Program-made: the position numbers and the translations under genes | In this document: positions 1 to 64,000 of the stretch, piece by piece | Layout of the letters: the number at the start of each line of letters is the position of its first letter | Numbering within the stretch: the first letter of the stretch is position 1 | The notes under the pieces: generated by a model | Databases searched by the model: none | What the model saw: only the letters and a program-made list of their open reading frames with translations | What the model was told of the DNA's origin: nothing | NCBI RefSeq assembly: GCF_022846255.1 | Contig: NZ_AP025682.1 | DNA: 64,000 bases | DNA from: Escherichia coli | Lineage (GTDB): Bacteria; Pseudomonadota; Gammaproteobacteria; Enterobacterales; Enterobacteriaceae | Direction: 5' to 3' (one strand)

Positions 1-3000
1 ATTGCCAAAGGCCAGCATATACATCATTTACAGAATTTAATGATAATACTAAGCAGTATAATAATGCCTTTTGTCTCGGATTGAATAATACGTATGAGAA
101 ACAATCAAGCATCTGATGTAAGTTTGCCTTGCCAGTAGATTTACAAATAAAATCAAAAGGTAAAGAAAAACACATACCTGAATGTTCAAGTAACAGATTC
201 TGTGAGCTATAGCAGTAAGAACGTACTGCGTTCATGTGACTTATTTCTGGCGGATAAATAGCACTAATTAGTGTACGTTCCCCCGATTGAGCCAACATGG
301 CTCTGATAGCTAAGCGATAATAATCTGTTACCTTCTTCGGTTCATCTTCAGCCAGTTCAGTCCATGTAACGCATGGAGTACGTTTGGCATACTCCTGTGC
401 ATCACATGCCGGAATATAGTTAGTGCGCGGCAGATAGTCATCAGGCAGAGTTAGCAAGTCGAGGTTATCGTATGCTTTATTCGTGTCGCAGATCTCTTTG
501 GGTGTGTTATAGAAAGGATTGCCGACAAAGAAATGTGGACCAGATACAACCCATTGTGAAGGATTTTTTGGAAACTGTGTTTTTCGCAAAATTGTGCCGT
601 CATTTTGTGCATTAACTTCATTCCAATGCTGGGTTGCATAATAGCTGTTTGTAAAATCATTTAATCTCTTAGGTTGACGAGCAAACTTCTCAAGCACCGC
701 TACCAATTGTTTAGAATGTAATGCAGGAAGACGAGCTTGTAGGGCCGGCGTGTCGTCAGAATCATAGAGACGAGCAAATAGTCCTAATTTTATAAAATCA
801 ATAGTCACAATTCGATCTAAATGTCCCTGAAAATTCCATTTAGCTTTGGCCTTTCCATCAATCTCAGCTTCTTCTTTAATGCCTGGAACGTTACCATCAC
901 CTTTATGTTCGAAACATGCATCAATTGTTTGAGGAATAAACAAATTTACTATGTTCGAAAATACTGGCATTTGAGAAAATGGACCATAGATATTGATGCT
1001 GAATCTAGTGTGATTATCCACCTCAGCAAATAGTTTTATTTCATTCGCAAACTGAAAATGAGCCCTCAACCTCGGATAAACTGATGCACGCATCTGCCCA
1101 CCAGTAGGATCATCATAAATCCCTTCCGGGTGCAGGAGTCCTGTCACACCTCTTTCCGCCCCCAAACGCCACGCCTGCGGCAGGAAGCATTTATACAAAT
1201 TCGCTTTTTGACCTGCTAGTACCGGGTAGTTCTGCTGCGCATTGAGGAAGTTTTGCATCCCTTCACAGCCTTCATACTCGCTGCGCCAGGCCGCTTCCAG
1301 CGCCGGGATCTGGTTAAAGGTATCAATACGCAACGTGGCCAGCTTCGATGCACTCAGCTTACGCAGCACAAATTCCGGCTCGTAATCACCCAGCACGCCC
1401 GCTTCCTGCCATTCCACTTTCAGCCACGGCGGGTTTCCGAGCATCAGGTCAAAACCGCCGCGCTCGGCAAACAAGTCGCAGAACTCCAGATCCCAGTGGA
1501 AGAAACGGTACTGCTTTCTCAGGGCATCGACAATCGCCAGACGCGGCAAATGACGGAACAACACCTCGGTTTTCAGACGACCTGCGCCGGAAAACAGTGA
1601 AGACTCTTCTCGCAGCAGACCTTCTTCGGCAAACAGATCGCCGGTGGTGTGCTCCGCAACTTCAGTGACTTTTTCCGTGATTACAATCCCGTCGAGCAGG
1701 GTTTCAATCTCAAACAACCAGGTGCCGCGATCCGGTAGCTCATCGGCTTTGTCGATCGGCCAGAACCACAGCGCGCACCAGTAGTCCATTACCCAACGCA
1801 GCTTCTGGTAGGCACTGTTATCTTCAAGACGACCACTGAAGGTTTCATCTTTACTGCTCAGCGAAGAACGCGTCTGCTCGCTGTTTTCTGCCGGCCACAC
1901 CGGGTAGCTGTCGGCGGTTTTCAGACGTTCTGCTTTAAGTTGCTGGCGATAGGTGTTCCACAGAGCTTCCACCTTTTCGCTGATACGCTGCACATCAGCA
2001 ATCTCATGCCCGGCAAAGCTTTTAATAAACTCTTTGCGCCAGCTGTCCAGGGCTTTGAAGTCATCCGGATAACGCTGCTTAACAGTTTTATCGCTGTAGT
2101 TAGCCATACCGCCGTCGGGCAGCAGGAAGTGAAAAATCTGCGTCTCTTCACGCGGCGTGTTCATCGCCAGTTCAACCGGCTCGCTGTTAAGCCAGCTCGG
2201 ATCTTTGGCTTTTTTGTAGGTCAGTTCACTCTTGTTAAATACCTGACGGCGCGCGCCCACCAGCGAGTTACCGCAGTGCAGCTGGTAACCAAACCACGGT
2301 ACAAACGCATCGCCACTAATGGCGTTCAGCCACAGTGACACTTCCGCCAGTTCCACCGCCACCGGGTTTAAGTCCACGCCGAAAACGTTGTTGTCGGCAA
2401 TGTACATTTTCACCCGCTGTAACTCCTGGGTGTAACGATCCTGCGGAATACGGCGACCTTCCGCCTGCTGCTTATGGAACAGATACGCTTCCGCCAGCTG
2501 GTTGATGGCTTCGTTAAGGAACGCCGCGCTGCCCATCGCCGGTTCGCACACGGTGAGGTTTAAGATGGCATCAGCTTTGGCGTGCGGATCGGTAATCGGA
2601 TCAATTTGCTCTTTAAACAGCTCTTTCAGGGCATATTTAACCAAGGAGCGGGTCAGCACTTCCGGGGTGTAATAAGAGGCAGATTTCTCACGGTCGCGCC
2701 CGGCCATACGGTAGATAAAACTGCCTTTGCGGTGAATGCGCAGACTGCCGTCTTTCTCGTAGACCTTCTCGTCTTCGTGGTATTTGCCAATCTCATCCTT
2801 ACTGACGAAGTAACCCGTCTCCAGCTCGTTAAACTCTTCCCCGGCTTTCTTCACCTCGTAGAGATCTTCACTGGCGAAGAATCCGCGATAGGAAAGCAGC
2901 GCCTCATACACCGCACCTAACTGGTTGATACCCAACTGGCGATAAGAAATACGTCCGCGGCGGTTAAAGCGCCCTTTGCCCGGGCGGCTTAACGACATCG

Positions 3001-4345
3001 CCTGGATAATCTGTTGCAGGGTTTCGTTACGGAATACCACGCGGTTAAGAATGCGGGTGTTGTTGGCATCGAAAAGATGACTTTCCAGACGCGGGACGCT
3101 GAACTGATGACTATGGATGGTGATCCGGTCGCCGCTCTCCAGGTCACTCTGTATTTTCACGCCGCCGTTGTAGCCTTCGCGCACCAGTTTAAACAGCATA
3201 TTCAGACTGTCGTGGAAGTAGCGCCCGTTGCGATCTTCTTCGCTGGTCAGCGGGATCATCTCCAGATCGCGCAACGTTTCCAGGCTGTAACCTTGCAGAT
3301 AGGTTTTGGCGGTCATTGGCGCATAACCCAGCTCCGGGCGCGCTTCAATGTAGAACAGGAACAGCAGGCGGTACATGTAACGCAGACATTCGCGGCTCAG
3401 TTCATCCGGGTCCACCGCACGGTTACCGGTATAGTTTGCCAGGCCACGGTCGATCAGATAATGCATCGCTTCGTTGCCCAACAACTCTATGCTTTCGCGC
3501 AGGGCATATTTCAGATCTTCCGAAACACCAAACGCATGTTTGTGCGAATTGTCATCCAGCGAGTCAAGATATGGTGCCCCACTGCCCGGCAGCAGCGAAT
3601 CTTTATGTAGCAACACTGCCGTCGCTTTCAGCGTATCCGTTTCACGACGACTTAAAATCTCTTCAAAATCAAAACGTAGCAGACGGTTTTGCGCCCACTT
3701 AGTACGGTCCAACAACAATAGCTGACGGTTACCGAGCAGCAGCACAAAACGCGGCGGTTCATTTTGGGTGAAGACCGCCGTAGAGAGCAGATCCTGCCAG
3801 CTGCGATATTCACCGTTGGCTTTTTTGCGCAGGCTGTCGCGCTTATGTTTGTCGGTATCCGCCGGGAATTGCGCGGTCAGTAAGGAGAGCGCCAGCGGAT
3901 CCAGCGTTCCTTCTTCCTGATCGTGTGCTTCAACAATCCACAGCCACGGGCTACCGTCAGTGCTGTTGTAACGCGCCAGTACCGGCAGTGGTGTATCGTC
4001 ATCCAGCATTTGGATCTGCGGCGTAATTTCGTAGCCCAGCGCCTTTAACAATGGCTGCCAGCGATTACGTTGATCGGCCAGACGCTGCGGGATCTGACGC
4101 TGTTTTTCGTGCTCGGCAAGTTTGCGGAAAAACTCAGTCGCCAGACTGTTAAACTGGTTCCACGGAGCGCGGTATCCCGGCTCTACGTCTTTGCCCTGTT
4201 CACGAGCGGCACGCTCCGCTTCACGCGCGGCATTTTCCTGGGCTATCCAGGGTTCCAGCACATCGCGGATATCACTGGTGAAAACCTCACCCAAATAATG
4301 GTTAGAGTAAAATTCATTTTCGTTATTAATACCGACCAGCGCCAT
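1..4345 (-). CDS. Large N6-adenine DNA methyltransferase, PglX/DrmMI-like (partial: 3-prime end lies beyond window start)
   Basis: Minus-strand frame opens with ATG at 4345-4343 and has no stop before position 1, so it is absent from the ORF track (which lists only closed ORFs). In-frame motif I-like EPAMGSAAF (approx 2519-2545) and motif IV NPPW (1424-1435). Start lies 2 nt after the stop of the SNF2 gene. Plus-strand ORFs across this span are short and overlapping. Confidence 0.7.
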   Translation of the reverse strand, partial: MALVGINNENEFYSNHYLGEVFTSDIRDVLEPWIAQENAAREAERAAREQGKDVEPGYRAPWNQFNSLATEFFRKLAEHEKQRQIPQRLADQRNRWQPLLKALGYEITPQIQMLDDDTPLPVLARYNSTDGSPWLWIVEAHDQEEGTLDPLALSLLTAQFPADTDKHKRDSLRKKANGEYRSWQDLLSTAVFTQNEPPRFVLLLGNRQLLLLDRTKWAQNRLLRFDFEEILSRRETDTLKATAVLLHKDSLLPGSGAPYLDSLDDNSHKHAFGVSEDLKYALRESIELLGNEAMHYLIDRGLANYTGNRAVDPDELSRECLRYMYRLLFLFYIEARPELGYAPMTAKTYLQGYSLETLRDLEMIPLTSEEDRNGRYFHDSLNMLFKLVREGYNGGVKIQSDLESGDRITIHSHQFSVPRLESHLFDANNTRILNRVVFRNETLQQIIQAMSLSRPGKGRFNRRGRISYRQLGINQLGAVYEALLSYRGFFASEDLYEVKKAGEEFNELETGYFVSKDEIGKYHEDEKVYEKDGSLRIHRKGSFIYRMAGRDREKSASYYTPEVLTRSLVKYALKELFKEQIDPITDPHAKADAILNLTVCEPAMGSAAFLNEAINQLAEAYLFHKQQAEGRRIPQDRYTQELQRVKMYIADNNVFGVDLNPVAVELAEVSLWLNAISGDAFVPWFGYQLHCGNSLVGARRQVFNKSELTYKKAKDPSWLNSEPVELAMNTPREETQIFHFLLPDGGMANYSDKTVKQRYPDDFKALDSWRKEFIKSFAGHEIADVQRISEKVEALWNTYRQQLKAERLKTADSYPVWPAENSEQTRSSLSSKDETFSGRLEDNSAYQKLRWVMDYWCALWFWPIDKADELPDRGTWLFEIETLLDGIVITEKVTEVAEHTTGDLFAEEGLLREESSLFSGAGRLKTEVLFRHLPRLAIVDALRKQYRFFHWDLEFCDLFAERGGFDLMLGNPPWLKVEWQEAGVLGDYEPEFVLRKLSASKLATLRIDTFNQIPALEAAWRSEYEGCEGMQNFLNAQQNYPVLAGQKANLYKCFLPQAWRLGAERGVTGLLHPEGIYDDPTGGQMRASVYPRLRAHFQFANEIKLFAEVDNHTRFSINIYGPFSQMPVFSNIVNLFIPQTIDACFEHKGDGNVPGIKEEAEIDGKAKAKWNFQGHLDRIVTIDFIKLGLFARLYDSDDTPALQARLPALHSKQLVAVLEKFARQPKRLNDFTNSYYATQHWNEVNAQNDGTILRKTQFPKNPSQWVVSGPHFFVGNPFYNTPKEICDTNKAYDNLDLLTLPDDYLPRTNYIPACDAQEYAKRTPCVTWTELAEDEPKKVTDYYRLAIRAMLAQSGERTLISAIYPPEISHMNAVRSYCYSSQNLLLEHSGMCFSLPFDFICKSTGKANLHQMLDCFSYVLFNPRQKALLYCLVLSLNSVNDVYAGLWQ

Positions 4346-4347
4346 GA

Positions 4348-7206
4348 TTAACCCTCCGCTCCGGTGATAACAGCAATTACCTGAATGTAGGGTTCTTTTT
4401 CAGTCGTCATGGTGTCCTCAATCCATTCAATATAGCTGTCAAAATTGTGTTCTATTTCGCGTTGTCTCTGCTCTTTACGGCTCTGCTTAACTGACAATTG
4501 CTGTTTGTTATCGGCAAAATCCAGCTCAAGTTGGCTCAACTGCCGCCCACGCAAAACGTCCAGCTTTTGCAGATGCTCATTCAGTTGCTGGTTAATGTGC
4601 GTTTCAAACGCATTCCGATCATGGATGAATACCTCCCGGGCATGAGCAATAGCCGCTTCCAGTAAATCCTGCTGGCGCTGGTGATTACGATCTTTACCGC
4701 CGCTGTTAGTCAGCTTGTTACTCAACTGCGGATGACGTTGTAAAAACTCAGCAAATGGCTGACTGCCGATTAGCGATTCACGGTTAAAGCTCACCACTAT
4801 CCACGGGTTAACCATCGGATGTGATTTACGGTTCGGGAATAACCCGGAAAGAATGAAGTGATCTTCATCGGGTTCAAGCAAGTATGGCAGACGGATAACC
4901 GGTGCCTGATGACGACCAAAAGCCGAAGAGATTTTATCGTCCAGCCACTGCACTACCGGGTTGATTTGCCAGAGATACTGCACATCGGGCCAGGCATGTT
5001 GCTCACCGCGAGCGCGTGCAATCGCGTCGGTGATGACGGTTTTATCCTGACTTAAATAGAGCTGCCAGTTCTCCGGCGCGATTTCAGGCGGTAGCTGGTT
5101 GAAGCGGCGGCGTAACTCCTCCGGTGCCACCAGCGACAAGGTATTATCAGGCAAGGTTTCATACTGGATAGTTTGACCACTGGCTTTCAGGTAACCCAAT
5201 GCTCTTTCACAGTACGCCTGTTCGCTGGCAAACAAGCTGGTGTCTGTTTCGGTAACCATTGAGGCATCGCTGGAAACCGCACTGCATATTTCGCCAAACA
5301 GATCATGTTCGGCGCTTTCCGAGACGTTGCTGTTCAGCAGTTGATCAAACAGGCTGGCACCATCATCCTGCATCATGAACTCTGCAACCTGCTCTTCTTC
5401 CTCTTCCTGGGTAAATTTGCCGGTAAACTCCGAACTGTCCCCAATGTTCTTCTGCGCCTGTTCGTCTTTGTTGATCAACACTTCCAGTACGCGCATATCG
5501 CCATTGATCTGTGGTTCGCTGGCCTCGGTAAGCAGATAGCGGATTTGAGGCTGATGTTTTTGCCCATAGCGGTCAATACGCCCGTTACGTTGCTGGAATA
5601 CCATCAACGACCACGGAATATCAAAGTGAATCATTTTGTGGCTAAGGTGATGCAAGTTGATCCCTTCAGATGCCACATCCGAACAAACCAGAAGACGCAA
5701 CGGAGACTGCGTTTTACCAAAGGCTTCTACGGTTTCCATCAACACCGTATCGCCCTGATCGCCGCGCAGCGTGGCGATCTGGTCATCTTTCAATTTCAGA
5801 TCCGCTCGCAGTTGCTGTTCGAGGAACTCCAGCGTTTTAATGCTTTCGGTGAAGATCACCAGGCGATCTTCCGTGTTATTGGCTTTCCAGGCGAGGTCTT
5901 TTCGGATGGTGTCGAGCAGCAACTGGTATTTGCTAAACTGGCTGGCATCAATGTTATTCAGCGCCAACAGCAATGACTCCAGTTCGTTGATCTGGCTCTG
6001 GCTATTATGATCTTTACGGCTCTCAAGACGCTTCAGACGATTCGCCACTACGCTGGCACACGCCATCGGGCTGGAAAATAGCGCTTTTTCGAGGGTTATC
6101 TTGAACAGACGACCTTTGTTAGACTGGGCCTGTTCATCGTCATCATCACGGAACTGACTCTCAACCAGGCGACGGTATGCTTCTTCTTCGGCACCGGATG
6201 CCAGGCGAGTCAGTTTGACAATATTGCGCTCGGGGAACTCGCCAGACATCTGATCTTTCACGTCTTTTTTGAAGCGACGGACAACCAGATTTTTATCGGC
6301 AAAGTCGGCGTATTCATACTCTTTCGGGTTGGCGATCGCCGTCGGGTCAAGCATGTTCATCAGGCTGGCAAAACTTTCAGCTTTACCATCATGCGGCGTT
6401 GCTGAAAGCATAATCAGCGTATCGCTGCGCCCGGCGAGCAGCTTTGCCAGTTTACTGCGTAACGAACTGGTTCCACGTTCTGCGACGTTATGGGCCTCAT
6501 CAATGACAATAATATCCCACCAGGCATTTTCCAGATGGTGACGATATTCAATGTCTTGTTTCAGCGTATCGATGGAGATAATGGTCTTGTCAAAATAGTG
6601 AAACGGGTTGTGGTTGGTAGGGATGCGGTTACGCACCTTTTGTAAACCAGCAGAATCCAGGCGGGTCAATGGGATCGCAAAACGGCTCCAGAACTCCTTC
6701 TGGAATTGTGTCAGCATCGATTTAACCGCCAGAACCAGAATACGTTTTCCGCGCCCACGACGGATCAGTTCCGAAACCAGAATACCGGCTTCCAGCGTTT
6801 TACCCAGACCGACAGCGTCGGCAATGAGTATCCGCTGGCGCGGCTGTGCCAGCGCCATCCGCGTAGGGTCGAGCTGAAACGGCATGGAATCCATCGCCGC
6901 CAGATGACCAAAATGGACTTTACTGTCTGTCGGTACGCGTTGGCGTAACTGACTTTCGATATACAACTGCGCCGCCTGATAATTGGCGGATTCATCTTCC
7001 ACCAAATGCGTTTTTGCGGGATCCAGGATCTCTACTTTTTGTTCCAGTTTGGTCAGAAATAACCCTTCTTTACCGCGCACAAGCTCTGAAATACCATCGC
7101 AGGTCAGCAAATACCCACCATCACCACTGTCATCCGCCCGGCGAATACGCCATTCGGCATCACGAATAACCACCCGCATACCAGGTGCATAATTTTGCTT
7201 ATTCAT
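4348..7206 (-). CDS. SNF2/Rad54-family helicase-like ATPase (BrxHII/DrmD-like)
   Basis: 952-aa ORF; Walker A (ADAVGLGKT), DEAH box (VIDEAH), C-terminal helicase lobe motifs; tightly coupled to downstream methyltransferase. Confidence 0.8.
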   Translation of the reverse strand: MNKQNYAPGMRVVIRDAEWRIRRADDSGDGGYLLTCDGISELVRGKEGLFLTKLEQKVEILDPAKTHLVEDESANYQAAQLYIESQLRQRVPTDSKVHFGHLAAMDSMPFQLDPTRMALAQPRQRILIADAVGLGKTLEAGILVSELIRRGRGKRILVLAVKSMLTQFQKEFWSRFAIPLTRLDSAGLQKVRNRIPTNHNPFHYFDKTIISIDTLKQDIEYRHHLENAWWDIIVIDEAHNVAERGTSSLRSKLAKLLAGRSDTLIMLSATPHDGKAESFASLMNMLDPTAIANPKEYEYADFADKNLVVRRFKKDVKDQMSGEFPERNIVKLTRLASGAEEEAYRRLVESQFRDDDDEQAQSNKGRLFKITLEKALFSSPMACASVVANRLKRLESRKDHNSQSQINELESLLLALNNIDASQFSKYQLLLDTIRKDLAWKANNTEDRLVIFTESIKTLEFLEQQLRADLKLKDDQIATLRGDQGDTVLMETVEAFGKTQSPLRLLVCSDVASEGINLHHLSHKMIHFDIPWSLMVFQQRNGRIDRYGQKHQPQIRYLLTEASEPQINGDMRVLEVLINKDEQAQKNIGDSSEFTGKFTQEEEEEQVAEFMMQDDGASLFDQLLNSNVSESAEHDLFGEICSAVSSDASMVTETDTSLFASEQAYCERALGYLKASGQTIQYETLPDNTLSLVAPEELRRRFNQLPPEIAPENWQLYLSQDKTVITDAIARARGEQHAWPDVQYLWQINPVVQWLDDKISSAFGRHQAPVIRLPYLLEPDEDHFILSGLFPNRKSHPMVNPWIVVSFNRESLIGSQPFAEFLQRHPQLSNKLTNSGGKDRNHQRQQDLLEAAIAHAREVFIHDRNAFETHINQQLNEHLQKLDVLRGRQLSQLELDFADNKQQLSVKQSRKEQRQREIEHNFDSYIEWIEDTMTTEKEPYIQVIAVITGAEG

Positions 7207-7429
7207 CGGTTTTTCTGTCTATTTGGGGCAGTGGCGGTAACGTCATCCTGAAAAATGTGGCGCGGCACACTGCGATAAAAAAGAGGGCCTTAAAGATATC
7301 ATGAAGGCCCCCGGCAAAGTGACAAAATGGGAGGGAATGCGCATAATTTGCGCATGATTTTCAAACAAAAATTATTAAAAAGTGAGCTGGGTCAACTCCC
7401 CTGGAAGATATCCCCAGGGGAGCAATTAT

Positions 7430-10400
7430 TTATCCAGCGATAATATAACTCCTAAGGTCATTACCCGGGGCAACAGCTCGCGCTCGCGTGTTTGCCAGCA
7501 GTTCAACTTGCTGCGGTACTCGCAGGGAAAAATCAAAGAAGGTATCTTCAATACAGCGCCAGTAGCTAAGCCCCATGTCGAGCAGGACATAATGCTGACT
7601 GCCATCGCTGAAGGTGACTGTCAGTTCTCGTCCATGCTCCGTACTCTGGTTATCCCCCGTTAACCAGCTAATTGCTCCCGGCCACGCTGGCCCCAGATAT
7701 CCTTCTTCAAGTAAAGTGGTCACAACCTGCTGACGATCTTCCTCATTAAGCCACGCGTTATAGAGAGCGTCGTGTTGGCGAGAGTTGTAATCCAATTTTT
7801 TGACGCAAACAGTGAGGCTGGCGCGTTCCGCCATTCCCTGTCCAACCAGCTCGGTTAAGATTTCACCTAACAAACGCGCCGTGAATGGGCTATTAAGATA
7901 ACGATCGCTGTACTCAACATGCGTTATCTCTTTGTGGCGGGTAAATGCCTGCTTCCAGCCAGCGTGCTGTTGCGTGACTAACGACCAGAAACGCGAACCA
8001 AAACCTTCCAGCGGCCCGTCCAGTTGCTCGCAGAGGTTGATGCGCACCGCCCCGGTGGGTAAGGCGGGCAGTAAATCTTCTGCACTTAAGGTCTGACCCG
8101 AGAAGGTTTTTCCGGACGTTCCTTTAAGTGTCACTACTGGTGAGGACGCACTTTGTCCCCATAATTCACCAGGTGCAACGGTAGCGCTGTCGTCTGCGGC
8201 CCACTGTTGGCTTTGCCCTTCGCGAGTCACCTGCGCAAGCCAGCGTCCCTTTCCTTGCATGAGTTGCGCAGTGGCAATGGATTTCACTTGTAAGCGTCCT
8301 CCCGGCATCGCCGCCAACGCGGAAAGCTGATGTCTGGAGCTATCTGTTAAGTTTGCCAACGGCGTGGCCACCAGCAACTCAACATGCCCACCGGAGGAGG
8401 CAAACTGGAGCAACTCTTTAAATAATGGCCATTGGGCAAAATCCCACTGTTCCTGCGGCCCCGCAAGAACCAGCGAGCAGGAGTCATAAATCTCGCTGTT
8501 CAGGCATTGCGCAATACGTAAACTCAGCGGGTTAGTTTCAACCCGGCTACCATCGCCGAAGTACTGATATTCTGGCGCGAGGTTAAGTCGCTGCAACCGT
8601 ACATTGGTAAGCAGGGTTAATGCATGGTGACGATCTAATCTGTTGACATAATGCTGACTGTCGTAGCTGAGCAAGCAGTGGTGACAGAATTTATCGCAAC
8701 TGCAATCGAGCAATTTTCTGGCGTAATTAAAGACATCAGCCCAATGGTCGATCAATTGCACTGCATAACCTGCACCACCCGCATTATTGTCGTAAATGAA
8801 GATGGAATATCCGGTATAGCCATTGATATCGCGCGCTTGCTGCGTCGTCACGCCCAGCTCAGTATTTTCGATACCCAATTTATGCGCTAACCCTTCACGC
8901 AAAGCGACCGCAAGGGATCGCGCGGCAACCTCATCACGGATCAACAGGCCATTATCATCATTGAGTTGCAGCTCAACCATATCTGTACGACTGCTATACC
9001 CCAACCAAAGATCTTTATGCACATGACCGTGGCACAATTTATTGCTCCCCTGACGATCGTTACTGCCCCCTCGCAACAGGTAATGCGTATTTTCCCTCTC
9101 TGGGTTCTTAAGATTTTCAGGGGTACGCTGGGGTTGATTTTGAGATTCTGCCCGACCACATGAGAGGCAAATTGCGTAGCCGTGCCCAAATTCCCCTTCA
9201 CTGAAGTGGAACAATTCCCCACTATGGCTAAAACGGTAACGTCCTAACCCAGCATCGGGTAAAGAAACCCACACCGAAGACGGTACAAGAACACGTGGAT
9301 CTTTCCAGGGAAGTTGTGCAGGCATGGATACATCATTATGCGCCTGATAACGGATATCTGTCGCAAAACCAACAGGCTGTAAATAACGCTTCACATCAAG
9401 TTGCTGTATATCCGCTTTGCAGTGACTACATTCGACAGGACGGGTAGTACTGGTTGCCCCCGCACCACATTTACGACAATGCCAGAACCACGGAATATGA
9501 TGATCGCCTGACAGCTCCTGCCCGCTGGCAAGTACCTTGCCAAGCATAATGCCCGAGGAACGATATACTTTTCCGCCCAATACCACATCTGCACCTGGAG
9601 CATACTCGCGTAATGCTGTAGGCAAATCACGGCTGGGCAATTTTTCAATACGACGAGAAAAGCTTTCTCCCCCTTCATTAGGGTCAGCCTGAGTAGCTTT
9701 TATTGCGCGACGTTTTTCCAGCTCATCTGCCGTCAGATAATTGAAATTGACGACGCCAACCGGGAAACCATGCCCCGGCAGGAACGCTTCACTAATGAGT
9801 TTAGAAAACAGATATGCACCGCGATAATCACGAAGCTGATAAGCGATGGCTTTACCTGCTGGCGTTTCTTCCCACGCGCTGTTATCCGCCTTCAACGCTT
9901 CGATATTTTCCAACAGTATCGCAAGTTGGCTTCTCCAGCGGATATCAACCTGCTGCATCATTGCTTGTGTGCGGGTCAAGAGCTGGGTTGCCGTCAATGA
10001 CATCAGGACGGTTCCCTGAGTAAGGCGTTTAAGTTTATCCGCCAGCTGATCGGCCTGGTTATTTAACCAATGGAGAAAACGAAGACACTGGCTCTCATCA
10101 CCTTCAAAGAACCATTTGCAACTCAGTTTTGTCGCATCAGGAACTTCAGCTCGTAAAAACAGACCTAAAACCAGGGCATTAACATGTCGTTGAACAATAC
10201 TGCTGCTCCCAAAACGAACCCGTGGCGCACTGGCAGTAGTGTTGAACGCCCAGAGGGGGGCTTTGAATACCTCCATTCCATGCGCCGTGTTTTTACATAA
10301 CGTAATGGCAGCAGATGCACTCTCTCCACGTCGACCCGCGCGGCCTGCACGCTGCAAATAATTTGCCGGAGCTGGAGGAACGTTGTTCATTGCCACCAAA

Positions 10401-13400
10401 CTCATACCACCAATGTCCACCCCCATCTCCATGGTCGTGGAGCAGTTCAGCACATTAACTTTGCCTGACTTAAATTGTTTTTCATTAAACTGGTTCTGCT
10501 CAGGCGTTCTCTGCGCAGAGTGTTCCTCCAGACGATACCAGCTATCTTTCAGGGCCAGTCGGTCGCTGCGAGTAGACCATAATCCTTCCTCGCGGGCATG
10601 TTGAATCAGCGCATTACTTTCCAGCCACTCCAGACGTTCTTCTCGGGCGATTTCTCCACCACCAGACAAACGCCAGTGACGTACAGGAAGCTCAGGCATT
10701 TCAATCAACACTGCTTTTTCAGGTGCAATTTCTTTGCTACCCGGCAAATACGGAGAGTATCCCAGTAACGTGACGTCTAACGCACGTCGAGTATAGGGGC
10801 AACGCCACACTTGCTTTGGACTGTAAAATTCAGCTTGTTGTTTAATATCCAGCTGATAACCCGACTCAAACTGACGTAAGCAGGGTCGAATTGCATCCCA
10901 GACCTCAATCATTAAGTGGTTAACTAACGATTTCCAGTGAGCCTGCTCAGGTTGTATTGCCGGAAAGACTGCAATTAATAGCTTAATGACCCGGTTATAA
11001 TGGCGATCGCGTATTTGTGGCCAAAGTTGATCACGTTTCTGCCCTTTGTTTTTTTTATCTGGACCCTGGAGCATTTTTACCGGGAAACGAGCCCCCATCC
11101 AGCGAGGGTATTGCTCGTTTTCGTAAAAAACGGCACTGTTTTCACGTATAAAGAAATCAAGAGTAATCTTCAATAAATTACGCCATTCCGCTAATTGCTT
11201 ATCGGGATCGGGTAATAATGTCTTCCAGTCCTGCGGGCAGGTTGTAACTTTATCAATAAATGGATAGTGAATGGCTACCAGACCCAGACTTTCGAGGGTC
11301 CAGGCATTTTTAGGGCGGCGACCAAACTCACTGTATAAACAAAAATCTGCAAACTGTTGTTTAGTAAGATCAAGCCCAGACAATTCTTTAAAACTGCCTC
11401 TCATTCTATCGGCAAGGTCCACACTGCCAACCAGCTGTTCAGACAGTGTTTGCCATGACATGGTTTTCTTCTGCTGATTGCCAGAGTTAGCCTGGAGTAT
11501 TTGCATCGCTTCAGCATGATCCGGGCTTAAGGAACTCACCATCGGCTCGATAATTTTAAGTGCCTGAATGTCCGCCGGGCTAAGCTCTTCATTAGCAACC
11601 ATCGCTTTTTTCAGCGCGTCAATAGAGTTTTTTAAAGGAAGGATAGAAAACTGGGTAATAAAACTCTCTAACAATGCGCAGTGTGCCGGGCTGAGCTTTG
11701 CTGATGGCTCATTAATATTGGCCAACTCCTGGTAACAAAGAGCTCGCAACGTCGCTTTATCGGCATCCTGCTGTAAGCGGGCAGAAATGCGGGCAGTGCC
11801 CTGACGTGAATCCGTAAAGGTGAGCAGACGTCGACCATTAAACGGTCCTAACTGCTCTTCTCTTGTCTGCGGTAATGGTGAAAACTCCAGCAGAGTAGGA
11901 ATAATTTCATTTAAAAAAAAGGGCGCGCCAAGTCGAAGCGGACGGAATAAAGGATTATTTTTTCGTTGGGTGTCACCACAGCAAACACAAGCAAAGGAAT
12001 TATTACGTCCCTCACCTCGAGATTCCGGTCTTAACAGGTTTATTTCATAGTGCTTTTGCGCTTCACTATCAATTTTCCCCGCCGTCGTTTCTTCCAGAGA
12101 AATGATATATTTTTCACCATCGATCGCAATCAGACGATCAAATTGAGAGTTATTGTCTAATTCGTCGTTGTCTTCATCTTCAGAATAAACATCTACATCA
12201 AGAGCAAATTCATCCACTTCGGCAGCGGCGGGTTGCGCTACCAACCAGTTCGTTCCATCACCGCGCACCTCCTCTTTGGCAGACAAATAAGCTGAACCAC
12301 ACCCGGAGCAACGTAAAACTTCAAATACCGGCGCACCACAGTCACAATATTGGCGCTGCTCAAACCATACCTGACCAAATGGCCAGTCACTCTGATTTAA
12401 TTCATGCGCTTTATGTGAGCATTGTTTGTTTGAACATGCCCATAGACCCGCCAGTGTTCTGATAAACCCATGCATACGTAATGGCGTAAAAGCCAGTTCA
12501 CCTTCTCGCGATCTCGCCATTAGGTCGAGGAGTTGCAGTAACTCACGGTGATTAATATCTGGCCAGGTTCTTCTGGCAACATTGAGCAACTCACTCAAAC
12601 GTACTGCCTGCCGTCCGGGATGAGTTAACGCCTGACGCAATTGCTGGGCCACACGGTAATGACAAAGCTGTTGGTAAAGATCCTGAGGGCTCAAAGATTT
12701 AAGAGAAGTTAAAGATGTGGGATATTCATGACGAATCAGCGACTCCGATACCCGCGGTATTTGTCGATAGCCGCGAACCACTTTGACATCACGTTCTGTA
12801 ACGCCCGCAAGATCAGCGACAAATTTAGCAAGCTCCTTATTACCTTCAGGAGAGTCTTCACCAATAGTGGCAGAGGTCGCGATAATCTGCACAGGTTTAT
12901 CTGTGCCAGGTCCAACATTGAAAGCCTGCATAACACGACGTAAAAGCAGCGCTAACTCAGCAGCCTGAGAACCAATATAACTATGGGCTTCATCCAGGAC
13001 GATATACTTTAACATCCCCTGAGACTTTTCGATGATTGGGGCATCTTTACGACGAATCAGCATATATTCCAGCATGGTGGTATTCGTCACCATGATGGAA
13101 GGTGGTGCTTCGTAAATGGCTTCCCGACTCAAAGCTTGTTCAGGTACTTTCAACTGATCTTCCTGAACTTCGTATTTGGTATGCCGGGTTTCGCCATTAT
13201 ATAGCGCGAAGCGTATTTTCCCCTTAAATCCGCGCGTCCATTCGCGAAGCCGCTCCTGTTGGCTGTTAATTAATGCATTTAACGGATACAAGAAAATAGC
13301 TTGTGTCCCTGTTAGTGACTGACGGGTCGATTTTTGCTGACGAATAAGATCTTCCAGAACCGGTACCATAAAGCATTCTGTTTTCCCGGATCCCGTACCG

Positions 13401-13753
13401 CTGCTCACTAACAAGGATTTTTTGTCTTCCAGAATCGTTCGCCACGCCGTAAGTTGATGACGAAATGGCACCGGCGCTTTGCTCAATGCATCAACCAGCG
13501 GGCTGGAAATTAGCTTGTCCCGCAAATCCTCCATTGTTTCATCCGCAGGCATCCAGCCGAACGTGCTTTCGAATACCGGGTCTGCAAGCAGTGACCCCTC
13601 CTGACCGGGAGGCTGGAAATATTGTGATTCCAGATAATGAGTCAACGACTTGCTCCGCAATGCCAACTGACTTACCACCGACCTCACCGCGCGCTGATGA
13701 AGCTGATTTAGAAGTGGCGCATAATGCAGTTGCTGAACGTCCATCAATGACAT
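7430..13753 (-). CDS. druE: Giant DEAH-box helicase with multiple Cys4 zinc-ribbon clusters (DUF1998-like); DruE-like
   Basis: 2107-aa ORF; Walker A SSGTGSGKTE, DEAH box (VLDEAH), helicase motif VI QRAGRAGRRG about 1000 residues downstream; CxxC...CxxC clusters (CSNKQC...CDCG...CSGCG; HCRKCG...CSHCK; CLSCG; CSCDKFCHHC). Size and domain content match the hallmark Druantia helicase; DrmA/DrmB-type fusion not excluded. Confidence 0.55.
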   Translation of the reverse strand: MSLMDVQQLHYAPLLNQLHQRAVRSVVSQLALRSKSLTHYLESQYFQPPGQEGSLLADPVFESTFGWMPADETMEDLRDKLISSPLVDALSKAPVPFRHQLTAWRTILEDKKSLLVSSGTGSGKTECFMVPVLEDLIRQQKSTRQSLTGTQAIFLYPLNALINSQQERLREWTRGFKGKIRFALYNGETRHTKYEVQEDQLKVPEQALSREAIYEAPPSIMVTNTTMLEYMLIRRKDAPIIEKSQGMLKYIVLDEAHSYIGSQAAELALLLRRVMQAFNVGPGTDKPVQIIATSATIGEDSPEGNKELAKFVADLAGVTERDVKVVRGYRQIPRVSESLIRHEYPTSLTSLKSLSPQDLYQQLCHYRVAQQLRQALTHPGRQAVRLSELLNVARRTWPDINHRELLQLLDLMARSREGELAFTPLRMHGFIRTLAGLWACSNKQCSHKAHELNQSDWPFGQVWFEQRQYCDCGAPVFEVLRCSGCGSAYLSAKEEVRGDGTNWLVAQPAAAEVDEFALDVDVYSEDEDNDELDNNSQFDRLIAIDGEKYIISLEETTAGKIDSEAQKHYEINLLRPESRGEGRNNSFACVCCGDTQRKNNPLFRPLRLGAPFFLNEIIPTLLEFSPLPQTREEQLGPFNGRRLLTFTDSRQGTARISARLQQDADKATLRALCYQELANINEPSAKLSPAHCALLESFITQFSILPLKNSIDALKKAMVANEELSPADIQALKIIEPMVSSLSPDHAEAMQILQANSGNQQKKTMSWQTLSEQLVGSVDLADRMRGSFKELSGLDLTKQQFADFCLYSEFGRRPKNAWTLESLGLVAIHYPFIDKVTTCPQDWKTLLPDPDKQLAEWRNLLKITLDFFIRENSAVFYENEQYPRWMGARFPVKMLQGPDKKNKGQKRDQLWPQIRDRHYNRVIKLLIAVFPAIQPEQAHWKSLVNHLMIEVWDAIRPCLRQFESGYQLDIKQQAEFYSPKQVWRCPYTRRALDVTLLGYSPYLPGSKEIAPEKAVLIEMPELPVRHWRLSGGGEIAREERLEWLESNALIQHAREEGLWSTRSDRLALKDSWYRLEEHSAQRTPEQNQFNEKQFKSGKVNVLNCSTTMEMGVDIGGMSLVAMNNVPPAPANYLQRAGRAGRRGESASAAITLCKNTAHGMEVFKAPLWAFNTTASAPRVRFGSSSIVQRHVNALVLGLFLRAEVPDATKLSCKWFFEGDESQCLRFLHWLNNQADQLADKLKRLTQGTVLMSLTATQLLTRTQAMMQQVDIRWRSQLAILLENIEALKADNSAWEETPAGKAIAYQLRDYRGAYLFSKLISEAFLPGHGFPVGVVNFNYLTADELEKRRAIKATQADPNEGGESFSRRIEKLPSRDLPTALREYAPGADVVLGGKVYRSSGIMLGKVLASGQELSGDHHIPWFWHCRKCGAGATSTTRPVECSHCKADIQQLDVKRYLQPVGFATDIRYQAHNDVSMPAQLPWKDPRVLVPSSVWVSLPDAGLGRYRFSHSGELFHFSEGEFGHGYAICLSCGRAESQNQPQRTPENLKNPERENTHYLLRGGSNDRQGSNKLCHGHVHKDLWLGYSSRTDMVELQLNDDNGLLIRDEVAARSLAVALREGLAHKLGIENTELGVTTQQARDINGYTGYSIFIYDNNAGGAGYAVQLIDHWADVFNYARKLLDCSCDKFCHHCLLSYDSQHYVNRLDRHHALTLLTNVRLQRLNLAPEYQYFGDGSRVETNPLSLRIAQCLNSEIYDSCSLVLAGPQEQWDFAQWPLFKELLQFASSGGHVELLVATPLANLTDSSRHQLSALAAMPGGRLQVKSIATAQLMQGKGRWLAQVTREGQSQQWAADDSATVAPGELWGQSASSPVVTLKGTSGKTFSGQTLSAEDLLPALPTGAVRINLCEQLDGPLEGFGSRFWSLVTQQHAGWKQAFTRHKEITHVEYSDRYLNSPFTARLLGEILTELVGQGMAERASLTVCVKKLDYNSRQHDALYNAWLNEEDRQQVVTTLLEEGYLGPAWPGAISWLTGDNQSTEHGRELTVTFSDGSQHYVLLDMGLSYWRCIEDTFFDFSLRVPQQVELLANTRARAVAPGNDLRSYIIAG

Positions 13754-16700
13754 ACTCCTGCTTGTTCAAAATAATATTGATAGATTACCCCTAATTGCTG
13801 CGGGGCTTGCTGATAGTGGAATTCAAAAAGCGCAGACAGTTGATGTATCAAGTTATTATCTTTTTGGGTTAACAGCGCTGCGACTAACATCAAATTAAAA
13901 CGTTTTTCAAGCCGTGAGTGATATTTATCTTCAATCCAAAGCTTATTAAAAACAGATTTTAACTCTGGAGTAATAGCACTAGACCAAAGTTCTTTAGGGA
14001 AGATACTGATACGCCCAAAGCTGTCGGGGTTCCTTAATAGCATCTGTTTAGCTTCATTAAACTGCTCACGACTAACAGTTGGCAAGACATTACAACCGGC
14101 TGGTAGGAGTTCGCCATATGTAAGTAACATATTCGCAATGGGAGCCAGACGACGATCGATATGTGCACGATGGTTCATAAAAGCAATAAAGGGTTGCAAT
14201 ATATGTAATGCTAATGTTTTATCGTTAATCTGTTTTTCCAGATAAGCCCAACACTTTTGAAAAACATCTTTCCAGATTGAAACGGGAATCCATCCCCATG
14301 AAAAGGGTAATTCTTCCTGTATATCATAAATCGTATCGCTATCACCAGAAAGACATGATGATATTAACAACTGAACAACTACGCGGTAATTACTCGAAAT
14401 ACCTCTGAACAAATCCAGATCCAGCAAGGATAAGCCATTATTCATTTTGTATTTCTTAATATACTCCGTTAATAAACAGCAATAATTTTGCAAAGGATTG
14501 TTATCTATTTCAAAAATTAGCTCATTAAAATATTTTTTTCGCTGTTCGGAATCCGCTTCGCATAGAGCATTAAGTAATAAATCATTTGTCTGTAATACAG
14601 GTAGCCCCCATTTAATTACTGGTGCAATGCGAGCTGTACCATCAAGTTTCCCCACAATTAACCATGGGCTATCCTGAACATTCAGAGCTGAAAGATCATA
14701 AGCAAATTCATCTTTTTTTAGCAACGATATGTGTAAGCCAGGATCCTTAAGAGAAATAGCATCAACAACCAGCTCGTCTATTCTATTTGCAGGAAAAACA
14801 ACAGAATTTTTTATATCAACCAGTAACCCTTGATCGTGTTCAATAAAACTACCATCGTAGCGTTTAATACTGAGTGTTGCTTTATCCTTTCCAAATCTGT
14901 CAGAGTAAAAATCAACACATAATGTACTATTGCTGTTCCATGCACATGCCAGCATAGCATTTAGCAAATTATAGTTCTCATAAAGTGAAATTTGTTTTAA
15001 TTTGTCATTGCATCCTGATAAAAGAGGAAGGTCGGCATGTAAATAACGGAATTTTTCAGCTACTGGATTTTCATCCAACAACTCGATATTAAGATATCCT
15101 CTTCCAGCACAAGATATGGTTAACAACTCAGCATCTATTCCATGCAAATGCGCTATAGATGCCACACCATCAAAATGAACAGAACCATCATGAGTTACAA
15201 ATCGGCCACCGCTAACCGGCTTAGGTAATAATAGTTTAAGATTAGAACCATCTTTCCAGGAGACCCGTAAATCAACGGTATTTTCCAGCATCTCCGATGA
15301 ATTATAATAAATAGCACACTCGTTTTGTGAATAATCGGACTTAAGTGTTACTTTTTCATTATTTGAATATTTGTCAATTCTAGTATCCGTTATACCAGAA
15401 AGCATTATGATGCCTTGCTGAGCACTCTCAGGTATAATATTAATATCGAAGTCTGTTGGTAAAACTACAACTTTACCGCTAAATAAAACCTCATCATTAA
15501 CTATTCGTCTGACTTCTATCTGTCCTTTTGGCATTTCTGATGCGACAGAATACCAGGCATTGTTACCTGAACGAATGGAACGCCAAAAAAGTTCTTTCTC
15601 CGGTACAATGCCATATTGCAGATCCTTTTTCCAACCGATCTTCGGCCAGGCTCGATGGACAGGATAATCCGATTTAACCAGTTCAACTTCTGTCGATTTA
15701 ATATAATATTCAATCGCAGAATCATAAAGTTGCTGGGTGCGAATTGTACAAACTGCACCATCATGTAAAACAACGCTAAATACTCCACTTATTTTAGTTA
15801 AGCTGCGTTCACTGTTTTTCAGCAACCTTGGGATATCAAACTCACCTTCTCCACTAATATCTAAATGGCTATTTTTCGGTAGCGAAATAAACAGAGCATT
15901 TAGCCTGGAACTCACAGACCCCATACCGACAAGTTTTAGCTGCGATTCACTCTCATTCATCGCTTCAAAAACCCAGGGGAGTTCTTCAGTAAGTTCATAA
16001 CCGCCTTTTGGAATTGTGTGGCCTAACAGAATTGGACCTTCATGAAGCGACAACGAGATTTCGGCCATTGCATCTGCACCAGAGAGCTTTTGCATCGCAA
16101 TAGGTAATAACTCGACCCGCCAATCTTGCTGCTCATAACGGCTTAGCATTGCCAACCTTGCCCCGCCATTTCTCCATTTTCCTGAAATGATGAGTCGGGT
16201 CTGCTCCGGCTGAATATTGCATTCAAACAAAGAGGTTAACTGTTCTGTACGCATTATGGCCGGGAATCGGAACCGGGCATCACAATACCAACTGTCATCA
16301 ACATCGACCCAGATTCTTTCAACCTGAAGACTACTTGCACTGCGTATTTCAGAAGATTGAGAAAGTAATCGCCTTACAATCTCTGCAGCATTCGCTTCGG
16401 GGAGAACGAGTGGAAGTTGAAGATGCCAGTCTGGAGAGAGCTTACGTAATGCAGAAACGGGATCACTGCTTTGAGGTGGATGCTCACTAAGTAATCGGCA
16501 GAGAGTCTCGCAGAATTCACCGGCTATTTCATAGACCAGTTCGTTTTGCATTGTGACAGGAATCGTATCGCCTAATTCTTGTGCAATTTTAGCGGCAGGA
16601 TATTGAGATGCTTGCCCACGAAGCGCCTGATATATCCTTCTGAAATAGGTAATCAAATAACCGCTCTCATTTTCAATCATGCGGATAGGTAAACCACCTT

Positions 16701-17103
16701 CACAAGCCAGTGTATGCAGATAACCCGAAGCTTGCCCCAGGTTTCTTATCTTTCTTTTCCAGTAGCGAATGCCATCATTAACCAGCTTCTGTTGATGAAC
16801 ATACGGAACTTTCCAGTCAATAGAATCTAAAATTGTGTCCCATTTAGGGTGTCCGACCGTATGAGTCCGGCGGATAAACTCTGCGGCATATATGCTAAAT
16901 AGAACATCGCTATAGGAAATGAATATCGTTCTTGGATAACTACGGGGGGCATATGTACGCAGTAGTTCTGCCAAACTTTCGTACTCTGTATCAGTACAAC
17001 GGTAAGCATATAACGCCCGTCCATCAGCTCCGGATAATGAACGGCGACTAAAAAACATGTTAAGCCATTGCAAAAGTGGGTTAACTGGAGTTTTCACAAG
17101 CAA
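13744..17103 (-). CDS. druH: 1119-aa protein without recognisable motifs, translationally coupled to the giant helicase (DruH-like position)
   Basis: Long uninterrupted ORF; stop overlaps helicase start by 10 nt; no catalytic motif recognised by eye; position and size fit the DruH partner of type III Druantia, but the assignment is by context only. Confidence 0.45.
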   Translation of the reverse strand: MLVKTPVNPLLQWLNMFFSRRSLSGADGRALYAYRCTDTEYESLAELLRTYAPRSYPRTIFISYSDVLFSIYAAEFIRRTHTVGHPKWDTILDSIDWKVPYVHQQKLVNDGIRYWKRKIRNLGQASGYLHTLACEGGLPIRMIENESGYLITYFRRIYQALRGQASQYPAAKIAQELGDTIPVTMQNELVYEIAGEFCETLCRLLSEHPPQSSDPVSALRKLSPDWHLQLPLVLPEANAAEIVRRLLSQSSEIRSASSLQVERIWVDVDDSWYCDARFRFPAIMRTEQLTSLFECNIQPEQTRLIISGKWRNGGARLAMLSRYEQQDWRVELLPIAMQKLSGADAMAEISLSLHEGPILLGHTIPKGGYELTEELPWVFEAMNESESQLKLVGMGSVSSRLNALFISLPKNSHLDISGEGEFDIPRLLKNSERSLTKISGVFSVVLHDGAVCTIRTQQLYDSAIEYYIKSTEVELVKSDYPVHRAWPKIGWKKDLQYGIVPEKELFWRSIRSGNNAWYSVASEMPKGQIEVRRIVNDEVLFSGKVVVLPTDFDINIIPESAQQGIIMLSGITDTRIDKYSNNEKVTLKSDYSQNECAIYYNSSEMLENTVDLRVSWKDGSNLKLLLPKPVSGGRFVTHDGSVHFDGVASIAHLHGIDAELLTISCAGRGYLNIELLDENPVAEKFRYLHADLPLLSGCNDKLKQISLYENYNLLNAMLACAWNSNSTLCVDFYSDRFGKDKATLSIKRYDGSFIEHDQGLLVDIKNSVVFPANRIDELVVDAISLKDPGLHISLLKKDEFAYDLSALNVQDSPWLIVGKLDGTARIAPVIKWGLPVLQTNDLLLNALCEADSEQRKKYFNELIFEIDNNPLQNYCCLLTEYIKKYKMNNGLSLLDLDLFRGISSNYRVVVQLLISSCLSGDSDTIYDIQEELPFSWGWIPVSIWKDVFQKCWAYLEKQINDKTLALHILQPFIAFMNHRAHIDRRLAPIANMLLTYGELLPAGCNVLPTVSREQFNEAKQMLLRNPDSFGRISIFPKELWSSAITPELKSVFNKLWIEDKYHSRLEKRFNLMLVAALLTQKDNNLIHQLSALFEFHYQQAPQQLGVIYQYYFEQAGVCH

Positions 17104-17314
17104 CCTGCCTTCCTTTGATACAATTCGTAACAGGTTACTATCATCATAAAAAAGCTCAACCCGATGAACTCGCTAAAAATGAGACAAATCATTTATATCT
17201 CGAAAAAACTTGTTACAATCATGAGCGCTACACCGAACTTAACCATATAAATTATGTGTGTTTTGTTTATTTTTTAAACAATTACAACTATCCATTATTT
17301 ACACAGGTATCAAA

Positions 17315-18967
17315 ATGTTAGCGCAGCTTTTTGAGCAGTTGTTTCAATCGATAGACTCTACACTGATCACCAATATTTTCATCTGGGCTGTTATATTCGT
17401 ATTTTTATCAGCGTGGTGGTGTGACAAAAAAAATATACATAGTAAGTTTAGAGAATATGCTCCAACCTTAATGGGGGCATTAGGTATTCTGGGTACTTTC
17501 ATTGGTATTATTATTGGGTTACTCAATTTTAATACTGAAAGTATTGATACCAGCATCCCCGTATTATTAGGCGGCCTAAAAACAGCATTCATTACAAGCA
17601 TTGTAGGTATGTTTTTTGCCATTTTATTTAATGGAATGGATGCTTTCTTTTTTGCCAATAAACGAAGTGCGTTAGCAGAAAATAACCCTGAATCTGTTAC
17701 ACCTGAACATATCTATCATGAATTAAAAGAGCAGAACCAGACTCTGACTAAATTAGTCTCGGGTATTAACGGTGATAGTGAAGGTTCTCTTATTGCTCAA
17801 ATAAAATTACTACGTACTGAGATTAGCGATTCCTCGCAGGCACAATTAGCTAATCACACTCATTTCAGTAATAAGCTTTGGGAACAACTTGAACAATTTG
17901 CAGATCTAATGGCAAAAGGTGCTACAGAACAAATTATTGATGCTTTACGACAAGTCATTATTGATTTTAATGAAAATTTAACTGAACAGTTTGGTGAAAA
18001 CTTTAAAGCACTTGATGCCTCTGTAAAAAAACTTGTTGAGTGGCAGGAAAATTATAAAACGCAAGTTGAGCTGATGTCAGAACAATATCAACAAAGTGTC
18101 GAGTCTCTGGTTGAAACAAAAACTGCGGTTGCCGGGATTTGGGAAGAATGTAAAGAAATTCCTCTGGCTATGTCTGAACTGCGTGAAGTGCTTCAGGTGA
18201 ACCAACATCAAATCAGCGAACTCTCCCGCCATTTAGAAACCTTTGTCGCCATCCGCGATAAAGCTACAACCGTATTACCTGAAATACAGAACAAAATGGC
18301 TGAAGTGGGTGAACTGCTGAAATCCGGAGCTGCAAATGTTAGTGCATCTCTTGAGCAAACCAGCCAGCAAATACTTCTTAATGCAGATTCAATGCGCGTG
18401 GCCCTGGATGAAGGTACCGAAGGATTCAGACAATCGGTTACCCAAACACAACAAGCATTTGCCTCGATGGCACATGATGTCAGCAATTCCTCCGAAACTC
18501 TAACCAGCACGTTAGGTGAAACAATTACTGAAATGAAACAAAGTGGTGAAGAATTCCTGAAGTCACTAGAGTCGCACTCGAAAGAATTGCATAGAAATAT
18601 GGAACAAAATACGACTAATGTAATTGATATGTTCAGTAAGACTGGTGAAAAGATTAACCATCAACTATCCAGTAATGCCGATAATATGTTTGATTCAATC
18701 CAGACATCATTTGATAAGGCAAGTGCAGGGCTGACTTCTCAAGTCAGAGAATCAATTGAAAAATTTGCTCTATCCATCAACGAGCAGTTACATGCTTTTG
18801 AGCAAGCAACTGAACGTGAGATGAACCGTGAAATGCAATCATTAGGTAATGCTCTGCTTTCAATCAGCAAAGGTTTTGTCGGTAACTATGAAAAACTTAT
18901 TAAAGATTACCAAATAATTATGGGGCAGTTACAAGCATTAATTTCTGCTAATAAACATCGAGGGTAA
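17315..18967 (+). CDS. zorA: ZorA-like MotA/TolQ/ExbB-family membrane protein with long coiled-coil tail
   Basis: Hydrophobic N-terminal helices (LITNIFIWAVIFVFLSAWW; LMGALGILGTFIGIIIGL; FITSIVGMFFAILF) followed by ~350 aa of heptad-rich sequence. Likely start at ATG 17315 (ORF track starts at 17258); first gene of a three-gene operon. Confidence 0.7.
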   Translation: MLAQLFEQLFQSIDSTLITNIFIWAVIFVFLSAWWCDKKNIHSKFREYAPTLMGALGILGTFIGIIIGLLNFNTESIDTSIPVLLGGLKTAFITSIVGMFFAILFNGMDAFFFANKRSALAENNPESVTPEHIYHELKEQNQTLTKLVSGINGDSEGSLIAQIKLLRTEISDSSQAQLANHTHFSNKLWEQLEQFADLMAKGATEQIIDALRQVIIDFNENLTEQFGENFKALDASVKKLVEWQENYKTQVELMSEQYQQSVESLVETKTAVAGIWEECKEIPLAMSELREVLQVNQHQISELSRHLETFVAIRDKATTVLPEIQNKMAEVGELLKSGAANVSASLEQTSQQILLNADSMRVALDEGTEGFRQSVTQTQQAFASMAHDVSNSSETLTSTLGETITEMKQSGEEFLKSLESHSKELHRNMEQNTTNVIDMFSKTGEKINHQLSSNADNMFDSIQTSFDKASAGLTSQVRESIEKFALSINEQLHAFEQATEREMNREMQSLGNALLSISKGFVGNYEKLIKDYQIIMGQLQALISANKHRG

Positions 18968-18973
18968 TCGATC

Positions 18974-19681
18974 ATGGATAAGATTATAGGGAAACAATTA
19001 CCTAAAAAAGATCAAGATAATGAACACTGGGTATCCATGTCAGACCTAATGGCAGGGCTGATGATGGTTTTTATGTTCATATCTATTGCTTATATGCACT
19101 ACGTACGTATTGAAAAAGAAAAAATTAAAGAAGTTGCCGTAGCCTACGAGAATGCTCAGTTACAGCTTTATAATGCTCTGGATATTGAGTTTGCAAAGGA
19201 TTTGCAAGACTGGGATGCAGAGATCGATAAGCAGACTCTGGAGGTTCGATTTAAATCACCGGATGTTTTATTTGGCTTAGGAAGCATAGAGCTTAAACCA
19301 AAGTTTAAACTCATTCTTGACGACTTCTTTCCTCGCTACCTAAAAGTTCTTGATAATTATCAAGAACATATTACTGAAGTCCGCATTGAAGGTCACACAA
19401 GTACTGACTGGACTGGAACAACGAATCCTGATATTGCTTATTTTAATAATATGGCACTATCACAAGGTCGTACACGTGCAGTATTACAATACGTTTATGA
19501 TATAAAAAATATCGCGACACACCAACAATGGGTTAAAAGTAAATTTGCCGCAGTAGGTTATTCATCTGCACATCCCATTCTTGATAAAACCGGCAAGGAG
19601 GATCCTAATCGCTCTCGTCGTGTCACCTTCAAAGTTGTAACAAATGCCGAGTTGCAGATTAGAAAGATTATTCAGGAGTAA
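18974..19681 (+). CDS. zorB: ZorB-like MotB/OmpA-family protein (single TM plus peptidoglycan-binding domain)
   Basis: N-terminal TM helix (LMAGLMMVFMFISIAYM) and OmpA_C-like motifs (IEGHTSTD, NMALSQGRTRAVLQY, NRSRRVTFKV); 7-nt gap after zorA. Confidence 0.7.
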   Translation: MDKIIGKQLPKKDQDNEHWVSMSDLMAGLMMVFMFISIAYMHYVRIEKEKIKEVAVAYENAQLQLYNALDIEFAKDLQDWDAEIDKQTLEVRFKSPDVLFGLGSIELKPKFKLILDDFFPRYLKVLDNYQEHITEVRIEGHTSTDWTGTTNPDIAYFNNMALSQGRTRAVLQYVYDIKNIATHQQWVKSKFAAVGYSSAHPILDKTGKEDPNRSRRVTFKVVTNAELQIRKIIQE

Positions 19682-19684
19682 GAG

Positions 19685-20788
19685 ATGAAATTATCTATCG
19701 ACATTTCAGAACTTATTCAATTAGGGAAGAAAATGTTACCAGAAGGAGTCGATTTTTTTCTGGATGAATCCCCTATTGACTTTGATCCTATAGATATTGA
19801 GTTATCCACGGGTAAAGAAGTTAGTATCGAAGATCTTGACCCTGGTAGCGGGCTTATCTCTTATCATGGCCGCCAGGTTCTTTTATATATTAGGGACCAT
19901 TCAGGGCGTTATGATGCGGCTATCATCGATGGCGAAAAAGGAAAACGTTTTCATATTGCCTGGTGCAGAACTCTTGATGAAATGCGCCATAAAAATCGAT
20001 TTGAAAGGTATCATGCAACTAACCGCATAGATGGTTTATTCGAAATTGATGATGGTTCAGGTCGGAGCCAGGATGTTGATTTACGGGTATGTATGAATTG
20101 TCTGGAACGACTTAATTACAAAGGAAGTATTGATAAACAAAGGAAAAGAGAGATTTTTAAATCATTCTCATTAAATGAGTTTTTTTCAGATTATAGTACC
20201 TGTTTTCGTCATATGCCTAAGGGTATCTATGACAAAACAAATAGTGGGTATGTCGAAAACTGGAAAGATATATCAAAATCAATACGAGAAAAGGCCAAGT
20301 ATACTTGTAATGATTGTGGTGTGAATTTATCAACCGCCAAAAACTTGTGCCATGTCCATCATAAAAATGGCATCAAATATGATAATCACCATGAAAACCT
20401 TCTTGTTCTGTGTAAGGATTGCCATCGTAAACAGCCCCTCCATGAAGGTATATTCGTTACCCAAGCTGAGATGGCTATCATTCAACGTTTACGTTCCCAA
20501 CAAGGGTTATTAAAAGCCGAATCCTGGAATGAAATATATGACCTGACTGATCCATCAGTACATGGTGATATTAATATGATGCAACATAAAGGCTTTCAAC
20601 CTCCTGTTCCTGGGTTAGATCTTCAAAACTCAGAACATGAAATTATTGCAACCGTAGAAGCAGCATGGCCAGGCCTTAAAATTGCAGTTAACCTTACTCC
20701 CGCCGAAGTCGAAGGATGGAGAATATATACCGTGGGTGAGCTGGTTAAAGAAATACAAACAGGAGCCTTTACGTCAGCAACGTTGTAA
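19685..20788 (+). CDS. zorE: ZorE-like HNH endonuclease
   Basis: HNH motif CNDCG...CHVHHKNG...NHHENLLVLCKDCH; immediately follows zorB (4-nt gap); MotA/MotB/HNH trio matches Zorya type II gene content. Confidence 0.7.
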   Translation: MKLSIDISELIQLGKKMLPEGVDFFLDESPIDFDPIDIELSTGKEVSIEDLDPGSGLISYHGRQVLLYIRDHSGRYDAAIIDGEKGKRFHIAWCRTLDEMRHKNRFERYHATNRIDGLFEIDDGSGRSQDVDLRVCMNCLERLNYKGSIDKQRKREIFKSFSLNEFFSDYSTCFRHMPKGIYDKTNSGYVENWKDISKSIREKAKYTCNDCGVNLSTAKNLCHVHHKNGIKYDNHHENLLVLCKDCHRKQPLHEGIFVTQAEMAIIQRLRSQQGLLKAESWNEIYDLTDPSVHGDINMMQHKGFQPPVPGLDLQNSEHEIIATVEAAWPGLKIAVNLTPAEVEGWRIYTVGELVKEIQTGAFTSATL

Positions 20789-20798
20789 ATTCCGAAAC

Positions 20799-20824
20799 TC
20801 CGTGAAAGTTAAGGCTTTCACGGA
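20799..20824 (+). terminator. Hairpin downstream of zorE (candidate intrinsic terminator)
   Basis: Perfect 10-bp inverted repeat tccgtgaaag / ctttcacgga with 6-nt loop, 11 nt after the zorE stop; T-run not immediately adjacent. Confidence 0.4.
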
Positions 20825-20998
20825 AGATAAATATAATTTTCCTGATTTGTGACTCAAATTACAAAAGTCGTTTATGGCATAACTTGTCTGTTTTTTTTGG
20901 TGTAATAGGTATAAAGGCATATGCTATGGTTAGCCTTATATTTAAAACTTTCCTCATACGGGTGAAGGTTAAAGATTGGTAGATAGGTTACAGTCACA

Positions 20999-21496
20999 AT
21001 GAATAAAGCAATAACGGTGCTTGCTATAATGATGGCTTCATTTTCCGTAAATGCGTATGTATTACCGGAAACGCCTGTGCCATTTAAAAGTGGTACCGGA
21101 GCAATTGATAACAACACTGTCTACATTGGTTTAGGTAGCGCAGGTACGGCATGGTACAAGCTGGAGAAACAGACCAAAGATAAAAAATGGACAGCGTTAG
21201 CTGCATTTCCTGGTGGACCGAGAGATCAAGCAACTTCTGCATTTATTGATGGCAATCTGTATGTGTTTGACGGCATTGGCAAAAACAGTGAGGGCTTGAC
21301 TCAGGTATTTAATGACGTTCACAAATACAACCTCAAAACCAATAGCTGGGTTAAATTGATGTCGCACGCGCCGATGGGCATGGCGGGTCATGTGACATTT
21401 GTACACAACGGCAAGGCTTATGTTACTGGCGGTGTTAACCAGAATATCTTCAATGGCTATTTTGAAGATCTTAACGAAGCTGGAAAAGATTCAACA
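20999..21496 (+). pseudogene. nanM: nanM (yjhT) N-acetylneuraminate mutarotase, 3-prime truncated (first ~166 codons only)
   Basis: Translation matches my recollection of E. coli NanM from the signal peptide through ...EDLNEAGKDST, then diverges into an unrelated 36-codon tail before a stop at 21607; full-length NanM is about twice this length. Confidence 0.8.
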
Positions 21497-21614
21497 TACC
21501 GAACGCCGGAGAACTGGACGACGACACCACGAAGCAGTCATTTCAGTCGGGGGATGATTGTAGACAAATTTGTTGACGCTATTTTGCGGTTTTGGCGTGA
21601 AGGGTGAGCATTCA

Positions 21615-22193
21615 TTAATTTGATTTATTTGCATCCATCAACGCTTTTAACTGCTCCGGCGAAAACGGTGGTTTGCGTCGGTGCAACATCGCATGGCAAT
21701 TAGGGCACACAGGAAGCAAATCATTAACTGGATCCAGCTGGTAATTCTCTTTAATGGCTGAAAGCGGCACCAGGTGATGCACATGGATAAAGCCTTCAGC
21801 GATATCACCATAGATCTTCACCAGATCAACGCCGCATACGTTGCACTGGCATCCATGATGTTCGACCGCTTTATCTCGGGCCTTTTTATCGCGTTCATAG
21901 CGGTTTACTGTCACCTTTATCGCCGCACTTTCAACGTATGTCTCCTGCGACGGCAACTCATCCGGGAACAGAACGTCGGCTATGGGAGCCGCAGCGGCTT
22001 TATCCAGATGAATATGAAATCCCTGCTCTATGAGTAGCTTGAGACATTTAGATTTTATTCCGCCGGTGAAATCCGCAGGGGTAAATTGCGTCCCCGTCAT
22101 CAATGTCGCTGCGATGCCAGCAATCGCCTTCGAGGGGTAACGTCGGCCATGAATACAACCGCGCAGGCTGGAACTGATGAGTTTCTCCCGCAT
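21615..22193 (-). CDS. HNH endonuclease (192 aa)
   Basis: C-terminal HNH signature HHGCQCNVCG...HVHHLVPLS...NDLLPVCPNCH; N-terminal ~100 aa unassigned. Confidence 0.65.
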   Translation of the reverse strand: MREKLISSSLRGCIHGRRYPSKAIAGIAATLMTGTQFTPADFTGGIKSKCLKLLIEQGFHIHLDKAAAAPIADVLFPDELPSQETYVESAAIKVTVNRYERDKKARDKAVEHHGCQCNVCGVDLVKIYGDIAEGFIHVHHLVPLSAIKENYQLDPVNDLLPVCPNCHAMLHRRKPPFSPEQLKALMDANKSN

Positions 22194-22333
22194 CCCATAA
22201 ATGGATAGCTTCGATGATATACCGCCGCGGAAGATGATCGGGGAGTTTATTCATGGAGAATGTCCTTATACGTTCTCAGAACAGGCAGCAAAAAAACAAA
22301 TGAGATCAAGGTAATATATCTTCACTTGCAGGC

Positions 22334-23263
22334 TTGAACAGCAGAAAATTTGCGAGCATGATCGCAATTATTTCACTGCCAGGGATATCAATGGCTTCCA
22401 GTAAATCGCTACAGCAGGCAATTGCCAATATAAAAATCTGGCACAAGGGTGAACAGCGCGCGCCGCATAAGCCATTGTTATTGCTATATATATTAGCGGG
22501 ATACCTGAATGGACATCCGCGCCTTTTCGATTATGGCTCGGAAATCTACGAACCTCTGCACAGTTTACTGGAACGTTTTGGGCCACAGCGTTCACAGTAC
22601 CGACCTGATATGCCGTTCTGGCGATTACAAGGCGACGGATTCTGGCAATTACACAATGCCGAGCTTTGCTCAACAGCAGGGAGCAGCCGACAACCACCAG
22701 TGAAGGAACTGACTGAATACCACGTTGCAGGCGGTTTCGATGAACAGCACTACGCCCTGGTAACTGGCAATAAAAAACTCATCAATACTCTGGCGCAACA
22801 GATACTCGAAGCGCACTTCACCGAGAGTATTCAGGAAGAAATTGCTGACGAGCTGGGTTTTGATCTCCAGCAAATCCGTAAACAGCGCGACCCGTTATTT
22901 CGCAAAAATGTATTACGCGCTTATAACTACCAGTGCGCGATATGTGGCTTTAATATGCGCCACGACGACACCACCGTCGCGCTGGAAGCGGCGCATATAA
23001 AATGGAAACAGCACGGCGGTCCTTGTGAAATTCCTAATGGCCTGGCGCTTTGCGCAATTCACCATAAAGCCTTTGATAAAGGATCGATTGGCCTGGATGA
23101 AAATATGCGGGTACTGGTATCAGATGCGGTAAACGGCGGAGGGATCGTTGAGAAACTATTCTGGGATTTTGACGGGAAAACTATTGCTTTGCCGCAGGTA
23201 CGTAAAAATTACCCTTATGAGGGATTTGTGGAGTGGCATCGAAAAGAGGTTTTTAGGGGGTGA
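22334..23263 (+). CDS. Two-domain HNH endonuclease (309 aa), N-terminal putative DNA-recognition domain; candidate modification-dependent restriction enzyme
   Basis: C-terminal HNH signature YQCAICGF...AAHIKWKQHGG...NGLALCAIHHKAFD; ~200-aa N-terminal domain (HKPLLLLYILAGY...) unassigned; divergent from the 192-aa HNH gene. Confidence 0.6.
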   Translation: MNSRKFASMIAIISLPGISMASSKSLQQAIANIKIWHKGEQRAPHKPLLLLYILAGYLNGHPRLFDYGSEIYEPLHSLLERFGPQRSQYRPDMPFWRLQGDGFWQLHNAELCSTAGSSRQPPVKELTEYHVAGGFDEQHYALVTGNKKLINTLAQQILEAHFTESIQEEIADELGFDLQQIRKQRDPLFRKNVLRAYNYQCAICGFNMRHDDTTVALEAAHIKWKQHGGPCEIPNGLALCAIHHKAFDKGSIGLDENMRVLVSDAVNGGGIVEKLFWDFDGKTIALPQVRKNYPYEGFVEWHRKEVFRG

Positions 23264-23373
23264 GGTTGATAATACCGCGCCCCTATAATCTTGCCATCTC
23301 GTGCATTGAGATGTTAAAAGCTACAAATGTTCTCCCTATTTTTCAATGTAGACATTTATAGCAATATCAAAAT

Positions 23374-24372
23374 TTATTGTTCAGCTTTTTCAACAACAAA
23401 ACCATTTTGCCGTACAAACTCAATCAAGAGTTCAATATTAACAATGCCCCATTGATTAGAAATAGCAACAATTTCACCAGAGGGAAGTGTAATCAACGCA
23501 TCTTCATTAATATGATAGCGACTTTTTTGCTTCTCTGGTATCTGATCGATAAGCATAACCGTACGTTTTTTAAAGTCATCACTTAATCCATTTATTAAAT
23601 CATTATAACTTGCAGGATTAAATTGTCTTATCCAATCACGTAATAATTCAAGCGCTAATTTACGTTTATTAAGTTCTTTATCTTTATATATATACCACGT
23701 ATAGTCCTTCTCTTTTTTCTGACTGCTAATTAGCTGTTCATCACGTTTTTCACGAAATTTAACTTGATATTCTTCCAATTCAGGAACCGGTATGATTTGC
23801 TCTGCATTGATTAGAACATCATCATTAAATCTATAAGGCGTCAGACGAACACATCGAATGTCTACCCCCTTATCTCTTAACCAAATCGCAGTGGTAGTCA
23901 GTTCCTTGCTAAAATCCGATGATGCCAAAACAATTCTGATATCTTTTCCGAAATCAACAAGCTCAGTTTCATCCAATTCAACAAATTCAAGTATTTTTTC
24001 TTTCGCATCGGCATCGCAGTTTTGTTTTTTCAAATACGTCTGGAAATATTCACATGCTTTCGCAAAACTCATTGTGGAAATCATCGCCGCATATCGTAGT
24101 GCCTGTAACTCCATATGCGCCCCCGTTTCATCACGTTTTAATTCGATAACCACTAAATTTGCCTGTTTATCGATTGCCAATAAATCAATTCGCCGACGGC
24201 TATCTTCCCAGTCAGAAAACTCTTCGGAAATCACCAGACAATCAGGAGCAATAATATCTATATTTTTTTTGATTGCTTCCTGTAAATCATAACGTTCCTG
24301 TAATCCTTCCAGAGTAAATGTCGTTTTTTCTAAAGCATGTAGTTCTTTATTTGCGATATTGTACAGCGCCAC
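23374..24372 (-). CDS. PD-(D/E)xK nuclease, NucS/DUF91-like N-terminal domain plus unassigned C-terminal domain
   Basis: Motif RIDLLAIDKQANLVVIELKRDE (D...ExK with the typical DUF91 spacing) near residue 60-80; monocistronic-looking gene between the HNH pair and jetD. Confidence 0.5.
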   Translation of the reverse strand: MALYNIANKELHALEKTTFTLEGLQERYDLQEAIKKNIDIIAPDCLVISEEFSDWEDSRRRIDLLAIDKQANLVVIELKRDETGAHMELQALRYAAMISTMSFAKACEYFQTYLKKQNCDADAKEKILEFVELDETELVDFGKDIRIVLASSDFSKELTTTAIWLRDKGVDIRCVRLTPYRFNDDVLINAEQIIPVPELEEYQVKFREKRDEQLISSQKKEKDYTWYIYKDKELNKRKLALELLRDWIRQFNPASYNDLINGLSDDFKKRTVMLIDQIPEKQKSRYHINEDALITLPSGEIVAISNQWGIVNIELLIEFVRQNGFVVEKAEQ

Positions 24373-24498
24373 GTTTATCTTCCTTTTTTAACTGATTTTA
24401 CAGGGACTTTAACACAGTAAAAATTTTATTTCCTGAGCTGTAATCGATTAAGCTGATGCATTCAATGGGAATGATATCACCTAAAAAGCACATTATGA

Positions 24499-25554
24499 CT
24501 ATATAAATAAACCTAAAGAAGCCACACCTTCTTGGGGTAGACGCTGGTGGATCGCCAGAAGAGTCTTCATTTCTCGTAAAACAAACTTTGGCATCCAGCC
24601 ACACTGTAACTCGAAATCAAACCGTTCGTTGTTGGCGTTCCCTTCCGCTGTCATCAGGCCATTTAAGATCAGTTTATTATAAAGCCATTCATCTAAATGC
24701 AAGCTGATACCGTAATCATTAAGCAACTTACAACGCAACTGATGAGCGATTTTTAAGCCCGCAACATCCAGATCGCCAAAATAAAGTAGTTGTTCTACCT
24801 GTTCGACCTCAAGGAGTTGTGACACGCACTCCGCCTGACCGGAAACTTTGTTACCTGCGCCATAAATGACCAGTGACCAGCGAGTCTGTGCTCGATTAAG
24901 TTGGCATAGCCGATAATACACATCGGAGTTTTCAACAATGATAGCCGGAAGATCATGGCAACGAGATGACTCATACGGTAAAGGCGGCGCACGTCGAAAC
25001 GCGCCCATATCAGCCAAAGTCAGAGTGACATGCTTCCAGCCATCAGGTGGCAAGGAGTCCAGAGCTTTTTCGTCACCAAATATAAGCAGAGACCGCTCAC
25101 GATGTCCAAGCAAGCCCGGGAATAGCGACTTGTCGCCCCCGGTTTGGCGAAAAAGATATGTATTCAGCTGTTGTAAGCGTGCCTTGATTGGCTGGGTAAG
25201 TTGTCCTGTAATACGTCGGGCCAACCAGGGATGCCAGGCTATTTCTGATGTTGTCTTCGTAGGAACGATGGCACCTTCGTAAACAAAAGTACTTGGCAGG
25301 CTCATACCCCGCCAGTAACGCTGCCAACTCGCTTTGTGCTTAGGTTGAGCCCGCCAGTCCCTTTCAAGCAGTTGCGTAACAGCCTGACTCAGCAAATCAG
25401 GCACCTCCTGGCTCAAGGCCTCTTGATTGTGTGCGCGTAATACCTCATCCAGCACCGCATTAGCTTTCACTGTACGCACGGCCTTACCAGCGGCAAGACG
25501 ATGTTTATTGGCTGTCGACTCCAGTCGGGATAGCCAGATCATTACGCTACTCAT
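24499..25554 (-). CDS. jetD: JetD-like Toprim-domain protein (Wadjet)
   Basis: C-terminal Toprim-like acidic motifs (AIIVENSDVYY; LYFGDLDVAGLKIA); last gene of a four-gene minus-strand operon following an SMC-like ATPase. Confidence 0.65.
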   Translation of the reverse strand: MSSVMIWLSRLESTANKHRLAAGKAVRTVKANAVLDEVLRAHNQEALSQEVPDLLSQAVTQLLERDWRAQPKHKASWQRYWRGMSLPSTFVYEGAIVPTKTTSEIAWHPWLARRITGQLTQPIKARLQQLNTYLFRQTGGDKSLFPGLLGHRERSLLIFGDEKALDSLPPDGWKHVTLTLADMGAFRRAPPLPYESSRCHDLPAIIVENSDVYYRLCQLNRAQTRWSLVIYGAGNKVSGQAECVSQLLEVEQVEQLLYFGDLDVAGLKIAHQLRCKLLNDYGISLHLDEWLYNKLILNGLMTAEGNANNERFDFELQCGWMPKFVLREMKTLLAIHQRLPQEGVASLGLFI

Positions 25555-25566
25555 CTCATATCAACC

Positions 25567-28500
25567 TTAAATGACTGGATCGAACTGTGGCTTAGCAGCC
25601 AGAGAAGCCGCCCACAGGGCATGGCGTTCTTTATCAACGGTTACCAAATCGCGCCGCCTCAGTTTTTGAACTTTATTCAGGAAGAGATGGTTATCAAACA
25701 TTGATTGGGCGTTTTCATCCGAAATACCAGTCAGGTAGATGAGCTGGATTTTATAGGCTTTGGCCATTTGGGTTTGAATGCGCATTAGATCATTGGCATT
25801 CGATTTACCCAGCGGGTTATCGGCTAACAAGAATCCTGCACTTGAAATACCCGTATCGTACTCTCGTACTTTACCAACCGTCACAAACAGTAAAAAGGCA
25901 GATGTAAGGCGCTGTCCACCCGAACCTTCAAGTCGGGTGACAGGAGTCCATTGTGGACGGCTGGCATTCGTCTTCAGCAAACGCACCTCCAGTTCCCCTT
26001 CGCCAAATACCGACTGAACCAAATCAGCTGTCAAGGCGTCCCGATTGGGCGCTCGGGGTATCTGTCCCCTGGCTATCCACTGCTGCAAGCGGCTGCTGGC
26101 AAAACCCCTGATATCAGCGGCAACATCATTCAACCGGTCGGTCATTTTAATAATGGGCCGACCAGGCAGTACGGGGCAATCCTCAGGAATTTTGACCGAC
26201 ATCGCGCGCCTGAGAAGCTTAATCGCCCCTTCCAGATGAGCAGTCAGATGGGTGACAGTCAGATCAATCGAACGTTGGAATTGCTCGAGGCTGTCCTGCA
26301 CAGCTTCGAATACCTGCGAGATCCCTGTACCGACCCTCTCCAAATCGCCCAGCACTTCATGATAAGTTGCGATTGAGTCCAACGGCCGTAAGTATTCCTG
26401 ACTGGCTCGGGCGTCTGGATCCTTGGCCAACTCTTCTTCGATGCGTTTGCGGAATTTTCCCCAGACCGTAGAGACGCGCATATTTTGCTGTTTTAGCGTT
26501 TCATTTAAACCGGCATACACTTGGCATTGTGCAGCCAGATCGTCAGCATATTCTGTGATGCTCAGGATCCTACCAGGTAGACCTGCGGCAGAGCTCGGCG
26601 TAATGGGCTGGATCATCGCTTGAGCTGTTTTGGCGTTCTGTAGCCGCTCTTTCACATTTTCAATCTTTCTCAACAGCAGTGTCTTTTGTTCCAGTAGGAA
26701 CTTGATCTGGTGTTCAATCGCATAAAGGTTATTGACGATTTCAGCCAGAGACGTTTGGATTGCCTCTATCTCAATGGGCTTCTCTTCCCAGACAAAATCC
26801 TCGTCAAGTGCTTTACTAGCCTCCTCACAGCTTTGGGAAAATTTTTGCAGAGTTACCTGAGAGCTAATTAGATTTTGCGTGAATTGCTTTTGCTGTTCTT
26901 TGAGGCGTACGATGCTGTTATTAATTACCGTTAGCTCATTGATGGCCGCAGCTTTTACCTCATCCGGATATGTATTGTAGGTGGGTTGAGCGGTCAAACG
27001 ATCAGAGGCGTAACGTTGTGCCTGTTCAGCATCTTTCAGTTGTTGCTTGAGAACGGTCACTTGATCACCGTTGGCTGCTTCGAGCAATTTTTTGTGCGCC
27101 TGAGCAGCCATCTCATGGGCATATTCAGGGCTTCGTCCTTCCATACCTTCAGTCGCCGTAATCTCTGAATAGAACGGTTCGTTACACAGATTACTCCAGC
27201 TACCTATCTGGATAATTAAAAGGGTTTTCTCGGAGCGTTTGTTCTTCTCGAGCTCGCTCAGCCGTTCCAGCCTCTCTCTCTGGGTGTAAAGAGTGTTCTT
27301 GCTTCGCTGAATCTGTGCAGCTAACTGCTCCAGTTTCATTATCGCCGTTTCACGCTTCGCCCATTCTTTTTCTACAAAAAGACTCACTTTATCATGTGCT
27401 TTTTCTGCCTGAATTTTCTGCTGTTGGGCGTTGTTTAAACGCACCTGGACATCTCTCTTCTCGTCACGCAGTGTTTGCTCATCATGCTCAGCTTGCTTAA
27501 GTGCTGCATCAGCATTTTCCAGTATTAATAGAGCCAGCTCCCGTTGGTCAAGCAGTCCCGCCCAATGCTTACCATACTGTTCGTAATGCCGACTCCAGTC
27601 ATTCCTGAAAGATTCCAGTACTTTAAGGGCGCTCTCCGCAGCCTTCACACTGACTTCCTGCGACGCTACGGTATTCTCCAGGTCTTGCAGCCGGGTTTCG
27701 TAAGCGGCCTGGCTATATCCGTGCTTATCGGGGTTTGAGAGGACAACCTGTACTAATTCAGACGTTTCTCGGCGGAGATCTTGTGCTTCATCCAGCAAGT
27801 AAATAGCAATAGGTGCCTTCTTCCAGGGTAGGATCTCACTAATTTTATGGACCTGTTCAAACGTTACATTGTCGAGTGCGACCAGGCTCAGGTAGCGGCC
27901 AGGGTTCTGATCGATCACCGCTGCAATCTTTTGTGCATCATCGTTGTGAGCAGAGGCCAAATAGTGTGGAAATGTCCATAGCTTATCCCGTGCAATGCCC
28001 GCAGCATAAAACGCTTCAAGTGCCTCATTGACCTGCTTAGCAACCAGTTCATGTCCCGTCACCCTCAACTCGTCCAGTTCGTGCCGGGCTTGCAGTAAAC
28101 GCTCTTTCATTCCATTCAGCGTTTGAGCGTTCGCATTCAATACTTTGTCGAGCTGCAATCCACACAGCTCGCTGTGCCAACTCGTGTCTTCAATATCCAG
28201 ATCATGTCGCGTTGACGATGGCAGTTTTTGATAGGTTTTTGCTAAAAGTAAGGCACTATCCACAGCTGACTGGTGTTTTTGTTTAGCCAGAATGAGTTTT
28301 TGCTGGGCCTCACTTTTCTCAATTGATGCCTCCCGCACAACATTCAGCTGTGCTTCCAGCGCCTGCTCTTTCTGATGAAGAATTGTATTAGCCAGTTCTT
28401 CACTCTGCTTTGCATCGCGTAAGGTTAATTCCAGTCGGTATTGGGCTGCTACTGGTGTTTCATCCTTCTGGATCAACCCAGCTTCACATAATTCATTCCG

Positions 28501-30003
28501 TTGCGATTCGCCCTGAAATTTGTCTCTTTTATATCCGTCACGCTCCGTTTCCAGACCACCCAACGTCTTTTGTAGTTTATCGTATGACTGTCTGAGGACA
28601 TGGCTTTCCCTGTCCATCTGCCCTAATTCTTCCTCAAGCGTAGCCTCCTGCTGGCGATGTCTGTCGATTGCCCACTCTAATGTGCCCAAGGCTTCGCCAG
28701 CAGTACGCTCGAAAATCACCTGTAGCGGCCTTTCCGTTTCACTTTGGAATACCTTCAGATCTTCATCTGCCTGGCGGTACTCATTCAGGGCCTTAGCATA
28801 GGCTTTGTAGTCTATAGCAGCGTGAGTAATCTCAATCTGGTGCTGATTGGTATCGGCTTCGTCTTGAAGCGCATCGACTATCGCTTTTTGTTTGTCGAAC
28901 TGATGCTGCACGAGATCATATTCAAGCAGTGCTCTGCGCTTACCTAACTGCTCACGCAGAGACATCGCCTGGCCAATATGTGTTTGCAAACTATCCATGT
29001 TATCTTCAAGCTGCGTCTGTTCAACCTGAGCATCCCCGACAAAGGCTGCGAGATCGCGCATTGCTTCTCGGAAGCCATCATCCAGCAGTTGCTGCTGTGC
29101 CTGGATGCTTTCCAGCTGTTTAGCCGGATCAAGAAACGCCAGCCAGTTAGCCAGCACATCCTTCAGGAAGGACTCGTTACGACGAATCCCCTCTAACTCT
29201 CCCTGACGCTCAACTTCATGCGCTACCAGTTCCCGCAGCCGCTCAGCCGCATCTTTAGACATGGTGCAGGCGAAGAACGCGCCAAGGAAATCATGTTCAG
29301 TTTTGTATTCGATAAAACGGGTCAGGCCACCTTCTTCGGAGTTGAAGGTCACCATTGTTTTGATAAGATCAACGTTAATTTGTTGTTCCAGTAAAAATGC
29401 GCGCCACTCGTTCTGTCTGGTGGTTTTACGCCAATGCATACCGCCTTCACTACCGGCCTTGAGATTAAGCCAGCTATCAAAACTGCGCAGGCTATTGGCA
29501 TAGGGGCGCAGCTCAGAATTGCGTTCCGCGCGGGAATAAGAAGGGACTTCATCAAACGGCGCGCCCATCAGGGAGTCGGGCGCATCACAAATAAACAGTG
29601 TCCGGTCAACATCATCTCCATTACGCTGATGAGCATGTCCTAGTAATAACGTTTGTCCTGATTCATTGACCATCTCAACCAAAACAACAGAGAGTTCTTT
29701 ATAGAAGTAATTGCGGTAGTGGTATTCACTCTGGCGATGATTTGCCAGATATTGGGTGAAGTCACTAACGGACGGCTCAAAAATCGATAACAGCAGCGCG
29801 ATGTAGGTCGACTTACCACCCCCATTCACAAGCTGCTGATAAGTACTGGTCACCACCTTCGCATTCCTGACGGGCGAGCGCAGACCTTCAACAACAGGGC
29901 TACTGACCGCTTGAGACAGGCCAATATAGTCCAGTGTGAGGTCCTTGTAGAAAGCTTCTTCATGGCCTGCACCATCCATATAAACCCGTTTAATCAGCCA
30001 CAT
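25567..30003 (-). CDS. jetC: JetC-like SMC/MukB-family ATPase (Wadjet)
   Basis: 1478 aa; N-terminal P-loop (VNGGGKSTY), very long coiled-coil middle, C-terminal signature/Walker B region (LLADNPLGKSNANDL...IQLIYLTGISDE). Confidence 0.7.
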   Translation of the reverse strand: MWLIKRVYMDGAGHEEAFYKDLTLDYIGLSQAVSSPVVEGLRSPVRNAKVVTSTYQQLVNGGGKSTYIALLLSIFEPSVSDFTQYLANHRQSEYHYRNYFYKELSVVLVEMVNESGQTLLLGHAHQRNGDDVDRTLFICDAPDSLMGAPFDEVPSYSRAERNSELRPYANSLRSFDSWLNLKAGSEGGMHWRKTTRQNEWRAFLLEQQINVDLIKTMVTFNSEEGGLTRFIEYKTEHDFLGAFFACTMSKDAAERLRELVAHEVERQGELEGIRRNESFLKDVLANWLAFLDPAKQLESIQAQQQLLDDGFREAMRDLAAFVGDAQVEQTQLEDNMDSLQTHIGQAMSLREQLGKRRALLEYDLVQHQFDKQKAIVDALQDEADTNQHQIEITHAAIDYKAYAKALNEYRQADEDLKVFQSETERPLQVIFERTAGEALGTLEWAIDRHRQQEATLEEELGQMDRESHVLRQSYDKLQKTLGGLETERDGYKRDKFQGESQRNELCEAGLIQKDETPVAAQYRLELTLRDAKQSEELANTILHQKEQALEAQLNVVREASIEKSEAQQKLILAKQKHQSAVDSALLLAKTYQKLPSSTRHDLDIEDTSWHSELCGLQLDKVLNANAQTLNGMKERLLQARHELDELRVTGHELVAKQVNEALEAFYAAGIARDKLWTFPHYLASAHNDDAQKIAAVIDQNPGRYLSLVALDNVTFEQVHKISEILPWKKAPIAIYLLDEAQDLRRETSELVQVVLSNPDKHGYSQAAYETRLQDLENTVASQEVSVKAAESALKVLESFRNDWSRHYEQYGKHWAGLLDQRELALLILENADAALKQAEHDEQTLRDEKRDVQVRLNNAQQQKIQAEKAHDKVSLFVEKEWAKRETAIMKLEQLAAQIQRSKNTLYTQRERLERLSELEKNKRSEKTLLIIQIGSWSNLCNEPFYSEITATEGMEGRSPEYAHEMAAQAHKKLLEAANGDQVTVLKQQLKDAEQAQRYASDRLTAQPTYNTYPDEVKAAAINELTVINNSIVRLKEQQKQFTQNLISSQVTLQKFSQSCEEASKALDEDFVWEEKPIEIEAIQTSLAEIVNNLYAIEHQIKFLLEQKTLLLRKIENVKERLQNAKTAQAMIQPITPSSAAGLPGRILSITEYADDLAAQCQVYAGLNETLKQQNMRVSTVWGKFRKRIEEELAKDPDARASQEYLRPLDSIATYHEVLGDLERVGTGISQVFEAVQDSLEQFQRSIDLTVTHLTAHLEGAIKLLRRAMSVKIPEDCPVLPGRPIIKMTDRLNDVAADIRGFASSRLQQWIARGQIPRAPNRDALTADLVQSVFGEGELEVRLLKTNASRPQWTPVTRLEGSGGQRLTSAFLLFVTVGKVREYDTGISSAGFLLADNPLGKSNANDLMRIQTQMAKAYKIQLIYLTGISDENAQSMFDNHLFLNKVQKLRRRDLVTVDKERHALWAASLAAKPQFDPVI

Positions 30004-30005
30004 AC

Positions 30006-30902
30006 TTAAATCTCCGTCAAGCGTTGCGTTTCTGTGGTTCCAGTTGTAACTGGACGTTCATTGAGCGAAGGAAACTCCAGGGTATCTGCTAATGCTGCAA
30101 GATCGCTTTCAGCTAAATCGGACGACCGTTCTTCTACGGCTGGACTGATGCTCATGACAAAGCGCACCGTCTCTTCGATGCCAGTATGGCGCAGATAATG
30201 TTTGAGTTTTTGGGTCGGATACCAGTCGGACTCTCCCGACAAACTGCTGTCTTCGGCCAGAAAGCCTTCCTCCTGCAGCAGTTGTATCCAGCGCGTTGCC
30301 ATTTCTGTTTGCGAGCGAATACTTGAGACACGCCCTACCTTTTCGTCGTGAATACGGGGAATACGTTCTTCCTGCACAAACCTGGCCGCCATAAGTAGGC
30401 CATCTACGGTATCGTCACCCTCGGCCTTGCGCTGGGCAATCACCTGGTCGGCAACATTATTGAGCCTGGCTACCACCGAGGCTGCATTAATGGCGTTACT
30501 CTGACCGAACTCGACACGAACGGTGTCTGGAGTTGGAAACAAATCAGCCAGCAACGCAATCAGAGTTAAGCCTGCAAACAGGCGCTGTTCTTTCCGTTCC
30601 TTACCCTGTTGCTCAGCCATTGTTTCAGGTAGCAAGCGTTTGTTCAGCCAACCCAAAGATGGGGAAAACGGACCTCGGCCATCTGCAGCCAGTAATACCC
30701 CGTAGGTCTCATGAATCCCGAGATACCGCAATTTCATACCTGTCGCGACGCCACGGATAATCTCTGTGAACAGGGCATCACCTTGCAGATCAAGAGCACG
30801 TTGAATCAGCTCATCCCCCATTTTATATCCCAGTGAATTCATAATTGCCTGCGTGGCAATCTCGGCGTAGCGTTTAGTTTGTTGATGCGCGTTGTCGTAC
30901 AT
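30006..30902 (-). CDS. jetB: JetB-like (MksE-like) subunit (Wadjet)
   Basis: 298-aa ORF translationally coupled between jetA (4-nt overlap) and jetC (3-nt gap); assignment by size and operon position. Confidence 0.55.
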   Translation of the reverse strand: MYDNAHQQTKRYAEIATQAIMNSLGYKMGDELIQRALDLQGDALFTEIIRGVATGMKLRYLGIHETYGVLLAADGRGPFSPSLGWLNKRLLPETMAEQQGKERKEQRLFAGLTLIALLADLFPTPDTVRVEFGQSNAINAASVVARLNNVADQVIAQRKAEGDDTVDGLLMAARFVQEERIPRIHDEKVGRVSSIRSQTEMATRWIQLLQEEGFLAEDSSLSGESDWYPTQKLKHYLRHTGIEETVRFVMSISPAVEERSSDLAESDLAALADTLEFPSLNERPVTTGTTETQRLTEI

Positions 30903-30904
30903 AA

Positions 30905-32371
30905 CTACTCCTCAAAGGGGTATAAGGGAGCAACCGTTAACAGTTTGATATTGTTAGCCCGCCAGAGCGTTGTTTCGATAGCGCCGTCTATCTCCACTTC
31001 TATTGCGGGATCGCTGTTAGCTGCCAGGCTGCCAATATGGAGTAAACAAACCTGTTGCTCTTGTTCGGATAATTCTTCGCCCTCATAGGCGTCAAAAACA
31101 TCTCTAAAGCTCACATGCCCCCAATTCTTCAATCGGTCACTAACCCAATCGCTGCATTTTTTAATGACAGATTCAGGGATACCTCGCAGGTTGGTTTCAA
31201 TAGCTACAGGCTGATCGGTGAGGTCCTGTATCTCATGTGGAAGCGCCTGTTCAAATCTATCGAGATAAAGGTTCAGCAGCGCCTCAAGGTCAAACAGAAT
31301 GTGCCGATCATCATCCTGTCTTCGGGGAGCCAACAGGCGTGCGGTGAGATCATCGATTTCCTTTTCGACAGTGTCGGGGGAATGAGACAGCAAGGGCTTG
31401 AGTGCACCTTTTTCCAGTGTTTCCCGAAAGAGGGTATTATCTCTGGGAATAATGAGTTTCAGACGAGCTCGCTCAAAATCTTTATTCACATCCAGTAAGC
31501 AGTCTTGATAGCGCTGCGTAAAAGCGCAGACCTCAGCAAAAATCTCCTGTGCTCTACGTAGCTTATTTAATTTGTCGGGATTTAATTTCGAAATTCCTTC
31601 AACCAGCATTTCGGTAATGGCCGACATTGAGTTCTGGATATGTTCCAAAACCTCTCGGGTTTTATCAAAGGAATCATTGAGTACGGGACGGATATCGTGT
31701 GCATAAGATGCACTCAAATCACCAGACTGGGCGGCACGCACTTTCATCCGCATTCCAATCAGATATTGCTCCAGTTGCCGCTGTGTTGATTGGATTTGGT
31801 GTACTGCCTTGTCGATCTCTCCGCGACGGATCGTTTTAAGCGTGCGCCAGGCCAGAATCGCAGCGCGTTCTATCGGCGTTTCATCCAAGCGCAGGGTATA
31901 GAACAACATTCCTTCATCAGTCAGCGACCAGAGAATATCATCTGAGCCGGATAGCTGGTCATAGCGTACCAGACGGACTATCTGCTCTTCGGAATGCGTT
32001 CGTTGCGAGAAATCATAATAACGGAGGCGGAAAGGATCTTTGATCGCCACAAAAATCTTGCTGGCCACTTGTGCGTAGTCGGGTTCTTCTTGTCCCGGAT
32101 AGGCTTCATTGAGGTGCCCAACCAGACATAACTCCGCTTCCTTACGCGTCATTCCAGGCCGGCGCTCGCGGTCAGCATAATAAAGCATGGCGTCAAAGAG
32201 ATACATGATTGCCGCCAGCGCATCAAGCTCAACACCATCGAACGGATTTCGCTGAAGGGCGCTATATATTGAATCCAGCGTCCGCACGACCAGCAAGGCG
32301 TGAGACTGAATAGACAGCTCACGACGTGCCATTGATTCATTACGAGCCTGCTCCAAAAACCCTAGCGACAT
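30905..32371 (-). CDS. jetA: JetA-like (MksF/kleisin-like) subunit (Wadjet)
   Basis: 488-aa ORF, first gene of the operon; assignment by size and position upstream of JetB/JetC/JetD. Confidence 0.55.
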   Translation of the reverse strand: MSLGFLEQARNESMARRELSIQSHALLVVRTLDSIYSALQRNPFDGVELDALAAIMYLFDAMLYYADRERRPGMTRKEAELCLVGHLNEAYPGQEEPDYAQVASKIFVAIKDPFRLRYYDFSQRTHSEEQIVRLVRYDQLSGSDDILWSLTDEGMLFYTLRLDETPIERAAILAWRTLKTIRRGEIDKAVHQIQSTQRQLEQYLIGMRMKVRAAQSGDLSASYAHDIRPVLNDSFDKTREVLEHIQNSMSAITEMLVEGISKLNPDKLNKLRRAQEIFAEVCAFTQRYQDCLLDVNKDFERARLKLIIPRDNTLFRETLEKGALKPLLSHSPDTVEKEIDDLTARLLAPRRQDDDRHILFDLEALLNLYLDRFEQALPHEIQDLTDQPVAIETNLRGIPESVIKKCSDWVSDRLKNWGHVSFRDVFDAYEGEELSEQEQQVCLLHIGSLAANSDPAIEVEIDGAIETTLWRANNIKLLTVAPLYPFEE

Positions 32372-32417
32372 AACATTCTCCCTCTGAGACGGAAGCCACT
32401 ATAGTACTCCCCTGCCA

Positions 32418-32440
32418 ATTAAGCAAAGAAACTTTGCTTA
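32418..32440. promoter_or_regulatory. Perfect palindrome in the jetA/regulator divergent promoter region (candidate operator)
   Basis: ttaagcaaag-aaa-ctttgcttaa (10-bp arms, 3-bp spacer) followed by a T9 run; lies 47 bp upstream of jetA and ~105 bp upstream of the divergent regulator gene. Confidence 0.4.
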
Positions 32441-32546
32441 ATTTTTTTTTATAGCAATGTTATTTGTTTTGATGTCATTCGCCTTCTATACTCAGTCGGT
32501 ATATCAAACCGCAATTGATTAACCTGCAAATAAGAATAAAACTGAT

Positions 32547-33440
32547 ATGTACTACTCAAAGTTTCTTGAGAAACACAAATCCCCCCTCAGCCACGCACAA
32601 TGGTTGCGCTTGCGCTATATTGAGCGCCAGCTACTGTGGGAACGAAAAGTCACTTCGCGCATGATTGCTGAAGAGTTTGGCGTCTCGGCGCAACAAGCTC
32701 GTACTGATGTAAGAACCTATATGGAGGTCGCTCCAGGCAATGCTATTGAGAAGGGGGCCGGCCGAAAAGGGTATTTCCCCAGTACGACGTTTACGCCTGT
32801 TTTGCTGGGAGACAACGATCTGGTCTGGCGTGCGACGGTAGAATTTCAACCGCCGCAAGCGGCCCACGCGCAGGAAATCCCGCTCATCCATCGCGCCGTG
32901 CATAGCCGCACGCTGGCAATTTTTTTGTCAGCAATCGAACAGAAAGGACAAGTAAAAGTGACTTATGCGTCAATGGAAAACCCGGAAGGCATATCTCGTA
33001 CACTAAGCCCTACGGTAATTATCACCGTTAACGGGCGTCAGCATGTGCGAGCCTATGACTGGGGAAGTTCGGCGTTTAAGGACTTTGTTTTGGCGCGATT
33101 TCTGGACTCGCCGGAACTGATTGTTCCTGCACCCGCCCCGCCACGCAAAGATACCGCGTGGGAGGTCATAATCCCCGTGCGTTTTATCGCAAATCCAACA
33201 CTAAACAAAGCGCAACAAGAGGTAATTAAGCGGGACTATTTACTTGAACCCTCTGAATTCAACATTCGTGCACCAATGATTTTTTATTTATGCCCTGAAA
33301 ACAATCTGCCTAAAACAGATGATGAATATGCACAAGCTACTGACGCCAGCAGCCACGGCCCCTTTATCTACCCTGTTCTAGCTGTGCACGCCCAAACAGG
33401 GGAGCCTATTCATAAGTACCGCCATGCAGGTGAGAGATAG
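32547..33440 (+). CDS. HTH transcriptional regulator with WYL-like domain (BrxR/CapW-like)
   Basis: HTH segment (SRMIAEEFGVSAQQARTDVRTYM) followed by WYL-like core (VRAYDWGSSAFKDFVLARF); divergent from jetA. Confidence 0.45.
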   Translation: MYYSKFLEKHKSPLSHAQWLRLRYIERQLLWERKVTSRMIAEEFGVSAQQARTDVRTYMEVAPGNAIEKGAGRKGYFPSTTFTPVLLGDNDLVWRATVEFQPPQAAHAQEIPLIHRAVHSRTLAIFLSAIEQKGQVKVTYASMENPEGISRTLSPTVIITVNGRQHVRAYDWGSSAFKDFVLARFLDSPELIVPAPAPPRKDTAWEVIIPVRFIANPTLNKAQQEVIKRDYLLEPSEFNIRAPMIFYLCPENNLPKTDDEYAQATDASSHGPFIYPVLAVHAQTGEPIHKYRHAGER

Positions 33441-33559
33441 ACATTCTGTTTACTAATAATTTATAGCCATTTTCTGCTCCTGCATCAGAGATATGATGCA
33501 GGAATATTAAATACCAGCCACCTATAAATTATGATTTATTAATTTCTGATTCAGTTAAA

Positions 33560-33850
33560 TCCCTCTGAAAATAGACCCGTTTTAGTTCCATGCATCTTTA
33601 GAAATTCCGACCAAATAATGGGGTCGGCAAACATCTATTTGAGACGTTGGTTCTCATCCTCAAGATCCTTGATTATTTTAATATCAGAAGATTCCATACC
33701 GCCGTATCTGGACTTGCAGTTGTAGTAAGTGGCTTAAGATAAGCCGGCCTCCCGGCAGACATCTTTAACAGTTTGCCCGTATTCAAGCGATTTAATCACG
33801 GCGATAATCTGATTCTCAGTAAAAGGGACTTTACGCATAGCGATCTCCTT
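33560..33850 (-). mobile_element. Degenerate IS3-family transposase OrfA fragment
   Basis: Minus-strand ATG at 33838 with AGGAG RBS encodes MRKVPFTENQIIAVIKSLEYGQTVKDVCREAGLS then a stop; a shifted frame continues with a leucine-zipper-like ...KDLEDENQRLK...; no OrfB follows. Confidence 0.4.
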
Positions 33851-33948
33851 CATTGGCAGATTGATTATGCCGGAGGATCTCTAAATGTTAATGGCACGAT
33901 TATGCGGGATATTTACAATACCAGTCCAACCCTCAGCTTACTGCAATG

Positions 33949-34818
33949 TCAATCAAGAGGGATGGTCCACATTGACGTATCAAAATCGATCTCTGACCAG
34001 CGAGCAAAACGTAGCTCACTGGAGCGAATAAAGATAAGCAGAGTGAGTTCCGTTGCCCAGCGGGTTAGCGGCCTGCCGGTATAGCCGTCTATTTTCTCAA
34101 GTAACTCAGGGATGCGCTTTAACTCCAGCGCCGGACGATGCTGTCGATTACTGGAAGCAACCGCCCCCGCCATCTCTTGTGCCGGGTTATAATCAATTAA
34201 TCCACTTTGCACTGCATAACGCATGATGGCCGTGGTGCGCTGTTGAAGGCGGGAAGCCACTTCAAAACGTCCAGATTTCTCCACGGCTTTAATGGGAATT
34301 AACAGATCGCGGGTGCCCAGTTCAGCAATATTGCGAGCAACAATTGTTGGGAAGATATTGTCCTCCAGGCTCTTTTTTCCACGATTAGCATGATCTTCCG
34401 ACCATTTTTGGTTGGTTACGAGCCACTCTCTGGCAACCTTCTCGAAAGTAATAATCTCTTTCGCCTGCTCTTCTTTCACAGCACGTTTATGCTCACGAGG
34501 ATCGATACCAGCAGCGACCAGCTTTCTGGCCTCTTCCCTTTTCTTCCGCGCATCCGCCAGCGAAACATCCGGGTAAACGCCGAACGCCATCAAATGTTGT
34601 TTACCACCAAAACGGAAACGAAATCGCCAATACTTTGAACCGCCAGGTTTTACAAGTAAAGACATGCCGTCGCCGTCAACAAGTGAATACTCTTTCTCCT
34701 CAGGTTTTGCAGGACGAACTTTAGTATACGTTAGGGCTATAGTGGTCTTCCTTCCATTGGTATCTCGTGAGTATACAAGCAATATCGAATCGGCAAATAT
34801 ACTTATAAGTATACTCAC
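33949..34818 (-). pseudogene. P4-type tyrosine integrase, C-terminally truncated (intB-like remnant)
   Basis: Residues align with the N-terminal two thirds of the intact integrase at 51593-52840 (GSKYWRFRFRFGGKQ..., RLQQRTTAIMRYAVQSGLIDYNPAQ, LTLLIFIRSSELRFARWSEIDF) but end at ...WTIPLD before the catalytic region. Confidence 0.75.
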
Positions 34819-34903
34819 AAGCCTGTTGATGTGGGTTGAGTCAGGTTGACTTCAGTTGAGGAGAAAAGCTGGAAAAGCCTTGCGTAGCGCGGATTTCAGG
34901 CAT

Positions 34904-34927
34904 AAAAAAAGACCTCAGTTGAGGTCT
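34904..34927 (-). terminator. Intrinsic terminator (ancestral leuX terminator relic)
   Basis: Hairpin agacctca-gt-tgaggtct flanked by A7 on the plus strand, i.e. stem plus T7 on the minus strand; lies just downstream (minus sense) of the partial tRNA copy. Confidence 0.6.
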
Positions 34928-34940
34928 ATTTACATACTTT

Positions 34941-34963
34941 TGGTGCGAAGGCCGGACTCGAAC
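34941..34963 (-). repeat. 23-bp direct repeat of the leuX 3-prime end (att site / island junction)
   Basis: tggtgcgaaggccggactcgaac matches the 3-prime end of the tRNA at 53030-53054 except for one deleted base. Confidence 0.8.
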
Positions 34964-35685
34964 ATATTAATTATCCCGTTGTATTTAAGGCTATTTTATC
35001 AAAATCATTATTGAAGTACCATCATTAATACCATCATAGGTATTGTTCTCCTTTGGCAACAGTTCTTTGATATCGAAATACTTTAACGAACTTTTTATGA
35101 CATCATACTTTGAAGAAAAAATCACATACTGATTTTCATCCAGTACATCTTGCAAGACAAGGTATAAAACAGGGACTACGATTAAAAATAGCAAAGTCAT
35201 TCACTAAATGAATTCAAAATCAGTGATGTTCTTATCTGCAAGAATATAATATATTTAAAAGATTATAAGCAATATATAAATAATAATATAGCTTTAAAAA
35301 AACACACATGAATTAGAAGTTAAATACATTAATTAAAGAAACAAATAAGTAAGAATTTTGTTTTTAAATAACTCATGCAAACGCATCGTTTATTTATATT
35401 AAAGGAAAATGATGAAATCCAATCTAAATTTAAATAGCTACATTACAAACGAATAGAAAAAGAAGCATTTTCCATGTTAAACTACTATCTTGGTGAAGAC
35501 AGGGGGTATAGCCTTCTGCGGTAGCCTACGCTCTTCGAATGCAAAGCAAGAAAATAACCTTTATAATCAAATTGTTATGCAATGCGCTTGTAGAGCAAAG
35601 GTATCTTAAACGAATAGGTTTAACAGTTAAAGCCTCTTTACATAGGCTGAACAAGGGCAGTACTTGAAAATGATAAAATTGGGGT

Positions 35686-37371
35686 ATGTTTAAAATTATG
35701 AATGCCCATAGTTTAGAGATGAGAAAAGAGTTAGGAGCATATTATACTCCAAGTGCTCTTAGTCAAGTGATGTCAGATTGGGCAATTAGAAGACCAACTG
35801 ATAAAATACTTGAGCCAAGTTTTGGAGGCTGTGGCTTTTTAGAAAGCTGTGAAAAGAGCCTCATGGAGATAGGCTGCATAAACCCAATGGAAAATTTATT
35901 TGGGGTTGATGTAGACCAAAAAGCCTTTGATACTCTCAAAAAAAAATATGGGCATTTATTAATAAAAAAACATTTCATTTTAAGTGATTTCATTAACGTA
36001 TTTCCAAAAGATTTTGGCATTGAAGATTTTGAGGTTATCATTGGGAACCCTCCTTATATCTCTATGCATAATATGAGTTATGAACAAAGGAAGTCCTGTG
36101 AAAAAGTTTTTGCTGACTCACCTTTTAAAACAAAAACATTAGGACGCAATGCAAGTCTTTGGGGGTTTTTCTTACTCCATGCATTAAGCTTCATTCGAGA
36201 AAATGGACGAATAGCGTGGGTATTACCGAGTAGTTTTTTAAATGCCTATTATGCGAAAGAGCTTATAAGAATTTACAAAAATCATTTTAACCATCTAAAA
36301 ATAATAAAGATAAATGAAAGACTTTTCAAAAATGAAGGTGCCGATGAAATGTCAGTACTTTTTTTATGCGATGAGTTTCACAGGACACCTATCAATAATG
36401 GATACGTTTCAATTGGATTTGCTGACACATTAAATGAACTAACCAGCATAATGACTGGAACTAAAGAAAACAAATTAAATAGCTCTGAAAATTACAAATA
36501 TAATATATTAGATATTGACACATTAAATGTGATATCGTCTATAACAGAACATAAGTACAGTTTAAAAATACAGGATATTGCTGATATAAAGATTGGGATG
36601 GTAACCGGCATGAACAACTTCTTTATATTGGATCAAAATCAAATTTTAAAACATAATTTAGACAATAAACATTTTAGACCAGTTATTTCACGATTTTCAC
36701 ATTTGAAGGGAATTCACCACACATTAAAAAGACATACGAAGTTAATTGCAGACAATAAAAAAGGATTGCTATTACACGTCAGTCCAGATGATTTATATGA
36801 AAAACATAGTCCGTTGAGAAAATATTTATCACAAGTTGATAGAAAAGAACGAGTCAAAAACCGCACATTCAAAAAACGAAAAAAGTGGTTTCAACCAGAT
36901 GATGGTATTTACCCAGACGCATTTTTTTCATATATGGTTCATGAGTTTCCCAGAATGATATTAAATAAAGGGAAAGTTAACTGCACTAACTCAATACATC
37001 GTATCTTTTTCAAAGATATAGCATCTAATAAATTAAAAAAAGCATGTTGCATATCTCTTTTATCAACATTTTCACAACTTTCTGCCGAACTTGAAGGTCG
37101 GTCATATGGCTCAGGTGTGCTAAAAATAGAGCCTACCGCAGGAAAGAACATATCATTCTTAATTAAAGATGATTTAATACACGAGTTAAGCAACTTAAGT
37201 AAAGAAATAGATCAATTGCTTTTAAATAATGAAACAAGCAATGCCACTGCTTTAGTTGATAAGTTTTTTGTTGATAAGGGACTAATTAGCTTAGATGAAT
37301 TGAAAAGTCTTAAAAAAGGGTTATTCAGATTAAGAAAAGATCGATATAAAGGGGTCAAAAATTATGAGTGA
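35686..37371 (+). CDS. N6-adenine DNA methyltransferase (Eco57I-like gamma-class) with C-terminal extension
   Basis: Motifs GAYYTP, ILEPSFGGCGFL (motif I-like) and IIGNPPYIS (motif IV, approx 36044-36060); 561 aa; first gene of a tightly overlapping four-gene operon. Confidence 0.8.
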   Translation: MFKIMNAHSLEMRKELGAYYTPSALSQVMSDWAIRRPTDKILEPSFGGCGFLESCEKSLMEIGCINPMENLFGVDVDQKAFDTLKKKYGHLLIKKHFILSDFINVFPKDFGIEDFEVIIGNPPYISMHNMSYEQRKSCEKVFADSPFKTKTLGRNASLWGFFLLHALSFIRENGRIAWVLPSSFLNAYYAKELIRIYKNHFNHLKIIKINERLFKNEGADEMSVLFLCDEFHRTPINNGYVSIGFADTLNELTSIMTGTKENKLNSSENYKYNILDIDTLNVISSITEHKYSLKIQDIADIKIGMVTGMNNFFILDQNQILKHNLDNKHFRPVISRFSHLKGIHHTLKRHTKLIADNKKGLLLHVSPDDLYEKHSPLRKYLSQVDRKERVKNRTFKKRKKWFQPDDGIYPDAFFSYMVHEFPRMILNKGKVNCTNSIHRIFFKDIASNKLKKACCISLLSTFSQLSAELEGRSYGSGVLKIEPTAGKNISFLIKDDLIHELSNLSKEIDQLLLNNETSNATALVDKFFVDKGLISLDELKSLKKGLFRLRKDRYKGVKNYE

Positions 37372-39673
37372 AGATATTCTTTTTTTGAAGGATAAGATGA
37401 AAGCCCTCCTGGATAATGAGGCTCTCGATTATGATAAAGTATTAGAAACAGCAGTAAAAATCACCGAAAAAGACAACAACAATATTAGATTTTCTGTAGA
37501 TGCGAATTTAGTTAGAAGATTAGGTGAGCAGTTAGTCGCTAAAAAAACTACTGCTGTCAGTGAATTGGTGAAAAATGCTTATGACGCAGATTCGACATTA
37601 GTAAATGTATATTTCGAATTGAACGAAGCAAATCCTCGAATAGTCATATTCGATGACGGCACAGGTATGTCAAAGGAAGATATTATCAATGGATTCATGC
37701 GAATAAGCACAAGTGAAAAAGAAGATAACTCTGTTTCAGAACGATATCAGAGACTAAGAGCAGGTAGAAAAGGTATTGGGCGTTTTTCTACACAGCGATT
37801 AGGAAATTATTTAAAAATAATTACCAAGCAAGAAAATGAAGAGTTAGGATATTTAATAGAAATTAACTGGCAGCAGTTTTCAAAAAAGAAAAATATATCC
37901 TTCATTGCTAACACTATCTCAAAAATCGATGTGGATTTCATTCATGGAACAAAAATAATAATAGAAGATCTGAATGATAAAGATTGGTCTGATGGGAACA
38001 TAAAAACGGCTTATAAATATATTAAGAGCATTATAAATATTGCCCCAAGCGAGACAGATCCAGGTTTCCAAGTAAAGTTCTATTATAAAAATGCCAATGG
38101 CTATGAATTAGTTGCAGATGAGAAAACTGAAATTTTTTCTGATAGTGATGCTCATATTACAGCAACACTTGAAAATGGAAATGCTGTAGTGAGAGTTAGC
38201 AGTGAAACCCTTGGCATAAAAAATGAAAGCATAGATGTATGGTATGATGAAAAAAATAACATACGAAAATTCTCACATATAAACTCTCCAGTAAAGCTTG
38301 ATGCATACTATTTCTCATTAGCAACAGTTAACTCCAGAAAACAAGCGGCATATTTACGTGAAAATGGCGGAATAAAAATCTATCGAAATGGATTCAAGGT
38401 TTCTCCTTATGGAGAGCAGTATGATGACTGGACGGCTCTTGATGACTCGGTTCGAAGGAGAAAGATATTACCCCCTCATGGTAATCAAAACTTCTTTGGA
38501 CACGTCAAAGTTGAAGACCTAAATGGAATAGACTTTGAAGAAACGTCCTCAAGGGAAGGTCTGATTCATACCGATGCCTTTCAAGAACTTCGCCTCTTTG
38601 TATATAAAGCACTGACGGCTGCGGTAATAAGAATTAGTGAAGCCAGAAATATAAAAATAAATCCAAATGACCGTAGCTATGTTAAAGAAACTAAACCAAC
38701 AATATCAGTCAAAGATAAATTAAATATTGTATCTGAAACGATAAGCTCGGTTAGTAAATTGGTAGATGCAGCAACATCTGTTGATGACGTTTCAAGTGAT
38801 GGTGTCATTAATAACATTGAAGATAAAAGTATAAGAAACAAAATTATTGAAGATCTCCATGAAGCCGCAGATGAGCTAAAACAAGCGAGTGTGATATCTC
38901 AATCTTTAATCGATGAAATTGAGCTTCTTAGAGTGCTTGGCGCTATGGGCCTTGCTATTGGTGAGTTTACACACGAAATAAATTTATCAATAACAAGTTT
39001 GAGTATTAACGTTCAAAACCTTAAACAGTCTAAATTATTAGAGGAAGATAGAGACTCTGCTCTAAATAGCCTTGAAAATAATATTGCAACATTAAAATCA
39101 TTTACTAAATTTTTTGACAGTACTATACGTGAGAATGTAAACAGAAATAAGAAAGTTATTGAGATAAGAGACTCTATTGAGCCATTTTATGAATCGATGA
39201 AACCAATAATAGAACGCAAAGGAATTCAGTTTGCAATACATTATGAAGGTTATGAACTTTTTACGAAGCCGATTCATGTTTCAGAGCTATATTCTGTATT
39301 TATAAATCTCTTTACGAATGCATATAAAGCAATACTTCGTTCTGGAACAAATCCACGAAAAATGTCTTTAACTGCGAAAAAAGATAGTGAAGATATAATT
39401 ATCCGATTCGAAGATAGCGGTGATGGAATTGAACCTGCAAATAGAGAAAGAGTTTTTGAGCCTTTCTATACAACAAGTACACCATCAGGACCTTTTGAAA
39501 GTGATGATTTATCATTAAAAGGAATGGGATTGGGGTTATCAATCGTACGTGATCTCGTTGAATCCATGTCTGCAGAAATATCTATAGTTGATGCATCCGA
39601 TGGTTTTACAACGTGCTTTGAGTTGAGAATTCCAAAAGCTGATGATAAGGAAATACCAGATGACATCTATTAA
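37364..39673 (+). CDS. Dual Bergerat-fold ATPase: N-terminal MutL/HSP90/MORC-like GHKL module plus C-terminal histidine-kinase core (HisKA-like H-box + HATPase_c)
   Basis: N-terminal motifs ELVKNAYDAD (approx 37562-37591), DDGTGMS, GRKGIGRF; C-terminal H-box GEFTHEINLSITSL (approx 38961-39000), N-box LFTNAYKAIL, G1 EDSGDGIE, F-box FEPFYTT, G2 GMGLGLSIV; no obvious TM segment; start overlaps MTase stop by 8 nt. Confidence 0.7.
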   Translation: MSEDILFLKDKMKALLDNEALDYDKVLETAVKITEKDNNNIRFSVDANLVRRLGEQLVAKKTTAVSELVKNAYDADSTLVNVYFELNEANPRIVIFDDGTGMSKEDIINGFMRISTSEKEDNSVSERYQRLRAGRKGIGRFSTQRLGNYLKIITKQENEELGYLIEINWQQFSKKKNISFIANTISKIDVDFIHGTKIIIEDLNDKDWSDGNIKTAYKYIKSIINIAPSETDPGFQVKFYYKNANGYELVADEKTEIFSDSDAHITATLENGNAVVRVSSETLGIKNESIDVWYDEKNNIRKFSHINSPVKLDAYYFSLATVNSRKQAAYLRENGGIKIYRNGFKVSPYGEQYDDWTALDDSVRRRKILPPHGNQNFFGHVKVEDLNGIDFEETSSREGLIHTDAFQELRLFVYKALTAAVIRISEARNIKINPNDRSYVKETKPTISVKDKLNIVSETISSVSKLVDAATSVDDVSSDGVINNIEDKSIRNKIIEDLHEAADELKQASVISQSLIDEIELLRVLGAMGLAIGEFTHEINLSITSLSINVQNLKQSKLLEEDRDSALNSLENNIATLKSFTKFFDSTIRENVNRNKKVIEIRDSIEPFYESMKPIIERKGIQFAIHYEGYELFTKPIHVSELYSVFINLFTNAYKAILRSGTNPRKMSLTAKKDSEDIIIRFEDSGDGIEPANRERVFEPFYTTSTPSGPFESDDLSLKGMGLGLSIVRDLVESMSAEISIVDASDGFTTCFELRIPKADDKEIPDDIY

Positions 39674-40763
39674 CCTACTTTATATCGATGATGATCAGCC
39701 TCAGCAAGTAAAGGGTTTAATTGAAGCAATAATCAGTAAAGCGAGTTTTGATTTAAATATAACTCATAAACCGCCGACGAAAATGAGTGAAATAGCCATA
39801 GAGTTGAGACAAGGTTATGATGGTATCATCATAGATCAAAAACTTGACAGCTTTGTTGAGGGAGTAGAACCAGTTGATTACTTTGGTGCCGCGTTAGCAC
39901 AAAATTTGCGAACACTCATGGCGGGTAAGTCAGATAATATATCTTATAAGCCAATAATTTTACTCTCTCTCGAAAGCTTATTAATTGAATATTATAATCC
40001 CGATTCAAGCTCGCATGATCTATTTGATTTAGTTTTGAGTAAAAGCATATTAGAACAACCAGAATTGTTAGAAAAAAAAGTTCACTTAATAAAATCTATT
40101 GTGAATGCTTACAAACGTGCACATTCGGAAGACTCGTTATATCAATTGCTTTCTCTGAGCAGTAATTATTCATTGCTTGATAAAAGATTTGAAATATATA
40201 TTTCTCAGTATGATAAAGATATACATAAGCTCGTCACATCCATACACTCCACACTTCTGAGAAGTAGTGGCATGTTAGTTTCTGAGATAACTTTGGCAAC
40301 CAGACTGGGTATTAATATTGAAGAATCGCCAGACTGGCACCAAGTAATTGGGCACCTTGAGGAATATAAATACAATGGCATATTCTCTGATTATTATAAA
40401 AGATGGTGGTGGGCAGATGTAGAGTTGTGGATAAATAAAAAGCTTAACTGCCCAATAATTAAAGGATTAACCTCAGAAAAAAGAGTGGAGATCATCAAAG
40501 AAAAACTTGGCTTAGAACGATTGATGCCAATTCATAGCGTACATCCAGGCCAAAGCACCAAGTTTTGGGTTAATTGTATCATCAGTAAAGAACCTCTTGA
40601 TACAATAGATGCTCTTCGTGCATCATCTATGGAATTAAAACCTTGGGAAGATGATAAATACCTTTCAATTAAAACAGTGTTAGAGAGACGGGCCGAAAAA
40701 TATAAAGTACATCCAGAAGATAGAACAAAATTGGATCGAATTCGGGCGAGGTTTAAATTATAA
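39642..40763 (+). CDS. Receiver (REC)-like domain protein with unassigned ~250-aa C-terminal domain
   Basis: CheY-like pattern: LLYIDDD (beta1, acidic pocket), GIIIDQKL (candidate phospho-acceptor Asp), KPIILLSLES (beta4 Ser); divergent REC, so call is tentative; overlaps kinase gene stop. Confidence 0.5.
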   Translation: MIRKYQMTSINLLYIDDDQPQQVKGLIEAIISKASFDLNITHKPPTKMSEIAIELRQGYDGIIIDQKLDSFVEGVEPVDYFGAALAQNLRTLMAGKSDNISYKPIILLSLESLLIEYYNPDSSSHDLFDLVLSKSILEQPELLEKKVHLIKSIVNAYKRAHSEDSLYQLLSLSSNYSLLDKRFEIYISQYDKDIHKLVTSIHSTLLRSSGMLVSEITLATRLGINIEESPDWHQVIGHLEEYKYNGIFSDYYKRWWWADVELWINKKLNCPIIKGLTSEKRVEIIKEKLGLERLMPIHSVHPGQSTKFWVNCIISKEPLDTIDALRASSMELKPWEDDKYLSIKTVLERRAEKYKVHPEDRTKLDRIRARFKL

Positions 40764-41506
40764 TGAACAATAATACAACTTTGTTAGACGATATGTGTAG
40801 GCTCAGGGACTTTTTATATGATAGCCGCATATGCCCAGATATTAATCCTCTCAACCGTTTAATCAGTAAACTTAATGCAAATCTCCACTCCGAAACAGGG
40901 GAGGACTTTGAATACTCTTTAGACGATTTAGTATTTTATCTTAGCGAAAAATCTGGAACAATTTGTCCGACCCAAATTACACCCAAAGAAAACCCTATTG
41001 AAATACATTTGGAACTTATATTAAAAAGTGAAGGCCCTTATGAATTTTCGAAGATTAAAGAACTTTCAGGGCAATTACGACTTAAAGCTGAGTGGATCAA
41101 TGACACAACAGAAAAAATTGAGATAAAAACATCACATAGTGCTTGGCATTTTGATTATCATGTTCCTCAAATGGGGGATGGCGTAAATTCATTTACTCAT
41201 CCTCAATTCCATTTACAAAATGGAGGAAACAGGCTGACTGATAATTTAAATGACTATGGAGAGTTAATGATTCTTGATGCTCCAAGACTACCTTTACCTC
41301 CTATGGATGTGATATTAGCCATTGACTTTATTATTTCAAATTTCTTTGGTTCTATTTGGCAACAAGCATTATGTGATTCAGAATACATTGATGTAGTTAA
41401 AAGAGCACAAAAAGCATGGTGGAAACCTTATTATGAAGGTATAAGTCAACACTGGTCTGGCAATGGCTCAGGAATATCCAATATCCTAATTCCAAACCTT
41501 CTGTAG
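40763..41506 (+). CDS. Hypothetical protein (247 aa), fourth gene of the operon; possible effector
   Basis: ATG overlaps preceding stop (ATAATG); His-rich segment HFDYHVPQMGDGVNSFTHPQFH; no confident motif. Confidence 0.6.
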   Translation: MNNNTTLLDDMCRLRDFLYDSRICPDINPLNRLISKLNANLHSETGEDFEYSLDDLVFYLSEKSGTICPTQITPKENPIEIHLELILKSEGPYEFSKIKELSGQLRLKAEWINDTTEKIEIKTSHSAWHFDYHVPQMGDGVNSFTHPQFHLQNGGNRLTDNLNDYGELMILDAPRLPLPPMDVILAIDFIISNFFGSIWQQALCDSEYIDVVKRAQKAWWKPYYEGISQHWSGNGSGISNILIPNLL

Positions 41507-41771
41507 TGTATCAAAATCTGTTAACCATCTCCAATTACGAATAGCAATATTTATATAAAACTAATTTTTTATTTTAAACAACTTCAGCAAGGGCTAACTC
41601 TCAGCATCTCCTTCGGTGATACTTTGAGTTGCTCCTTGTTTTTTCGCCCTTTGGTTGAAAAAATTAAAAGCAAAACCAACCCTATACATTGACTTTTTCA
41701 GCATCTATCATATAAATAAAATAAGCATAATGGACATGCTTATTTTACTTTACTATATGAAAGGAGTTCAT

Positions 41772-42185
41772 ATGAATGATAGGAATCATACTTTTAATAA
41801 GTTCGAGCCATTCAGAAGTTGTAGCTATGAAAATTTTACTTCTGCTAAAACACTCTCCCAGCAGACACGTTCTCATTGTATTAGTATCAGATTAAATGAT
41901 GCCGAGTTATCTTACGTTGATGGCTTACGAGAAGATCTCAACCGTGCTGTTTGGATACGTATGTCAGCATTGAATCGTCTCCCTTCCAAAATTCCTGAAA
42001 TAAATCTAATTGTCTGGAAAGACCTTGCCAAAGCATCTCAGAATCTGAATAACCTCGTTCAGCATCTCAACACTAAATCACACGATAGTCCTTTTACTAT
42101 CACCGAAATTTATACGGTACAAAAAAGAATAAAAGCACTAAGAGATGCCCTTCTGTCAGCAAATCGATCTGTCAGTGATAAATAA
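41772..42185 (+). CDS. MobC-like mobilization accessory protein
   Basis: Strong RBS aaggag 5 nt upstream of ATG 41772; small basic protein with ribbon-helix-helix-like segment (CISIRLNDAELSYVDGLRED); stop overlaps relaxase start (TAATG). Confidence 0.55.
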   Translation: MNDRNHTFNKFEPFRSCSYENFTSAKTLSQQTRSHCISIRLNDAELSYVDGLREDLNRAVWIRMSALNRLPSKIPEINLIVWKDLAKASQNLNNLVQHLNTKSHDSPFTITEIYTVQKRIKALRDALLSANRSVSDK

Positions 42186-43372
42186 TGAAAGGGATGCAAA
42201 AAATCCGCAGAGGAAAGAGTTTTGCTGGTGTCGTCCTCTATGCGTTAAAGCCCGGTTCTCATCATAAAAAAGACCCTATCGTGATCGGTGGAAATATAAC
42301 GATAGTTGGCAATGCCGCTAAAGATCTGATCGCTGAATTTGATAGCACCAAACAGCTTCGCCCTGACGTGCAAAAGGCTGTTTGGCACAACTCGCTTCGC
42401 TTACCTAAAGGTGAATCACTAACGGCTAAACAGTGGTCTGAAATAGCAGATGATTACATGTCCCGCATGGGCTTCTCTGAAACGCATCTCAGATGCTACG
42501 TCCTACATGACGACGAAGATGGCCAGCACATCCATATCATCGCCAGCAGAGTGTCTCTTGATGCCGGAAAGCTCTACCTCGGCAGGAATGAGAACCTGGC
42601 AAGCACGAGAATAATTCAGCAACTTGAAAGAAATTACAATCTGACAAGAACCAAAGGGCCAGGAGCTAAAGCATCTACATCTTCTCTTTCCTCTAAACCG
42701 AAACATAAAAAATCACGTAATGAGGCTATGTTAGAGGAGAGAACTGGTGAACCATGCCCTAAATCCATCATCCAAAGGGCTATAGATTCGATAACATTAA
42801 ATCCTATAGCAATTGATGACTTCGTTGAAAAGCTGAATAGCATAGGGATTACGGCGAAAAGCAATATTTCTTCAACTGGCAAGATGAATGGATTTTCCTT
42901 TGAATGCAAAGGTGTTGTGTTCAAAGCTTCCCAGCTTGGCAAGAAGTATAGTTGGAAGAACCTGGAATCAATGATTTCAATGAATTACAACTCACACATT
43001 GGTGATGAAAAACCTGTCATCCCTGAACCTGCTGCCCATCGCAGCAACGAAGCTGTCATACCTATAGTGGAAGACTATTCTGATGAAAAGATTTACCCTG
43101 AGATAAGGGTACCCTTACCAAGACCTGACACAGCGCCCACAAAACCTACAAGCATGACAATGCGTTGGATCGCAACCATACCTTATCTTGTGAGTGTTAT
43201 TAGCGCACTTAAAACGATGCGTATCCCCTTTCTAAAGGCGTTCAATGGCCCAAGGAAGTTCTTTTCCGTGTCCATGATTCACCTGTCCTCTGTAAGCCTG
43301 AAACAGACCAAAACGAATAATTTCAAACCAAAAAGTTCCCACCAAAAGGCCCACAAGCCCCTTCTCCCCTGA
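42185..43372 (+). CDS. Mobilization relaxase (MobA/VirD2-like)
   Basis: Relaxase histidine triad region HDDEDGQHIHIIASRV (HxH motif), N-terminal nickase-like domain; coupled to the MobC-like gene. Confidence 0.65.
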   Translation: MKGMQKIRRGKSFAGVVLYALKPGSHHKKDPIVIGGNITIVGNAAKDLIAEFDSTKQLRPDVQKAVWHNSLRLPKGESLTAKQWSEIADDYMSRMGFSETHLRCYVLHDDEDGQHIHIIASRVSLDAGKLYLGRNENLASTRIIQQLERNYNLTRTKGPGAKASTSSLSSKPKHKKSRNEAMLEERTGEPCPKSIIQRAIDSITLNPIAIDDFVEKLNSIGITAKSNISSTGKMNGFSFECKGVVFKASQLGKKYSWKNLESMISMNYNSHIGDEKPVIPEPAAHRSNEAVIPIVEDYSDEKIYPEIRVPLPRPDTAPTKPTSMTMRWIATIPYLVSVISALKTMRIPFLKAFNGPRKFFSVSMIHLSSVSLKQTKTNNFKPKSSHQKAHKPLLP

Positions 43373-43580
43373 TTTCTCCACAGATAAACGATCGTTATAA
43401 TCGATCGATTTATTTATATTGATAGTCAATAACAATCAATAGGTAAATAATCGATCGGTACAAGCAATTTGCTATGTCCTTAGAAGTGTTCAAAATGTAC
43501 TTTCATGCATAAATCGGATAATAGGTTGATTTTACTAGCCTATTTTTCTATCCACGTATCGAACATGCAGGGACTGAAGT

Positions 43581-44171
43581 ATGAGATATCTCATGATGAA
43601 GCGTGTAATGTTAGCAATCCTTCTTCCGTTTATTGTTGGATGTTTATTTGGTGCTAAAGCATTATCAGAGTATTGGGTTGTGTGGTTTTTTGTTTGTGCA
43701 ATGTTGATGATCACAGCCTGGGGCGTGTGGTTAAAAAATAAAAACAGAGGTTCCAGCTTCAGCTACCTGAATGATAATGAAGATGGTGTATTTATCTACA
43801 AATTTCATAATCAAGAGATGCGTTTAGATAAAGCCAAAAAAGAGCTTTATTTAAAAGATGGGTTAAACGAAAAAACCTACACTTTTTCCGATGTTGAAAG
43901 CTGGGAATATAAAATTAGCACAGGTGGTCAGATCCTCACTTCAGGTCTTAACCCTACAACTAACTTGATTAACAATAAGATTCTTGGTGAAAACATTAAT
44001 GACACCGGCTTCTTTATCAAAGTTAAAGACATCAGAAACCCTGAGTGGCATATTCGATTCTTCCCTCAAGAAGGATCTTATAAAGATCAGAGGGGATTAA
44101 TTAGCTTAAAAAAACAGATGATGCAGTGGATGACCGTTTTTGACTTAATCGTAAATGCTGATACAAAGTAA
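43581..44171 (+). CDS. Hypothetical inner-membrane protein (two predicted TM helices)
   Basis: N-terminal hydrophobic segments (VMLAILLPFIVGCLFGA; WVVWFFVCAMLMITAWGVWL) then soluble domain; function unknown. Confidence 0.6.
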   Translation: MRYLMMKRVMLAILLPFIVGCLFGAKALSEYWVVWFFVCAMLMITAWGVWLKNKNRGSSFSYLNDNEDGVFIYKFHNQEMRLDKAKKELYLKDGLNEKTYTFSDVESWEYKISTGGQILTSGLNPTTNLINNKILGENINDTGFFIKVKDIRNPEWHIRFFPQEGSYKDQRGLISLKKQMMQWMTVFDLIVNADTK

Positions 44172-44182
44172 GGAAAACAAGA

Positions 44183-44473
44183 ATGAAAAAAACCATGCTA
44201 CTATTATTAGCTTCAATGTCGCTGACAGGTTGCAACAGTGAACCATCCGATGCAGATATTTCAAAAGCCATGCAGAGCTTTATGAGTGAGATGCATGGTA
44301 CCCTGAACTCGTCTAAAAAACTTGCGTGTAAAGATATAGAGAGTGATGGCAGTTATCTCTGCTCTGTAGAGTTCGATGCTAAACTTCCAATCGTGGGCCA
44401 TAGAGAATCGACGCTAGAATTAAAGTTTATTAAATCCGATGACTCCTGGAAAGCAATGGCTCCATCTAAATAA
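44183..44473 (+). CDS. Small lipoprotein (96 aa)
   Basis: Signal peptide with lipobox (LLLASMSLTGC); 11 nt downstream of the membrane protein gene. Confidence 0.6.
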   Translation: MKKTMLLLLASMSLTGCNSEPSDADISKAMQSFMSEMHGTLNSSKKLACKDIESDGSYLCSVEFDAKLPIVGHRESTLELKFIKSDDSWKAMAPSK

Positions 44474-44566
44474 ACTTAATTATATTTGACAATAGAAAAA
44501 TAGTACGTCATAGATAGTAAATTGATAACAACCAGTGGGTTGAGCCACTGGCTGTTATCCCAATGG

Positions 44567-44644
44567 TTAATACACGGATGTACTAACCACCATTAAAAGG
44601 ATAAACAACATCACCTTTAATGCACGGGAGCGTTTTTTAGACAT
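44567..44644 (-). CDS. Unannotated 25-aa hydrophobic peptide (MSKKRSRALKVMLFILLMVVSTSVY); type I toxin-like small ORF
   Basis: Minus-strand ATG with GGAG 6 nt upstream; basic N-terminus then a single hydrophobic helix; a 14-bp imperfect hairpin (approx 44524-44558) lies just downstream. Below the ORF-track length cutoff. Confidence 0.3.
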   Translation of the reverse strand: MSKKRSRALKVMLFILLMVVSTSVY

Positions 44645-44730
44645 ACGCCACTCCTTCTTTTTCATCATCAACCTTATTGTTGGTGATGTTGCCTCTTTGG
44701 GCTGATGCAGATTATCATTTTAGAATACTA

Positions 44731-44756
44731 AAAGCATCCTTTCGGATGCTTTTTTT
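44731..44756. terminator. Bidirectional intrinsic terminator
   Basis: aaagcatcc-tttc-ggatgcttt hairpin flanked by an A-run upstream and T-run downstream, between convergent/adjacent transcription units. Confidence 0.6.
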
Positions 44757-44850
44757 CGCCTTGAAAATATTAGCAAGATAATAATCCATAAAGGATAATA
44801 TAAAAACCAAAATAATATGCTACGGTAGTTGTTATAAAAATCACATAAAA

Positions 44851-45273
44851 CTACAGTCCATATTTTTTCCTTTTATCCTTCATCAATAATTCTCTTTTTA
44901 GGGTAGAAGCCTCATGTTTCCTTCTCTCATTAATATAGACTTTTTCGGTTCTACTACCATTGCTCACAATGAAATTGATAAGTGAAGAGCATACGTTTTT
45001 CATACGCTCTTTATCGAGCATGTCATTTTCAATATTATTGATATTGCAGTAATAAGAAAGTAGTAAAAAATTCAACACTACTTCCCTGTTTGAGAACGTT
45101 AGTTTTTCTATTTCAGGCTGGTATTTAATGTAGAACCCGGCACAAAACAGGTATGATTGTTCGATAATTTGTTGCTCTGAGAAGTCTGATTCAGAGAGTT
45201 TATCAACGAATCGATCAAGTAGAAGAAGATACCTTTCCATCAAATGAATATTTATTTTTTCCATAACATGCAT
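44851..45273 (-). CDS. Hypothetical protein (140 aa)
   Basis: ORF in AT-rich island cargo downstream of the recombinase operon; no motif recognised. Confidence 0.5.
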   Translation of the reverse strand: MHVMEKINIHLMERYLLLLDRFVDKLSESDFSEQQIIEQSYLFCAGFYIKYQPEIEKLTFSNREVVLNFLLLSYYCNINNIENDMLDKERMKNVCSSLINFIVSNGSRTEKVYINERRKHEASTLKRELLMKDKRKKYGL

Positions 45274-45357
45274 CCTTGCAATTTATTTTGCCATCCTGAC
45301 AATTAAATAAATACCATAATTATTAATCACGTCAATAGTTAAAACCTATCTATTTTA

Positions 45358-45756
45358 TTAAAGGTATTTTGCAGGTAACGGATTATTAAGTTCTTCAATC
45401 GTTATTTGTTTAAGGTGAGCATTATAAAGCCATACTTTGAACTGCTCTAAATAGCGTTCATTTAATGCCTTCAAAGCCTCATTTTCTGCTTCAAGTCTTC
45501 TAATTCGTTGAGAAGCCACTTTTAAATTAGCAGGTTTTACAGTATGTATTGCACCAGATTTGATAGTGGCCTTTTTCACACTGAAGCTTTCTGCAATCCT
45601 TACATGACTACTTAAGGATTGTCTTGATGGTCTTTTCCCAATAATCCTTACTAACCTGTCGCACAAAGCATCCCAGGTTAGTTTTTCATCTATAGACCAT
45701 GTGTTAATAACATCTACAATCTTCTTCTCATGATAACCATTTATATGCTTAGCCAT
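45358..45756 (-). CDS. Small basic coiled-coil protein (132 aa), accessory gene of the recombinase operon
   Basis: Starts 1 nt after the stop of the 543-aa recombinase; heptad segment RIRRLEAENEALKALNERYLEQ. Confidence 0.55.
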   Translation of the reverse strand: MAKHINGYHEKKIVDVINTWSIDEKLTWDALCDRLVRIIGKRPSRQSLSSHVRIAESFSVKKATIKSGAIHTVKPANLKVASQRIRRLEAENEALKALNERYLEQFKVWLYNAHLKQITIEELNNPLPAKYL

Positions 45757-47388
45757 TTATTCTCCTTTTTTTATTCTCTTATGGAATTCATACCATCTAT
45801 CAGCATTTATGTTCCCATCATTTTTATCATACAGTGTTCTTTTTGAAATTTTATCGTGAATTTTTGAAATCGTTTCGTTATCTAAACCAGAATTCTCAAT
45901 CGGATAATGTTCACACGGCTTAAACGCATATGAGTGCTTGCAGTAGCCATGTTTTGATACCAGTACTGCACCACTACTAAGTGAATCAAACTCATTAAGA
46001 ACCACCACTGGAATATCCTTTATTCTGTGCTCATTAACACACACTGATAACTTTTGTTCTCTTATTGCTTTAGACATTTGAAGATGCGATCTGTGGTCAT
46101 AAGAAAAATTTTGAGAAATAAGCTTACGTCCAGACCAGCGAGCAATACTAAACTCATCCATACCATTTATTTGAGCAAAAGTGTTGAGAAGATGCCTCAG
46201 TTGATGTGTTCTTAGCAAATATGGGCTACCATCATCATTTATATAACCATGTCTTTTAAATACATTTAAATATCCTTTTATATAATCAGAATCAACGATA
46301 TCAGTTTTAAAAAAATTCGTTGTAGGTCTGAATAACTTATCTAACATTTCCTTTTTATTTTGATTTAACTGTCCTTCAGTTAACAAGCAAAGCGCATTAG
46401 AATATTTGATTTTCTTCTCTCTATCATACCAAAAGAGATCTGGAGGTATATTTTCTTTAAGGGTTCCCATCGTTGAATTAGAGTAATTCTTTTGAATTTC
46501 AGCAGCCAATAATCTCGCTTGACTTGATAATTCTTTTAATCTGCTAATAGCCTTTTTTGCTACAGGTATCATTAAAGTTGGAATCCATTTTATATTGCCT
46601 TCATACCCTTTTGCTGAAAAAAATCTTAAACCGTATCTTTGAATGCCCTTTCCATCACATTCTGTAATTTCACAATCCACTGGCAAAGCTAAAATTTCCG
46701 ATATCCTACTCGGTGCACACATAAGTAAAGCAAGCACAGATGTAGTAAATATATCTCTTGACGATAATTGTTCATCCCGCTTTGAAAAAATCTCAGCAAT
46801 CGCAATAACTGATTTGATATCAGGCAATCTAGAATGGCCTTCCAGTGAAGAATCATAACCAGTCCAAGACTGAGTAATCCTATACCTAATTGGACTTATC
46901 CAAAATAAATAAGATGAGTTAGTCATCCTATTATCATTTAAAAATGAACTCAATTTCTCAAGTTCTTTCCCAATAGCAAATGCATGTGCTTTAGAATACT
47001 TTTCAGAGGCTATCCTTATGCATTCATCAAAGATTGAATTGTTGCAATAGTTTACATTAGCTTCCATATTGATTTTAAGTAAAACGAATTCGACAATCTT
47101 CAACATTGATAATGTTGAGTGTTTCGTCTTAGATTTATTGAATGAATGCACATGCAACATATATGCTTTAGCAAAATTAATAAAGCTATCATCTAAGCAT
47201 TCTTTGCTGTTTAGGTTGTTTTTTGAGTTAAACTTAGTAAACCTATATAAACCTTTCCATTTATTGCTTTCCCAAGAAGTTGTTAAATTATTATTAGAAA
47301 TAGTACTCTTACAAAACTCGATGAACTTAATAACATTATCGTGAGGGTTGTTTTTATTGCTTGGTTCAAAAATAAATATATTGTTCAT
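45757..47388 (-). CDS. Tyrosine recombinase (543 aa), third of three tandem recombinases
   Basis: Catalytic-region motifs PSRISEIL (box I Arg), HQLRHLLNT (HxxR), downstream Tyr region; 4-nt overlap with the upstream recombinase gene. Confidence 0.65.
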   Translation of the reverse strand: MNNIFIFEPSNKNNPHDNVIKFIEFCKSTISNNNLTTSWESNKWKGLYRFTKFNSKNNLNSKECLDDSFINFAKAYMLHVHSFNKSKTKHSTLSMLKIVEFVLLKINMEANVNYCNNSIFDECIRIASEKYSKAHAFAIGKELEKLSSFLNDNRMTNSSYLFWISPIRYRITQSWTGYDSSLEGHSRLPDIKSVIAIAEIFSKRDEQLSSRDIFTTSVLALLMCAPSRISEILALPVDCEITECDGKGIQRYGLRFFSAKGYEGNIKWIPTLMIPVAKKAISRLKELSSQARLLAAEIQKNYSNSTMGTLKENIPPDLFWYDREKKIKYSNALCLLTEGQLNQNKKEMLDKLFRPTTNFFKTDIVDSDYIKGYLNVFKRHGYINDDGSPYLLRTHQLRHLLNTFAQINGMDEFSIARWSGRKLISQNFSYDHRSHLQMSKAIREQKLSVCVNEHRIKDIPVVVLNEFDSLSSGAVLVSKHGYCKHSYAFKPCEHYPIENSGLDNETISKIHDKISKRTLYDKNDGNINADRWYEFHKRIKKGE

Positions 47389-48710
47389 AATGCTCTCCAG
47401 GGATTGAATTTTTTACACGTTAAGCATTTCAAATCCTCTTTCGTATCTTCTAATAAGAAAAATGCATCTGAAACATACTTGATAAAAAAGTTCTTGTTTT
47501 CTTCAATCTCTATGCCCATAAGTATATTAGATAAGGGGTTAAAAAACGCACTTAGTCTCTTATCGATGTCATAAACGTTGTCAGGATTGTTTTTTATATA
47601 TATCATAGAAGAGTTTACTGATTTATGATCTAAGGCTTTAGCAATCACCTCAATTGAGGCTCCTTCGTTAGCCAGTCGACTTCCTAACGTATATCTGAAT
47701 CTTCTAGCATTAAGTTCTATATAGCTGTTAGTCCTTTCTGACCTAACATCGAATTTTGACGGAAAGTGTTTTAATAGTTTTGACATAACTGAATTTTTCA
47801 TATGGAAAAAATCTGTTGTTAAATCAGATAAAAAATCCTCAATCCTTTTTGTTTCCGTAATCTTATCTAAATTCATGAAGATTGGTAATTCGCCTCTATA
47901 GTTATTAATCCCAACACTGAATTTATCTTCAACAAACGCCTGATTTTGATTAATTAGCATTGATAAACTGTCATATAAGAACGGTTCTATCATTACCATA
48001 TTAAATTCTTTTCTGAAACATTTTCTTTGTTTTACTTTTGGTACATTCAAAAAGCACCCTCTCTCATTTTTAATGAGATCTTTAGCTTTTAGAGATATCA
48101 ATTGTAATGGCCTTCTTCCTGTTATTGCCAGCAAAAGGATATAACAATACAAAAAGCATTGAATTTTCTTCTCATGATAAAATTTTCCAACGGCGTTAAT
48201 AATGTTATTGAATTCCGTTTCAGTTAAAGGTCCTTTATTTGGATCTCGTCTTTTAACTGCATCTCCTGTTTGGTTTGGAATGATTTTTATTTTCTCCAGC
48301 ATTCTAATGGCAGTCGCATCTACCCCAGGGTAATTGAGATTTTTCCATTTAGTGATGAAAGCCTTAATTGAGTTTAGTTTGTAGTTTCTTTCTGAACCTA
48401 AATAAACATTCAATTGATATATTGCTTTGTCATCAATAGTATCGATGGTCATTGCACCAAACCACTTATAAAATAGATTGTTAATATTTTGTATATAAAA
48501 AGAACTATATTCAGACGCATAGTAAGCTAATGTTTTTAAGTAGCTAAGTTTCATTTTTGTAGGCATTCTATCTACAACTTTATGAGGGTATACGCAGTTT
48601 TCTTTATCAAGTTGCCATTTCTTATCTGACAGTTTGAAACTATATCTATTCATCTTAGCAAAAAAAATTTGCTCACTTTCAATACATTTTATTTCCACAT
48701 TAAACCCCAC
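47385..48710 (-). CDS. Tyrosine recombinase (441 aa), second of three
   Basis: Motifs ITGRRPLQLISLK (box I Arg), RFRYTLGSRL and LDHKSVNSSMIY (box II); overlaps neighbours at both ends. Confidence 0.65.
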   Translation of the reverse strand: MGFNVEIKCIESEQIFFAKMNRYSFKLSDKKWQLDKENCVYPHKVVDRMPTKMKLSYLKTLAYYASEYSSFYIQNINNLFYKWFGAMTIDTIDDKAIYQLNVYLGSERNYKLNSIKAFITKWKNLNYPGVDATAIRMLEKIKIIPNQTGDAVKRRDPNKGPLTETEFNNIINAVGKFYHEKKIQCFLYCYILLLAITGRRPLQLISLKAKDLIKNERGCFLNVPKVKQRKCFRKEFNMVMIEPFLYDSLSMLINQNQAFVEDKFSVGINNYRGELPIFMNLDKITETKRIEDFLSDLTTDFFHMKNSVMSKLLKHFPSKFDVRSERTNSYIELNARRFRYTLGSRLANEGASIEVIAKALDHKSVNSSMIYIKNNPDNVYDIDKRLSAFFNPLSNILMGIEIEENKNFFIKYVSDAFFLLEDTKEDLKCLTCKKFNPWRAL

Positions 48711-49905
48711 TAATTATTTTACTTACTGATTTATAGACCTTTAGGACGACATCCTTCTCTTGTTGGGATATATATTTAAAATTGTATCTATTACACATGA
48801 TTGACTCCTTTGACCAACCCATTAGATAATTCCTTAAATCTTTCCTTCTACTATATTCTAATTCAGCGCCTTCAATTCCTTTAGAATACATATAATTCCA
48901 AGAGTGCCTTAACCTATGACCTGAAAGATTATATAGCTTTGGACTTGCTCGTTTCAGTGTTGATATCACCTTCTCATAAGCTGAAATGCTTAAGGGTTCT
49001 CCTGCGTTTTTTCCGGTGCAATGAGCCACGAATAAGAAATTATGTTTTTTCCTTTTTGTCATTTTTTCCCTGCTATTGCTTATGTAATCAAAAATTTCAC
49101 TGGCTAACTCATCAGATAACGGAATAACCCTTTCTCCAGTCTTTACTAATGGCTGATAAGCTCTTCCATCTTCTTTTGAATCATGTCTTCTGACTACACT
49201 TAAAGTGTTGTCTCTGAGATCAAAATCATCTATTTTAAGATTGAGCAACTCTCCAGCCCTTAAACCTAAATTTAAGAGCAAGGTAAATATTAGTCTGTTC
49301 CTGACCTGTACTTCCTTATGAAAAGGGTTTTCAATCCCACCAATTTCCAATAGACGGAAAAGCACATTGATCTCTTCTTCATTTAACGATTTTTCAGATA
49401 TTTCATTCATATTCAATGAACTGTTTCTTGGAATATGTGCTCTGATACTTTCAATAAATACTTCTACTTCATACTTTGCATGAATCCCCTTTGACGAATG
49501 AACTAATCCACATAACCACTTAAGGTAGCGTGAAAAAACGTGTACTCTATAACTAAAGGTTCTCTTTGCAATAAACCTATTACTTGCTGATTTTATATTT
49601 ATAATTTTTTGTCTATCGAATCTTTGTTTCGCATATCTTACCAGATCATCTATTTCTGCAACGCTGAGATACTTTTTAAGCTCAATTCTCTCAACTATAT
49701 TAATTTTCCTACTATCTAAGAAATTACTAAAAATTAGTAAGTTAGTTGCAACTATTTCCATAGTTGAGGCGGTTGCGCCTCTATTTCTTATGTCTGTAGT
49801 AAGAAATAGATTTTGATAGTAAGCTGGTAGATTACTATTTTTATCAAGGATCAGGCATCCTCGCTCCCCATTACTCATGATGAATTTCTTTACTTTATAT
49901 CCCAT
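48700..49905 (-). CDS. Tyrosine recombinase (401 aa), first of three
   Basis: Motifs LGLRAGELLNLKIDD (box I Arg), GHRLRHSW (HxxR), LMGWSKESIMCNRY (box II Tyr). Confidence 0.65.
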   Translation of the reverse strand: MGYKVKKFIMSNGERGCLILDKNSNLPAYYQNLFLTTDIRNRGATASTMEIVATNLLIFSNFLDSRKINIVERIELKKYLSVAEIDDLVRYAKQRFDRQKIINIKSASNRFIAKRTFSYRVHVFSRYLKWLCGLVHSSKGIHAKYEVEVFIESIRAHIPRNSSLNMNEISEKSLNEEEINVLFRLLEIGGIENPFHKEVQVRNRLIFTLLLNLGLRAGELLNLKIDDFDLRDNTLSVVRRHDSKEDGRAYQPLVKTGERVIPLSDELASEIFDYISNSREKMTKRKKHNFLFVAHCTGKNAGEPLSISAYEKVISTLKRASPKLYNLSGHRLRHSWNYMYSKGIEGAELEYSRRKDLRNYLMGWSKESIMCNRYNFKYISQQEKDVVLKVYKSVSKIISGV

Positions 49906-50029
49906 TTTGACCTCATTCTTTACAAATTAATATCACTCTCACTTATTAAATATATTCCAATTCAAAATAATTCAAATTTTTTACAATGGCTTTAGTTTAT
50001 TTGGTATATATATTAATGGCTTGAAAAAA

Positions 50030-50049
50030 TTTATTTGACGTCAAATAAA
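50030..50049. repeat. 20-bp perfect palindrome upstream of the recombinase trio
   Basis: tttatttgacgtcaaataaa centred on GACGTC, ~125 bp upstream of the first recombinase start codon. Confidence 0.5.
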
Positions 50050-50287
50050 CAGGTACGGCTAGTATTGAGTATCCATACCCGATATTAAGAAAACCATCTT
50101 CAACCCTTATAGCAAAAGCTCTGCTAGAAAAAAGGTAAAGAATTACGTCAAATATACTTATTTTTCAGATACAAACTTTACAAAGCCTCTTTTTTTTCAA
50201 AGCCACTAAGTAAACTCAAAAGATCTCTAAATTCCTTTTTCTTAATACATTATCAAAAGTTAAAAAATCCATGAAGCAGCATTCCTG

Positions 50288-50491
50288 TTAAGCGACATGC
50301 TTTCTTGAATTTTCGATAATTAATTGAATCCATTCATCGATTTCGCTTTCTACAAAAGCGGTAGCACGAATACCGATCTTTACTGGCTGTGGGAACCGAT
50401 TTTGGCTGATAAGACGATAGATCCACGCTTTACCAAATCCAGTTTTCTTCATGACTTCTGGTAAACGGATGAGACGAGCTTGATTTTCCAT
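50288..50491 (-). CDS. alpA: AlpA-family phage/island transcriptional regulator (excisionase-like HTH)
   Basis: MENQARLIRLPEVMKKTGFGKAWIYRLISQNRFPQPVKIG... typical AlpA HTH; RBS agga 7 nt upstream of ATG 50491 (the ORF-track start at 50575 is probably too long); adjacent to the integrase module. Confidence 0.75.
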   Translation of the reverse strand: MENQARLIRLPEVMKKTGFGKAWIYRLISQNRFPQPVKIGIRATAFVESEIDEWIQLIIENSRKHVA

Positions 50492-50611
50492 ATGTATGTC
50501 CTCTGTTGTGTCTACAGGGCTACAGTACAAATGAATTTCGAATGGATGAAGCGAGATTACGAACATCAGAGCCATCCCTGGCTCGAAACTATGAGTCTCT
50601 GGAGATTCATA

Positions 50612-51523
50612 TCACTCAGAGTCTGAGAGTTTCATAACATCCGAAACCCTCATTTCTTTAACATGCTGATTTTTATTGATAAAAAAGTTAAATTGCCTTA
50701 AAAAATCAATTTCTACAGTTTTCATTGCGAAAGGCCGATCAGCATCTCTTATATGATATCCTTGGCGAATCGCCTTATCATCATCTTCATCCGTGTATAG
50801 CAATCGAGATAATCTGTCGTCTGACAGAAGTAATTTTTTTCTTTCTGACCATGCGAGCAAATCAAGCATAGGGATAATTCGATAGCTAATTAATTTTTTT
50901 ATTGCCCCATAACCAAATCTGACTGCATCAAGTGGTGCAGGTTTAACGCCTTTTACTTTTCGCCATTGTGGTAATGATACTCGCAGGGCCTCAGCTATCT
51001 CATCATCGCTTCCACCCGCAAGATCGATTTCTAACATAATCGTAGTAGGAAACTGTTCAGGAATTTTTTCGGAAATATATTCATTTTCAATAGTGGAATC
51101 AATTTTATATTGTTCTGTATTTGCTCTAATGAATAAAGCCTTTCTCATACAATCAAAACTGATATTTGCTATTCGATCAACAGTAGTAATAAAAAAGTAT
51201 GGGGGTTGATATAATTTATTTTCGGCATCCATATAATTTAAGTGCTTCTCTTTGATAAGAAAAGGATCACCATCCAATATCTGCATATAATTTTTCAATA
51301 CTGTTTTCTGCATTCCTTCTTCTATTACTGGTTTGAAAAAATAGGTTCTCGCCCATATTTCATGGTAAAGCATATTAATAGAAATGTTTTCAAACCCTCG
51401 ATATTTGTCCAAATCAAACCACGTTTTCACTGCTTTGGTGTCTTCTGATGTCCAACTATTCATTTTTACCCAAGATTTCATTAATGCCACTCCGTTGTAA
51501 AAAGTTTTACTTCGTAATAGCAC
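50612..51523 (-). CDS. Hypothetical protein (303 aa) of the integrase-alpA module
   Basis: ORF between integrase and alpA on the same strand; no motif recognised. Confidence 0.55.
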   Translation of the reverse strand: MLLRSKTFYNGVALMKSWVKMNSWTSEDTKAVKTWFDLDKYRGFENISINMLYHEIWARTYFFKPVIEEGMQKTVLKNYMQILDGDPFLIKEKHLNYMDAENKLYQPPYFFITTVDRIANISFDCMRKALFIRANTEQYKIDSTIENEYISEKIPEQFPTTIMLEIDLAGGSDDEIAEALRVSLPQWRKVKGVKPAPLDAVRFGYGAIKKLISYRIIPMLDLLAWSERKKLLLSDDRLSRLLYTDEDDDKAIRQGYHIRDADRPFAMKTVEIDFLRQFNFFINKNQHVKEMRVSDVMKLSDSE

Positions 51524-51592
51524 ATAAATCGCAAATAAAAAAATGGCGTCTCAATTGGTTATTGAATACGCCATTTTACTCATAAAAATCAG

Positions 51593-52840
51593 TTAGTTAT
51601 TAAAATCAAAAGGTGCAATTCTTCTCTTAGTTGTTTCATCAAGATAATCAGCCCACCACTGCAACATCAACCTACGCTCATCCAAATGCTCAGCTTTATG
51701 AATGTATGCGGCACGAACGGAGTTCCGCTCCTGATGGCTCATCTGCCTCTCAACAGCATCTCTCGACCACTTTCCTGACTCGATCAAAGCACTACAAGCC
51801 ATCGCTCTAAAACCATGCCCACATACCTCAACGGTTGTGTCATAACCCATCGCCCTGAGCGCCTTGTTCACTGTGTTTTCGCTCATAGGTTTTCTGAAAT
51901 CATGATCGCCAATGAATACCAGGTCGCATTCGCCGCTGATTTCTCTGATGGCTTTTAGAAGTTCTAAAGCCTGACGACTTAACGGCACGAGGTGTGGGGT
52001 CTTCATTTTTGAACCTCGATGGGAATGTTTGACTCCTGGCAATAGCTCGCGTTCTCCAGGGATAGTCCACATCGCATTTTCAAAGTCGATCTCCGACCAT
52101 CTTGCGAATCGGAGTTCAATGGAACGGATAAAAATGAGCAATGTCAGCTTCACAGCTAATTTAGTAAGTTTCCTACCTTTAAAGCTTTCAATGCGCTCTA
52201 AAAGCTCTGAGAACCTATCAAATGGTAAGGCTGGTCTGTGGGTTCGTTTCGCAACTGTAATTGCCCCAGACATATCTTGTGCTGGATTGTAGTCAATTAA
52301 GCCATTCTGGACGGCATATCGCATTACTGCCGTAGTCCTTTGCTGTAGTCGGGAAGCAACTTCCAGTCGTCCAGAAGCTTCAACGGCCTTGATAGGGGCG
52401 ATAAGATCTCTGGTATTAAGCTCGGATATTTTTCTTTTACCAATAGCAGTAAAGAGACCATCCTCCATGCTTTTTAGAACTCTTTCGCTGTGAGAATCTG
52501 ACCATTTCCTTTTACAGGCAGTATGCCAGTCCCTTGCAACAGCTTCGAATGTCAGGGCTTCGCTTTGCTCAATCTTATCTGCTTTTTTCTTTTCAGAAGG
52601 ATCGATACCATCAGATACCAACTTTTTGGCTTCATCTCGCTTCCTGCGGGCTTCACCAAGAGAGACCATTGGATAAACACCCAATGCTAAAACTTTCTGT
52701 TTGCCCCCGAAACGGTATTGGAGTCGCCAGTACTTTGAACCATTGGGGTTGATCAGCAGGTGCATACCCTGCCCATCTGTGAGTTTGAAAGGTTTATCGG
52801 AGGGCTTTGTTGTTCGAACTTTGATATCAGTGAGTGCCAT
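51593..52840 (-). CDS. P4-type tyrosine integrase (intact)
   Basis: 415 aa; N-terminal GSKYWRLQYRFGGKQ and C-terminal catalytic region (HGFRAMACSAL, conserved Tyr region AAYIHKAE); starts 190 bp from the tRNA 3-prime end. Confidence 0.85.
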   Translation of the reverse strand: MALTDIKVRTTKPSDKPFKLTDGQGMHLLINPNGSKYWRLQYRFGGKQKVLALGVYPMVSLGEARRKRDEAKKLVSDGIDPSEKKKADKIEQSEALTFEAVARDWHTACKRKWSDSHSERVLKSMEDGLFTAIGKRKISELNTRDLIAPIKAVEASGRLEVASRLQQRTTAVMRYAVQNGLIDYNPAQDMSGAITVAKRTHRPALPFDRFSELLERIESFKGRKLTKLAVKLTLLIFIRSIELRFARWSEIDFENAMWTIPGERELLPGVKHSHRGSKMKTPHLVPLSRQALELLKAIREISGECDLVFIGDHDFRKPMSENTVNKALRAMGYDTTVEVCGHGFRAMACSALIESGKWSRDAVERQMSHQERNSVRAAYIHKAEHLDERRLMLQWWADYLDETTKRRIAPFDFNN

Positions 52841-53029
52841 CAGTTGATACCTCCATTGTTGGTACCAAAATCAATCGAACCGAGAATACCATCAGTTATA
52901 CCATCATCGGTTGGTATATGTTCAAGGAATTGAGTAGACGTGAACAGACTAAGCCAAGTCAGAAACTCGCTTAACTTACTGTTTTTTTGGACTAAAGTAG
53001 ACGTTAGTAGACTTGAAAAAAGCTTTGTA

Positions 53030-53114
53030 TGGTGCCGAAGGCCGGACTCGAACCGGCACGTATTTCTACGGTTGATTTTGAATCAACTGCGTCTACCGAT
53101 TTCGCCACTTCGGC
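53030..53114 (-). tRNA. leuX: tRNA-Leu (leuX-like, 85 nt with long variable arm)
   Basis: Acceptor stem GCCGAAG/CUUCGGC, T-arm GGTTCGAGTCC and 3-prime CCA read on the minus strand; sits between ahr and a P4-type integrase as at the K-12 leuX locus. Confidence 0.9.
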
Positions 53115-53309
53115 ACTGAAGAGGTATGCGGAAAACGTTGTGAATTATACCTGTCACGCGCCACCATGCAAGCGCCAGCTTGCTCGCACCTCGCTAAGTG
53201 CTGAAATTTTCAGCATTGCATACCGCGATGTGTAACCTTTGTCACACTCCAGGCACCCCGCCCTGCCATGCTCTACACTTCCCAGACCACACCAGAGAAG
53301 GACCAAAAA

Positions 53310-54329
53310 ATGTCGATGATAAAAAGCTATGCCGCAAAAGAAGCGGGTGGCGAACTGGAAGTTTATGAGTACGATCCCGGTGAACTGAAGCCACAAGATG
53401 TTGAAGTGCAGGTGGATTACTGCGGGATCTGTCATTCCGATCTGTCAATGATCGATAATGAATGGGGATTTTCACAATATCCACTGGTTGCCGGGCATGA
53501 GGTGATTGGTCGCGTAGTGGCGCTCGGGAGTGCCGCGCAGGATAAAGGTTTGCAGGTCGGTCAGCGTGTCGGGATTGGCTGGACGGCGCGTAGCTGCGGG
53601 CATTGCGATGCCTGTATTAGCGGTAATCAGATCAACTGCGAGCAAGGTGCGGTGCCAACAATTATGAATCGCGGCGGTTTTGCCGAGAAGTTGCGTGCAG
53701 ACTGGCAATGGGTGATCCCACTGCCGGAAAATATCGATATCGAGTCCGCCGGGCCGCTGCTGTGTGGTGGTATCACGGTCTTTAAACCGCTGTTGATGCA
53801 CCATATCACTGCCACCAGCCGCGTTGGGGTAATTGGTATTGGCGGGCTGGGGCATATAGCTATAAAACTTCTGCACGCAATGGGATGCGAGGTGACAGCC
53901 TTTAGTTCTAATCCGGCGAAAGAGCAGGAAGTGCTGGCGATGGGTGCCGATAAAGTGGTGAATAGCCGCGATCCACAGGCACTGAAAGCACTGGCGGGGC
54001 AGTTTGATCTCATTATCAACACCGTCAACGTCAGCCTCGACTGGCAGCCCTATTTTGAGGCGCTGACCTATGGCGGTAATTTCCATACGGTCGGTGCGGT
54101 CCTCACGCCGCTGTCTGTTCCGGCCTTTACGTTAATTGCGGGCGACCGCAGCGTCTCTGGTTCAGCAACCGGTACACCTTATGAGTTGCGTAAGCTGATG
54201 CGCTTTGCCGCCCGCAGCAAGGTTGTGCCGACTACCGAACTGTTCCCGATGTCGAAAATTAACGACGCCATCCAGCATGTGCGCGATGGTAAAGCGCGCT
54301 ACCGCGTGGTGTTGAAAGCAGATTTTTGA
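53310..54329 (+). CDS. ahr: NADPH-dependent aldehyde reductase Ahr (YjgB), zinc-type alcohol dehydrogenase
   Basis: Translation [26 protein letters not shown]... with zinc-ADH motifs ([15 protein letters not shown]); RBS upstream of ATG 53310. Confidence 0.9.
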
Positions 54330-54332
54330 AAA

Positions 54333-54896
54333 TCATTCGCAGCGCTGATCTGAGGCGCTGCCCTCTTTCGCACATATTCTGTTTTGTCTTATCGCCAGCA
54401 CAGCCTGCCGACATTGTTCGGTGACATTGGCAATATCATGGTTGATATCAATGCGCACAATATCCTGCTCATCTTCTTGTGGACGCTCCAGTGCCTCAAA
54501 CTGACTTTTTAGTAACGCTACCGGCATAAAATGCCCAGCCCGACGCTGCATTCGCGCGAGAATAGTTTCATAGTCGCCATCTAACCAGAGGAAATGAACA
54601 TGGGGGCTACCCTTGCGTAAAATATCACGATACTGTTTTTTTAATGATGAACAGACAATAAATCCTGTTTCATTCTTTTTATAAAGACTGTATGAAGCAT
54701 CATTTAAGCGTTCCAGCCAGGGAAGTCGATCTTCATCAGATAATGGAATACCCTGCGACATTTTATCTATATTTTTGGCTGGATGAAGATCGTCACCATC
54801 AATAAATTTAGCAGATAATAACGCGGCAACCTTGCTACCAATTAATGTTTTACCACTCCCTGAAACACCCATCAAAATAAAGCTTTCACCCGCCAT
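54333..54896 (-). CDS. idnK: Gluconokinase (thermosensitive, IdnK)
   Basis: 187 aa with P-loop GVSGSGKT; divergent from idnD as in the E. coli idn locus. Confidence 0.9.
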   Translation of the reverse strand: MAGESFILMGVSGSGKTLIGSKVAALLSAKFIDGDDLHPAKNIDKMSQGIPLSDEDRLPWLERLNDASYSLYKKNETGFIVCSSLKKQYRDILRKGSPHVHFLWLDGDYETILARMQRRAGHFMPVALLKSQFEALERPQEDEQDIVRIDINHDIANVTEQCRQAVLAIRQNRICAKEGSASDQRCE

Positions 54897-55112
54897 TTAA
54901 AATCTCCTGAATCATCTTACCTGCGGCGATACTACGCCTGGTGGCATAATAATTTCACGTTTTTTTATTTCTGCTGATAAGAATTACAAGGCACATCACG
55001 TTATGCGTAACATAGTAATGTAACAATTTTCTGACGTGATCTTCATCACAAATAATGACAATTAAAACCGCTTAAATGCTTCCGAGGTGTCTACCTGACC
55101 AGTGAGGAATTT
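54897..55112. promoter_or_regulatory. Divergent idnK/idnD promoter region
   Basis: 216-bp AT-rich intergenic region between divergently oriented idnK and idnDOTR; operator positions not mapped here. Confidence 0.4.
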
Positions 55113-56144
55113 ATGCAAGTGAAAACACAGTCCTGCGTTGTTGCGGGCAAGAAAACTGTTGCCGTTACCGAGCAGACGATAGATTGGAATAATAATGGAA
55201 CATTAGTACAAATAACCCGAGGTGGAATTTGCGGTTCCGATTTACATTATTATCAGGAAGGAAAAGTAGGTAATTTCATGATAAAGGCACCGATGGTGTT
55301 AGGTCATGAAGTTATCGGTAAAGTTATTCATAGCGACTCATCAGAATTACATGAAGGGCAAACGGTAGCCATTAATCCGTCTAAACCGTGCGGTCACTGC
55401 AAATACTGCATTGAACATAACGAGAATCAGTGTACAGAGATGCGTTTTTTTGGCAGTGCCATGTATTTCCCTCATGTTGATGGTGGCTTTACCCGTTATA
55501 AAATGGTCGAAACGTCGCAATGTGTCCCTTATCCGGCCAAAGCTGACGAAAAGGTTATAGCTTTTGCCGAACCTTTAGCCGTCGCGATTCATGCCGCACA
55601 TCAGGCCGGCGAGTTACAGGGCAAGCGAGTATTTATTTCTGGTGTTGGGCCCATTGGCTGCCTGATTGTCAGTGCAGTGAAAACACTGGGGGCCGCGGAA
55701 ATTGTCTGTGCCGATGTGAGTCCCCGTTCCCTTTCGCTGGGCAAAGAGATGGGGGCGGATGTGCTCGTAAACCCACAAAACGACGACATGGATCACTGGA
55801 AAGCGGAAAAAGGCTATTTCGATGTCAGCTTTGAAGTGTCCGGTCATCCTTCATCAGTGAATACCTGTCTGGAGGTCACTCGTGCACGCGGCGTAATGGT
55901 GCAGGTAGGTATGGGAGGCGCGATGGCAGAATTCCCAATGATGACATTGATTGGTAAGGAGATTTCACTCAAAGGCTCTTTCCGTTTTACCAGCGAATTT
56001 AATACCGCAGTGTCATGGCTGGCGAATGGCGTTATTAATCCACTGCCTTTACTGAGTGCTGAATATCCCTTCACTGACCTGGAAGAGGCGCTACGTTTCG
56101 CCGGTGATAAAACCCAGGCAGCAAAAGTCCAGCTTGTTTTCTAA
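55113..56144 (+). CDS. idnD: L-idonate 5-dehydrogenase
   Basis: 343 aa zinc-ADH family (GICGSDLHY, GHEVIGKV); first gene of idnDOTR. Confidence 0.9.
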   Translation: MQVKTQSCVVAGKKTVAVTEQTIDWNNNGTLVQITRGGICGSDLHYYQEGKVGNFMIKAPMVLGHEVIGKVIHSDSSELHEGQTVAINPSKPCGHCKYCIEHNENQCTEMRFFGSAMYFPHVDGGFTRYKMVETSQCVPYPAKADEKVIAFAEPLAVAIHAAHQAGELQGKRVFISGVGPIGCLIVSAVKTLGAAEIVCADVSPRSLSLGKEMGADVLVNPQNDDMDHWKAEKGYFDVSFEVSGHPSSVNTCLEVTRARGVMVQVGMGGAMAEFPMMTLIGKEISLKGSFRFTSEFNTAVSWLANGVINPLPLLSAEYPFTDLEEALRFAGDKTQAAKVQLVF

Positions 56145-56167
56145 GAGATAAATAAAGGAATAATACA

Positions 56168-56932
56168 ATGAACGATCTATTTTCACTGGCAGGAAAAAAT
56201 ATCTTGATTACCGGTTCAGCACAGGGCATTGGCTTTTTACTGGCAACCGGCCTGGGTAAATATGGCGCACAAATAATTATTAATGATATTACTGCCGAAC
56301 GCGCAGAACTTGCTGTAGAAAAACTCCACCAGGAGGGTATTCAGGCCGTTGCCGCACCTTTTAATGTTACTCATAAACATGAAATTGATGCCGCCGTTGA
56401 ACATATCGAAAAGGACATCGGCCCCATTGATGTGCTGGTGAATAACGCCGGTATCCAGCGCCGTCATCCTTTTACTGAGTTCCCTGAACAAGAGTGGAAT
56501 GATGTGATCGCAGTAAACCAGACCGCCGTGTTCCTGGTGTCGCAAGCGGTAACTCGTCACATGGTTGAACGCAAGGCAGGTAAAGTTATTAATATTTGCT
56601 CGATGCAAAGCGAACTGGGACGTGACACCATCACCCCTTATGCCGCATCGAAAGGGGCGGTAAAAATGCTCACCCGCGGCATGTGCGTCGAGCTGGCGCG
56701 CCACAATATTCAGGTCAACGGTATTGCGCCGGGCTATTTCAAAACAGAAATGACTAAAGCACTGGTTGAGGACGAAGCCTTCACCGCCTGGTTGTGCAAA
56801 CGGACCCCCGCCGCACGCTGGGGAGATCCGCAGGAACTGATTGGTGCTGCGGTGTTCCTTTCTTCAAAAGCCTCTGATTTCGTAAACGGCCACCTGTTGT
56901 TTGTTGATGGCGGCATGTTAGTGGCTGTTTAA
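56168..56932 (+). CDS. idnO: 5-keto-D-gluconate 5-reductase (short-chain dehydrogenase)
   Basis: 254 aa SDR with TGSAQGIG Rossmann motif and YAASKGAV active-site region. Confidence 0.9.
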   Translation: MNDLFSLAGKNILITGSAQGIGFLLATGLGKYGAQIIINDITAERAELAVEKLHQEGIQAVAAPFNVTHKHEIDAAVEHIEKDIGPIDVLVNNAGIQRRHPFTEFPEQEWNDVIAVNQTAVFLVSQAVTRHMVERKAGKVINICSMQSELGRDTITPYAASKGAVKMLTRGMCVELARHNIQVNGIAPGYFKTEMTKALVEDEAFTAWLCKRTPAARWGDPQELIGAAVFLSSKASDFVNGHLLFVDGGMLVAV

Positions 56933-56996
56933 CAGCTACTACCCTACGTGCAGCGCGAAAGCGCTGCTTTTCTGGCACTAATAAGAGATAAAGACT

Positions 56997-58316
56997 ATGC
57001 CATTAATCATTATTGCGGCAGGCGTCGCGCTGCTTCTTATCCTGATGATCGGCTTTAAAGTTAACGGCTTTATTGCCCTCGTTCTGGTCGCTGCCGTCGT
57101 CGGATTTGCCGAAGGGATGGATGCACAGGCCGTCCTGCACTCTATACAAAATGGTATCGGCAGCACACTCGGCGGGCTGGCAATGATCCTCGGTTTCGGG
57201 GCCATGTTAGGCAAGCTGATTTCTGATACGGGCGCGGCACAACGTATCGCCACTACGCTGATTGCTACTTTTGGTAAAAAACGCGTGCAATGGGCGCTAG
57301 TGATCACCGGTCTGGTTGTGGGCCTCGCCATGTTTTTTGAAGTGGGTTTTGTCCTGCTGTTGCCGTTGGTATTTACCATCGTGGCATCATCTGGATTACC
57401 CCTGTTGTATGTTGGCGTACCGATGGTAGCAGCGCTCTCTGTAACCCACTGTTTTCTGCCGCCACATCCAGGGCCTACTGCCATCGCGACTATCTTTGAG
57501 GCTAATCTCGGAACGACTTTACTGTATGGATTTATCATTACCATTCCGACAGTTATTGTCGCAGGACCGCTGTTTTCTAAACTGCTAACTCGCTTTGAGA
57601 AAGCACCACCGGAAGGCTTATTTAATCCTCATCTGTTTAGCGAAGAGGAGATGCCCTCCTTCTGGAACAGTATTTTTGCTGCAGTGATCCCGGTCATCCT
57701 GATGGCTATCGCCGCCGTTTGTGAAATTACGTTACCGAAAACTAACACCGTGCGCCTCTTCTTTGAATTTGTCGGTAACCCTGCCGTTGCGCTGTTTATT
57801 GCCATTGTTATTGCGATTTTCACACTGGGCCGACGTAATGGACGCACCATCGAGCAAATCATGGATATCATTGGGGATTCTATAGGCGCTATCGCGATGA
57901 TTGTGTTTATTATCGCTGGCGGCGGCGCGTTTAAGCAGGTATTAGTAGATAGCGGTGTCGGGCAGTATATTTCACACTTAATGACCGGAACTACGCTTTC
58001 GCCGTTATTGATGTGCTGGACTGTCGCGGCGCTGTTGCGTATCGCTCTGGGCTCTGCCACCGTCGCGGCCATTACCACCGCGGGTGTGGTGTTGCCGATT
58101 ATCAACGTTACCCATGCCGATCCCGCTTTAATGGTACTGGCAACTGGTGCGGGCAGCGTGATCGCGTCACACGTAAACGACCCTGGCTTCTGGCTATTTA
58201 AAGGGTATTTTAATCTGACGGTTGGTGAAACGTTGCGTACCTGGACGGTGATGGAAACCCTTATTTCTATTATGGGTTTGCTGGGCGTGTTAGCCATTAA
58301 CGCCGTATTGCACTGA
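56997..58316 (+). CDS. idnT: L-idonate/5-ketogluconate/gluconate transporter (GntP family)
   Basis: 439 aa polytopic membrane protein; position in idn operon. Confidence 0.9.
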   Translation: MPLIIIAAGVALLLILMIGFKVNGFIALVLVAAVVGFAEGMDAQAVLHSIQNGIGSTLGGLAMILGFGAMLGKLISDTGAAQRIATTLIATFGKKRVQWALVITGLVVGLAMFFEVGFVLLLPLVFTIVASSGLPLLYVGVPMVAALSVTHCFLPPHPGPTAIATIFEANLGTTLLYGFIITIPTVIVAGPLFSKLLTRFEKAPPEGLFNPHLFSEEEMPSFWNSIFAAVIPVILMAIAAVCEITLPKTNTVRLFFEFVGNPAVALFIAIVIAIFTLGRRNGRTIEQIMDIIGDSIGAIAMIVFIIAGGGAFKQVLVDSGVGQYISHLMTGTTLSPLLMCWTVAALLRIALGSATVAAITTAGVVLPIINVTHADPALMVLATGAGSVIASHVNDPGFWLFKGYFNLTVGETLRTWTVMETLISIMGLLGVLAINAVLH

Positions 58317-58382
58317 AAGAATAAAATATTGTGATGTAGTTTCGGGGGAAGATTGAAGATTCCCCCGACGTTGGGAGAAGTT

Positions 58383-59381
58383 ATGCGCAATCACAGAATT
58401 TCTTTACAGGATATCGCTACGCTGGCTGGCGTAACAAAAATGACCGTGAGTCGTTATATCCGCTCGCCGAAAAAGGTGGCAAAGGAAACAGGCGAGCGCA
58501 TCGCCAAAATTATGGAAGAGATCAATTATATCCCTAATCGCGCTCCCGGCATGTTGTTGAATGCACAAAGTTATACCCTCGGTATCTTGATTCCGTCATT
58601 TCAAAATCAACTCTTCGCTGACATTCTCGCGGGAATAGAATCCGTCACCTCTGTGCATAATTATCAGACCATTATTGCTAATTACAATTACGATCGCGAT
58701 TCCGAAGAAGAGTCGGTGATTAACCTGCTCTCTTATAACATTGACGGGATTATTCTTTCGGAAAAATATCACACCATCAGGACGGTGAAATTTCTGCGTT
58801 CAGCCACCATTCCGGTCGTGGAATTGATGGATGTACAGGGAGAACGGCTGGATATGGAGGTCGGTTTTGATAATCGGCAGGCTGCTTTTGACATGGTGTG
58901 TACCATGCTGGATAAGCGAGTCAGGCGCAAAATTCTGTATCTCGGTTCCAAAGATGACACCCGCGATGAACAGCGTTATCAGGGGTATTGCGATGCGATG
59001 ATGCTGCATAATCTTTCCCCATTACGCATGAATCCACGCGCCATCTCATCCATTCATTTAGGAATGCAGTTAATGCGTGATGCCCTTAGCGCAAACCCGG
59101 ATTTAGACGGTGTATTTTGCACCAATGACGATATTGCGATGGGTGCGCTTCTGCTGTGCCGCGAGCGAAACCTCGCCGTGCCAGAACAAATTTCCATTGC
59201 GGGTTTTCATGGGCTGGAGATTGGCAGGCAAATGATCCCAAGCCTCGCCAGCGTAATTACTCCCCGTTTTGATATTGGTCGGATGGCCGCCCAAATGTTG
59301 CTGAGCAAAATTAAGAATAACGATCACAACCACAACACTGTTGACCTCGGGTATCAGATTTATCACGGTAACACGCTTTAG
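58383..59381 (+). CDS. idnR: LacI-family transcriptional regulator IdnR
   Basis: N-terminal HTH ([21 protein letters not shown]) and periplasmic-binding-like domain; likely start at ATG 58383 giving 332 aa (ORF track begins at 58353). Confidence 0.85.
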
Positions 59382-59458
59382 GTTATTTTCTCTGCATTAC
59401 ACATATTCTCTTTGCCGGACGTTGCCTATACTCCAGGCAGGAAACTGGAGGAAATCTC

Positions 59459-60961
59459 ATGAGCGAACCCCTGTTAATTGCCCGCACGCCGGACACAGAA
59501 CTGTTTTTACTGCCGGGAATGGCTAACCGCCATGGGCTGATTACCGGCGCAACGGGGACGGGTAAAACCGTTACGCTGCAAAAACTGGCGGAGTCATTGT
59601 CGGAAATCGGCGTGCCTGTGTTTATGGCTGATGTGAAAGGTGATTTAACGGGAGTTGCGGAGGAAGGTACATCTTCGGAAAAACTGCTCGCAAGGCTTAA
59701 AAATATCGGCGTAAATGACTGGCAACCTCATACTAATCCGGTGGTGGTGTGGGATATCTTTGGCGAGAAAGGCCATCCGGTGCGGGCGACGGTTTCGGAT
59801 CTGGGGCCGCTGTTGCTGGCACGACTGTTGAATCTCAACGATGTGCAATCTGGCGTGCTGAATATCATTTTCCGCATTGCTGACGATCAGGGATTGTTGC
59901 TGCTCGACTTTAAAGATCTGCGGGCAATTACCCAGTACATCGGCGATAACGCCAAATCCTTCCAGAATCAGTACGGTAATATCAGTAGTGCATCGGTTGG
60001 TGCCATCCAGCGCGGGCTGTTGTCGCTGGAACAGCAAGGCGCAGCACACTTCTTTGGTGAGCCGATGCTGGATATCAAAGACTGGATGCGCACCGATGCC
60101 AACGGTAAAGGCGTTATCAATATCCTCAGCGCCGAGAAGCTCTACCAGATGCCGAAACTGTACGCCGCCAGCCTGCTGTGGATGCTTTCAGAGTTGTATG
60201 AACAATTGCCGGAAGCGGGCGATCTGGAGAAACCAAAACTGGTGTTTTTCTTCGACGAAGCGCATCTGCTGTTTAACGATGCACCGCAGGTACTGCTGGA
60301 TAAGATTGAGCAGGTGATAAGGCTTATTCGCTCAAAAGGCGTGGGCGTCTGGTTCGTTTCGCAAAACCCGTCAGATATCCCGGATAACGTGCTCGGGCAG
60401 CTCGGTAATCGCGTTCAACACGCTTTGCGTGCTTTTACGCCTAAAGATCAGAAAGCAGTGAAGGCAGCGGCGCAAACCATGCGGGCCAATCCAACATTTG
60501 ATACCGAAAAGGCAATCCAGGAACTGGGGACGGGCGAAGCGTTAATCTCGTTTCTCGATGCGAAAGGAAGCCCTTCAGTGGTGGAACGGGCGATGGTGAT
60601 TGCCCCCTGTTCACGAATGGGGCCGGTGACGGAAGATGAGCGCAATGGCTTGATTAACCACTCCCCGGTGTATGGCAAGTACGAGGATGACGTGGACCGG
60701 GAATCCGCCTATGAGATGTTGCAAAAAGGCTTTCAGGCCAGTATCGAGCAGCAAAATAATCCTCCCGCGAAAGGGAAAGAGGTGGCGGTGGATGACGGTA
60801 TTCTCGGTGGATTGAAGGATATTTTGTTTGGCACTACCGGACCACGCGGCGGGAAGAAAGATGGTGTGGTGCAAACAATGGCAAAAAGCGCCGCCCGCCA
60901 GGTGACGAATCAGATTGTGCGCGGGATGTTGGGGAGTTTGCTGGGGGGGAGAAGAAGGTAA
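59459..60961 (+). CDS. yjgR: DUF853-family P-loop NTPase YjgR
   Basis: 500 aa with Walker A (GATGTGKT) and Walker B (VFFFDEAH). Confidence 0.85.
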
Positions 60962-60981
60962 GCCAGGTGCGATTTGTCTTT

Positions 60982-61016
60982 GCCTGATGCGACGCTGGCG
61001 CGCCGCATCAGGCCTA
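60982..61016. repeat. REP (repetitive extragenic palindromic) element
   Basis: Imperfect palindrome gcctgatgcgacgctggcgcgccgcatcaggc followed by ctac, typical enterobacterial REP architecture, in the yjgR-lptG intergenic region. Confidence 0.6.
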
Positions 61017-61085
61017 CACTACTGCAATATATTGAATTTTCATGATCTTTCAGGCATGAACGAAACACACTTTGCTAACAATAAT

Positions 61086-61107
61086 AAAGGGAGCTTTCGC
61101 TCCCTTT
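61086..61107. terminator. Bidirectional intrinsic terminator between convergent yjgR and lptG
   Basis: aaagggagc-tttc-gctcccttt hairpin with A-run 5-prime and T-run 3-prime. Confidence 0.7.
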
Positions 61108-61121
61108 ATTCGTTCATTCGG

Positions 61122-62207
61122 TTACGATTTTCTCATTAACAGCCACAGGCTGATTAAGAAGAAGCTGGCACTTGGCAACAGTGCGCCGATGATCGGTGGG
61201 ATGCCGTAAACCAACGTCAGCGGGCCGAAGATCTGGTCCAGTACGTAGAAGACAAAACCGAAGCTAATACCAGTGACCACACGCACGCCCATCGGTACGC
61301 TACGCAGTGGGCCAAAGATGAACGACAGCGCCATCAGCATCATCACCGCCACGGATAGCGGCTGGAAGATTTTGCTCCACATGTTGAGCTGATAACGTCC
61401 GGCATCCTGACCGCTCGACTTCAGATACTTCACATAGTTGTGCAAACCGCTGATAGAGAGTGCATCCGGGTCCAGCGCCACCACGCCCAGTTTGTCTGGC
61501 GTGAGGTTGGTTTTCCAGGTGCCGCTCACCGTCTGCGAACCGGTGATCTGTTTCGGATTGGTCAAATCAGATTCATCAACCTGCGACAGACGCCAGACTT
61601 TATGTTCCGGGTCAAACTTCGCGGTAGCGGCATAGCGTACGGATTGCAGACGACGATTCTCGTTAAAGGCATAAATACTGATGCCACCTAACTCTTCGTC
61701 ACCTTTAACCCGCTCAATGTAGACGAAGTTGTTGCCATCTTTCGCCCATAAACCTTGCTGGGTAGAGAGCAACGAGCCGCCGTACATCGCCTGCGCACGG
61801 TAGTTACGCGCCATCTGCTCGCCCTGCGGCGCGACCCATTCACCAATCGCCATCGTCAGCAAGACCAGCGGAATGGCGGTTTTCATCACCGACAGCGCCA
61901 CCTGCATACGGGTAAAACCAGAAGCCTGCATCACCACCAGTTCGCTGCGCTGCGCCAGCATCCCAAGACCAAGCAACGCCCCAAGCAGAGCCGCCATCGG
62001 GAAGAAGATTTGCACATCTTTCGGCACGCTCAGCAAGGTATACATTCCTGCGCCTAACGCGTCGTAACTCCCCTGCCCGGCTTTTTTCAGCTGATCGACA
62101 AACTTGATAATGCCGGACAGCGACACCAGCATGAACAGCGTCATCATGATGGTGGTGAAAATAGTTTTACCGATATAGCGGTCAAGTACGCCAAAAGGTT
62201 GCATCAC
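61122..62207 (-). CDS. lptG: LPS export ABC transporter permease LptG
   Basis: 361 aa polytopic membrane protein; overlaps lptF stop by 4 nt. Confidence 0.9.
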   Translation of the reverse strand: MMQPFGVLDRYIGKTIFTTIMMTLFMLVSLSGIIKFVDQLKKAGQGSYDALGAGMYTLLSVPKDVQIFFPMAALLGALLGLGMLAQRSELVVMQASGFTRMQVALSVMKTAIPLVLLTMAIGEWVAPQGEQMARNYRAQAMYGGSLLSTQQGLWAKDGNNFVYIERVKGDEELGGISIYAFNENRRLQSVRYAATAKFDPEHKVWRLSQVDESDLTNPKQITGSQTVSGTWKTNLTPDKLGVVALDPDALSISGLHNYVKYLKSSGQDAGRYQLNMWSKIFQPLSVAVMMLMALSFIFGPLRSVPMGVRVVTGISFGFVFYVLDQIFGPLTLVYGIPPIIGALLPSASFFLISLWLLMRKS

Positions 62208-63304
62208 ACCGCTCCTTTACGCGAAAAACTGGCGCGCAGGCGGCGGACCGGCACGGTGTCCCAAAGGTTGAGAACAATCGCCAAAGCCAGATAAATCAGG
62301 TTAACGGTCCACATCCACAGCGTCGGGTCCAGCTTACCTTTACCGCCGTTCGATTTCAGGGAGGTCTGGATCAGGAAGAACAACAGATACAGCAGCATGG
62401 CTGGCAGCATCGACAGTACGCGCCCCTGACGCGGGTTAACCACGCTCAGCGGTACGACCATAAGTGCCATCATAAACACGGTGAACACCAACGTGATACG
62501 CCAGTTCAGTTCTGCGCGAGCACGATCGGTGTCAGTGTTCCACAATGTGCGCATGTCCATCTGGTCGGTATCGTTCGGGTCGAGCGCCACCGCCTGGTGA
62601 CCAATGATCGCCTGATAATCCTGGAAATCCGTAATGCGGAAATCACGTAACAGTGCAGTGCCTTCGAAGCGCGTTCCCTGGTTGAGAGTGACGACCTGGG
62701 AGCCGTCGCGCAGCTGGGTTAAATGTCCGGAATCGGCCACCACCACAGAAGGTCGTGCATTACCTTTTGGTCGAATTTGCGCGAGGAACACATCTTTGAA
62801 ATCGCTGCCGTCAACGCTTTCGATGAACAGCACCGAGCTGCCATTAGTCGCTTGCTGGAATTGCCCTTGCGCCAGCGCCGCCATGCCAGGGTTCGCTTTC
62901 GCTTCTGCTAACACTTCATCCTGATGACGCGATGACCATGGTCCCGCCCACATCACGTTAACCGCCGCGACGATTGCCGTGAACACCGCAAGGATCATTG
63001 CCGCTTTCACCAGCACCGCTTTGCTCAGACCGCAGGCATGCATTACCGTAATTTCACTTTCGGTATACAGTTTGCCCAGCGTCATCAGCAGCCCGAGGAA
63101 CAGGCTTAATGGCAGGATAAGCTGCGCCATTTCCGGCACGCCCAACCCGAGAAGGGAGAGCACCAGGTTCGCCGGAATATCGCCGTCAACCGCTGCGCCG
63201 AGGATCCTCACTAACTTTTGACAGAAGAAGATCAAAAGCAAGATGAAGAGTATCGCCAGCTGGCTTTTGAGCGTCTCCCGCACCAGATATCTTATGATTA
63301 TCAC
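62204..63304 (-). CDS. lptF: LPS export ABC transporter permease LptF
   Basis: 366 aa polytopic membrane protein divergent from pepA. Confidence 0.9.
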   Translation of the reverse strand: MIIIRYLVRETLKSQLAILFILLLIFFCQKLVRILGAAVDGDIPANLVLSLLGLGVPEMAQLILPLSLFLGLLMTLGKLYTESEITVMHACGLSKAVLVKAAMILAVFTAIVAAVNVMWAGPWSSRHQDEVLAEAKANPGMAALAQGQFQQATNGSSVLFIESVDGSDFKDVFLAQIRPKGNARPSVVVADSGHLTQLRDGSQVVTLNQGTRFEGTALLRDFRITDFQDYQAIIGHQAVALDPNDTDQMDMRTLWNTDTDRARAELNWRITLVFTVFMMALMVVPLSVVNPRQGRVLSMLPAMLLYLLFFLIQTSLKSNGGKGKLDPTLWMWTVNLIYLALAIVLNLWDTVPVRRLRASFSRKGAV

Positions 63305-63567
63305 TTTAAATACGCCCGTAAAAACTCGTCTTTTGCAGGATTTTAGCTTGTTTCATGGCTTAAACGTCATTTATTCTCTTGAGTCGTCGAAATCGTCGCT
63401 AAGATAATTATACTCAACGGATTCACCTCTCAGATTTTGTTCTGACGTGCCAATGCCGTAATAACGTTAAGATTAACACGAAGTCATCGCAACAGCGGAC
63501 ATGAGTTACGAAAGCTTGCAATTCTATCTGTAGCCACCGCCGTTGTCTTTAAGATTCAGGAGCGTAG

Positions 63568-64000
<433 letters not shown>

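Follow-up and report, generated by a model that had tools for sequence, protein, structure and literature searches.

The window, a stretch of 64,000 nt of Escherichia coli DNA (contig NZ_AP025682.1), carries a four-gene cassette in the order methyltransferase, kinase, receiver protein and X4 (Table 1). The stop and start codons of neighbouring genes overlap by 8 nt (methyltransferase–kinase), 14 nt (kinase–receiver) and 1 nt (receiver–X4), indicating a translationally coupled unit with the kinase in second position. The cassette lies on an island of approximately 18.1 kb at tRNA-Leu, and the same tRNA-Leu context was also found in E. coli TUM11353. Because this island carries a MobA/TraI(MOBP)-like relaxase, it is an integrative mobilizable element. 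Wadjet III adjoins the cassette in the window, and the neighbours of related loci include prophage, ICE or TA/TIR genes.

Table 1. Features of the cassette and of the island that carries it (positions in the window)
Feature	Position	Strand	Basis
Double-GHKL soluble histidine kinase, AbrB-like	37364..39673	+	769 aa; ATG start; exact ORF bounds
Predicted N-terminal MutL/MORC/Hsp90-type GHKL ATPase head, aa 42-206	37487..37981	+	HATPase_c_3, BbrUII/HgiDII N-terminus and PDB profile matches
Family-specific middle domain, aa 207-430	37982..38653	+	Invariant columns in homologue alignments
Predicted DHp (dimerisation/phosphotransfer) helices, aa 521-590	38924..39133	+	Weak HEF_HK match; HK853/CpxA/ZraS DHp alignment
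Predicted CA (catalytic ATP-binding) domain, aa 636-762	39269..39649	+	HATPase_c; N, G1, F and G2 boxes
N6-adenine DNA methyltransferase, gamma class, Eco57I/TaqI-like	35686..37371	+	561 aa; PADLOC MTase_II PDLC03267; motifs
Response-regulator-like protein	39660..40763	+	367 aa; ATG at 39660 with AAGGA Shine-Dalgarno
Receiver domain, aa 1-132	39660-40055	+	D10/D11, phospho-acceptor D59, S103, K128
Unmatched C-terminal domain of the receiver protein, aa 134-367	40059-40760	+	
X4, candidate effector	40763..41506	+	247 aa; invariant H129, D131, H146-P147, H150, R175
Island distal att repeat, identical over 18 nt to the 3' part of tRNA-Leu	34946..34963	.	Direct repeat 34946-34963 = 53036-53053
tRNA-Leu(CAA), island integration site	53030..53114	-	ARAGORN; contains proximal att 53036-53053
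P4-type tyrosine integrase of the island	51593..52840	-	ORF translation; tyrosine-type recombinase/integrase in the annotation of locus L001
MobA/TraI(MOBP)-like relaxase of the island	42185..43372	+	NCBIfam TraI_MobP_relax, E 1e-19; relaxase in the annotation of locus L001

In the kinase, Pfam detected HATPase_c_3 (PF13589) at aa 63-187 (E 3.3e-22) and HATPase_c (PF02518) at aa 641-759 (E 1.4e-17), a double GHKL match far beyond chance at the sequence level, and this agrees with the original prediction of a single soluble polypeptide with two Bergerat-fold modules. The head contains E67-LVK-N71-AY-D74-A, D97-D-G-T-G101-M and G134-RK-G-I-G139, so that motifs I (E-x3-N-x2-D), II (D-x-G-x-G) and III (G-x2-G-x-G) are all present. 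Towards the C-terminus we read an H-box (F-T-H537-E538), an N-box (N648-LFT-N652), a G1 box (D684-S-G-D-G688), an F-box (F698) and a G2 box (G720-M-G-L-G724). Among 35 homologues of 33-89% identity, the head residues E67, N71, D74, D97, G99, G101, G134, G137 and G139 and the core residues H537, E538, N648, N652, D684, G686, G688, F698, G720, G722 and G724 were all invariant, confirming the motif triad and full box set predicted earlier. The peak 19-residue Kyte-Doolittle mean was only 1.37 and therefore does not indicate a transmembrane segment, and neither PAS, GAF, HAMP nor any other sensor domain was matched in Pfam; the predicted lack of membrane and classical sensor regions thus held. No nuclease domain was detected in the kinase by Pfam.

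Database searches assigned the two halves of the protein to different families. By NCBIfam, aa 42-206 resembled the N-terminus of the BbrUII/HgiDII restriction enzymes (E 2e-27), and PDB sequence and profile searches matched aa 55-163 to MutL, MORC3, Mlh1, PMS1 and Hsp90. The region of aa ~520-760 matched many sensor kinases in NCBIfam, such as AtoS, PhoR and PnpS, and the C-terminal part was aligned over DHp and CA with HK853, ZraS and CpxA in the PDB sequence search. These sequence matches identify the head as a predicted GHKL (Bergerat-fold) ATPase of the MutL/MORC/Hsp90 branch, and the C-terminus as a complete HisKA-type two-component histidine-kinase core with His537 as the predicted phospho-acceptor. 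The original prediction had named HisKA and the two ATPase models for an HMM scan; both ATPase models matched, but HisKA (PF00512) did not and the other curated DHp models stayed below threshold in Pfam, aa 528-585 giving only a weak match to the DHp model HEF_HK (PF19191; E 0.0069, 17.3 bits). Membership of the BbrUII/HgiDII family (NF050001) was rejected because the score (96 bits) fell short of the curated cut-off (550 bits) and the alignment was limited to aa 42-206 over positions 2-170 of the 659-residue model. The middle domain, conserved over ~220 aa after the GHKL head, occupies the position of the S5 transducer of MutL and MORC and contains the invariant residues Y340-R-N342, P-Y-G350, D355-W356 and E393..R397-E398; it had no PDB sequence match.

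The methyltransferase was covered over its full length by the PADLOC model MTase_II PDLC03267 (E 2e-89) and contains an FGGCGF AdoMet motif and an IGNPPY catalytic motif, and its orthologues in related loci (L008-L010 and L012-L014) combine N6_Mtase, Eco57I and M_Eco57I_C. The receiver gene, directly downstream of the kinase, had been missed previously. The receiver fold was confirmed, and in the family alignment D11 and D59 were invariant and S103 and K128 nearly so; with this intact Asp pocket, the protein is the predicted cognate partner of the kinase. Within its C-terminal domain, aa 188-250 showed a predicted alpha-beta-alpha-alpha-beta order typical of winged helices, and the domain may be winged-helix-like on the basis of this order of elements. 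X4 is characterized by an invariant His/Asp cluster and matched neither Pfam nor PDB. Its assignment to DUF2290, as in the Rst Helicase+DUF2290 system, was rejected (0 of 40 family members in Pfam, 0 of 10 in PADLOC, and a cassette without helicase); two AFDB relatives of X4 bear the DUF2290 label. Searches of the receiver C-terminal domain and X4 revealed neither a nuclease nor another known effector fold. We infer that these are the output proteins of the cassette, X4 being a candidate effector.

The design of the kinase had been considered unusual, but more than 100 full-length homologue clusters possess both ATPase domains and the architecture was published in 2021 (PMC8011034). The best 120 homologue clusters were all full-length (750-920 aa) with PF13589 plus PF02518, and they span Vibrio, Pseudomonas, Klebsiella, Aeromonas, Bacteroidales and others. 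Gene order was analysed in 42 loci from the genome scan, with earlier loci counted separately. The order kinase-receiver-X4-methyltransferase, with the methyltransferase downstream of X4, was found in 26 of the 42 loci, methyltransferase-kinase-receiver-X4 in six, and SspBCD-kinase-receiver-X4 in four; a methyltransferase is thus adjacent in 32 of the 42 loci, as it is in the window. X4 was present in 40 of the 42, and the contig ends before X4 in the remaining two. The earlier loci added nine methyltransferase cases and two distinct Ssp cases (L004 and L007), giving six Ssp-partnered loci, in which sspD overlaps the kinase gene (SspB, SspC and SspD identified with E 1e-104, 0 and 2e-91, respectively). 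The receiver protein was always next to the kinase in the loci examined. In these loci the kinase-receiver-X4 triad is constant across phyla wherever the contig allows, and it is paired with an Eco57I-type m6A methyltransferase or, alternatively, with the SspBCD phosphorothioation genes.

The closest characterized system is Ambrosia (AbrR-AbrA-AbrB-AbrC-AbrD), a validated anti-phage system of P. aeruginosa in which the kinase AbrB is a required component, and in which AbrB N40A (in the N-terminal GHKL domain) and AbrC D60A (in the receiver) each abolish phage defence (bioRxiv 10.1101/2025.09.30.679545, 2025 preprint). Both systems cluster an N6-adenine methyltransferase, a soluble HATPase_c_3/HATPase_c kinase and a receiver protein. 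Over aa 43-403, the window kinase was 29% identical to AbrB, of which the N-terminal 399 aa were available (E 1e-36), with the middle-domain motifs YR(N/D)xF-V-PYG...DW and REGL in common, and the mutated AbrB N40 and AbrC D60 correspond to N71 of the window kinase and D59 of the window receiver. In contrast, three of the five Ambrosia genes, abrR, abrC and abrD, differ from the window cassette. The methyltransferases are remotely similar members of different subfamilies, AbrA, of 448 aa, being aligned with the 561-aa Eco57I-type enzyme only in the catalytic core (23% identity, E 9e-5). AbrC, of 209 aa, was aligned over 32 residues (E 0.016) with the 367-aa receiver protein, which has the large unmatched C-terminal domain; and AbrD is an HNH nuclease, whereas the window has the unrelated X4 (hhalign probability 0.1%). 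No XRE-like ORF corresponding to AbrR was found upstream of the window methyltransferase, and no AbrC- or AbrD-like gene was detected in any locus examined. Judged by sequence, the cassette is related to Ambrosia but distinct from it.

Kinases with HATPase_c_3, DHp and HATPase_c beside R-M genes were described by Bellieny-Rabelo, Pretorius & Moleleki (2021), who had already suggested that the GHKL domain at the N-terminus acts as sensor (PMC8011034). Their HEF_HK/Response_reg_2 pairs, for which a paraMORC origin was proposed, share the soluble architecture, a receiver-like gene within three genes and the R-M neighbourhood (PMC8011034). However, PF19191 matched 0 of 35 members of the window-kinase family at E <= 0.001 and three of 35 at E <= 0.1, no Response_reg_2 model (PF19192 included) matched any of 59 members of the window receiver family, and the neighbours emphasized for these pairs were C5-cytosine methylases, Vsr and HNH_2, with no description of Eco57I-type m6A methylases, X4 or Ssp genes (PMC8011034). 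The kinase architecture is thus widespread and already described, and the cassette is a distinct four-gene variant. MORC/paraMORC proteins and MutL likewise carry a Bergerat fold at the N-terminus, with the motifs E-x3-N, DxGxG and GxxGxG, and have DNA methylase neighbours; in MORC/paraMORC proteins the GHKL domain and an S5-fold transducer behind it form one ATPase module (Iyer, Abhiman & Aravind 2008, PMC2292703). The window kinase differs in having a histidine-kinase core as its C-terminal partner instead of a nuclease, TIR or helicase. Where Ssp genes are the partner (six loci), the triad comes immediately after sspB-sspC-sspD, in the place that SspE or SspFGH take in known systems. SspF, with its Walker A motif, and the FtsK-like SspH (PMC8092258) have no sequence relation to the triad. 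Homology to SspE/SspFGH was rejected: PADLOC, which identified SspA-D in related loci, gave no match for the receiver or X4, and the kinase matched no Ssp model. The window cassette itself carries a methyltransferase instead of Ssp genes, and PADLOC Detocs models matched none of its four proteins. Detocs (DtcABC) also uses His-to-Asp phosphotransfer for phage defence, but with a TPR-type sensor, a buffer receiver and a PNP effector, and it is not known to include a DNA-modification gene.

Taken together, we propose, with a probability of about 0.5, that the 769-aa protein acts as sensor kinase in a modification-linked, Ambrosia-like two-component defence cassette of four genes. A possible but less probable reading is that the kinase senses a non-DNA cue, with the head as a generic ATP- or protein-sensing input and no DNA clamp, and that the phosphorylated receiver activates its operon, so that synthesis of the methyltransferase and X4 would be confined to infection. 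Transcription factors make up the majority of receiver proteins, and the winged-helix-typical element order at aa 188-250 is consistent with this, but at 230 aa the C-terminal domain is far larger than a winged helix, and invariant Trp, Arg and Asp residues are numerous in it. In Ambrosia, reporters in place of abrA or abrD were silent until infection, AbrA-methylated phage was still restricted, and the authors favour transcriptional induction on infection (bioRxiv 10.1101/2025.09.30.679545); since methylation gave phage no protection and expression was infection-induced, a simple model of kinase activation by unmodified DNA is disfavoured and transcriptional control is favoured. On the other hand, the overlaps among all four genes of the window leave no space for an internal regulated promoter, and the XRE gene is absent. 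Because the triad continues the sspBCD operon in six loci and the methyltransferase follows X4 in 26, the modification and output genes appear to be co-transcribed with the sensor.

It is unlikely that the cassette serves a non-defence role, either as two-component (epigenetic) regulation of an orphan methyltransferase or as an addiction or maintenance module of the mobile element. The absence of a recognisable nuclease from the four genes, the mobile-element location seen both in the window and in several relatives, and the induction of a homologous locus during plant infection (Bellieny-Rabelo et al., PMC8011034) would agree with such a role, but the homologous AbrB system is proven to act against phage, SspBCD can replace the methyltransferase with the triad at the site of the SspE or SspFGH restriction partners, and the neighbours across the window and related loci include Wadjet, type I R-M, AbiEii, TIR and Pbe. 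We consider it very unlikely that the head is the working ATPase of a BbrUII/HgiDII- or paraMORC-like restriction motor, with the kinase core surviving as a remnant that serves structure or dimerisation and takes part in no phosphorelay. The similarity to BbrUII/HgiDII, a PADLOC type II restriction-enzyme model match, the DefenseFinder-type label of AbrB as type II restriction enzyme, and the presence in R-M operons of paraMORCs that are extended at the C-terminus (PMC2292703) point in that direction. Against it stand the invariance of H537, N648, N652, D684, G686, G688 and G720-G724, the constant adjacency of a receiver with an intact Asp pocket, the loss of Ambrosia defence in AbrC D60A, the BbrUII score far below cut-off and the lack of a nuclease domain in the kinase.

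In the proposed defence cassette, the paraMORC/restriction-enzyme-type head and the conserved middle domain would contact DNA or an infection cue carried by DNA. A DNA-bound GHKL clamp may be the kinase input, which would fit the methyltransferase or phosphorothioation partner and the restriction-enzyme-like head. ATP-driven dimerisation of the head, as in MutL, MORC and Hsp90, may switch the DHp-CA core to autophosphorylation of His537, from which the phosphoryl group would pass to receiver residue Asp59. [quoted passage not shown]

The kinase, a 769-aa protein, was searched for the two Bergerat-fold ATPase modules that had been claimed for it. In Pfam searches, residues 63-187 matched HATPase_c_3 (E 3.3e-22) and residues 641-759 matched HATPase_c (E 1.4e-17), confirming two such modules in one polypeptide, and the DHp model HEF_HK matched weakly at aa 528-585 (E 0.0069). 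Every motif expected from the original prediction was found, namely, E67-x3-N71-x2-D74, D97-x-G-x-G101 and G134-x2-G-x-G139 in the N-terminal GHKL domain (the head), and H537-E538, N648-x3-N652, D684-x-G-x-G688, F698 and G720-x-G-x-G724 in the kinase core; none of these residues varied among 35 aligned homologues with 33-89% identity. The head aligned with the N-terminal part of BbrUII/HgiDII-family restriction enzymes (NCBIfam, aa 42-206, E 2e-27), and aa 55-163 matched MutL, MORC3, Mlh1, PMS1 and Hsp90 in PDB sequence searches. Residues ~520-760 aligned to many curated sensor kinases in NCBIfam, and the C-terminal part of the protein matched HK853, ZraS and CpxA in the PDB. The absence of a transmembrane or classical sensor domain was likewise borne out, with a maximum 19-residue Kyte-Doolittle mean of 1.37 and no PAS, GAF or HAMP domain found with Pfam. 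The middle domain (aa 207-430), which occupies the transducer position of MutL, MORC and Hsp90, gave no match outside the GHKL core in a PDB sequence-profile search.

The earlier interpretation was thus right about the two-ATPase kinase, but overstated its rarity. The best 120 homologue clusters were all full-length (750-920 aa, 95-100% coverage) with 36-46% identity, close relatives apart, and all carried PF13589 and PF02518. These homologues came from Vibrio, Pseudomonas, Klebsiella, Aeromonas, Shewanella, Serratia, Bacteroidales and others, and both ATPase domains were present in all 35 sampled members. [quoted passage not shown] Two Bergerat ATPases in one kinase are therefore not new, but represent a known and widespread architecture. 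However, the subfamily of the present kinase lies outside the HEF_HK model (E <= 0.001 in none of 35 kinases), and none of 59 receiver proteins of the family matched Response_reg_2.

The kinase gene is the second of four same-strand genes, which overlap by 8, 14 and 1 nt (see table). The first product was matched along its entire length by a type II methyltransferase model of PADLOC (E 2e-89), and its orthologues have N6_Mtase, Eco57I and M_Eco57I_C. An XRE/C-protein gene was looked for 5' of the methyltransferase gene and was absent, and a consensus scan for an operon promoter and terminator gave no excess over the shuffled expectation and was hence uninformative.

Positions of the cassette, the surrounding island and neighbouring features
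Feature	Position (nt)	Strand	Description
Methyltransferase	35686-37371	+	561 aa; gamma-class N6-adenine DNA methyltransferase; FGGCGF and NPPY motifs
Kinase	37364-39673	+	769 aa; ATG start; position exactly as first reported
Receiver protein	39660-40763	+	367 aa
X4 (fourth protein)	40763-41506	+	247 aa
Direct repeats	34946-34963 and 53036-53053		exact, 18 nt; bound the low-GC stretch
tRNA-Leu(CAA)	53030-53114		contains the second repeat copy
P4-type integrase of island	51593-52840		
MobA/TraI-like relaxase of island	42185-43372		
Recombinase-like genes of island	45757-49905	-	three in succession; 543, 441 and 401 aa
Truncated P4-type integrase	33949-34818	-	289 aa; just beyond the distal att repeat
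Type III Wadjet locus	25567-32371 and 32547-33440	- and +	directly upstream of the island
Second low-GC stretch	14001-24000		37-42% GC, compared with ~50%

Neither the receiver protein nor X4 matched Pfam, NCBIfam, PADLOC or PHROGs, whether as a known defence family or otherwise. The AlphaFold2 model of the receiver protein was confident (pLDDT 93, pTM 0.90). The family conserves its acidic pair D10/D11, phospho-acceptor D59, S103 and K128, of which D11 and D59 are invariant in 59 sequences. The other 230 residues make up a conserved domain with RLG, S-x2-W, Y-x-G-x-F, RWW and P-x-D-x2-D motifs and a single conserved Cys. This C-domain gave chance-level matches only, and no sequence relative, in a PDB sequence-profile search, and the fold comparison of the protein was dominated by the receiver domain; the helix-strand-helix-helix-strand succession predicted for aa 188-250 in the model is reminiscent of a winged helix. 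The X4 family comprises 96 clusters without a Pfam member and has an invariant cluster of H129, D131, H146-P147, H150 and R175; in the PDB sequence-profile search, X4 also gave chance-level matches only. Assignment of X4 to DUF2290, a label carried by two relatives, was rejected, as none of 40 members matched the Pfam model and PADLOC gave no support.

The receiver family includes about 1,070 representatives at 50% identity (482 at E <= 1e-30), spanning Bacteroidota, Proteobacteria and other phyla. Gene order was compared at 42 genome loci, which came from a scan of species-representative genomes and were then surveyed in an HMM census; the scan relied on one peptide pattern, and the proportions are indicative only. 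The order kinase-receiver-X4-methyltransferase, with a methyltransferase of ~610-650 aa, was observed at 26 loci, the order of the window, with a methyltransferase of ~560 aa in first place, at six, and SspB-SspC-SspD-kinase-receiver-X4 at four, the remaining six being truncated or rearranged. At 40 of the 42 loci the receiver gene was followed by X4, and at the other two the contig ended before that point. Further Ssp-linked cases were the metagenome loci L004 and L007 (L005 duplicates L004), and the Ssp genes of the linked loci were assigned by PADLOC as SspB (E 1e-104), SspC (E 0), SspD (E 2e-91) and SspA (E 1e-153). Among the loci examined, the kinase-receiver-X4 triad is constant as far as the contigs extend, while its DNA-modification partner varies between an m6A methyltransferase and SspBCD. 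Identification of the triad as SspFGH was rejected, as SspF contains a Walker A motif and SspH resembles FtsK (PMC8092258). No paper linking a histidine kinase with phosphorothioation was found in the literature searched.

Several individual loci showed additional features. At L004 (9824-14925, minus strand), the strand opposite to that of the triad carries adjoining Pbe-like genes (PbeA, E 4e-291; PbeC, E 7e-30), and the phosphorothioation genes of this locus may therefore serve two restriction-type partners. In a Leptospiraceae MAG (L048, 2-4921, plus strand), the kinase ORF runs off the contig start and is at least 1,639 aa long, with >900 N-terminal residues that matched none of the queries used; neither a methyltransferase nor an Ssp gene was detected in its vicinity. 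A remote kinase homologue (26% identity) was observed on conjugative pTet-like plasmids (~51.6 kb) of Campylobacter jejuni (L003, 7001-10165, and others), split into two or three tblastn pieces and adjoining an annotated response regulator, with no listed gene in the ~3.3 kb on its 3' side; this version of the system may be decaying. The phage collection gave only remote, partial matches. One protein of Escherichia phage PhiR44_1, annotated as 'ParaMORC3' (PV340563.1, 8575-9048), has a GHKL head that shares 30% identity with residues 45-203 of the kinase. In the plasmid collection, X4 was found solely on a Hymenobacter plasmid.

The cassette lies in a stretch of low GC content (32-35%, compared with ~50%) bounded by direct repeats. 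This ~18.1-kb element carries genes for a P4-type integrase and a MobA/TraI-like relaxase, together with three additional recombinase-like genes, and is thus an integrative mobilizable element. In E. coli TUM11353, the recombinase-like trio is annotated as two tyrosine recombinases and one DNA-binding protein. Among 5,426 complete E. coli genomes, only one had a near-identical copy of the island (99.9%), and this copy occupies the same tRNA site. The truncated integrase outside the distal repeat resembles the N-terminal two-thirds of the intact enzyme, suggesting tandem or decayed islands at one tRNA-Leu site. The Wadjet locus includes JetC3 (1477 aa) and JetA3 (487 aa), both with PADLOC E 0, and a 297-aa ORF without a PADLOC match in the position of JetB; a divergent WYL-domain protein comes after these genes. 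TUM11353 is the one further E. coli genome in which the cassette occurs (L001, 4631-13116); there, the place of Wadjet is taken by a complete type I R-M system, together with a DUF4942 protein and the toxin-antitoxin pair AbiEii/DUF6088. The difference in upstream neighbours indicates that the tRNA-Leu flank is a variable defence hotspot. The second low-GC stretch of the window suggests another horizontally acquired segment.

One of the closest characterized systems is Ambrosia, an anti-phage system validated in Pseudomonas aeruginosa in a 2025 preprint (10.1101/2025.09.30.679545). It consists of an XRE regulator (AbrR), N6-methyltransferase AbrA, double-HATPase kinase AbrB, receiver AbrC and HNH nuclease AbrD; every component is required, and AbrB N40A (in the head), AbrC D60A and AbrD H60A each abolish defence (10.1101/2025.09.30.679545). 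When compared with the N-terminal 399 residues of AbrB, the kinase of the window aligned (29% identity, E 1e-36) across the head and the middle domain, including the YR(N/D)xF-V-PYG...DW and REGL motifs. In contrast, the 209-aa AbrC is barely similar to the receiver protein (E 0.016), AbrD is unrelated to X4, AbrA has only the catalytic core in common with the methyltransferase, and the window is without an XRE gene; none of the loci examined contained AbrC- or AbrD-like genes. The novelties of the cassette are its different receiver output domain, its new fourth protein and its interchangeability with phosphorothioation. Both of its ATPase modules and its His-to-Asp pair are intact, its genes are coupled in an operon, and it lies in a mobile and defence context; we put a probability of about 0.75 on an Ambrosia-like role in defence with a functional phosphorelay.

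In the mechanism proposed here, the restriction-enzyme/paraMORC-type head and the conserved middle domain would constitute the input, with R341 as a candidate gamma-phosphate contact. ATP-driven dimerization of the head would switch the DHp-CA core, the phosphoryl group of phosphorylated His537 would be transferred to Asp59 of the receiver protein, and the output would be delivered by the receiver-protein C-domain and X4. X4 holds the position of the nuclease of Ambrosia, and in Ssp-linked loci the triad holds that of SspE or SspFGH; from these positions, X4, alone or with the C-domain, is the best effector candidate. We give this complete mechanism roughly even odds. Given the relatives of the head and the modification partners, DNA is a plausible candidate input to the kinase. 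The Ambrosia data, in contrast, favour transcriptional induction: expression of that system rises upon infection, and phage methylated by AbrA is still restricted (10.1101/2025.09.30.679545). Purely transcriptional control is, however, at odds with the overlap of all four cassette genes, with the overlap of the kinase gene with sspD in Ssp loci, and with the position of the methyltransferase gene 3' of X4 in most loci; these overlaps and the downstream methyltransferase position indicate that the sensor, output and modification genes are co-transcribed.

Beyond kinase input by DNA, a more speculative and rather improbable reading is that the triad is a self-contained, modification-agnostic restriction module, in which the paraMORC-type head would read the DNA state and the phosphorelay would license a new kind of effector, X4, acting together with the receiver C-domain. 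The His-to-Asp phosphorelay would then replace direct ATPase-nuclease coupling, and the His/Asp cluster of X4 would be a metal-type site. If this is true, the triad would add a third class to the Ssp restriction modules SspE and SspFGH and, since it occurs with either an m6A methyltransferase or SspBCD, would be the first phosphorelay-gated phosphorothioation partner.

A very common cassette ties DNA modification to two-component signalling, with two of its four proteins lacking a recognizable family; concrete new leads are offered by these uncharacterized output proteins and by the connection with Ssp. Being small (5.8 kb), intact and in a tractable host, the E. coli copy makes a convenient model. 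The mechanism of MORC proteins is so far poorly understood, even in eukaryotes. If the triad is the restriction arm, it would show how a MORC-like ATPase couples to phosphotransfer and would provide a new effector family for phage defence.

What the first reader, a model, noticed from the sequence alone, without database searches (positions are those of the whole stretch)
39642..41506. Receiver-domain protein with unassigned output domain and a His-rich fourth gene: unidentified effector of the operon
If the operon is a defence system it needs an effector, yet no nuclease, NADase, pore or protease motif is recognisable by eye in the ~250-aa C-terminal domain of gene 3 or in gene 4 (247 aa, segment HFDYHVPQMGDGVNSFTHPQFH). 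Either may be a novel effector fold regulated by phosphorylation.
Basis: inference. Interest (0 to 1): 0.6.

Follow-up and report, generated by a model that had tools for sequence, protein, structure and literature searches.

The report
Kinase-switched restriction module, DUF2290-like effector
Genes 3 and 4 are the conserved output pair of a widespread restriction-type anti-phage module switched by a histidine kinase, and gene 4 is a distant relative of the defence-linked DUF2290 proteins, whose activity is unknown.

Summary
Gene 3 (39660-40763) has a divergent but catalytically complete receiver domain, followed by about 235 aa that match no Pfam, PADLOC, NCBIfam or PDB entry. Gene 4 (40763-41506) also matches nothing. 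Its His-rich segment contains the residues that are invariant or near-invariant across its family (D131, H146, P147 and H150 invariant; H129 at least 90%).

The operon is a relative of Ambrosia, a defence system validated in 2025. Ambrosia has an N6 methylase, a paraMORC-type histidine kinase, a receiver protein and an HNH nuclease. Gene 2 is 29% identical to its kinase AbrB (E 1e-36). Here the receiver protein carries an extra domain, and the HNH nuclease is replaced by gene 4.

Gene 4 is a remote homologue of DUF2290 (hhalign probability 88%, E 3e-6). DUF2290 is the unexplained partner in the Helicase+DUF2290 anti-T7 system.

The order kinase, gene 3, gene 4 is kept in 72 of 73 loci from many phyla. 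Among 61 loci with enough flank, the partner is an N6 methylase in 33 and the SspBCD phosphorothioation genes in 26.

Most likely, phosphorylation of Asp59 in gene 3 licenses gene 4 as the effector. This step is inferred, not shown. I rate it a new variant of a known kind, of moderate to high interest.

The parts
35686..37371 (+). Gene 1: Eco57I-type N6-adenine DNA methyltransferase (561 aa), the modification partner
   Evidence: PADLOC MTase_II at 2e-89. The homologue in L002 carries Pfam N6_Mtase, Eco57I and M_Eco57I_C.
37364..39673 (+). Gene 2: soluble paraMORC-type histidine kinase (769 aa). It has an N-terminal GHKL ATPase (aa 63-187), a DHp region with the phospho-acceptor H537-E538 (38972-38977), and a C-terminal kinase ATPase domain (aa 641-759).
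   Evidence: Pfam HATPase_c_3 at 3e-22, HEF_HK at 7e-3, HATPase_c at 1e-17. 29% identical to Ambrosia AbrB over about 400 aa, E 1e-36. N71, D97/G99/G101, H537/E538, N648/N652 and D684/G686/G688 are invariant in 72 species.
39660..40049 (+). Gene 3, receiver domain (aa 1-130). Acidic pair D10/D11, phospho-acceptor D59 (39834-39836), S103, K128.
   Evidence: AF2 model plus Foldseek matches to receiver domains. The five residues are conserved. hhalign aligns D59 with the stretch holding AbrC D60, which is needed for Ambrosia defence (bioRxiv 10.1101/2025.09.30.679545).
40050..40763 (+). Gene 3, family-specific C-terminal domain (aa ~131-367). Mostly helical, with a probable helix-turn-helix around 'TLATRLGI' (aa ~209-232) and a small conserved beta unit (S299, W303, C306, D314, D317, W329, Y334).
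   Evidence: Conservation; secondary structure. No Pfam, PDB or PADLOC match. Every homologue found has the same ~367-aa architecture.
40763..41506 (+). Gene 4: DUF2290-like protein (247 aa), the candidate effector
41144..41227 (+). Gene 4 signature WHxDxH...HPxxHxQxGG (aa 128-155), the conserved Asp/His cluster. R175, P180, D182, D188 and N193 (41285-41341) complete the conserved set.
   Evidence: Invariant or at least 90% conserved in 111 sequences. D, HP and H are also conserved in true DUF2290. Coordinates were checked.

Best explanation
Genes 3 and 4 are the output half of a three-protein restriction-type module: kinase, receiver protein and DUF2290-like protein. The module works alongside a DNA-marking enzyme. 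Here that enzyme is an N6-adenine methylase; in other lineages it is the SspBCD phosphorothioation system.

Proposed sequence of events:
1. Gene 2 is a soluble kinase with a MORC-like ATPase head. It senses invading or unmarked DNA, or another infection cue, and autophosphorylates on His537.
2. The phosphate passes to Asp59 of gene 3.
3. Phosphorylated gene 3 uses its family-specific C-terminal domain, which probably holds a helix-turn-helix, to engage DNA and gene 4.
4. Gene 4 is thereby licensed as the effector. It is most plausibly a metal-dependent nuclease or nickase built around the conserved Asp131/His146/His150/Arg175 cluster.

Shown: the domain identities, the intact catalytic residues of kinase and receiver, homology to Ambrosia AbrB, the strict three-gene linkage, and the alternative modification partners. 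Inferred: the signal sensed, a direct gene 3-gene 4 partnership, and any enzymatic activity of gene 4.
For: 1. Gene 2 is homologous to AbrB. The motifs of both of its ATPase domains and its H-box are invariant in 72 species.
2. Gene 3 keeps all five receiver catalytic residues. Its D59 aligns with the stretch holding AbrC D60, and the D60A mutation abolishes Ambrosia defence (bioRxiv 10.1101/2025.09.30.679545).
3. The order gene 2, gene 3, gene 4 is found in 72 of 73 loci with enough flank, across several bacterial phyla (Bacteroidota, Proteobacteria and others). Gene boundaries mostly overlap or lie a few bases apart.
4. The partner is an N6 methylase in 33 loci and SspBCD in 26 of 61. The partner type tracks three deep clades of the kinase tree. 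This is the pattern expected of the restriction half of a modification-restriction pair.
5. In Ambrosia, and in the RM-linked kinase/receiver systems of PMC8011034, the gene next to the receiver protein is a nuclease such as HNH, HNH_2 or Vsr. Gene 4 holds that position.
6. The extra C-terminal domain of gene 3 was seen only in the ~367-aa architecture in every homologue found, and a gene 4 homologue follows it in every locus examined. AbrC, which pairs with HNH, is 209 aa and too short to contain it. This co-variation argues for a direct functional link.
7. Gene 4 and DUF2290 share a conserved Asp/His-Pro/His core, as expected of an active or ligand-binding site. DUF2290 is itself part of a validated defence system (PMC9122126).
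Against: 2. Some helicase partners of DUF2290 carry their own NERD nuclease-related domain. DUF2290-type proteins might therefore be regulators or sensors, not effectors.
3. The Ambrosia authors favour transcriptional control by AbrC, because reporter genes in the operon are induced on infection. The gene 3 C-terminal domain does look helix-turn-helix-like.
4. In Ambrosia, methylation by AbrA did not protect phage, so the self/non-self logic of this class is unclear.
5. I could not search the fold of the gene 3 C-terminal domain on its own.
6. Nothing has been tested experimentally for this variant.
Confidence: 0.45

Rival explanations
1. Transcription-only switch, as in the published Ambrosia model. 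Phosphorylated gene 3 is a DNA-binding activator that turns on the operon during infection. Gene 4 is then simply an induced effector, with no direct control by gene 3.
For: Ambrosia reporters replacing abrA or abrD are induced on infection, and AbrC is reported to carry a winged helix. Gene 3 has the conserved 'LAxRLGI' helix-turn-helix-like motif.
Against: A plain transcription factor would not need a ~235-aa domain that appears only together with gene 4 and is missing from AbrC, whose partner is HNH. No known output-domain family (OmpR, NarL, LytTR and others) matches by Pfam, and none is among the 50 listed Foldseek matches. The operon would have to be expressed already in order to sense. 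No promoter-like or repeated operator site stood out upstream, where the promoter scan was no richer than shuffled sequence.
Confidence: 0.3
2. Gene 4 is an accessory protein, not the effector. It could be a phage sensor, a phosphatase or connector that tunes the phosphorelay, or an anti-toxin-like brake. The real output would then be the gene 3 C-terminal domain or DNA clamping by the MORC-like head of gene 2.
For: Some helicase partners of DUF2290 contain a NERD nuclease-related domain, so DUF2290 need not be the nuclease. A conserved Asp/His cluster would also suit a phospho-Asp or phospho-His phosphatase. Eukaryotic MORCs silence DNA without cutting it (general knowledge).
Against: The gene 3 C-terminal domain has only two invariant acidic residues and no nuclease-like motif. 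In sister systems, nucleases hold the place of gene 4. Gene 4 is as strictly conserved as the kinase.
Confidence: 0.17
3. This is not a defence system. It would be a cytoplasmic two-component system that regulates DNA-modification epigenetics or mobile-element maintenance.
For: The 2021 description of the wider class found related genes induced in planta and left their function open (PMC8011034).
Against: A relative has been validated as anti-phage. The system sits in the P2 hotspot and in an island cargo slot that holds a methylase-plus-HNH cassette in another strain. Many Ssp-type loci also carry a PbeABCD-like cluster next to the triplet.
Confidence: 0.05

Closest known systems
Ambrosia defence system (AbrR/AbrA/AbrB/AbrC/AbrD) of Pseudomonas aeruginosa, bioRxiv 10.1101/2025.09.30.679545
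   Same: Both have an N6 methylase, a soluble kinase with HATPase_c_3 plus HATPase_c, and a receiver protein in one operon. Gene 2 is 29% identical to AbrB (E 1e-36). The receiver phospho-Asp region aligns, D59 with D60. The AbrB N40 equivalent (N71) is invariant.
   Different: AbrD is a canonical HNH protein (Pfam PF01844). Gene 4 shows no similarity to it. AbrC is 209 aa, too short to contain the ~235-aa C-terminal domain of gene 3. No XRE regulator (AbrR) lies upstream in the window. AbrA is 448 aa and gene 1 is a 561-aa Eco57I-type enzyme. Ambrosia has no reported Ssp-linked form.
Response_reg_2 (PF19192) / HEF_HK (PF19191) two-component-like systems linked to R-M and paraMORC ATPases (Bellieny-Rabelo et al. 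2021, PMC8011034)
   Same: Both have a soluble kinase with a HATPase_c_3 head next to a divergent receiver protein, embedded in R-M contexts. Gene 2 gives a weak HEF_HK hit containing the His-Glu core.
   Different: Gene 3 does not match PF19192 at all. That class is mostly linked to C5 methylases with HNH_2 or Vsr neighbours, not to N6 methylases or SspBCD with a DUF2290-like gene.
DUF2290 (PF10053) of the Helicase+DUF2290 anti-T7 system (Rousset et al. 2022, PMC9122126; DefenseFinder Rst_HelicaseDUF2290)
   Same: Both are small stand-alone proteins of about 210-250 aa in defence operons. They share the core ...D...HPxxH.x.G...R...P plus an amphipathic helix. hhalign gives probability 88%, E 3e-6. 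UniProt names two gene 4 family members DUF2290. Biochemical function is unknown in both cases.
   Different: None of 111 family members reaches the Pfam DUF2290 model, and none of ten reaches any PADLOC model. The partner here is a kinase plus receiver, not a UvrD/NERD helicase. The first motif is WHxD here and R[YF]D in DUF2290.
Phosphorothioate-dependent restriction partners of Ssp/Dnd (SspE, SspFGH, PbeABCD, DndFGH)
   Same: In 26 of 61 loci the triplet lies directly beside SspB-SspC-SspD, the place usually taken by the restriction partner.
   Different: No PADLOC hit to SspE, SspF, SspG, SspH or Pbe proteins. The same triplet also pairs with N6 methylases. A separate PbeABCD-like cluster often lies on the other side.
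BbrUII/HgiDII family type II restriction enzymes (NCBIfam NF050001)
   Same: The GHKL ATPase head of gene 2 (aa 42-206) matches their N-terminal ATPase region, E 2e-27.
   Different: The match covers only the first 170 of 659 profile positions, and the score of 96 is far below the cut-off of 550. The rest of gene 2 is a histidine kinase, not a nuclease.

Membership tests
Ambrosia | AbrB-type kinase: HATPase_c_3 head plus HisKA-like H-box plus HATPase_c | tested here: met
   Pfam. BLASTP against AbrB gives 29% identity, E 1e-36. Motifs are invariant.
Ambrosia | AbrC-type receiver protein with an essential phospho-Asp (D60) | tested here: inconclusive
   hhalign aligns 45 columns around D59/D60 (E 4e-4, probability 36%). 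The receiver fold and the five catalytic residues are met. The architecture differs: 367 aa against 209 aa.
Ambrosia | AbrD HNH endonuclease | tested here: not met
   Neither BLASTP nor hhalign finds similarity between gene 4 and AbrD. Gene 4 has no Pfam HNH hit.
Ambrosia | AbrR XRE/HipB-like regulator in the cluster | tested here: not met
   The ORFs of 25-69 aa listed in 34800-35686 were judged by eye and none looks HTH-like; no profile search was run on them. Some relatives do have one, for example the HTH_3 gene in L003.
Ambrosia | N6-adenine methyltransferase in the operon | tested here: met
   PADLOC MTase_II at 2e-89. Direct homology to AbrA was not tested because only a partial AbrA sequence was seen.
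Response_reg_2 / HEF_HK systems (PMC8011034) | Receiver protein matches Pfam PF19192 | tested here: not met
   No Pfam hit for gene 3 even at E<=10. None of 20 homologues hits PF19192.
Response_reg_2 / HEF_HK systems (PMC8011034) | Kinase carries HEF_HK (PF19191) and HATPase_c_3 | tested here: inconclusive
   HATPase_c_3 at 3e-22 is clear. HEF_HK reaches only E 7e-3.
DUF2290 (PF10053) | Match to the Pfam model | tested here: not met
   0 of 111 family members match, and gene 4 itself does not match.
DUF2290 (PF10053) | Remote homology to bona fide DUF2290 proteins | tested here: inconclusive
   hhalign of the gene 4 family against 11 annotated DUF2290 proteins gives probability 88%, E 3e-6 over 48 columns. 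The D/HP/H motif is shared. Two family members are named DUF2290 in UniProt. This supports superfamily-level relatedness, not family membership.
DUF2290 (PF10053) | Adjacent UvrD/NERD-type helicase | tested here: not met
   The neighbours are a kinase and a receiver protein in 72 of 73 loci.
Classical DNA-binding response regulators (OmpR, NarL, LytTR, NtrC types) | Receiver domain with the D-D-D-T/S-K residue set | tested here: met
Classical DNA-binding response regulators (OmpR, NarL, LytTR, NtrC types) | Recognised output domain such as Trans_reg_C, GerE, LytTR or Sigma54_activat | tested here: not met
   No Pfam hit. Matches that extend past the receiver (e.g. RcsB, 193-236 columns) have rmsd 11-16 A.
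Ssp restriction partners (SspE, SspFGH) and PbeABCD | HMM match to the PADLOC models | tested here: not met
   No such hits for genes 2-4 or for their L004 homologues.

The most novel reading that the evidence does not exclude
The DUF2290-like protein would be a previously unrecognised effector fold, a nuclease or other hydrolase. Its activity would be licensed after translation by Asp-phosphorylation of a dedicated receiver-adaptor protein. That would make this the first restriction module gated by a His-Asp phosphorelay. Its Ssp-linked clade would be a new restriction partner for SspBCD phosphorothioation, beside SspE and SspFGH, and it would also explain what DUF2290 does in the Helicase+DUF2290 system.
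Probability: 0.3. Interest if true: 0.8.

Novelty: new variant of a known kind. Interest (0 to 1): 0.6.

Why it matters
Two-component signalling inside a restriction-type defence system has only just been shown experimentally, in a 2025 preprint on Ambrosia. The variant here appears widespread:
- 931 clusters at 50% identity match the gene 4 profile.
- At least 123 stretches encoding a relative were found in a scan of one genome for each of about 100,000 species.

Its two output proteins have no assigned function. Working them out would do three things:
- Give a function to the DUF2290 superfamily, which is already part of a validated but unexplained defence system.
- Identify a candidate missing restriction partner for SspBCD loci that lack SspE or SspFGH. 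Such a gap has been noted for the Acinetobacter baumannii global clone 2 Ssp locus, which lies near a histidine-kinase two-component system (PMC12421847).
- Show whether immunity can be gated by a phosphorelay acting directly on an effector, and not only through transcription.

Tried and rejected
- HMM libraries. Pfam, PADLOC, NCBIfam and PHROGs gave nothing for gene 3 or gene 4.
- PDB sequence-profile searches. Searches with gene 3, its C-terminal domain, gene 4 and DUF2290 returned only spurious low-complexity or weak hits, such as tau, PTPRS and FASTKD4 at E 0.15.
- Gene 4 as a diverged HNH related to AbrD. Rejected.
- Gene 4 as a PD-(D/E)xK nuclease. Rejected by eye, because no conserved Lys and no D...ExK pattern is present.
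- Gene 4 as an Fe/2-oxoglutarate dioxygenase (HxD...H...R pattern). Rejected, because the first His is Arg in DUF2290 and the model is not a double-stranded beta-helix.
- Gene 3 'PWQExK' as a nuclease motif. Rejected, because the Lys is not conserved.
- Word-index homologue searches. These badly under-sampled both families, finding 20 and 6 clusters. The full HMM scan corrected this for gene 4.
- Helicase partner of DUF2290 sharing the gene 3 C-terminal domain. Tested and not found.
- RNA and regulatory signals. No Rfam family lies in the operon. The promoter scan was no richer than shuffled sequence.


Full report
**What is in the window**

Four co-directional genes lie tightly packed on the + strand in a low-GC stretch (31-35% against about 50% in the flanks).
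- Gene 1 (35686-37371) is an Eco57I-type N6-adenine methyltransferase (PADLOC MTase_II, 2e-89).
- Gene 2 (37364-39673, 769 aa) has an N-terminal GHKL ATPase of the MORC/HATPase_c_3 type (aa 63-187), a weak HEF_HK hit over its H-box (aa 528-585), and a C-terminal kinase ATPase domain (aa 641-759).
- Gene 3 is annotated in RefSeq from 39660 (367 aa). It overlaps the end of gene 2 by 14 nt.
- Gene 4 (40763-41506, 247 aa) starts on the stop codon of gene 3.

**Gene 3**

No Pfam, PADLOC, NCBIfam or PHROG model matches it.

An AlphaFold2 model built on 20 homologues is confident (pLDDT 87, pTM 0.86). Foldseek against the PDB matches only the N-terminal ~150 residues. The matches are receiver or flavodoxin-like domains such as RcsB, RcpA, ComE, CheB and PleD.

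The five residues that define an active receiver are all conserved. D11 and D59 are invariant, and D10, S103 and K128 are at least 90% conserved in 21 sequences. So this is a divergent but catalytically complete receiver domain. One homologue touches Pfam iREC and another touches Response_reg.

The remaining ~235 residues are mostly helical. They contain a conserved 'E..LA.RLGI....S..W' stretch that looks like a helix-turn-helix, followed by a small beta unit carrying S299, W303, C306, D314, D317, W329 and Y334. This region has no sequence match in the PDB, and none of the 50 listed Foldseek matches was an output-domain family. It was seen only in this ~367-aa architecture. The helix-turn-helix reading is my inference from motif and secondary structure. 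I could not run a fold search on the isolated domain.

**Gene 4**

It has no hit in any HMM library.

The word-index search found only six clusters. A full HMM scan of 1.84 billion representatives found 931 at E<=1e-3 and 315 at E<=1e-30. Most of the 150 listed are stand-alone proteins of about 230-270 aa.

In a 111-sequence alignment, the invariant residues are D131, H146, P147, H150, P174, R175 and P180. H129, G154, G155, G166, D182, D188 and N193 are at least 90% conserved.

Foldseek against AFDB50 returns 33 matches at E<=0.001. All are named 'uncharacterized' except two that UniProt calls 'DUF2290 domain-containing'. None of the 111 members reaches the current Pfam DUF2290 model.

I took true DUF2290 sequences from the supplement of Rousset et al. 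2022 and from annotated plasmid genes, and aligned 11 of them. They share R-[YF]-D ... H-P-x-x-H-[LIF]-x-x-G. Profile-profile comparison with the gene 4 family gives probability 88%, E 3e-6 over the HPxxH...R...P...helix region.

Gene 4 is therefore a remote, superfamily-level relative of DUF2290. DUF2290 is the unexplained partner in the validated Helicase+DUF2290 anti-T7 system (PMC9122126).

**What the operon is**

A full-text search found the Ambrosia system of P. aeruginosa (bioRxiv 10.1101/2025.09.30.679545). Its parts are:
- AbrR, an XRE regulator
- AbrA, an N6 methylase
- AbrB, a kinase with HATPase_c_3 plus HATPase_c
- AbrC, a 209-aa receiver protein
- AbrD, a 213-aa HNH protein

Mutating conserved residues in each of the five proteins abolishes defence, including AbrB N40A and AbrC D60A.

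Gene 2 is 29% identical to the available 399 residues of AbrB (E 1e-36). The AbrB N40 equivalent, N71, is invariant. The gene 3 receiver aligns with AbrC around the phospho-Asp, D59 with D60.

Gene 4 is unrelated to AbrD. AbrC, at 209 aa, is too short to contain the gene 3 C-terminal domain. No XRE gene lies upstream in the window.

The wider class, a paraMORC-type kinase plus divergent receiver protein in R-M neighbourhoods, was described computationally in 2021 (PMC8011034). Gene 3 does not match that paper's Response_reg_2 family.

**Comparative genomics**

Look-ups around distant homologues, together with a scan of one genome per species using the gene 4 profile (123 relatives found, 80 loci kept), gave 86 non-redundant loci. 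I called ORFs in these loci and labelled them with local HMMs.
- Of 73 loci with at least 3.6 kb upstream, 73 have the kinase and 72 also have gene 3, always in the order kinase, gene 3, gene 4.
- Gene junctions mostly overlap or lie within a few bases.
- The taxa include Bacteroidota; Alpha-, Beta- and Gammaproteobacteria plus Geobacter, Desulfovibrio, Campylobacter and Sulfurimonas; Chloroflexota; Verrucomicrobiota; Planctomycetota; Nitrospirota; and Leptospiraceae.
- Of 61 loci with room on both sides, 33 carry an N6 methylase, either upstream as here or downstream. Another 26 carry SspB-SspC-SspD, and 2 carry neither. The Ssp identification rests on strong PADLOC hits: SspB 2e-104, SspC E=0, SspD 2e-91.
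- On a neighbour-joining tree of the kinase, partner type splits into deep, largely coherent groups (Ssp and methylase-downstream each form one clade; methylase-upstream falls in more than one) and needs only two switches.

A module that stays constant while its neighbour alternates between two chemically different DNA-marking systems behaves like the restriction half of a modification-restriction pair.

Further defence context:
- In Serratia fonticola the same four genes sit in the P2 prophage hotspot between the replication gene and the portal gene. A Rahnella bruchi locus shows a similar gene-size pattern on its downstream flank, which I did not annotate.
- In the window they are cargo of an island at tRNA-Leu. 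Its backbone occurs in 15 complete E. coli genomes, but this cargo is in only one of 5,426.
- In strain A42 the same slot holds two methylases and an HNH gene.

**Mechanism**

Shown:
- Both ATPase domains and the H-box (H537-E538) of gene 2 are intact and invariant.
- The gene 3 receiver is catalytically complete.
- The three genes are inseparable.

Inferred:
1. The kinase senses foreign or unmarked DNA through its MORC-like head and phosphorylates D59 of gene 3.
2. Gene 3 then acts through its private C-terminal domain.
3. Gene 4 is the effector.

I favour direct licensing of gene 4 by phospho-gene 3 (confidence about 0.45). The gene 3 C-terminal domain co-occurs only with gene 4 and is dropped where the partner is HNH. 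Nucleases occupy the position of gene 4 in sister systems. Gene 4 and DUF2290 also share an Asp/His/His/Arg cluster suited to metal-dependent hydrolysis.

The main rival (about 0.3) is the transcription-only model proposed for Ambrosia. A second rival (about 0.17) is that DUF2290-type proteins are sensors or regulators, since some DUF2290-associated helicases carry their own NERD domain. No enzymatic activity can be assigned from sequence or fold.

**Novelty and verdict**

The kind of system, a two-component-controlled and R-M-like defence, is known from one preprint and one comparative paper. This particular architecture is not in PADLOC 2.0 or NCBIfam, and none of my full-text searches found it described. 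Its distinguishing features are a receiver protein with a private ~235-aa domain, a DUF2290-like protein in place of HNH, and a large SspBCD-coupled clade.

One paper remarks that the A. baumannii GC2 Ssp locus lacks a nuclease and lies in a region that also contains a histidine-kinase two-component system (PMC12421847). I did not verify that this is the same triplet.

I rate it a new variant of a known kind, with interest about 0.6. The idea of a 'novel effector fold regulated by phosphorylation' remains open and testable. Gene 4 is the stronger candidate.

Noticed in passing
window ~34900-53114: A low-GC integrative mobilizable island lies at tRNA-Leu(CAA) (53030-53114, minus strand). It carries a MobC-like gene and a relaxase (41655-43372) and three tyrosine recombinases. 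The backbone is at least 80% covered in 15 of 5,426 complete E. coli genomes, but the four-gene cargo is in only one (TUM11353). In E. coli A42 the same slot holds an N6 methylase, a Dam-like methylase and an HNH gene, so it is a variable defence-cargo slot.
   Followed up: partly
L004 9824-14925; a similar gene-size pattern in L029, L030, L064, L039, L051, L057, L073: In L004 a PbeABCD-like four-gene cluster (PADLOC PbeA 4e-291, PbeC 7e-30) lies directly next to the kinase-gene 3-gene 4 triplet. Several other Ssp-type loci show a neighbouring cluster with the same gene sizes, not checked by HMM. SspBCD would then be flanked by two different candidate phosphorothioate-dependent restriction modules.
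   Followed up: partly
L002 4000-9882 (Serratia fonticola); L010 (Rahnella bruchi): In L002 the same four-gene system is inserted in the P2-like prophage defence hotspot between the gpA-type replication gene and the portal/terminase genes. L010 shows a similar gene-size pattern on its downstream flank, which was not annotated.
   Followed up: partly
L010-L089, kinase tree: The family splits into deep, largely coherent groups that match operon architecture: methylase upstream (in more than one group), methylase downstream, and SspBCD. Only two partner switches are needed on a neighbour-joining tree. The window belongs to a gammaproteobacterial methylase-upstream group.
   Followed up: yes
window 33949-34818 (minus strand): A truncated P4-type integrase-like ORF (289 aa, GTG start) lies at the left edge of the island. 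It suggests an older, decayed integration event next to the current element.
   Followed up: no
L001 (E. coli TUM11353) 5631-14116: In the only E. coli genome with the same operon, the left flank carries further defence genes: an AbiEii/DUF6088 pair, a complete type I R-M system (HsdM/S/R), an HNH gene and a fragment of a phosphorothioate-DNA-binding restriction endonuclease. This is a defence island context.
   Followed up: no
literature: PMC12421847: The Acinetobacter baumannii global clone 2 Ssp locus is reported to lack a cognate nuclease and to lie in a region that also contains a histidine-kinase two-component system. This may be the Ssp-type form of the triplet described here. AFDB family members include an Acinetobacter suaedae protein.
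   Followed up: no

Follow-up and report, generated by a model that had tools for sequence, protein, structure and literature searches.

We propose that positions 41586-43372 of the window (the whole 64,000-nucleotide stretch of Escherichia coli DNA analysed here) form the mobilization module of an 18-kb integrative mobilizable element (IME), made up of an origin of transfer (oriT), an accessory protein of the NikA/MobC type and an HUH relaxase. We put the probability of this reading at about 0.78. Comparison among related loci strongly supports the candidate oriT, and the functional cis site is predicted to span only about 80 bp (Table 1), narrower than the 265-bp spacer in which the sequence-only reading had placed it.

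Table 1. Features of the mobilization module and of the island that carries it (positions of the window).
Feature	Position	Strand	Details
Integrative mobilizable element (proposed)	34964-53029		18 kb, beside tRNA-Leu
Distal att repeat, copy of tRNA-Leu 3' end	34941-34963		TGGTG-CGAAGGCCGGACTCGAAC
Spacer upstream of accessory gene	41507-41771		265 bp
Candidate oriT block	41586-41665		80 bp; core AGCAAGGGCTAAC first, hairpin directly after
oriT core, proposed relaxase recognition/nick region	41586-41598	-	plus strand AGCAAGGGCTAAC; minus strand 5'-(G)TTAGCCCTTGCT-3'
Hairpin 1, imperfect inverted repeat	41587-41638		arms GCAAGGGCTAACTC (41587-41600) and GAGTTGCTCCTTG (41626-41638), plus inner stem
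T-run and hairpin 2	41639-41665		TTTTTTCGCC CTTT GG TTGAAAAAA; contains CGCCCTT
Probable sigma-70 promoter of mob operon	41689-41716	+	TTGACT, 16 nt, TATAAA; read from sequence
Operator-like palindrome between -10 and RBS	41714-41750		AAATAAAATAAGCAT aatggac ATGCTTATTTTACTT; core AAGCAT-N7-ATGCTT
Relaxosome accessory protein, NikA/MobC (RHH) superfamily	41772-42185	+	137 aa; RBS AAAGGAG 41760-41766
HUH conjugative relaxase	42185-43372	+	395 aa
P4-type tyrosine integrase	51593-52840	-	415 aa; Arm-DNA-bind_3, Phage_int_M, Phage_integrase
tRNA-Leu(CAA), integration site	53030-53114	-	3' end (53030-53053) is the proximal att repeat

The identity of the relaxase is solid, resting on its Pfam match, its invariant catalytic residues and its fold. 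The protein matches PF03432, the MobA/VirD2-like nuclease domain of the MOBP type, with 93.6 bits against a cut-off of 24.6 (E = 1.6e-26; residues 19-153 against positions 1-132 of the 132-position profile), and its fold is that of an HUH relaxase. Y19, H108, H115 and H117 do not vary in sets of 20 and 27 homologs, the most distant of them 35% identical, which points to a catalytic role for Tyr19 as the nucleophile and for the three histidines (HxDx...HxH) as the metal site; the HxH motif noticed earlier is indeed there, in HDDEDGQHIHI. The nuclease domain (about residues 1-157) is followed by a linker, by a second domain (about 175-268) that is conserved and confidently folded, and, after residue 270, by a variable proline-rich C-terminal linker, at the end of which lies a motif common to relatives, RWxxTIPY...IPxLK..PRK. 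A long low-complexity tail, as the sequence-only reading had it, was not borne out: Shannon entropy in 40-residue windows is 3.6-3.8 bits, about equal to that of the catalytic domain. The protein is related to RP4-type TraI and is not an equivalog of it, since the best NCBIfam relaxase model, TraI/MobA(P) NF041893, scored 70.6 bits (residues 8-262) against an equivalog cut-off of 250; the NCBIfam MobQ models gave no match. Searched against PDB sequences, neither the single relaxase nor a 20-sequence profile gave a match, and no solved MOBQ relaxase came up.

The accessory ORF ends in TAATG and overlaps the start of the relaxase gene by one base. Its product matched nothing in Pfam even at E<=10, nor in NCBIfam at E<=0.1. 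Its relatives, 357 at E<=1e-3 (phmmer), are more informative: among 65 sampled, 46 matched the NikA-like family PF21983 (best 4.8e-12) and 29 matched MobC, PF05713 (best 1.8e-8), and the protein is 44% identical (tblastn) to the annotated MobC of the IncQ-3 plasmid pUL3AT. By sequence homology through these intermediates it is assigned to the NikA-like/MobC superfamily, the level at which its earlier description as MobC-like is right. A homolog lies directly upstream of the relaxase gene in nearly all of 48 loci with relaxase homologs. An AF2 monomer model (pLDDT 83) has helices at 43-53, 58-66, 76-102 and 110-135 and an extended segment before the first of them; no strand was called, as expected when a dimeric fold is modelled as a monomer. 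A Foldseek search of the PDB with the model gave no significant match (the best hits were RHH antitoxins, E about 7), and the profile of the protein matched no PDB sequence.

A short repeat in a single AT-rich spacer proves little, so the case for an oriT beyond chance rests on 36 related loci. In about 37 of the 48 relaxase-homolog loci (Enterobacterales, Pseudomonas, Gallionella, Polaromonas and Methylibium), AGCAAGGGCTAAC and a hairpin precede the accessory gene and share its orientation; they occur as a single copy per locus, invariably oriented with the mob genes, in both Gamma- and Betaproteobacteria. A covariance model searched against both strands of 774 kb found one plus-strand site per locus, and nothing else scored E < 0.01 except in five enterobacterial loci, where the palindromic site was picked up again on the reverse strand. 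Within E. coli the block is present in 97 of 5,426 complete genomes, at 105 places that are all chromosomal (0 of 105 on plasmids). Every one of these matches starts at 41586, and at the three further places examined, of types other than the window's, a relaxase gene is adjacent. In the decayed locus KSC1031, whose relaxase gene is a pseudogene, the core and left arm have been lost too. The spacer is AT-rich overall, as first described (30.2% G+C against 43.7% for the whole window), but unevenly so: G+C is 21.5% in 41507-41585, reaches 45.3% in 41586-41660 and falls to 26.1% in 41661-41771. The left part of the spacer is an AT-rich junction without conservation, and the right part holds the probable promoter and an operator-like palindrome. 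When the core, the complementary sequence and the IncQ-3 variant were looked up as text in the literature, only unrelated primer sequences came back. A blastn search of plasmids with the 2.1-kb module returned one 3.6-kb Salmonella record only, covering part of the relaxase; its upstream inverted repeat is a different one, and it has no core.

The core is the conserved part of the block. Pairwise identity over the 36 loci is 95%, with 9 of 14 positions invariant, against 31% (the random level) in the 30 nt to its left, where the DNA is unrelated from locus to locus. The window contains a single exact copy of the core. On the minus strand it reads TTAGCCCTTGCT, which agrees at 10 of 12 positions with the published IncQ-3 oriT core TTACACCTTGCT, a close but inexact match to a core that is itself putative; we observed the latter directly in the pUL3AT sequence. 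Comparison with MOBP and MOBQ origins, as had been suggested, went the other way. The MOBP motif YATCCTGY is absent from both strands within 800 nt upstream of the window's relaxase gene, and across 50 regions (the 48 loci plus L002 and L004) it matched only twice, at unrelated positions. The MOBQ1 core matches at 7 of about 15 positions, and the full MOBQ1 consensus NWACCNNTAAGTGCGCCCTYNN is represented only by CGCCCTT (plus strand, 41646-41652) or AG CCCTTG (minus strand), TAAGTG being absent. The core is not clade-wide, because the motif is wholly missing from a related subfamily of relaxases with 57-60% identity. Homology in all 36 loci begins at one and the same base, 41586 in the window, where the nick is proposed.

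Hairpin 1 folds significantly as single-stranded DNA and its interior covaries. The folding energy is -13.7 kcal/mol for the plus strand (z = -2.9, equalled by 0 of 200 shuffles) and -15.9 kcal/mol for the minus strand (z = -3.2). The inverted repeat caaggg...ccttg that had been picked out from the sequence is present, caagg at 41589-41593 and ccttg at 41634-41638, and forms the outer stem. In 28 non-redundant loci the hairpin begins at AAC directly after the core, and in 24 of these the fold has z < -2; folding with shuffles was used here because counts of contiguous stems run too low for stems with internal loops. Stem pairs in the interior change together (AACTCAGC/GCTGAGTT, AACTCGGC/GCCGAGTT, AACTATCC/GGATAGTT, AACTCGAT/ATCGAGTT, AACCA/TGGTT and AACTT/AAGTT): 94% of cells are paired, and changes on both sides occur in 6 of 8 pairs, counted on an alignment fitted by the covariance model and hence biased towards structure (a MAFFT alignment misplaced the loci with short hairpins). 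None of 500 shuffles scored as high, and slid controls paired at 44% or less.

Hairpin 2 is part of the block in Enterobacterales and was not found in the Pseudomonas and betaproteobacterial loci. It folds in the window by the same procedure, and its stem changes are compensated (TTTTTC/GAAAAA, TTTTAT/ATAAAA, TTTTTA/TAAAAA). Seven loci have cargo between the block and the mob genes with their promoter, over a distance of 0.4-3.7 kb, and there hairpin 2 remains joined to hairpin 1. It may bind the accessory protein or IHF, or act as a terminator; hairpin 1 followed by T6 could also terminate transcription.

The nicked strand is probably the minus strand. On the plus strand the core lies 5' of the hairpin, and beyond Enterobacterales nothing is conserved on the hairpin's 3' side; on the minus strand it is the conserved core that lies 3' of the hairpin. 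Hairpin followed by core is also the arrangement in R1162 (hairpin and nick 8 nt apart), F and R388. RP4 has the core 3' of the hairpin on the nicked strand as well (PMC3772185), and in pLS20 the mapped nick lies in the strand that serves as template for the conjugation genes (PMC5313138). The putative nick would fall 2-4 nt from the stem, or within the outer stem, compared with 8 nt in RP4 (PMC3772185). In Enterobacterales the site is near-palindromic, with AGCAAGG and CCTTGCT on both strands, so that the strand assignment there rests only on the distant loci. A nick in the minus strand would bring the mob genes into the recipient last.

A quite unlikely alternative keeps the oriT in the block and puts the nick on the plus strand, 8 nt after hairpin 1, at TTTTTTCG/CCCTTTGG (41639-41654), a geometry that would copy MOBQ1 (hairpin, 8 nt, GCG/CCCT). 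CGCCCTT equals the final 7 bases of the MOBQ consensus (PMC3832669) and stands exactly 8 nt past the right arm, CGCCCTY recurs at the same offset, on the plus strand only, in 13 loci besides the window, and CGCCCTT is mutated in the decayed locus KSC1031. It is, however, kept only in a subset of Enterobacterales, with CTGCCCTT, CTGCTCT, TTCCTTT or TGCCTTA in its place elsewhere, and nothing like it is present in the Pseudomonas, Gallionella, Polaromonas or IncQ-3 loci; the AGCAAGGGCTAAC core is invariant in all these loci. Variation in this region tracks the stem pattern of hairpin 2, which suggests an element with a structural or binding role, not a nick sequence, and the relaxase is of the PF03432 (MOBP-like) and not of the RSF1010 MobA_MobL type. 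A nick at TTTTTTCG/CCCTTT on the plus strand was accordingly demoted, this part being variable in distant loci and the 5' core conserved.

We also regard it as improbable that the element, real as its sequence features are, is a transfer-dead, decaying remnant. Decayed versions are known, such as KSC1031, in which the relaxase gene is a pseudogene and the oriT is truncated, with core and left arm lost and CGCCCTTTGG mutated; the window's relaxase, at 395 aa, falls 30 aa short of the 425 aa of its nearest relatives; and the RK2 helper mobilized only two of five related IncQ-3 plasmids, failing with the other three (PMC7557826). Yet both ORFs are intact and retain the invariant catalytic residues and the C-terminal motif, 14 other E. 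coli genomes carry an identical block, and the island keeps a full-length integrase together with its two att repeats. The family's presence at several chromosomal sites and in many genera also argues for recent mobility.

Very improbable is a mainly transcriptional hairpin, a terminator that shields the mob operon from upstream cargo, or an operator bound by the presumed RHH protein, with the oriT elsewhere or absent: such a role would suit the T5-T7 that follows hairpin 1 on the plus strand of enterobacterial loci, the position of the hairpin, with a cargo gene ending at 41506 on one side and the mob promoter on the other, and the fact that RHH proteins are commonly autorepressors, but a terminator needs no 13-nt single-stranded sequence conserved across two proteobacterial classes beside a freely varying stem, the T-run is absent from the Pseudomonas and betaproteobacterial loci, a terminator scan did not list hairpin 1, the distance of 0.4-3.7 kb from the promoter in seven loci is unfit for an operator, and the operator position is already taken by a separate palindrome. 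The same core is, besides, called oriT in IncQ-3 plasmids (PMC7557826).

That palindrome is the best inverted repeat of the spacer, with 15-nt arms that are 93% complementary, and a GCATA-N5-TATGC version of it is kept in 20 enterobacterial loci; the presumed RHH accessory protein may autoregulate its operon through it. The promoter hexamers are likewise kept (at least 17 enterobacterial loci have TTGACA-N16-TATAAA at this position). A consensus promoter scanner did not list the window's version because its rule demands T at position 6 of the -10 hexamer.

The module lies in an island with both ends defined. The distal att repeat agrees with the tRNA end at 23 of 24 positions, including an exact stretch of 18 nt. 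The tRNA gene, which we take to be leuX, has ahr, idnK and idnD for neighbours, as in E. coli, and the integrase call agrees with the RefSeq annotation of a 99.6% identical locus. Among island ORFs of at least 100 aa, no type IV secretion (T4SS) or coupling-protein (T4CP) domain was found in Pfam or NCBIfam, an absence that is not absolute because several island ORFs carry no annotation. There is no primase or rep domain in the island, and the C-terminus of the relaxase is unrelated to the RepB fusion of IncQ-3. By its gene content the island would thus be an IME, with integrase, att repeats, relaxase and candidate oriT and with no mating-pore or coupling genes. Pipolins, raised by the literature, were rejected as an identity: they use another tRNA-Leu site and seldom carry relaxases. 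Across genera and at several chromosomal sites, the mob module is linked with a conserved trio of recombinase-like genes.

Taken as the mobilization module of an IME, these parts would work as follows. The P4-type integrase would excise the island as a circle through the att repeats, and the accessory protein, bound to the oriT block, would aid access of the relaxase to the core beside hairpin 1. The relaxase (Tyr19, with His108/115/117 as the metal site) would then cut the minus strand in or near 5'-TTAGCCCTTGCT-3' and keep the 5' end, a co-resident conjugative plasmid or ICE presumably providing the coupling protein and type IV secretion system. The minus strand would move 5' to 3', with the cargo left of 41586 first and the hairpin and mob genes last, and the hairpin would act in termination and re-ligation. 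The promoter and palindrome would drive, and probably autoregulate, the two translationally coupled genes. Since the kit of relaxase, helper protein and conserved oriT is complete, a conjugative plasmid could probably carry the island to another cell.

In its working the module appears to resemble the mob module of IncQ-3 plasmids, yet it is no IncQ-3 plasmid. In pGNB2, pBRST7.6 and pUL3AT (oriT, mobC, mobA-repB) the order and orientation of core, hairpin, accessory gene and relaxase are identical, and the relaxase domain is 37% identical to the window's over 97% of the first 202 residues. IncQ-3 carries GAGCAAGGTGTAACC and a hairpin upstream of mobC; the complement of the former is TTACACCTTGCT, the putative core shared by all 29 IncQ-3 plasmids, some of which IncP helpers can mobilize (PMC7557826). 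On the strand complementary to the mob genes, both cores come directly after a hairpin that ends in the stem bases GGTT or AGTT. IncQ-3 relaxases, in contrast, are fused to a RepB primase on small strand-displacement replicons (repA, mobA-repB), whereas the window's relaxase has a different conserved domain and a variable tail in its C-terminal half, and its module is chromosomal, beside an integrase.

The architecture is also that of the MOBP systems R64 (IncI1; oriT-nikA-nikB) and RP4 (IncP; oriT-traJ-traI): an inverted repeat with a nick region, an accessory gene of the RHH superfamily and a PF03432 relaxase transcribed away from oriT. Relatives of the window's accessory protein match the NikA-like family. 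Those systems differ in having T4SS and coupling genes, a greater distance between hairpin and core, and the MOBP nick motif (C/T)ATCCTG(C/T) about 8 nt 3' of the inverted repeat (PMC3772185). The MobA of RSF1010/R1162 (IncQ-1, MOBQ1) belongs to a different Pfam family and has no detectable sequence similarity to the window's relaxase. About 9 of 11 core positions of its oriT align on the minus strand, but the TAAGTGCG spacer is missing in the window. The accessory gene content and orientation of RSF1010 are also unlike the window's, its mobC being divergent from mobA. The island is like the iMOB IMEs of Enterobacteria in being small (18 kb, against an iMOB mean of 23 kb; bioRxiv 10.64898/2026.01.13.699239) and in having an integrase, att sites, one relaxase, defence cargo and no mating-pore genes. 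SGI1 and the Vibrio MGIs differ, with a tyrosine-recombinase-like relaxase or a mimic of the helper's oriT in place of the window's classical HUH relaxase and its own accessory protein.

E. coli, Salmonella and Klebsiella commonly carry relaxase-bearing genomic islands whose transfer origins are almost all unmapped. A 2026 survey reports that the iMOB elements exceed ICEs in number in E. coli and Salmonella and that their oriTs are mostly unknown and differ from those of plasmids, with known oriTs in almost none of the relaxase-bearing islands and 52 new oriT families proposed (bioRxiv 10.64898/2026.01.13.699239). For one widespread family we now describe a candidate oriT of 80 bp, in which an invariant 13-nt core adjoins a covarying hairpin, predict which strand is nicked, and tie the family to the IncQ-3 mobilization system. 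The element is of an ordinary kind, now precisely mapped, and leaves the understanding of conjugative mobilization unchanged. It makes testable the use of helper plasmids, the occurrence of the core in relaxase-less islands and relaxase-driven exchange at the homology break.

The last of these is an unlikely but specific idea: the oriT core may double as a point of cargo exchange, through oriT-to-oriT strand-transfer recombination catalysed by the relaxase. A fixed start of homology together with varying cargo would follow if co-resident elements swapped whole cargo arms. If true, such exchange would replace ordinary insertion and deletion as the source of cargo change, and the mob module with its recombinase-like trio would be a distinct, chromosome-only, defence-carrying family with its own cargo shuffling. 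The DNA on the leading side holds a different set of defence genes in each of the 36 loci.

The candidate transfer origin (oriT) that the sequence-only reading had placed in the spacer upstream of the mobilization genes is supported by our analysis and narrowed to an 80-bp block beginning at 41586; this putative oriT is of the IncQ-3 type and neither canonical MOBP nor MOBQ1. The spacer had been described as AT-rich, which holds overall (30% G+C), yet it encloses a block of 45% G+C. We compared 48 loci with relatives of the relaxase, taken from species-representative genomes. The accessory gene lies directly upstream of the relaxase in nearly all of them, and in about 37 of the 48 the accessory gene is preceded by AGCAAGGGCTAAC, which shares its orientation and runs straight into a hairpin. 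The loci with this arrangement come from Enterobacterales, Pseudomonas, Gallionella, Polaromonas and Methylibium, and their relaxases are only 33-50% identical to that of the window. The 14-nt core at the left end of the block shows 95% identity between loci, versus 31% (the random level) for the 30 nt on its left. Within E. coli, 97 of 5,426 genomes contain the 79-nt block, for a total of 105 places and none on a plasmid; all of these alignments begin at window position 41586, and the inspected places, at four different chromosomal sites, all adjoin a relaxase. One decayed locus, whose relaxase gene is a pseudogene, lacks both core and left arm.

The caagg/ccttg pair pointed out earlier in this spacer is real: it makes up the outer stem of hairpin 1, an imperfect inverted repeat whose folding, on either strand, is better than that of shuffled sequence. 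The stem always starts at the AAC of the core, and its interior varies by lineage yet pairs (AACTCAGC/GCTGAGTT, AACTCGGC/GCCGAGTT, AACTATCC/GGATAGTT, AACTCGAT/ATCGAGTT, AACCA/TGGTT and AACTT/AAGTT among the loci), with a fold z below -2 at 24 of 28 non-redundant sites. A covariance model made from nine short-hairpin sites recovered one plus-strand site per locus in 774 kb searched, and any further match with E < 0.01 was the same palindrome read on the reverse strand. In the model-based alignment, whose fitting to the covariance model has to be kept in mind when reading the pairing counts, 94% of cells are paired and changes on both sides occur at 6 of 8 pairs; this level of pairing was reached by none of 500 shuffles, and slid controls were at most 44% paired.

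At seven loci the whole block, including the second small hairpin, sits 0.4-3.7 kb from the mob promoter, which argues against a role of the block as an operator. The intervening DNA consists of defence genes or an IS element, and since inserts of this size occupy the same place in seven loci, we read the junction between oriT block and mob promoter as a second cargo slot. The inserts at these loci (L019, L024, L025, L027, L032, L037 and L053, relaxase-homolog loci from other genomes) include a STAND-like NTPase, an HNH effector of an ABC three-component system and an IS3-family element. On the promoter side of the spacer, the palindrome following the -10 hexamer is conserved in the form GCATA-N5-TATGC in 20 loci.

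The sequence-only reading had proposed alignment with MOBQ and MOBP origins as a check. The MOBP nick motif, (C/T)ATCCTG(C/T) (PMC3772185), is absent from the spacer, and the MOBQ consensus NWACCNNTAAGTGCGCCCTYNN (PMC3832669) has a single, partial counterpart, CGCCCTT, 8 nt past hairpin 1. The IncQ-3 core is matched: a putative oriT core, 5'-TTACACCTTGCT-3', is common to all 29 known IncQ-3 plasmids, two of five of which were mobilized with an RK2 helper when tested (PMC7557826), and the minus strand of the window, TTAGCCCTTGCT, agrees with it at 10 of 12 positions, at equal position and orientation. The covariance model itself gave a weak match to the IncQ-3 plasmid pUL3AT, upstream of mobC, where the minus strand reads ...AACCAAGCGAAGCGCTGGTTACACCTTGCTCC; we regard this match as the decisive link to a known system. 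The closest plasmid relatives of the relaxase, after one uncharacterised Salmonella record, are likewise IncQ-3 relaxases (37% identity).

A relaxase subfamily 57-60% identical to that of the window (loci L031, L033, L034, L036, L046 and L054) is without the AGCAAGGGCTAAC core and has instead TAATCTGATA..CC(C)TC, then a GGTATAC inverted repeat, roughly 200 nt ahead of the accessory gene. This different motif beside such relaxases suggests that oriT specificity switched within the relaxase clade.

Which strand is nicked can be approached from the order of the elements. In R1162, F and R388, the transferred strand carries the inverted repeat 5' to the nick. The oriT of RP4 has this same order (PMC3772185). 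In the block studied here, only the minus strand has invariant sequence 3' of the hairpin, and the plus-strand sequence past the hairpin differs by lineage. Because the RP4-like order thus fits the invariant core on the minus strand alone, we favour a nick on that strand, within or next to TTAGCCCTTGCT, with a probability of about 65%. In Enterobacterales the two strands of the site read almost alike, and the stem-to-nick distance that follows from this placement, 2-4 nt, falls short of that in the classical systems. A plus-strand nick at CGCCCTT, the sole match to the MOBQ consensus and our first candidate, is now judged unlikely, conservation of this heptamer being limited to part of the Enterobacterales. 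With the minus-strand nick, transfer would begin with the cargo left of 41586 and end with the hairpin and mob genes.

The two mob genes overlap by one base (TAATG), and the same 2.1 kb occurs at 99.6% identity in one RefSeq genome, strain TUM11353, where they are annotated as 'hypothetical protein' and 'relaxase/mobilization nuclease domain-containing protein'. The relaxase call is confirmed: the protein covers the whole PF03432 profile (93.6 bits), and Y19, H108, H115 and H117 are invariant among homologs down to 35% identity. Its top NCBIfam model is TraI/MobA(P) (residues 8-262), at a score far under the equivalog cut-off, and sequence searches detected no solved structure for it. Beyond the nuclease domain we found a second conserved, well-folded domain (~175-268), then a variable proline-rich stretch and a terminal motif common to relatives; the tail had been called low-complexity, which its entropy contradicts. 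The 137-aa accessory protein has no direct profile match. An exhaustive phmmer search returned 357 relatives, and among 65 aligned, 46 match NikA-like and 29 match MobC profiles, so we assign it, at superfamily level, to the ribbon-helix-helix relaxosome accessory proteins; the label 'MobC-like' stands at that level. In a model of the monomer the expected pair of helices precedes two long ones, and a fold search with this model was uninformative. Numerous homologs of the relaxase (42185-42790) in protein databases are 'partial' entries of ~275 aa that stop where a contig stops; the variable C-terminal region may be a place where assemblies are prone to break.

We assign the window to the E. 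coli chromosome; the flank with ahr, idnK, idnD and tRNA-Leu(CAA) is matched in 5,425 of 5,426 complete E. coli genomes. G+C content is low from ~34 to 52 kb, and a copy of the tRNA-Leu 3' end bounds a predicted island of 18.1 kb. The island has an integrase, a relaxase and a putative oriT, and mating-pore and coupling-protein domains were not found in it; its predicted gene content is typical of an integrative mobilizable element that encodes its own relaxase. A 2026 preprint surveyed elements of this class, whose oriTs are for the most part unknown and differ from those of plasmids, and proposed 52 new oriT families (bioRxiv 10.64898/2026.01.13.699239). The present element is a well-delimited instance of a familiar kind and is mechanistically unsurprising.

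Features of the window, listed from right to left
Feature	Position	Strand	Remark
Intact P4-type integrase, DUF6387 protein, small HTH protein			island right end
Two tyrosine recombinases (401, 441 aa), 543-aa protein, two small ORFs (132, 140 aa)	44851-49905	-	next leftward
Lipoprotein-like ORF (96 aa), DUF4755 protein	43581-44473	+	leftward of recombinase group
Perfect palindrome CGATCGTTATAATCGATCG	43389-43460		directly past relaxase stop codon
Relaxase gene	42185-43372		395 aa; leftward of DUF4755
Accessory gene	41772-42185		137 aa; then oriT leftward
Spacer	41507-41771
Strong ribosome-binding site			spacer, right of oriT block
Palindrome	41714-41750		directly after -10 hexamer; best inverted repeat in spacer
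Conserved promoter TTGACT-16-TATAAA	41689-41716		right of oriT block
A-rich stretch			right of oriT block
CGCCCTT	41646-41652
Candidate nick region, plus-strand alternative		+	5'-GCTCCTTGTTTTTTCGCCCTTTGGTTG-3'
Candidate nick region, favoured		-	5'-CTGAGAGTTAGCCCTTGCTGAAGTTG-3'
Hairpin 1 arms	41587-41600 / 41626-41638
45% G+C block	41586-41660
Left part of spacer	41507-41585		AT-rich, not conserved
Four-gene cargo with methyltransferase	35686-41506	+	island left end
Predicted island	34964-53029
tRNA-Leu 3'-end copy (distal att repeat)	34941-34963		23/24 nt
Truncated P4-type integrase	33949-34818	-
Low-G+C stretch (37-42%)	~14000-24000
Very large ORFs (2,107 and 1,119 aa)	7430-17103

The truncated integrase retains only the Arm-binding and central domains; lying immediately to the left of the distal att repeat, it suggests that an older island had accreted in tandem at this tRNA-Leu site and left a remnant. 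The second low-G+C stretch lies beside the two very large ORFs.

The cargo comprises an Eco57I/MmeI-like N6 methyltransferase (PADLOC MTase_II, 2e-89), a 769-aa protein with two HATPase_c domains, and two further proteins, of 373 and 247 aa, without a family match; together they probably form a defence system or one resembling restriction-modification. In related islands this position is occupied by quite different defence genes (type I R-M; SIR2 with an ABC three-component system; Hxs). Past the relaxase, the palindrome is terminator-like on both strands and has extra AATCGATCG copies close by. The DUF4755 membrane protein and the 96-aa ORF, which has a lipoprotein-type signal (LTGC), both recur 3' of relaxase homologs in several genera. 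The recombinase group, whose 543-aa protein is annotated as DNA-binding, is present although the island has its own P4-type integrase, and is linked to the relaxase module in at least 16 loci of Enterobacterales and also at four distinct sites on E. coli chromosomes. Both tyrosine recombinases weakly match NCBIfam GmtY, the gamma-mobile-trio recombinase (E = 8.6e-5 and 1.6e-5).

Follow-up and report, generated by a model that had tools for sequence, protein, structure and literature searches.

A candidate gtr-type Dam/OxyR phase-variation switch in front of an exchangeable envelope cassette on an enterobacterial mobilizable island

The leader at 43385-43500 of the DNA analysed here, a stretch of 64,000 nucleotides from Escherichia coli contig NZ_AP025682.1 (the window), is probably a phase-variation switch of the gtr type, governed by Dam and OxyR, which drives a swappable envelope cassette. 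The architecture of the leader, its conservation and its register with the switches of gtr and agn43 are directly observed, and the working of the switch is discussed in the light of these.

Results

The repeats of the leader

The sequence-only reading had noticed three copies of a taatcgatcg-like motif in the leader. The three CGATCG hexamers are indeed present (43389-43394, 43402-43407 and 43452-43457), and the strings that it quoted, aacgatcgtt, ataatcgatcgat and aataatcgatcgg, are all found, but the conserved unit is not taatcgatcg. Among relatives only the GATC is invariant; site 1 mostly reads TGATCG, and CGATCT or AGATCA may stand at site 2. The hexamer occurs 12 times in the whole window, compared to 12.2 expected from shuffles, and the probability of finding 3 of the 12 inside 69 bp is about 7.5e-4 (200,000 random placements). 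A search for the repeat outside the leader, as had been proposed, gave no other copy between 14153 and 58691; the local GC content is 34.5%. Since there are 237 GATC in the window, three of them within 64 bp are not unusual alone, and the leader is significant because of the clustering of the hexamer together with the half-site architecture and the conservation.

Copies 1 and 2 of the hexamer are the two arms of one palindrome, ATCG-N7-CGAT, and copy 3 is the left arm of a second one. Between them lies a third palindrome, ATAG-N7-CAAT, in full TGATAG-N7-CAATCA (43420-43438), which had been overlooked. The idea that the repeats bind a regulator stands in so far as the conserved palindromic sites match the consensus of a known regulator, OxyR, but they are three half-sites of 15 bp and not direct repeats:

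43391..43405, no strand: half-site A, ATCGTTATAATCGAT, 8/10 against the OxyR consensus ATAGnTnnnAnCTAT
43422..43436, no strand: half-site B, ATAGTCAATAACAAT, 8/10, inside TGATAG-N7-CAATCA, without GATC
43454..43468, no strand: half-site C, ATCGGTACAAGCAAT, 8/10 against the OxyR consensus

Half-sites were scanned for by their match to ATAGnTnnnAnCTAT out of 10, with P22 gtr and K-12 agn43 as controls. Half-site A carries GATC1 (43390-43393) and GATC2 (43403-43406), which correspond to the first two repeats, and half-site C carries GATC3 (43453-43456), the third. The two positions at which A departs from the consensus are the ones that create its GATC sites. Start to start, the distance is 31 bp from A to B and 32 bp from B to C. 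As many as 39 half-sites in the window score at least 8/10, and the sole triple at a spacing of 30-34 bp is 43391/43422/43454; such a triple was found in 0 of 300 simulated 64-kb sequences of the island's composition.

The same scan found half-sites of 8, 10 and 8 out of 10 in P22 gtr, spaced 32/32, and two 8/10 half-sites 32 bp apart in K-12 agn43. The GATC offsets are 0, +13, +64 and +77 in P22 gtr as compared to 0, +13 and +63 in the island. Half-site A of P22 gtr, ATCGGTAACAACGAT, has the same GATC-creating mismatches as its island equivalent, and its half-site B, ATAGATAAAAACTAT, is the counterpart of island half-site B. When the P22 region was aligned with the island leaders (MAFFT), GATC1, GATC2, ATAG-N7-CTATC and GATC3 came into register. 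BLAST searches of the leader against phage genomes gave chance matches only; the likeness to gtr is missed by BLAST because it is architectural and too short.

A scan lists a hairpin with a folding energy of -11.1 kcal/mol, 17 bp past the stop codon of the upstream relaxase gene, so that the relaxase operon could be thought to end in an intrinsic terminator made of copies 1 and 2 (CGATCG-N7-CGATCG and then ATTTATTTAT), with copy 3 as incidental. This hairpin does exist, but its T-rich tail differs between relatives, being ATTAGTCAC in locus L010 and AATACACC in L033, and the scan lists the hairpin on both strands because it is a palindrome. Such a terminator would also leave half-sites B and C, the invariant GATC3 and the fixed spacing without explanation. 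We find it very improbable and have rejected it. No Rfam family reaches its gathering score in 41400-45400.

Conservation of the leader

The conservation was followed in 23 distinct leaders from about ten enterobacterial genera. GATC1, GATC2 and GATC3 are invariant in 23/23, which indicates that the Dam sites themselves are under selection. Half-site B scores 8-10/10 in the relatives and its arms are exactly ATAG/CTAT in 19 of the 23; its 7-nt spacer is free to vary, and GATC is absent from it in all 23. Half-sites A or C go down to 7/10 in many relatives. A and C retain the non-consensus bases to which the GATC is due (ATcG/CgAT), and B keeps ATAG/CTAT. In the right arm of A a position of the OxyR consensus varies (TCGATC, CAGATC, CCGATC), with the GATC constant. 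The mean pairwise identity is 75% in the core, 58% in the upstream flank and 64% in the downstream flank, and the proteins adjacent to the switch share only 31-45% identity among relatives. A fourth GATC is absent here, where 43466-43469 reads AATT, and is found in register in no relative.

In half-site C, conservation of ATCGATCGGTACAA reaches at least 90%, even at positions that are N in the OxyR consensus. Its GGTACAA is near-invariant at these consensus-free positions, which OxyR does not explain, and another factor may bind half-site C there.

It is conceivable that the sites are operators for a regulator other than OxyR, encoded by the element or a LysR-type protein of the host. The GATCs would then only sense methylation, for instance by allowing transient expression from hemimethylated DNA after entry or replication with SeqA as the reader, without heritable phase variation. 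The sites might be read by a different LysR-type protein, as ATAG-N7-CTAT fits the generic LysR-type motif T-N11-A, and conservation goes further than the OxyR consensus both at GGTACAA in C and at the TG/CA flanks of B. The element is transferred as single-stranded DNA via its own relaxase, which means that its state of methylation is altered when it enters a cell. SeqA can bind paired GATC sites that are 13 bp apart, as GATC1 and GATC2 are. SeqA is also an ancillary factor at the opvAB operon (PMC4856963). Against this, the conserved backbone of the island includes no LysR-type or other obvious DNA-binding regulator, and the sites stay constant from genus to genus even though the loci have different cargo, which indicates a conserved host factor. 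Furthermore, half-site A is identical at 13 of 15 positions to an OxyR half-site of agn43, and the spacing is as in gtr. A regulator other than OxyR is in our opinion unlikely; the likely one is OxyR of the host, in competition with Dam, as is the case for gtr, agn43 and opvAB.

The predicted promoter and the 5' region

Half-site C is directly followed by a predicted promoter, and a conserved block lies further downstream:

43469..43496, + strand: predicted sigma-70 promoter, -35 TTGCTA (43469-43474), 16-bp spacer, -10 CAAAAT (43491-43496)
43518..43544, + strand: conserved block TAATAGGTTGATTTTACTAGCCTATTT in the predicted 5' UTR

The promoter was picked by eye from the alignments, and the consensus promoter scanner did not list 43469-43496. 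Its -35/-10 pair is found at the same columns in both sub-groups of leaders, as TTGCTA-16-CAAAAT and TTTACT-17-GAGAAT. The predicted start is near 43503, and the centre of half-site C falls near -42, abutting the -35 hexamer. The scanner's sole plus-strand promoter in the leader, TAGTCA-17-AATAAT (43423-43451), was rejected, its -10 not being kept in locus L008 (ACCATC). The block at 43518-43544 is kept in leaders of the DUF4755 type and of the 221-aa type, not in other leaders, and could be a stem-loop (z-score only -1.15) or a second promoter, TTGATT-17-TATCCA (43526-43554).

The genes behind the predicted switch

The two genes downstream were as described in the sequence-only reading, a protein with two transmembrane helices and a lipoprotein of 96 residues:

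43581..44171, + strand: gene of a 196-aa inner-membrane protein, a two-helix N-terminal hairpin and a DUF4755 domain with a PH-like fold
44183..44473, + strand: gene of a 96-aa lipoprotein, family LP1, with signal peptide and lipobox L-T-G-C
44730..44756, no strand: terminator-like hairpin AAAAGCATCC-TTTC-GGATGCTTTTTTT, read by eye from the sequence and not given by the scanner

The DUF4755 match (PF15947) covers residues 62-188 with E=1.6e-36 and 125.6 bits against a cut-off of 27; in the RefSeq annotation of a near-identical strain the gene starts at 43593. The gap to the lipoprotein gene is 11 bp, with AAGGAA before the second ATG. The lipobox, MKKTMLLLLASMSLTGC, fits [LVI][ASTVI][GAS]C, with G16 and C17 invariant in 12 homologues, and the LP1 family has the signature C-[ND]-S-E-P-S-x-x-[DE]-I and two conserved Cys. 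The hairpin sits between the operon and a convergent 140-aa gene.

The cassette differs between the loci. The inner-membrane protein behind the switch is either DUF4755, a protein of 217-233 residues (the 221-aa family) that is unrelated to it (hhalign probability 0.6%), or a 92-aa Zn-ribbon protein with two transmembrane helices, and the accompanying lipoprotein is BamE-like, LP1, both or neither. The position thus harbours inner-membrane proteins of at least three unrelated kinds and lipoproteins of two families. Phages have homologues of the BamE-like lipoprotein, as shown by phrog_3135 (E=3.5e-23) and by tblastn, which matched 7 phage records. PHROG matches to the 96-aa lipoprotein concern mainly its N-terminal part, the best being phrog_14435 (E=8.7e-5, residues 3-57).

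It had been suggested that the layout is that of a toxin/immunity module. This would require a membrane toxin with a lipoprotein antidote, or the reverse, and it finds no support, since either gene is found without the other. Six loci (L010-L014 and L040) have DUF4755 and no lipoprotein, and six others (L038, L039, L041, L043, L045 and L046) have LP1 and no DUF4755; in two of the latter, L038 and L043, LP1 is alone. The partners are also exchanged for unrelated families; in seven loci DUF4755 is paired with the unrelated BamE-like lipoprotein. The predicted compartments differ, with the DUF4755 domain in the cytoplasm and the lipoprotein in the periplasm, and there was no match to toxin/antitoxin or defence families. 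The chance that the pair is a toxin/immunity or toxin/antitoxin system thus appears very small. The DUF4755 protein is probably a membrane-tethered cytoplasmic protein with a PH-like domain and its partner an outer-membrane lipoprotein, and the two probably act independently of each other.

The sequences gave few clues to a function. PADLOC-DB had no match for DUF4755, LP1, the 221-aa family or the BamE-like lipoprotein, and a sequence search of solved structures had none for DUF4755 or LP1. A literature search returned no paper mentioning DUF4755, and in the library searched none of the papers on OxyR/GATC with relaxases or islands describes this locus; an ST131 methylome paper is unrelated to it. 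Distant DUF4755 members lie on short contigs or have uninformative neighbours. DUF4755 is also found on ColE1-like plasmids of 5-7 kb, and an LP1 homologue adjoins hha on IncI and IncF plasmids (hhalign 98.5%), in both cases without the switch; no switch site was seen at DUF4755 and LP1 homologues outside the island backbone. These plasmid contexts reveal no function for either family.

The island

Two features upstream of the leader belong to the mobilization region:

42185..43372, + strand: gene of a MobA/VirD2-type relaxase (PF03432, E=1.6e-26)
41583..41771, + strand: conserved non-coding block 5' of a small gene (41772-42185), probable oriT and operon promoter

The stop codon of the relaxase gene is 17 bp ahead of GATC1. 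The related loci (n=37) come from Escherichia, Klebsiella, Citrobacter, Pluralibacter, Pantoea, Pectobacterium, Yersinia, Buttiauxella and Erwinia, and in 35 of them the switch is directly 3' of the relaxase gene. The two exceptions, L016 and L021, have the downstream genes without a recognisable relaxase or switch, and are probably truncated short contigs. The leader is present in 129 of 5426 complete E. coli genomes (2.4%), including O55:H7 strains, and all copies are chromosomal, intergenic and placed after the relaxase gene of a GInt-like mobilizable island. Carriers include TUM11353 (NZ_CP134380), EC28 (NZ_CP049101), FDAARGOS_144 (NZ_CP014111) and the O55:H7 strain RM12579 (NC_017656). 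This distribution indicates that the switch belongs to the backbone of the GInt-like integrative mobilizable island and not to the genes that it drives. The island also carries defence cargo.

A conserved, palindrome-rich non-coding stretch that adjoins a relaxase gene might be an oriT or a single-strand initiation site, in which case the palindromes would be hairpins of the relaxosome or primosome, and palindrome A does fold, at -9 to -15 kcal/mol (z-score -2.3 to -3.7). Nevertheless, the leader is downstream of the relaxase gene, and the canonical place, 41583-41771, has a conserved block of its own. This is 78% identical to locus L008 of Pectobacterium over 218 bp and contains the inverted repeat AAGGGCTAACTC...GAGTT..CCTT, whose loop is variable, then TTTTTTCGCCCTTTGGTTG and after it TTGAC(T/A)-N17-TATAA(A/G); from its position it is the probable oriT. 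In addition, the arms of half-site B are kept without compensatory change, the spacers vary as they do in protein operators, and the register with gtr and agn43 would have to be a coincidence. With a better candidate 5' of the relaxase operon, the leader can hardly be the oriT, and this reading was dropped.

Downstream of the cassette follow a 132-aa protein (45358-45756), a 543-aa protein annotated only as DNA-binding (45757-47388), two tyrosine recombinases (47385-49905) and cargo. The recombination module has the ginABCD gene order of the GInt islands (Bardaji et al. 2017, PMC5385486), the comparison with the Pseudomonas GinABCD being one of gene order. GInts as described lack a relaxase module (Bardaji et al. 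2017, PMC5385486), whereas in the enterobacterial family the ginD-like gene is followed at once by the switch and a mobilization module that is conserved.

Discussion

The three OxyR half-sites, about three helical turns apart and just 5' of a predicted sigma-70 promoter, suggest how the leader could work. An OxyR tetramer would occupy either A and B or B and C. The outer half-site under OxyR would stay unmethylated, and the exposed one would be methylated by Dam and then resist OxyR, so that each state would copy itself after replication and a culture would divide into lineages in which the operon 43581-44473 is heritably ON or OFF. OxyR binding, its sensitivity to methylation, the bistability, the promoter and the function of the proteins are what we infer here. 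We are fairly confident that OxyR would bind the leader in a Dam-sensitive way, and somewhat less so that expression of the operon would vary in phase. As the GATC4 of gtr is absent, occupancy of B and C would be guarded by a single Dam site. The direction of the switch is not settled. Occupancy of B and C is more likely to be the ON state, because half-site C near -42 resembles OBS_D of opvAB; this promoter-proximal half-site, centred at -43 and immediately 5' of the -35, is required there for ON (PMC4856963).

The most probable role for the cassette, though one that we put forward tentatively, is to alter the envelope of a subpopulation of the cells and thereby exclude incoming phage or conjugative DNA. 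An exclusion module had also been named in the sequence-only reading, and the layout would fit one. In the F plasmid the inner-membrane protein TraS and the outer-membrane lipoprotein TraT are an exclusion pair, and superinfection exclusion by phages involves the lipoproteins Cor/Llp and the inner-membrane proteins Imm/SieA. In common with these, genes for an inner-membrane protein and an outer-membrane lipoprotein are adjacent on a mobile element, beside genes for DNA transfer. The independent occurrence of the components would be expected by this analogy if each of them blocks a different step. There is, however, no sequence similarity, and the island has no mating-pair apparatus of its own to exclude; searches in Pfam, NCBIfam and PHROG with E up to 0.1 gave no match beyond the signal peptide to TraS, TraT, TrbK, Eex or MbeD/Exc.

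More speculatively still, and with real doubt on our part, the switch may be a portable socket for epigenetic expression that a widespread family of enterobacterial mobilizable islands carries in its backbone, and envelope cassettes recombined into it would be expressed as heritable ON and OFF lineages. If so, the carriers would hedge their bets, some cells bearing the cost of an envelope that keeps out phage or conjugative DNA and others having the normal one, and the state of the switch would be reset whenever the island enters a new cell unmethylated or hemimethylated. If the predicted working holds, carriers would be mixed for an envelope trait, which would affect phage susceptibility, conjugation and possibly the interaction with a host. 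DUF4755, the LP1 and BamE-like lipoproteins and the 221-aa and 92-aa proteins would then be probable genes of envelope conflict with a genetic handle. A handful of Dam-dependent phase-variation systems are known, among them pap-type fimbriae, agn43, gtr, opvAB, std and sci1. They came one locus at a time, and the present candidate comes from sequence alone; if true, a Dam/OxyR switch would for the first time be known from an element mobilized by conjugation, and DUF4755 would gain its first function.

The known switches resemble the leader to different degrees. Like agn43 (flu), the leader has three GATCs in OxyR half-sites 32 bp apart, and the agn43 half-site compared with half-site A above (ATCGTTATAATCGAT) is ATCGTTTATATCGAT. 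In agn43 two half-sites make up a single OxyR site, which is a repressor site, whereas the island has three half-sites with alternative occupancy, 5' of the predicted promoter. A switch of the agn43 type, with a single OxyR site at or after the start site, was rejected on these grounds.

The closest likeness is to the gtr operons of P22 and Salmonella. The gtr GATCs are at -110, -97, -46 and -33, all of them in the outer half-sites (A and C) and none in B, and the spacing of the half-sites fits reduced OxyR (Broadbent et al. 2010, PMC2909390). Both gtr and the island have three half-sites about 32 bp apart 5' of a promoter, which in the island is a predicted one, with a 13-bp pair of GATCs in A, none in B and a GATC in C; GATC1 and GATC3 are 63 bp apart here and 64 bp in P22, the ATcG/CgAT variant of the arms is identical, and both switches are on a mobile element beside its recombination module. 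They differ in that gtr has four GATCs in two pairs, of which GATC4 in the -35 region is missing here, and in that island half-site C abuts the predicted -35 (centre about -42), while that of gtr overlaps it (about -38). The genes driven are also unrelated to gtrABC, and the element is a mobilizable island and not a phage, its switch being predicted from sequence.

At opvAB, OxyR alternates between half-sites with and without GATC, giving opposite methylation patterns (Cota et al. 2016, PMC4856963). This operon differs from the island in having four half-sites and four GATCs with a spacing of 46/19/46 nt, and its products are unrelated, but it too is a horizontally acquired operon with inner-membrane products and a promoter-proximal half-site beside the -35 (PMC4856963).

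Gene order of the island

The window is a stretch of the E. coli chromosome, and its region 41600-44900 is 99.7% identical to strain TUM11353, whose annotation places the region within an island adjoining tRNA-Leu. TUM11353 is the sole carrier of all of 41600-44900 among 5426 complete genomes, and there was no match among the PLSDB plasmids.

Features of the island, in order
plus strand: variable cargo (methylase, kinase-like gene, type I restriction system)
41772-42185, plus strand: small gene
42185-43372, plus strand: MobA/VirD2 relaxase (PF03432)
208 bp between the relaxase and DUF4755 genes: non-coding leader
43581-44171, plus strand: DUF4755 gene
44183-44473, plus strand: lipoprotein gene
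44851-45273, minus strand, convergent: 140-aa gene
45358-49905, minus strand, convergent: 132-aa, 543-aa 'DNA-binding' and two tyrosine recombinase genes

The gene calls of the sequence-only reading, a membrane protein followed by a lipoprotein, are correct. The upstream gene codes for a protein with a DUF4755 domain (E=1.6e-36) behind two hydrophobic helices at the N-terminus, and the downstream gene for one whose signal peptide ends in LTGC. The 543-aa protein of the recombination module has no Pfam match.

Past the recombination module there is an AlpA-type HTH gene, a DUF6387 gene, a further integrase and the tRNA-Leu (51594-53115). The cargo adjoining the mobilization module, at 35686-41506, is a cluster of four genes with overlapping starts and stops (an N-6 DNA methylase, an annotated sensor histidine kinase and two hypothetical proteins), and it looks like an uncharacterised defence-type operon. 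Each relative has different cargo here, for instance E2/JAB genes, a reverse transcriptase or Ser/Thr kinases.

Dam sites and predicted OxyR half-sites in the leader

Three CGATCG copies, earlier taken as repeated regulator sites, are indeed present at 43389, 43402 and 43452. The window holds 12 copies, equal to the chance expectation; the probability of 3 of the 12 falling inside 69 bp is about 7.5e-4, and the AT-rich part of the island has no copies besides these three. Across relatives, however, GATC alone is invariant, and CGATCG does not stand as the conserved unit.

ATAG-N7-CTAT is the OxyR half-site consensus, ATAGnTnnnAnCTAT (PMC2909390), and GATC-N9-GATC can be written as G[ATCG-N7-CGAT]C, an OxyR half-site in which a single symmetric change has produced two Dam sites. 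Three predicted OxyR half-sites are therefore present in the leader:

43391-43405: half-site A, ATCGTTATAATCGAT, 8/10
43422-43436: half-site B, ATAGTCAATAACAAT, 8/10
43454-43468: half-site C, ATCGGTACAAGCAAT, 8/10

Their starts are 31 bp (A-B) and 32 bp (B-C) apart. Scanning the window gave 39 half-sites of at least 8/10 and a single triple, this one, and there were zero triples in 300 simulated 64-kb sequences of island composition. As controls, the same scan found the P22 gtr region (phage record) with scores 8/10/8 at spacing 32/32, and K-12 agn43 with two 8/10 half-sites 32 bp apart.

A promoter, TTGCTA-16-CAAAAT, is predicted at 43469-43496, directly after C, and the other sub-group of leaders has TTTACT-17-GAGAAT in the same alignment columns. 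The promoter scanner did not list the 43469-43496 promoter. The predicted transcription start is near 43503, which would put C at about -49 to -35 and GATC3, the third Dam site, at -50. A conserved block at 43518-43544 falls within the presumed 5' UTR.

Two further groups of OxyR-like sites were observed. A perfect 10/10 half-site, ATAGTTAAAACCTAT, lies at 45335-45349, 62 bp upstream of the 140-aa gene on the minus strand, with weaker half-sites 32 and 63 bp away (6/10, 7/10) and no GATC. It is also found ahead of this gene in three related loci (L005, L010, L012), with differing spacer bases, and may tie the 140-aa backbone gene to the same regulator as the switch. Two loci, L012 and L013, have a second OxyR-like triple at 5512-5591 (9/9/8, spacing 33/32, no GATC noted), within the 3' end of the relaxase gene and about 300 bp upstream of the switch. 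This triple may be chance, since it is limited to these two loci.

Conservation of the leader

Related loci were reached from homologues of either the DUF4755 protein or the lipoprotein. They share one gene order, in which the small gene and the relaxase precede the leader and DUF4755, often with the lipoprotein after it, and the convergent genes (140-aa, 132-aa, 543-aa and recombinases) close the series. Loci with this order occur in Klebsiella, Citrobacter, Pluralibacter, Pantoea, Pectobacterium, Brenneria, Yersinia, Buttiauxella and Erwinia. The leader is alignable across all these genera, with flanking proteins down to 31-45% identity. Invariant in it are the GATC at sites 1, 2 and 3 (kept in all 23 distinct leaders), the palindrome TGATAG-N7-CTATCA between sites 2 and 3, ATCGATCGGTACAA at site 3, and two short blocks further on. 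Half-site B lacks GATC in all 23, and its arms are exactly ATAG/CTAT in 19. The half-site spacers vary freely, and in the right arm of A an OxyR-consensus position varies while the GATC is constant. Mean identity is 75% in the core as compared to 58% in the upstream 84 bp and 64% downstream. The constant GATCs, the B arms and the conserved core are evidence for selection on this predicted architecture.

It is conceivable that the leader is read by another regulator, or that it is a pure methylation sensor without heritable switching; the invariance of GGTACAA in C, for which OxyR does not account, leaves room for a second factor. The layout of half-sites and Dam sites makes a gtr-type Dam/OxyR switch, with three GATCs and not four, a prediction well supported at the sequence level. 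All results on the switch and its cassettes are computational. On the model taken from gtr (PMC2909390) and opvAB, OxyR would occupy either A+B or B+C. The outer half-site covered by OxyR would escape Dam, and the uncovered one would be methylated and then resist OxyR, so that either state would be inherited.

The position of the leader behind a relaxase gene also raises the question of an oriT. This is unlikely: the place where an oriT would be expected, upstream of the operon, is taken by a separate conserved inverted repeat with TTTTTTCGCCCTTTGGTTG behind it:

41583-41771: second conserved non-coding block, upstream of the small gene and relaxase operon

The inverted repeat of this block, AAGGGCTAACTC...GAGTT..CCTT, has a loop that changes from genus to genus. 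After it come, in order, TTTTTTCGCCCTTTGGTTG, a near-consensus promoter (TTGACT-N17-TATAAA) and a 15-bp inverted repeat at 41714-41750. The block is probably the oriT and mob promoter. Palindrome A was also considered as a terminator and rejected, as such a role is not conserved, and Rfam gave no family match.

Cassettes behind the predicted switch

Of 5426 complete E. coli genomes, 129 have the leader; it always lies between genes on the chromosome, and several chromosomal regions are represented. In E. coli the island more often takes another form, found in EC28 and 85 other genomes. There, too, the relaxase is followed by the predicted switch, with half-sites ATCGTTTATACCGAT, ATAGCCAGCATCTAT and ATCGGTACAAGTGAT, and next comes a 221-aa protein that belongs to no Pfam family and shows no similarity to DUF4755 at profile level. 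A sample of the 129 genomes, together with five IMG/VR contigs recovered by the B+C pattern, gave these cassettes (LP1 being the family of the 96-aa lipoprotein):

Cassette types behind the switch
Type 1: DUF4755 alone, with LP1, with a BamE-like lipoprotein, or with both
Type 2: 217-233-aa protein alone or with a BamE-like lipoprotein
Type 3: 92-aa zinc-ribbon 2-TM protein, BamE-like lipoprotein and LP1
Type 4: LP1 alone

The triple is present in every sampled locus that covers the leader start, and counted from A its GATCs fall at -1, +12 and +61/62; for the IMG/VR contigs this arrangement was seen by reading their printed sequences. No switch site was found at DUF4755 or LP1 genes outside the backbone (distant genomes, ColE1-like plasmids, the hha-linked LP1 homologue). 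The switch belongs to the island, and not to the genes behind it. The two partners assort freely among loci, which contradicts the toxin/immunity pair suggested earlier.

Outside the islands, a 118-aa LP1 homologue (hhalign probability 98.5%) adjoins hha, near hok, on conjugative plasmids (L048 5950-6306, pUMNK88_Hly, IncI1; L049 5950-6306, an E. albertii IncF plasmid), with no switch upstream in either. On the IncI plasmid this homologue is located between traY and the trb genes. On pER0-E3 (L047, 5.7 kb) and similar small plasmids no more than five genes are annotated, DUF4755 among them. These plasmids, from Enterobacter, Klebsiella and Serratia, are Rop-encoding and ColE1-like, and may offer a simple setting for testing DUF4755 function.

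Possible function of the cassette proteins

The N-terminal hairpin of the DUF4755 protein has positive residues at either side, an indication that the domain is cytoplasmic. DUF4755 proteins of 275-294 aa with a tandem duplication of the two-helix hairpin were observed in Pectobacterium and relatives (L003/P0003, P0016, P0019); with four helices, an even number, the C-terminal domain stays on the same membrane side. The alternative lipoprotein has a weak BamE match (PF04355, about 24 bits) and a strong match to phrog_3135, a phage family without known function. None of the cassette proteins matched defence models or known exclusion families.

We infer that the cassettes have envelope-level conflict functions, for example exclusion of phage or conjugative DNA, because unrelated inner-membrane proteins and lipoproteins mix at a fixed, predicted phase-variable slot, the slot adjoins the relaxase, the islands otherwise carry defence cargo, and one lipoprotein family has phage homologues. 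The same four features argue against a core mobilization role. A literature search, of limited coverage and thus not proof of absence, found no paper on DUF4755 or this locus.

A 25-codon ORF missing from the annotation, MSKKRSRALKVMLFILLMVVSTSVY (44570-44644, minus strand), begins 6 nt after an AAGGAG Shine-Dalgarno, and behind it comes a hairpin with a 15-bp stem (44524-44559). The peptide is basic and then hydrophobic, in which it resembles type I toxins or small membrane proteins. Its sequence is conserved at 96% in Klebsiella indica L009 and at 70% over 23 aa in L002-L004, and the 371-bp spacer around it is present in only one complete E. coli genome.

Comparison with known systems

In gtr the GATCs are at -110, -97, -46 and -33, in pairs inside half-sites A and C with none in B (PMC2909390). 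Their offsets are 0, +13, +64 and +77, as compared to 0, +13 and +63 for the three of the leader, and a MAFFT alignment brings the P22 region into register with the island leaders over the half-site and GATC elements. The third GATC of gtr, at -46, is close to the -50 predicted here, and the predicted position of C is close to OBS_D, the ON-state site of opvAB, centred at -43. The agn43 half-site ATCGTTTATATCGAT differs from half-site A at two positions. The recombination module matches the ginABCD order of the GInt islands (PMC5385486), the comparison with Pseudomonas being one of gene order alone. In every relative the ginD-like gene is directly followed by the mobilization module and the predicted switch, an arrangement that the GInt paper does not describe.
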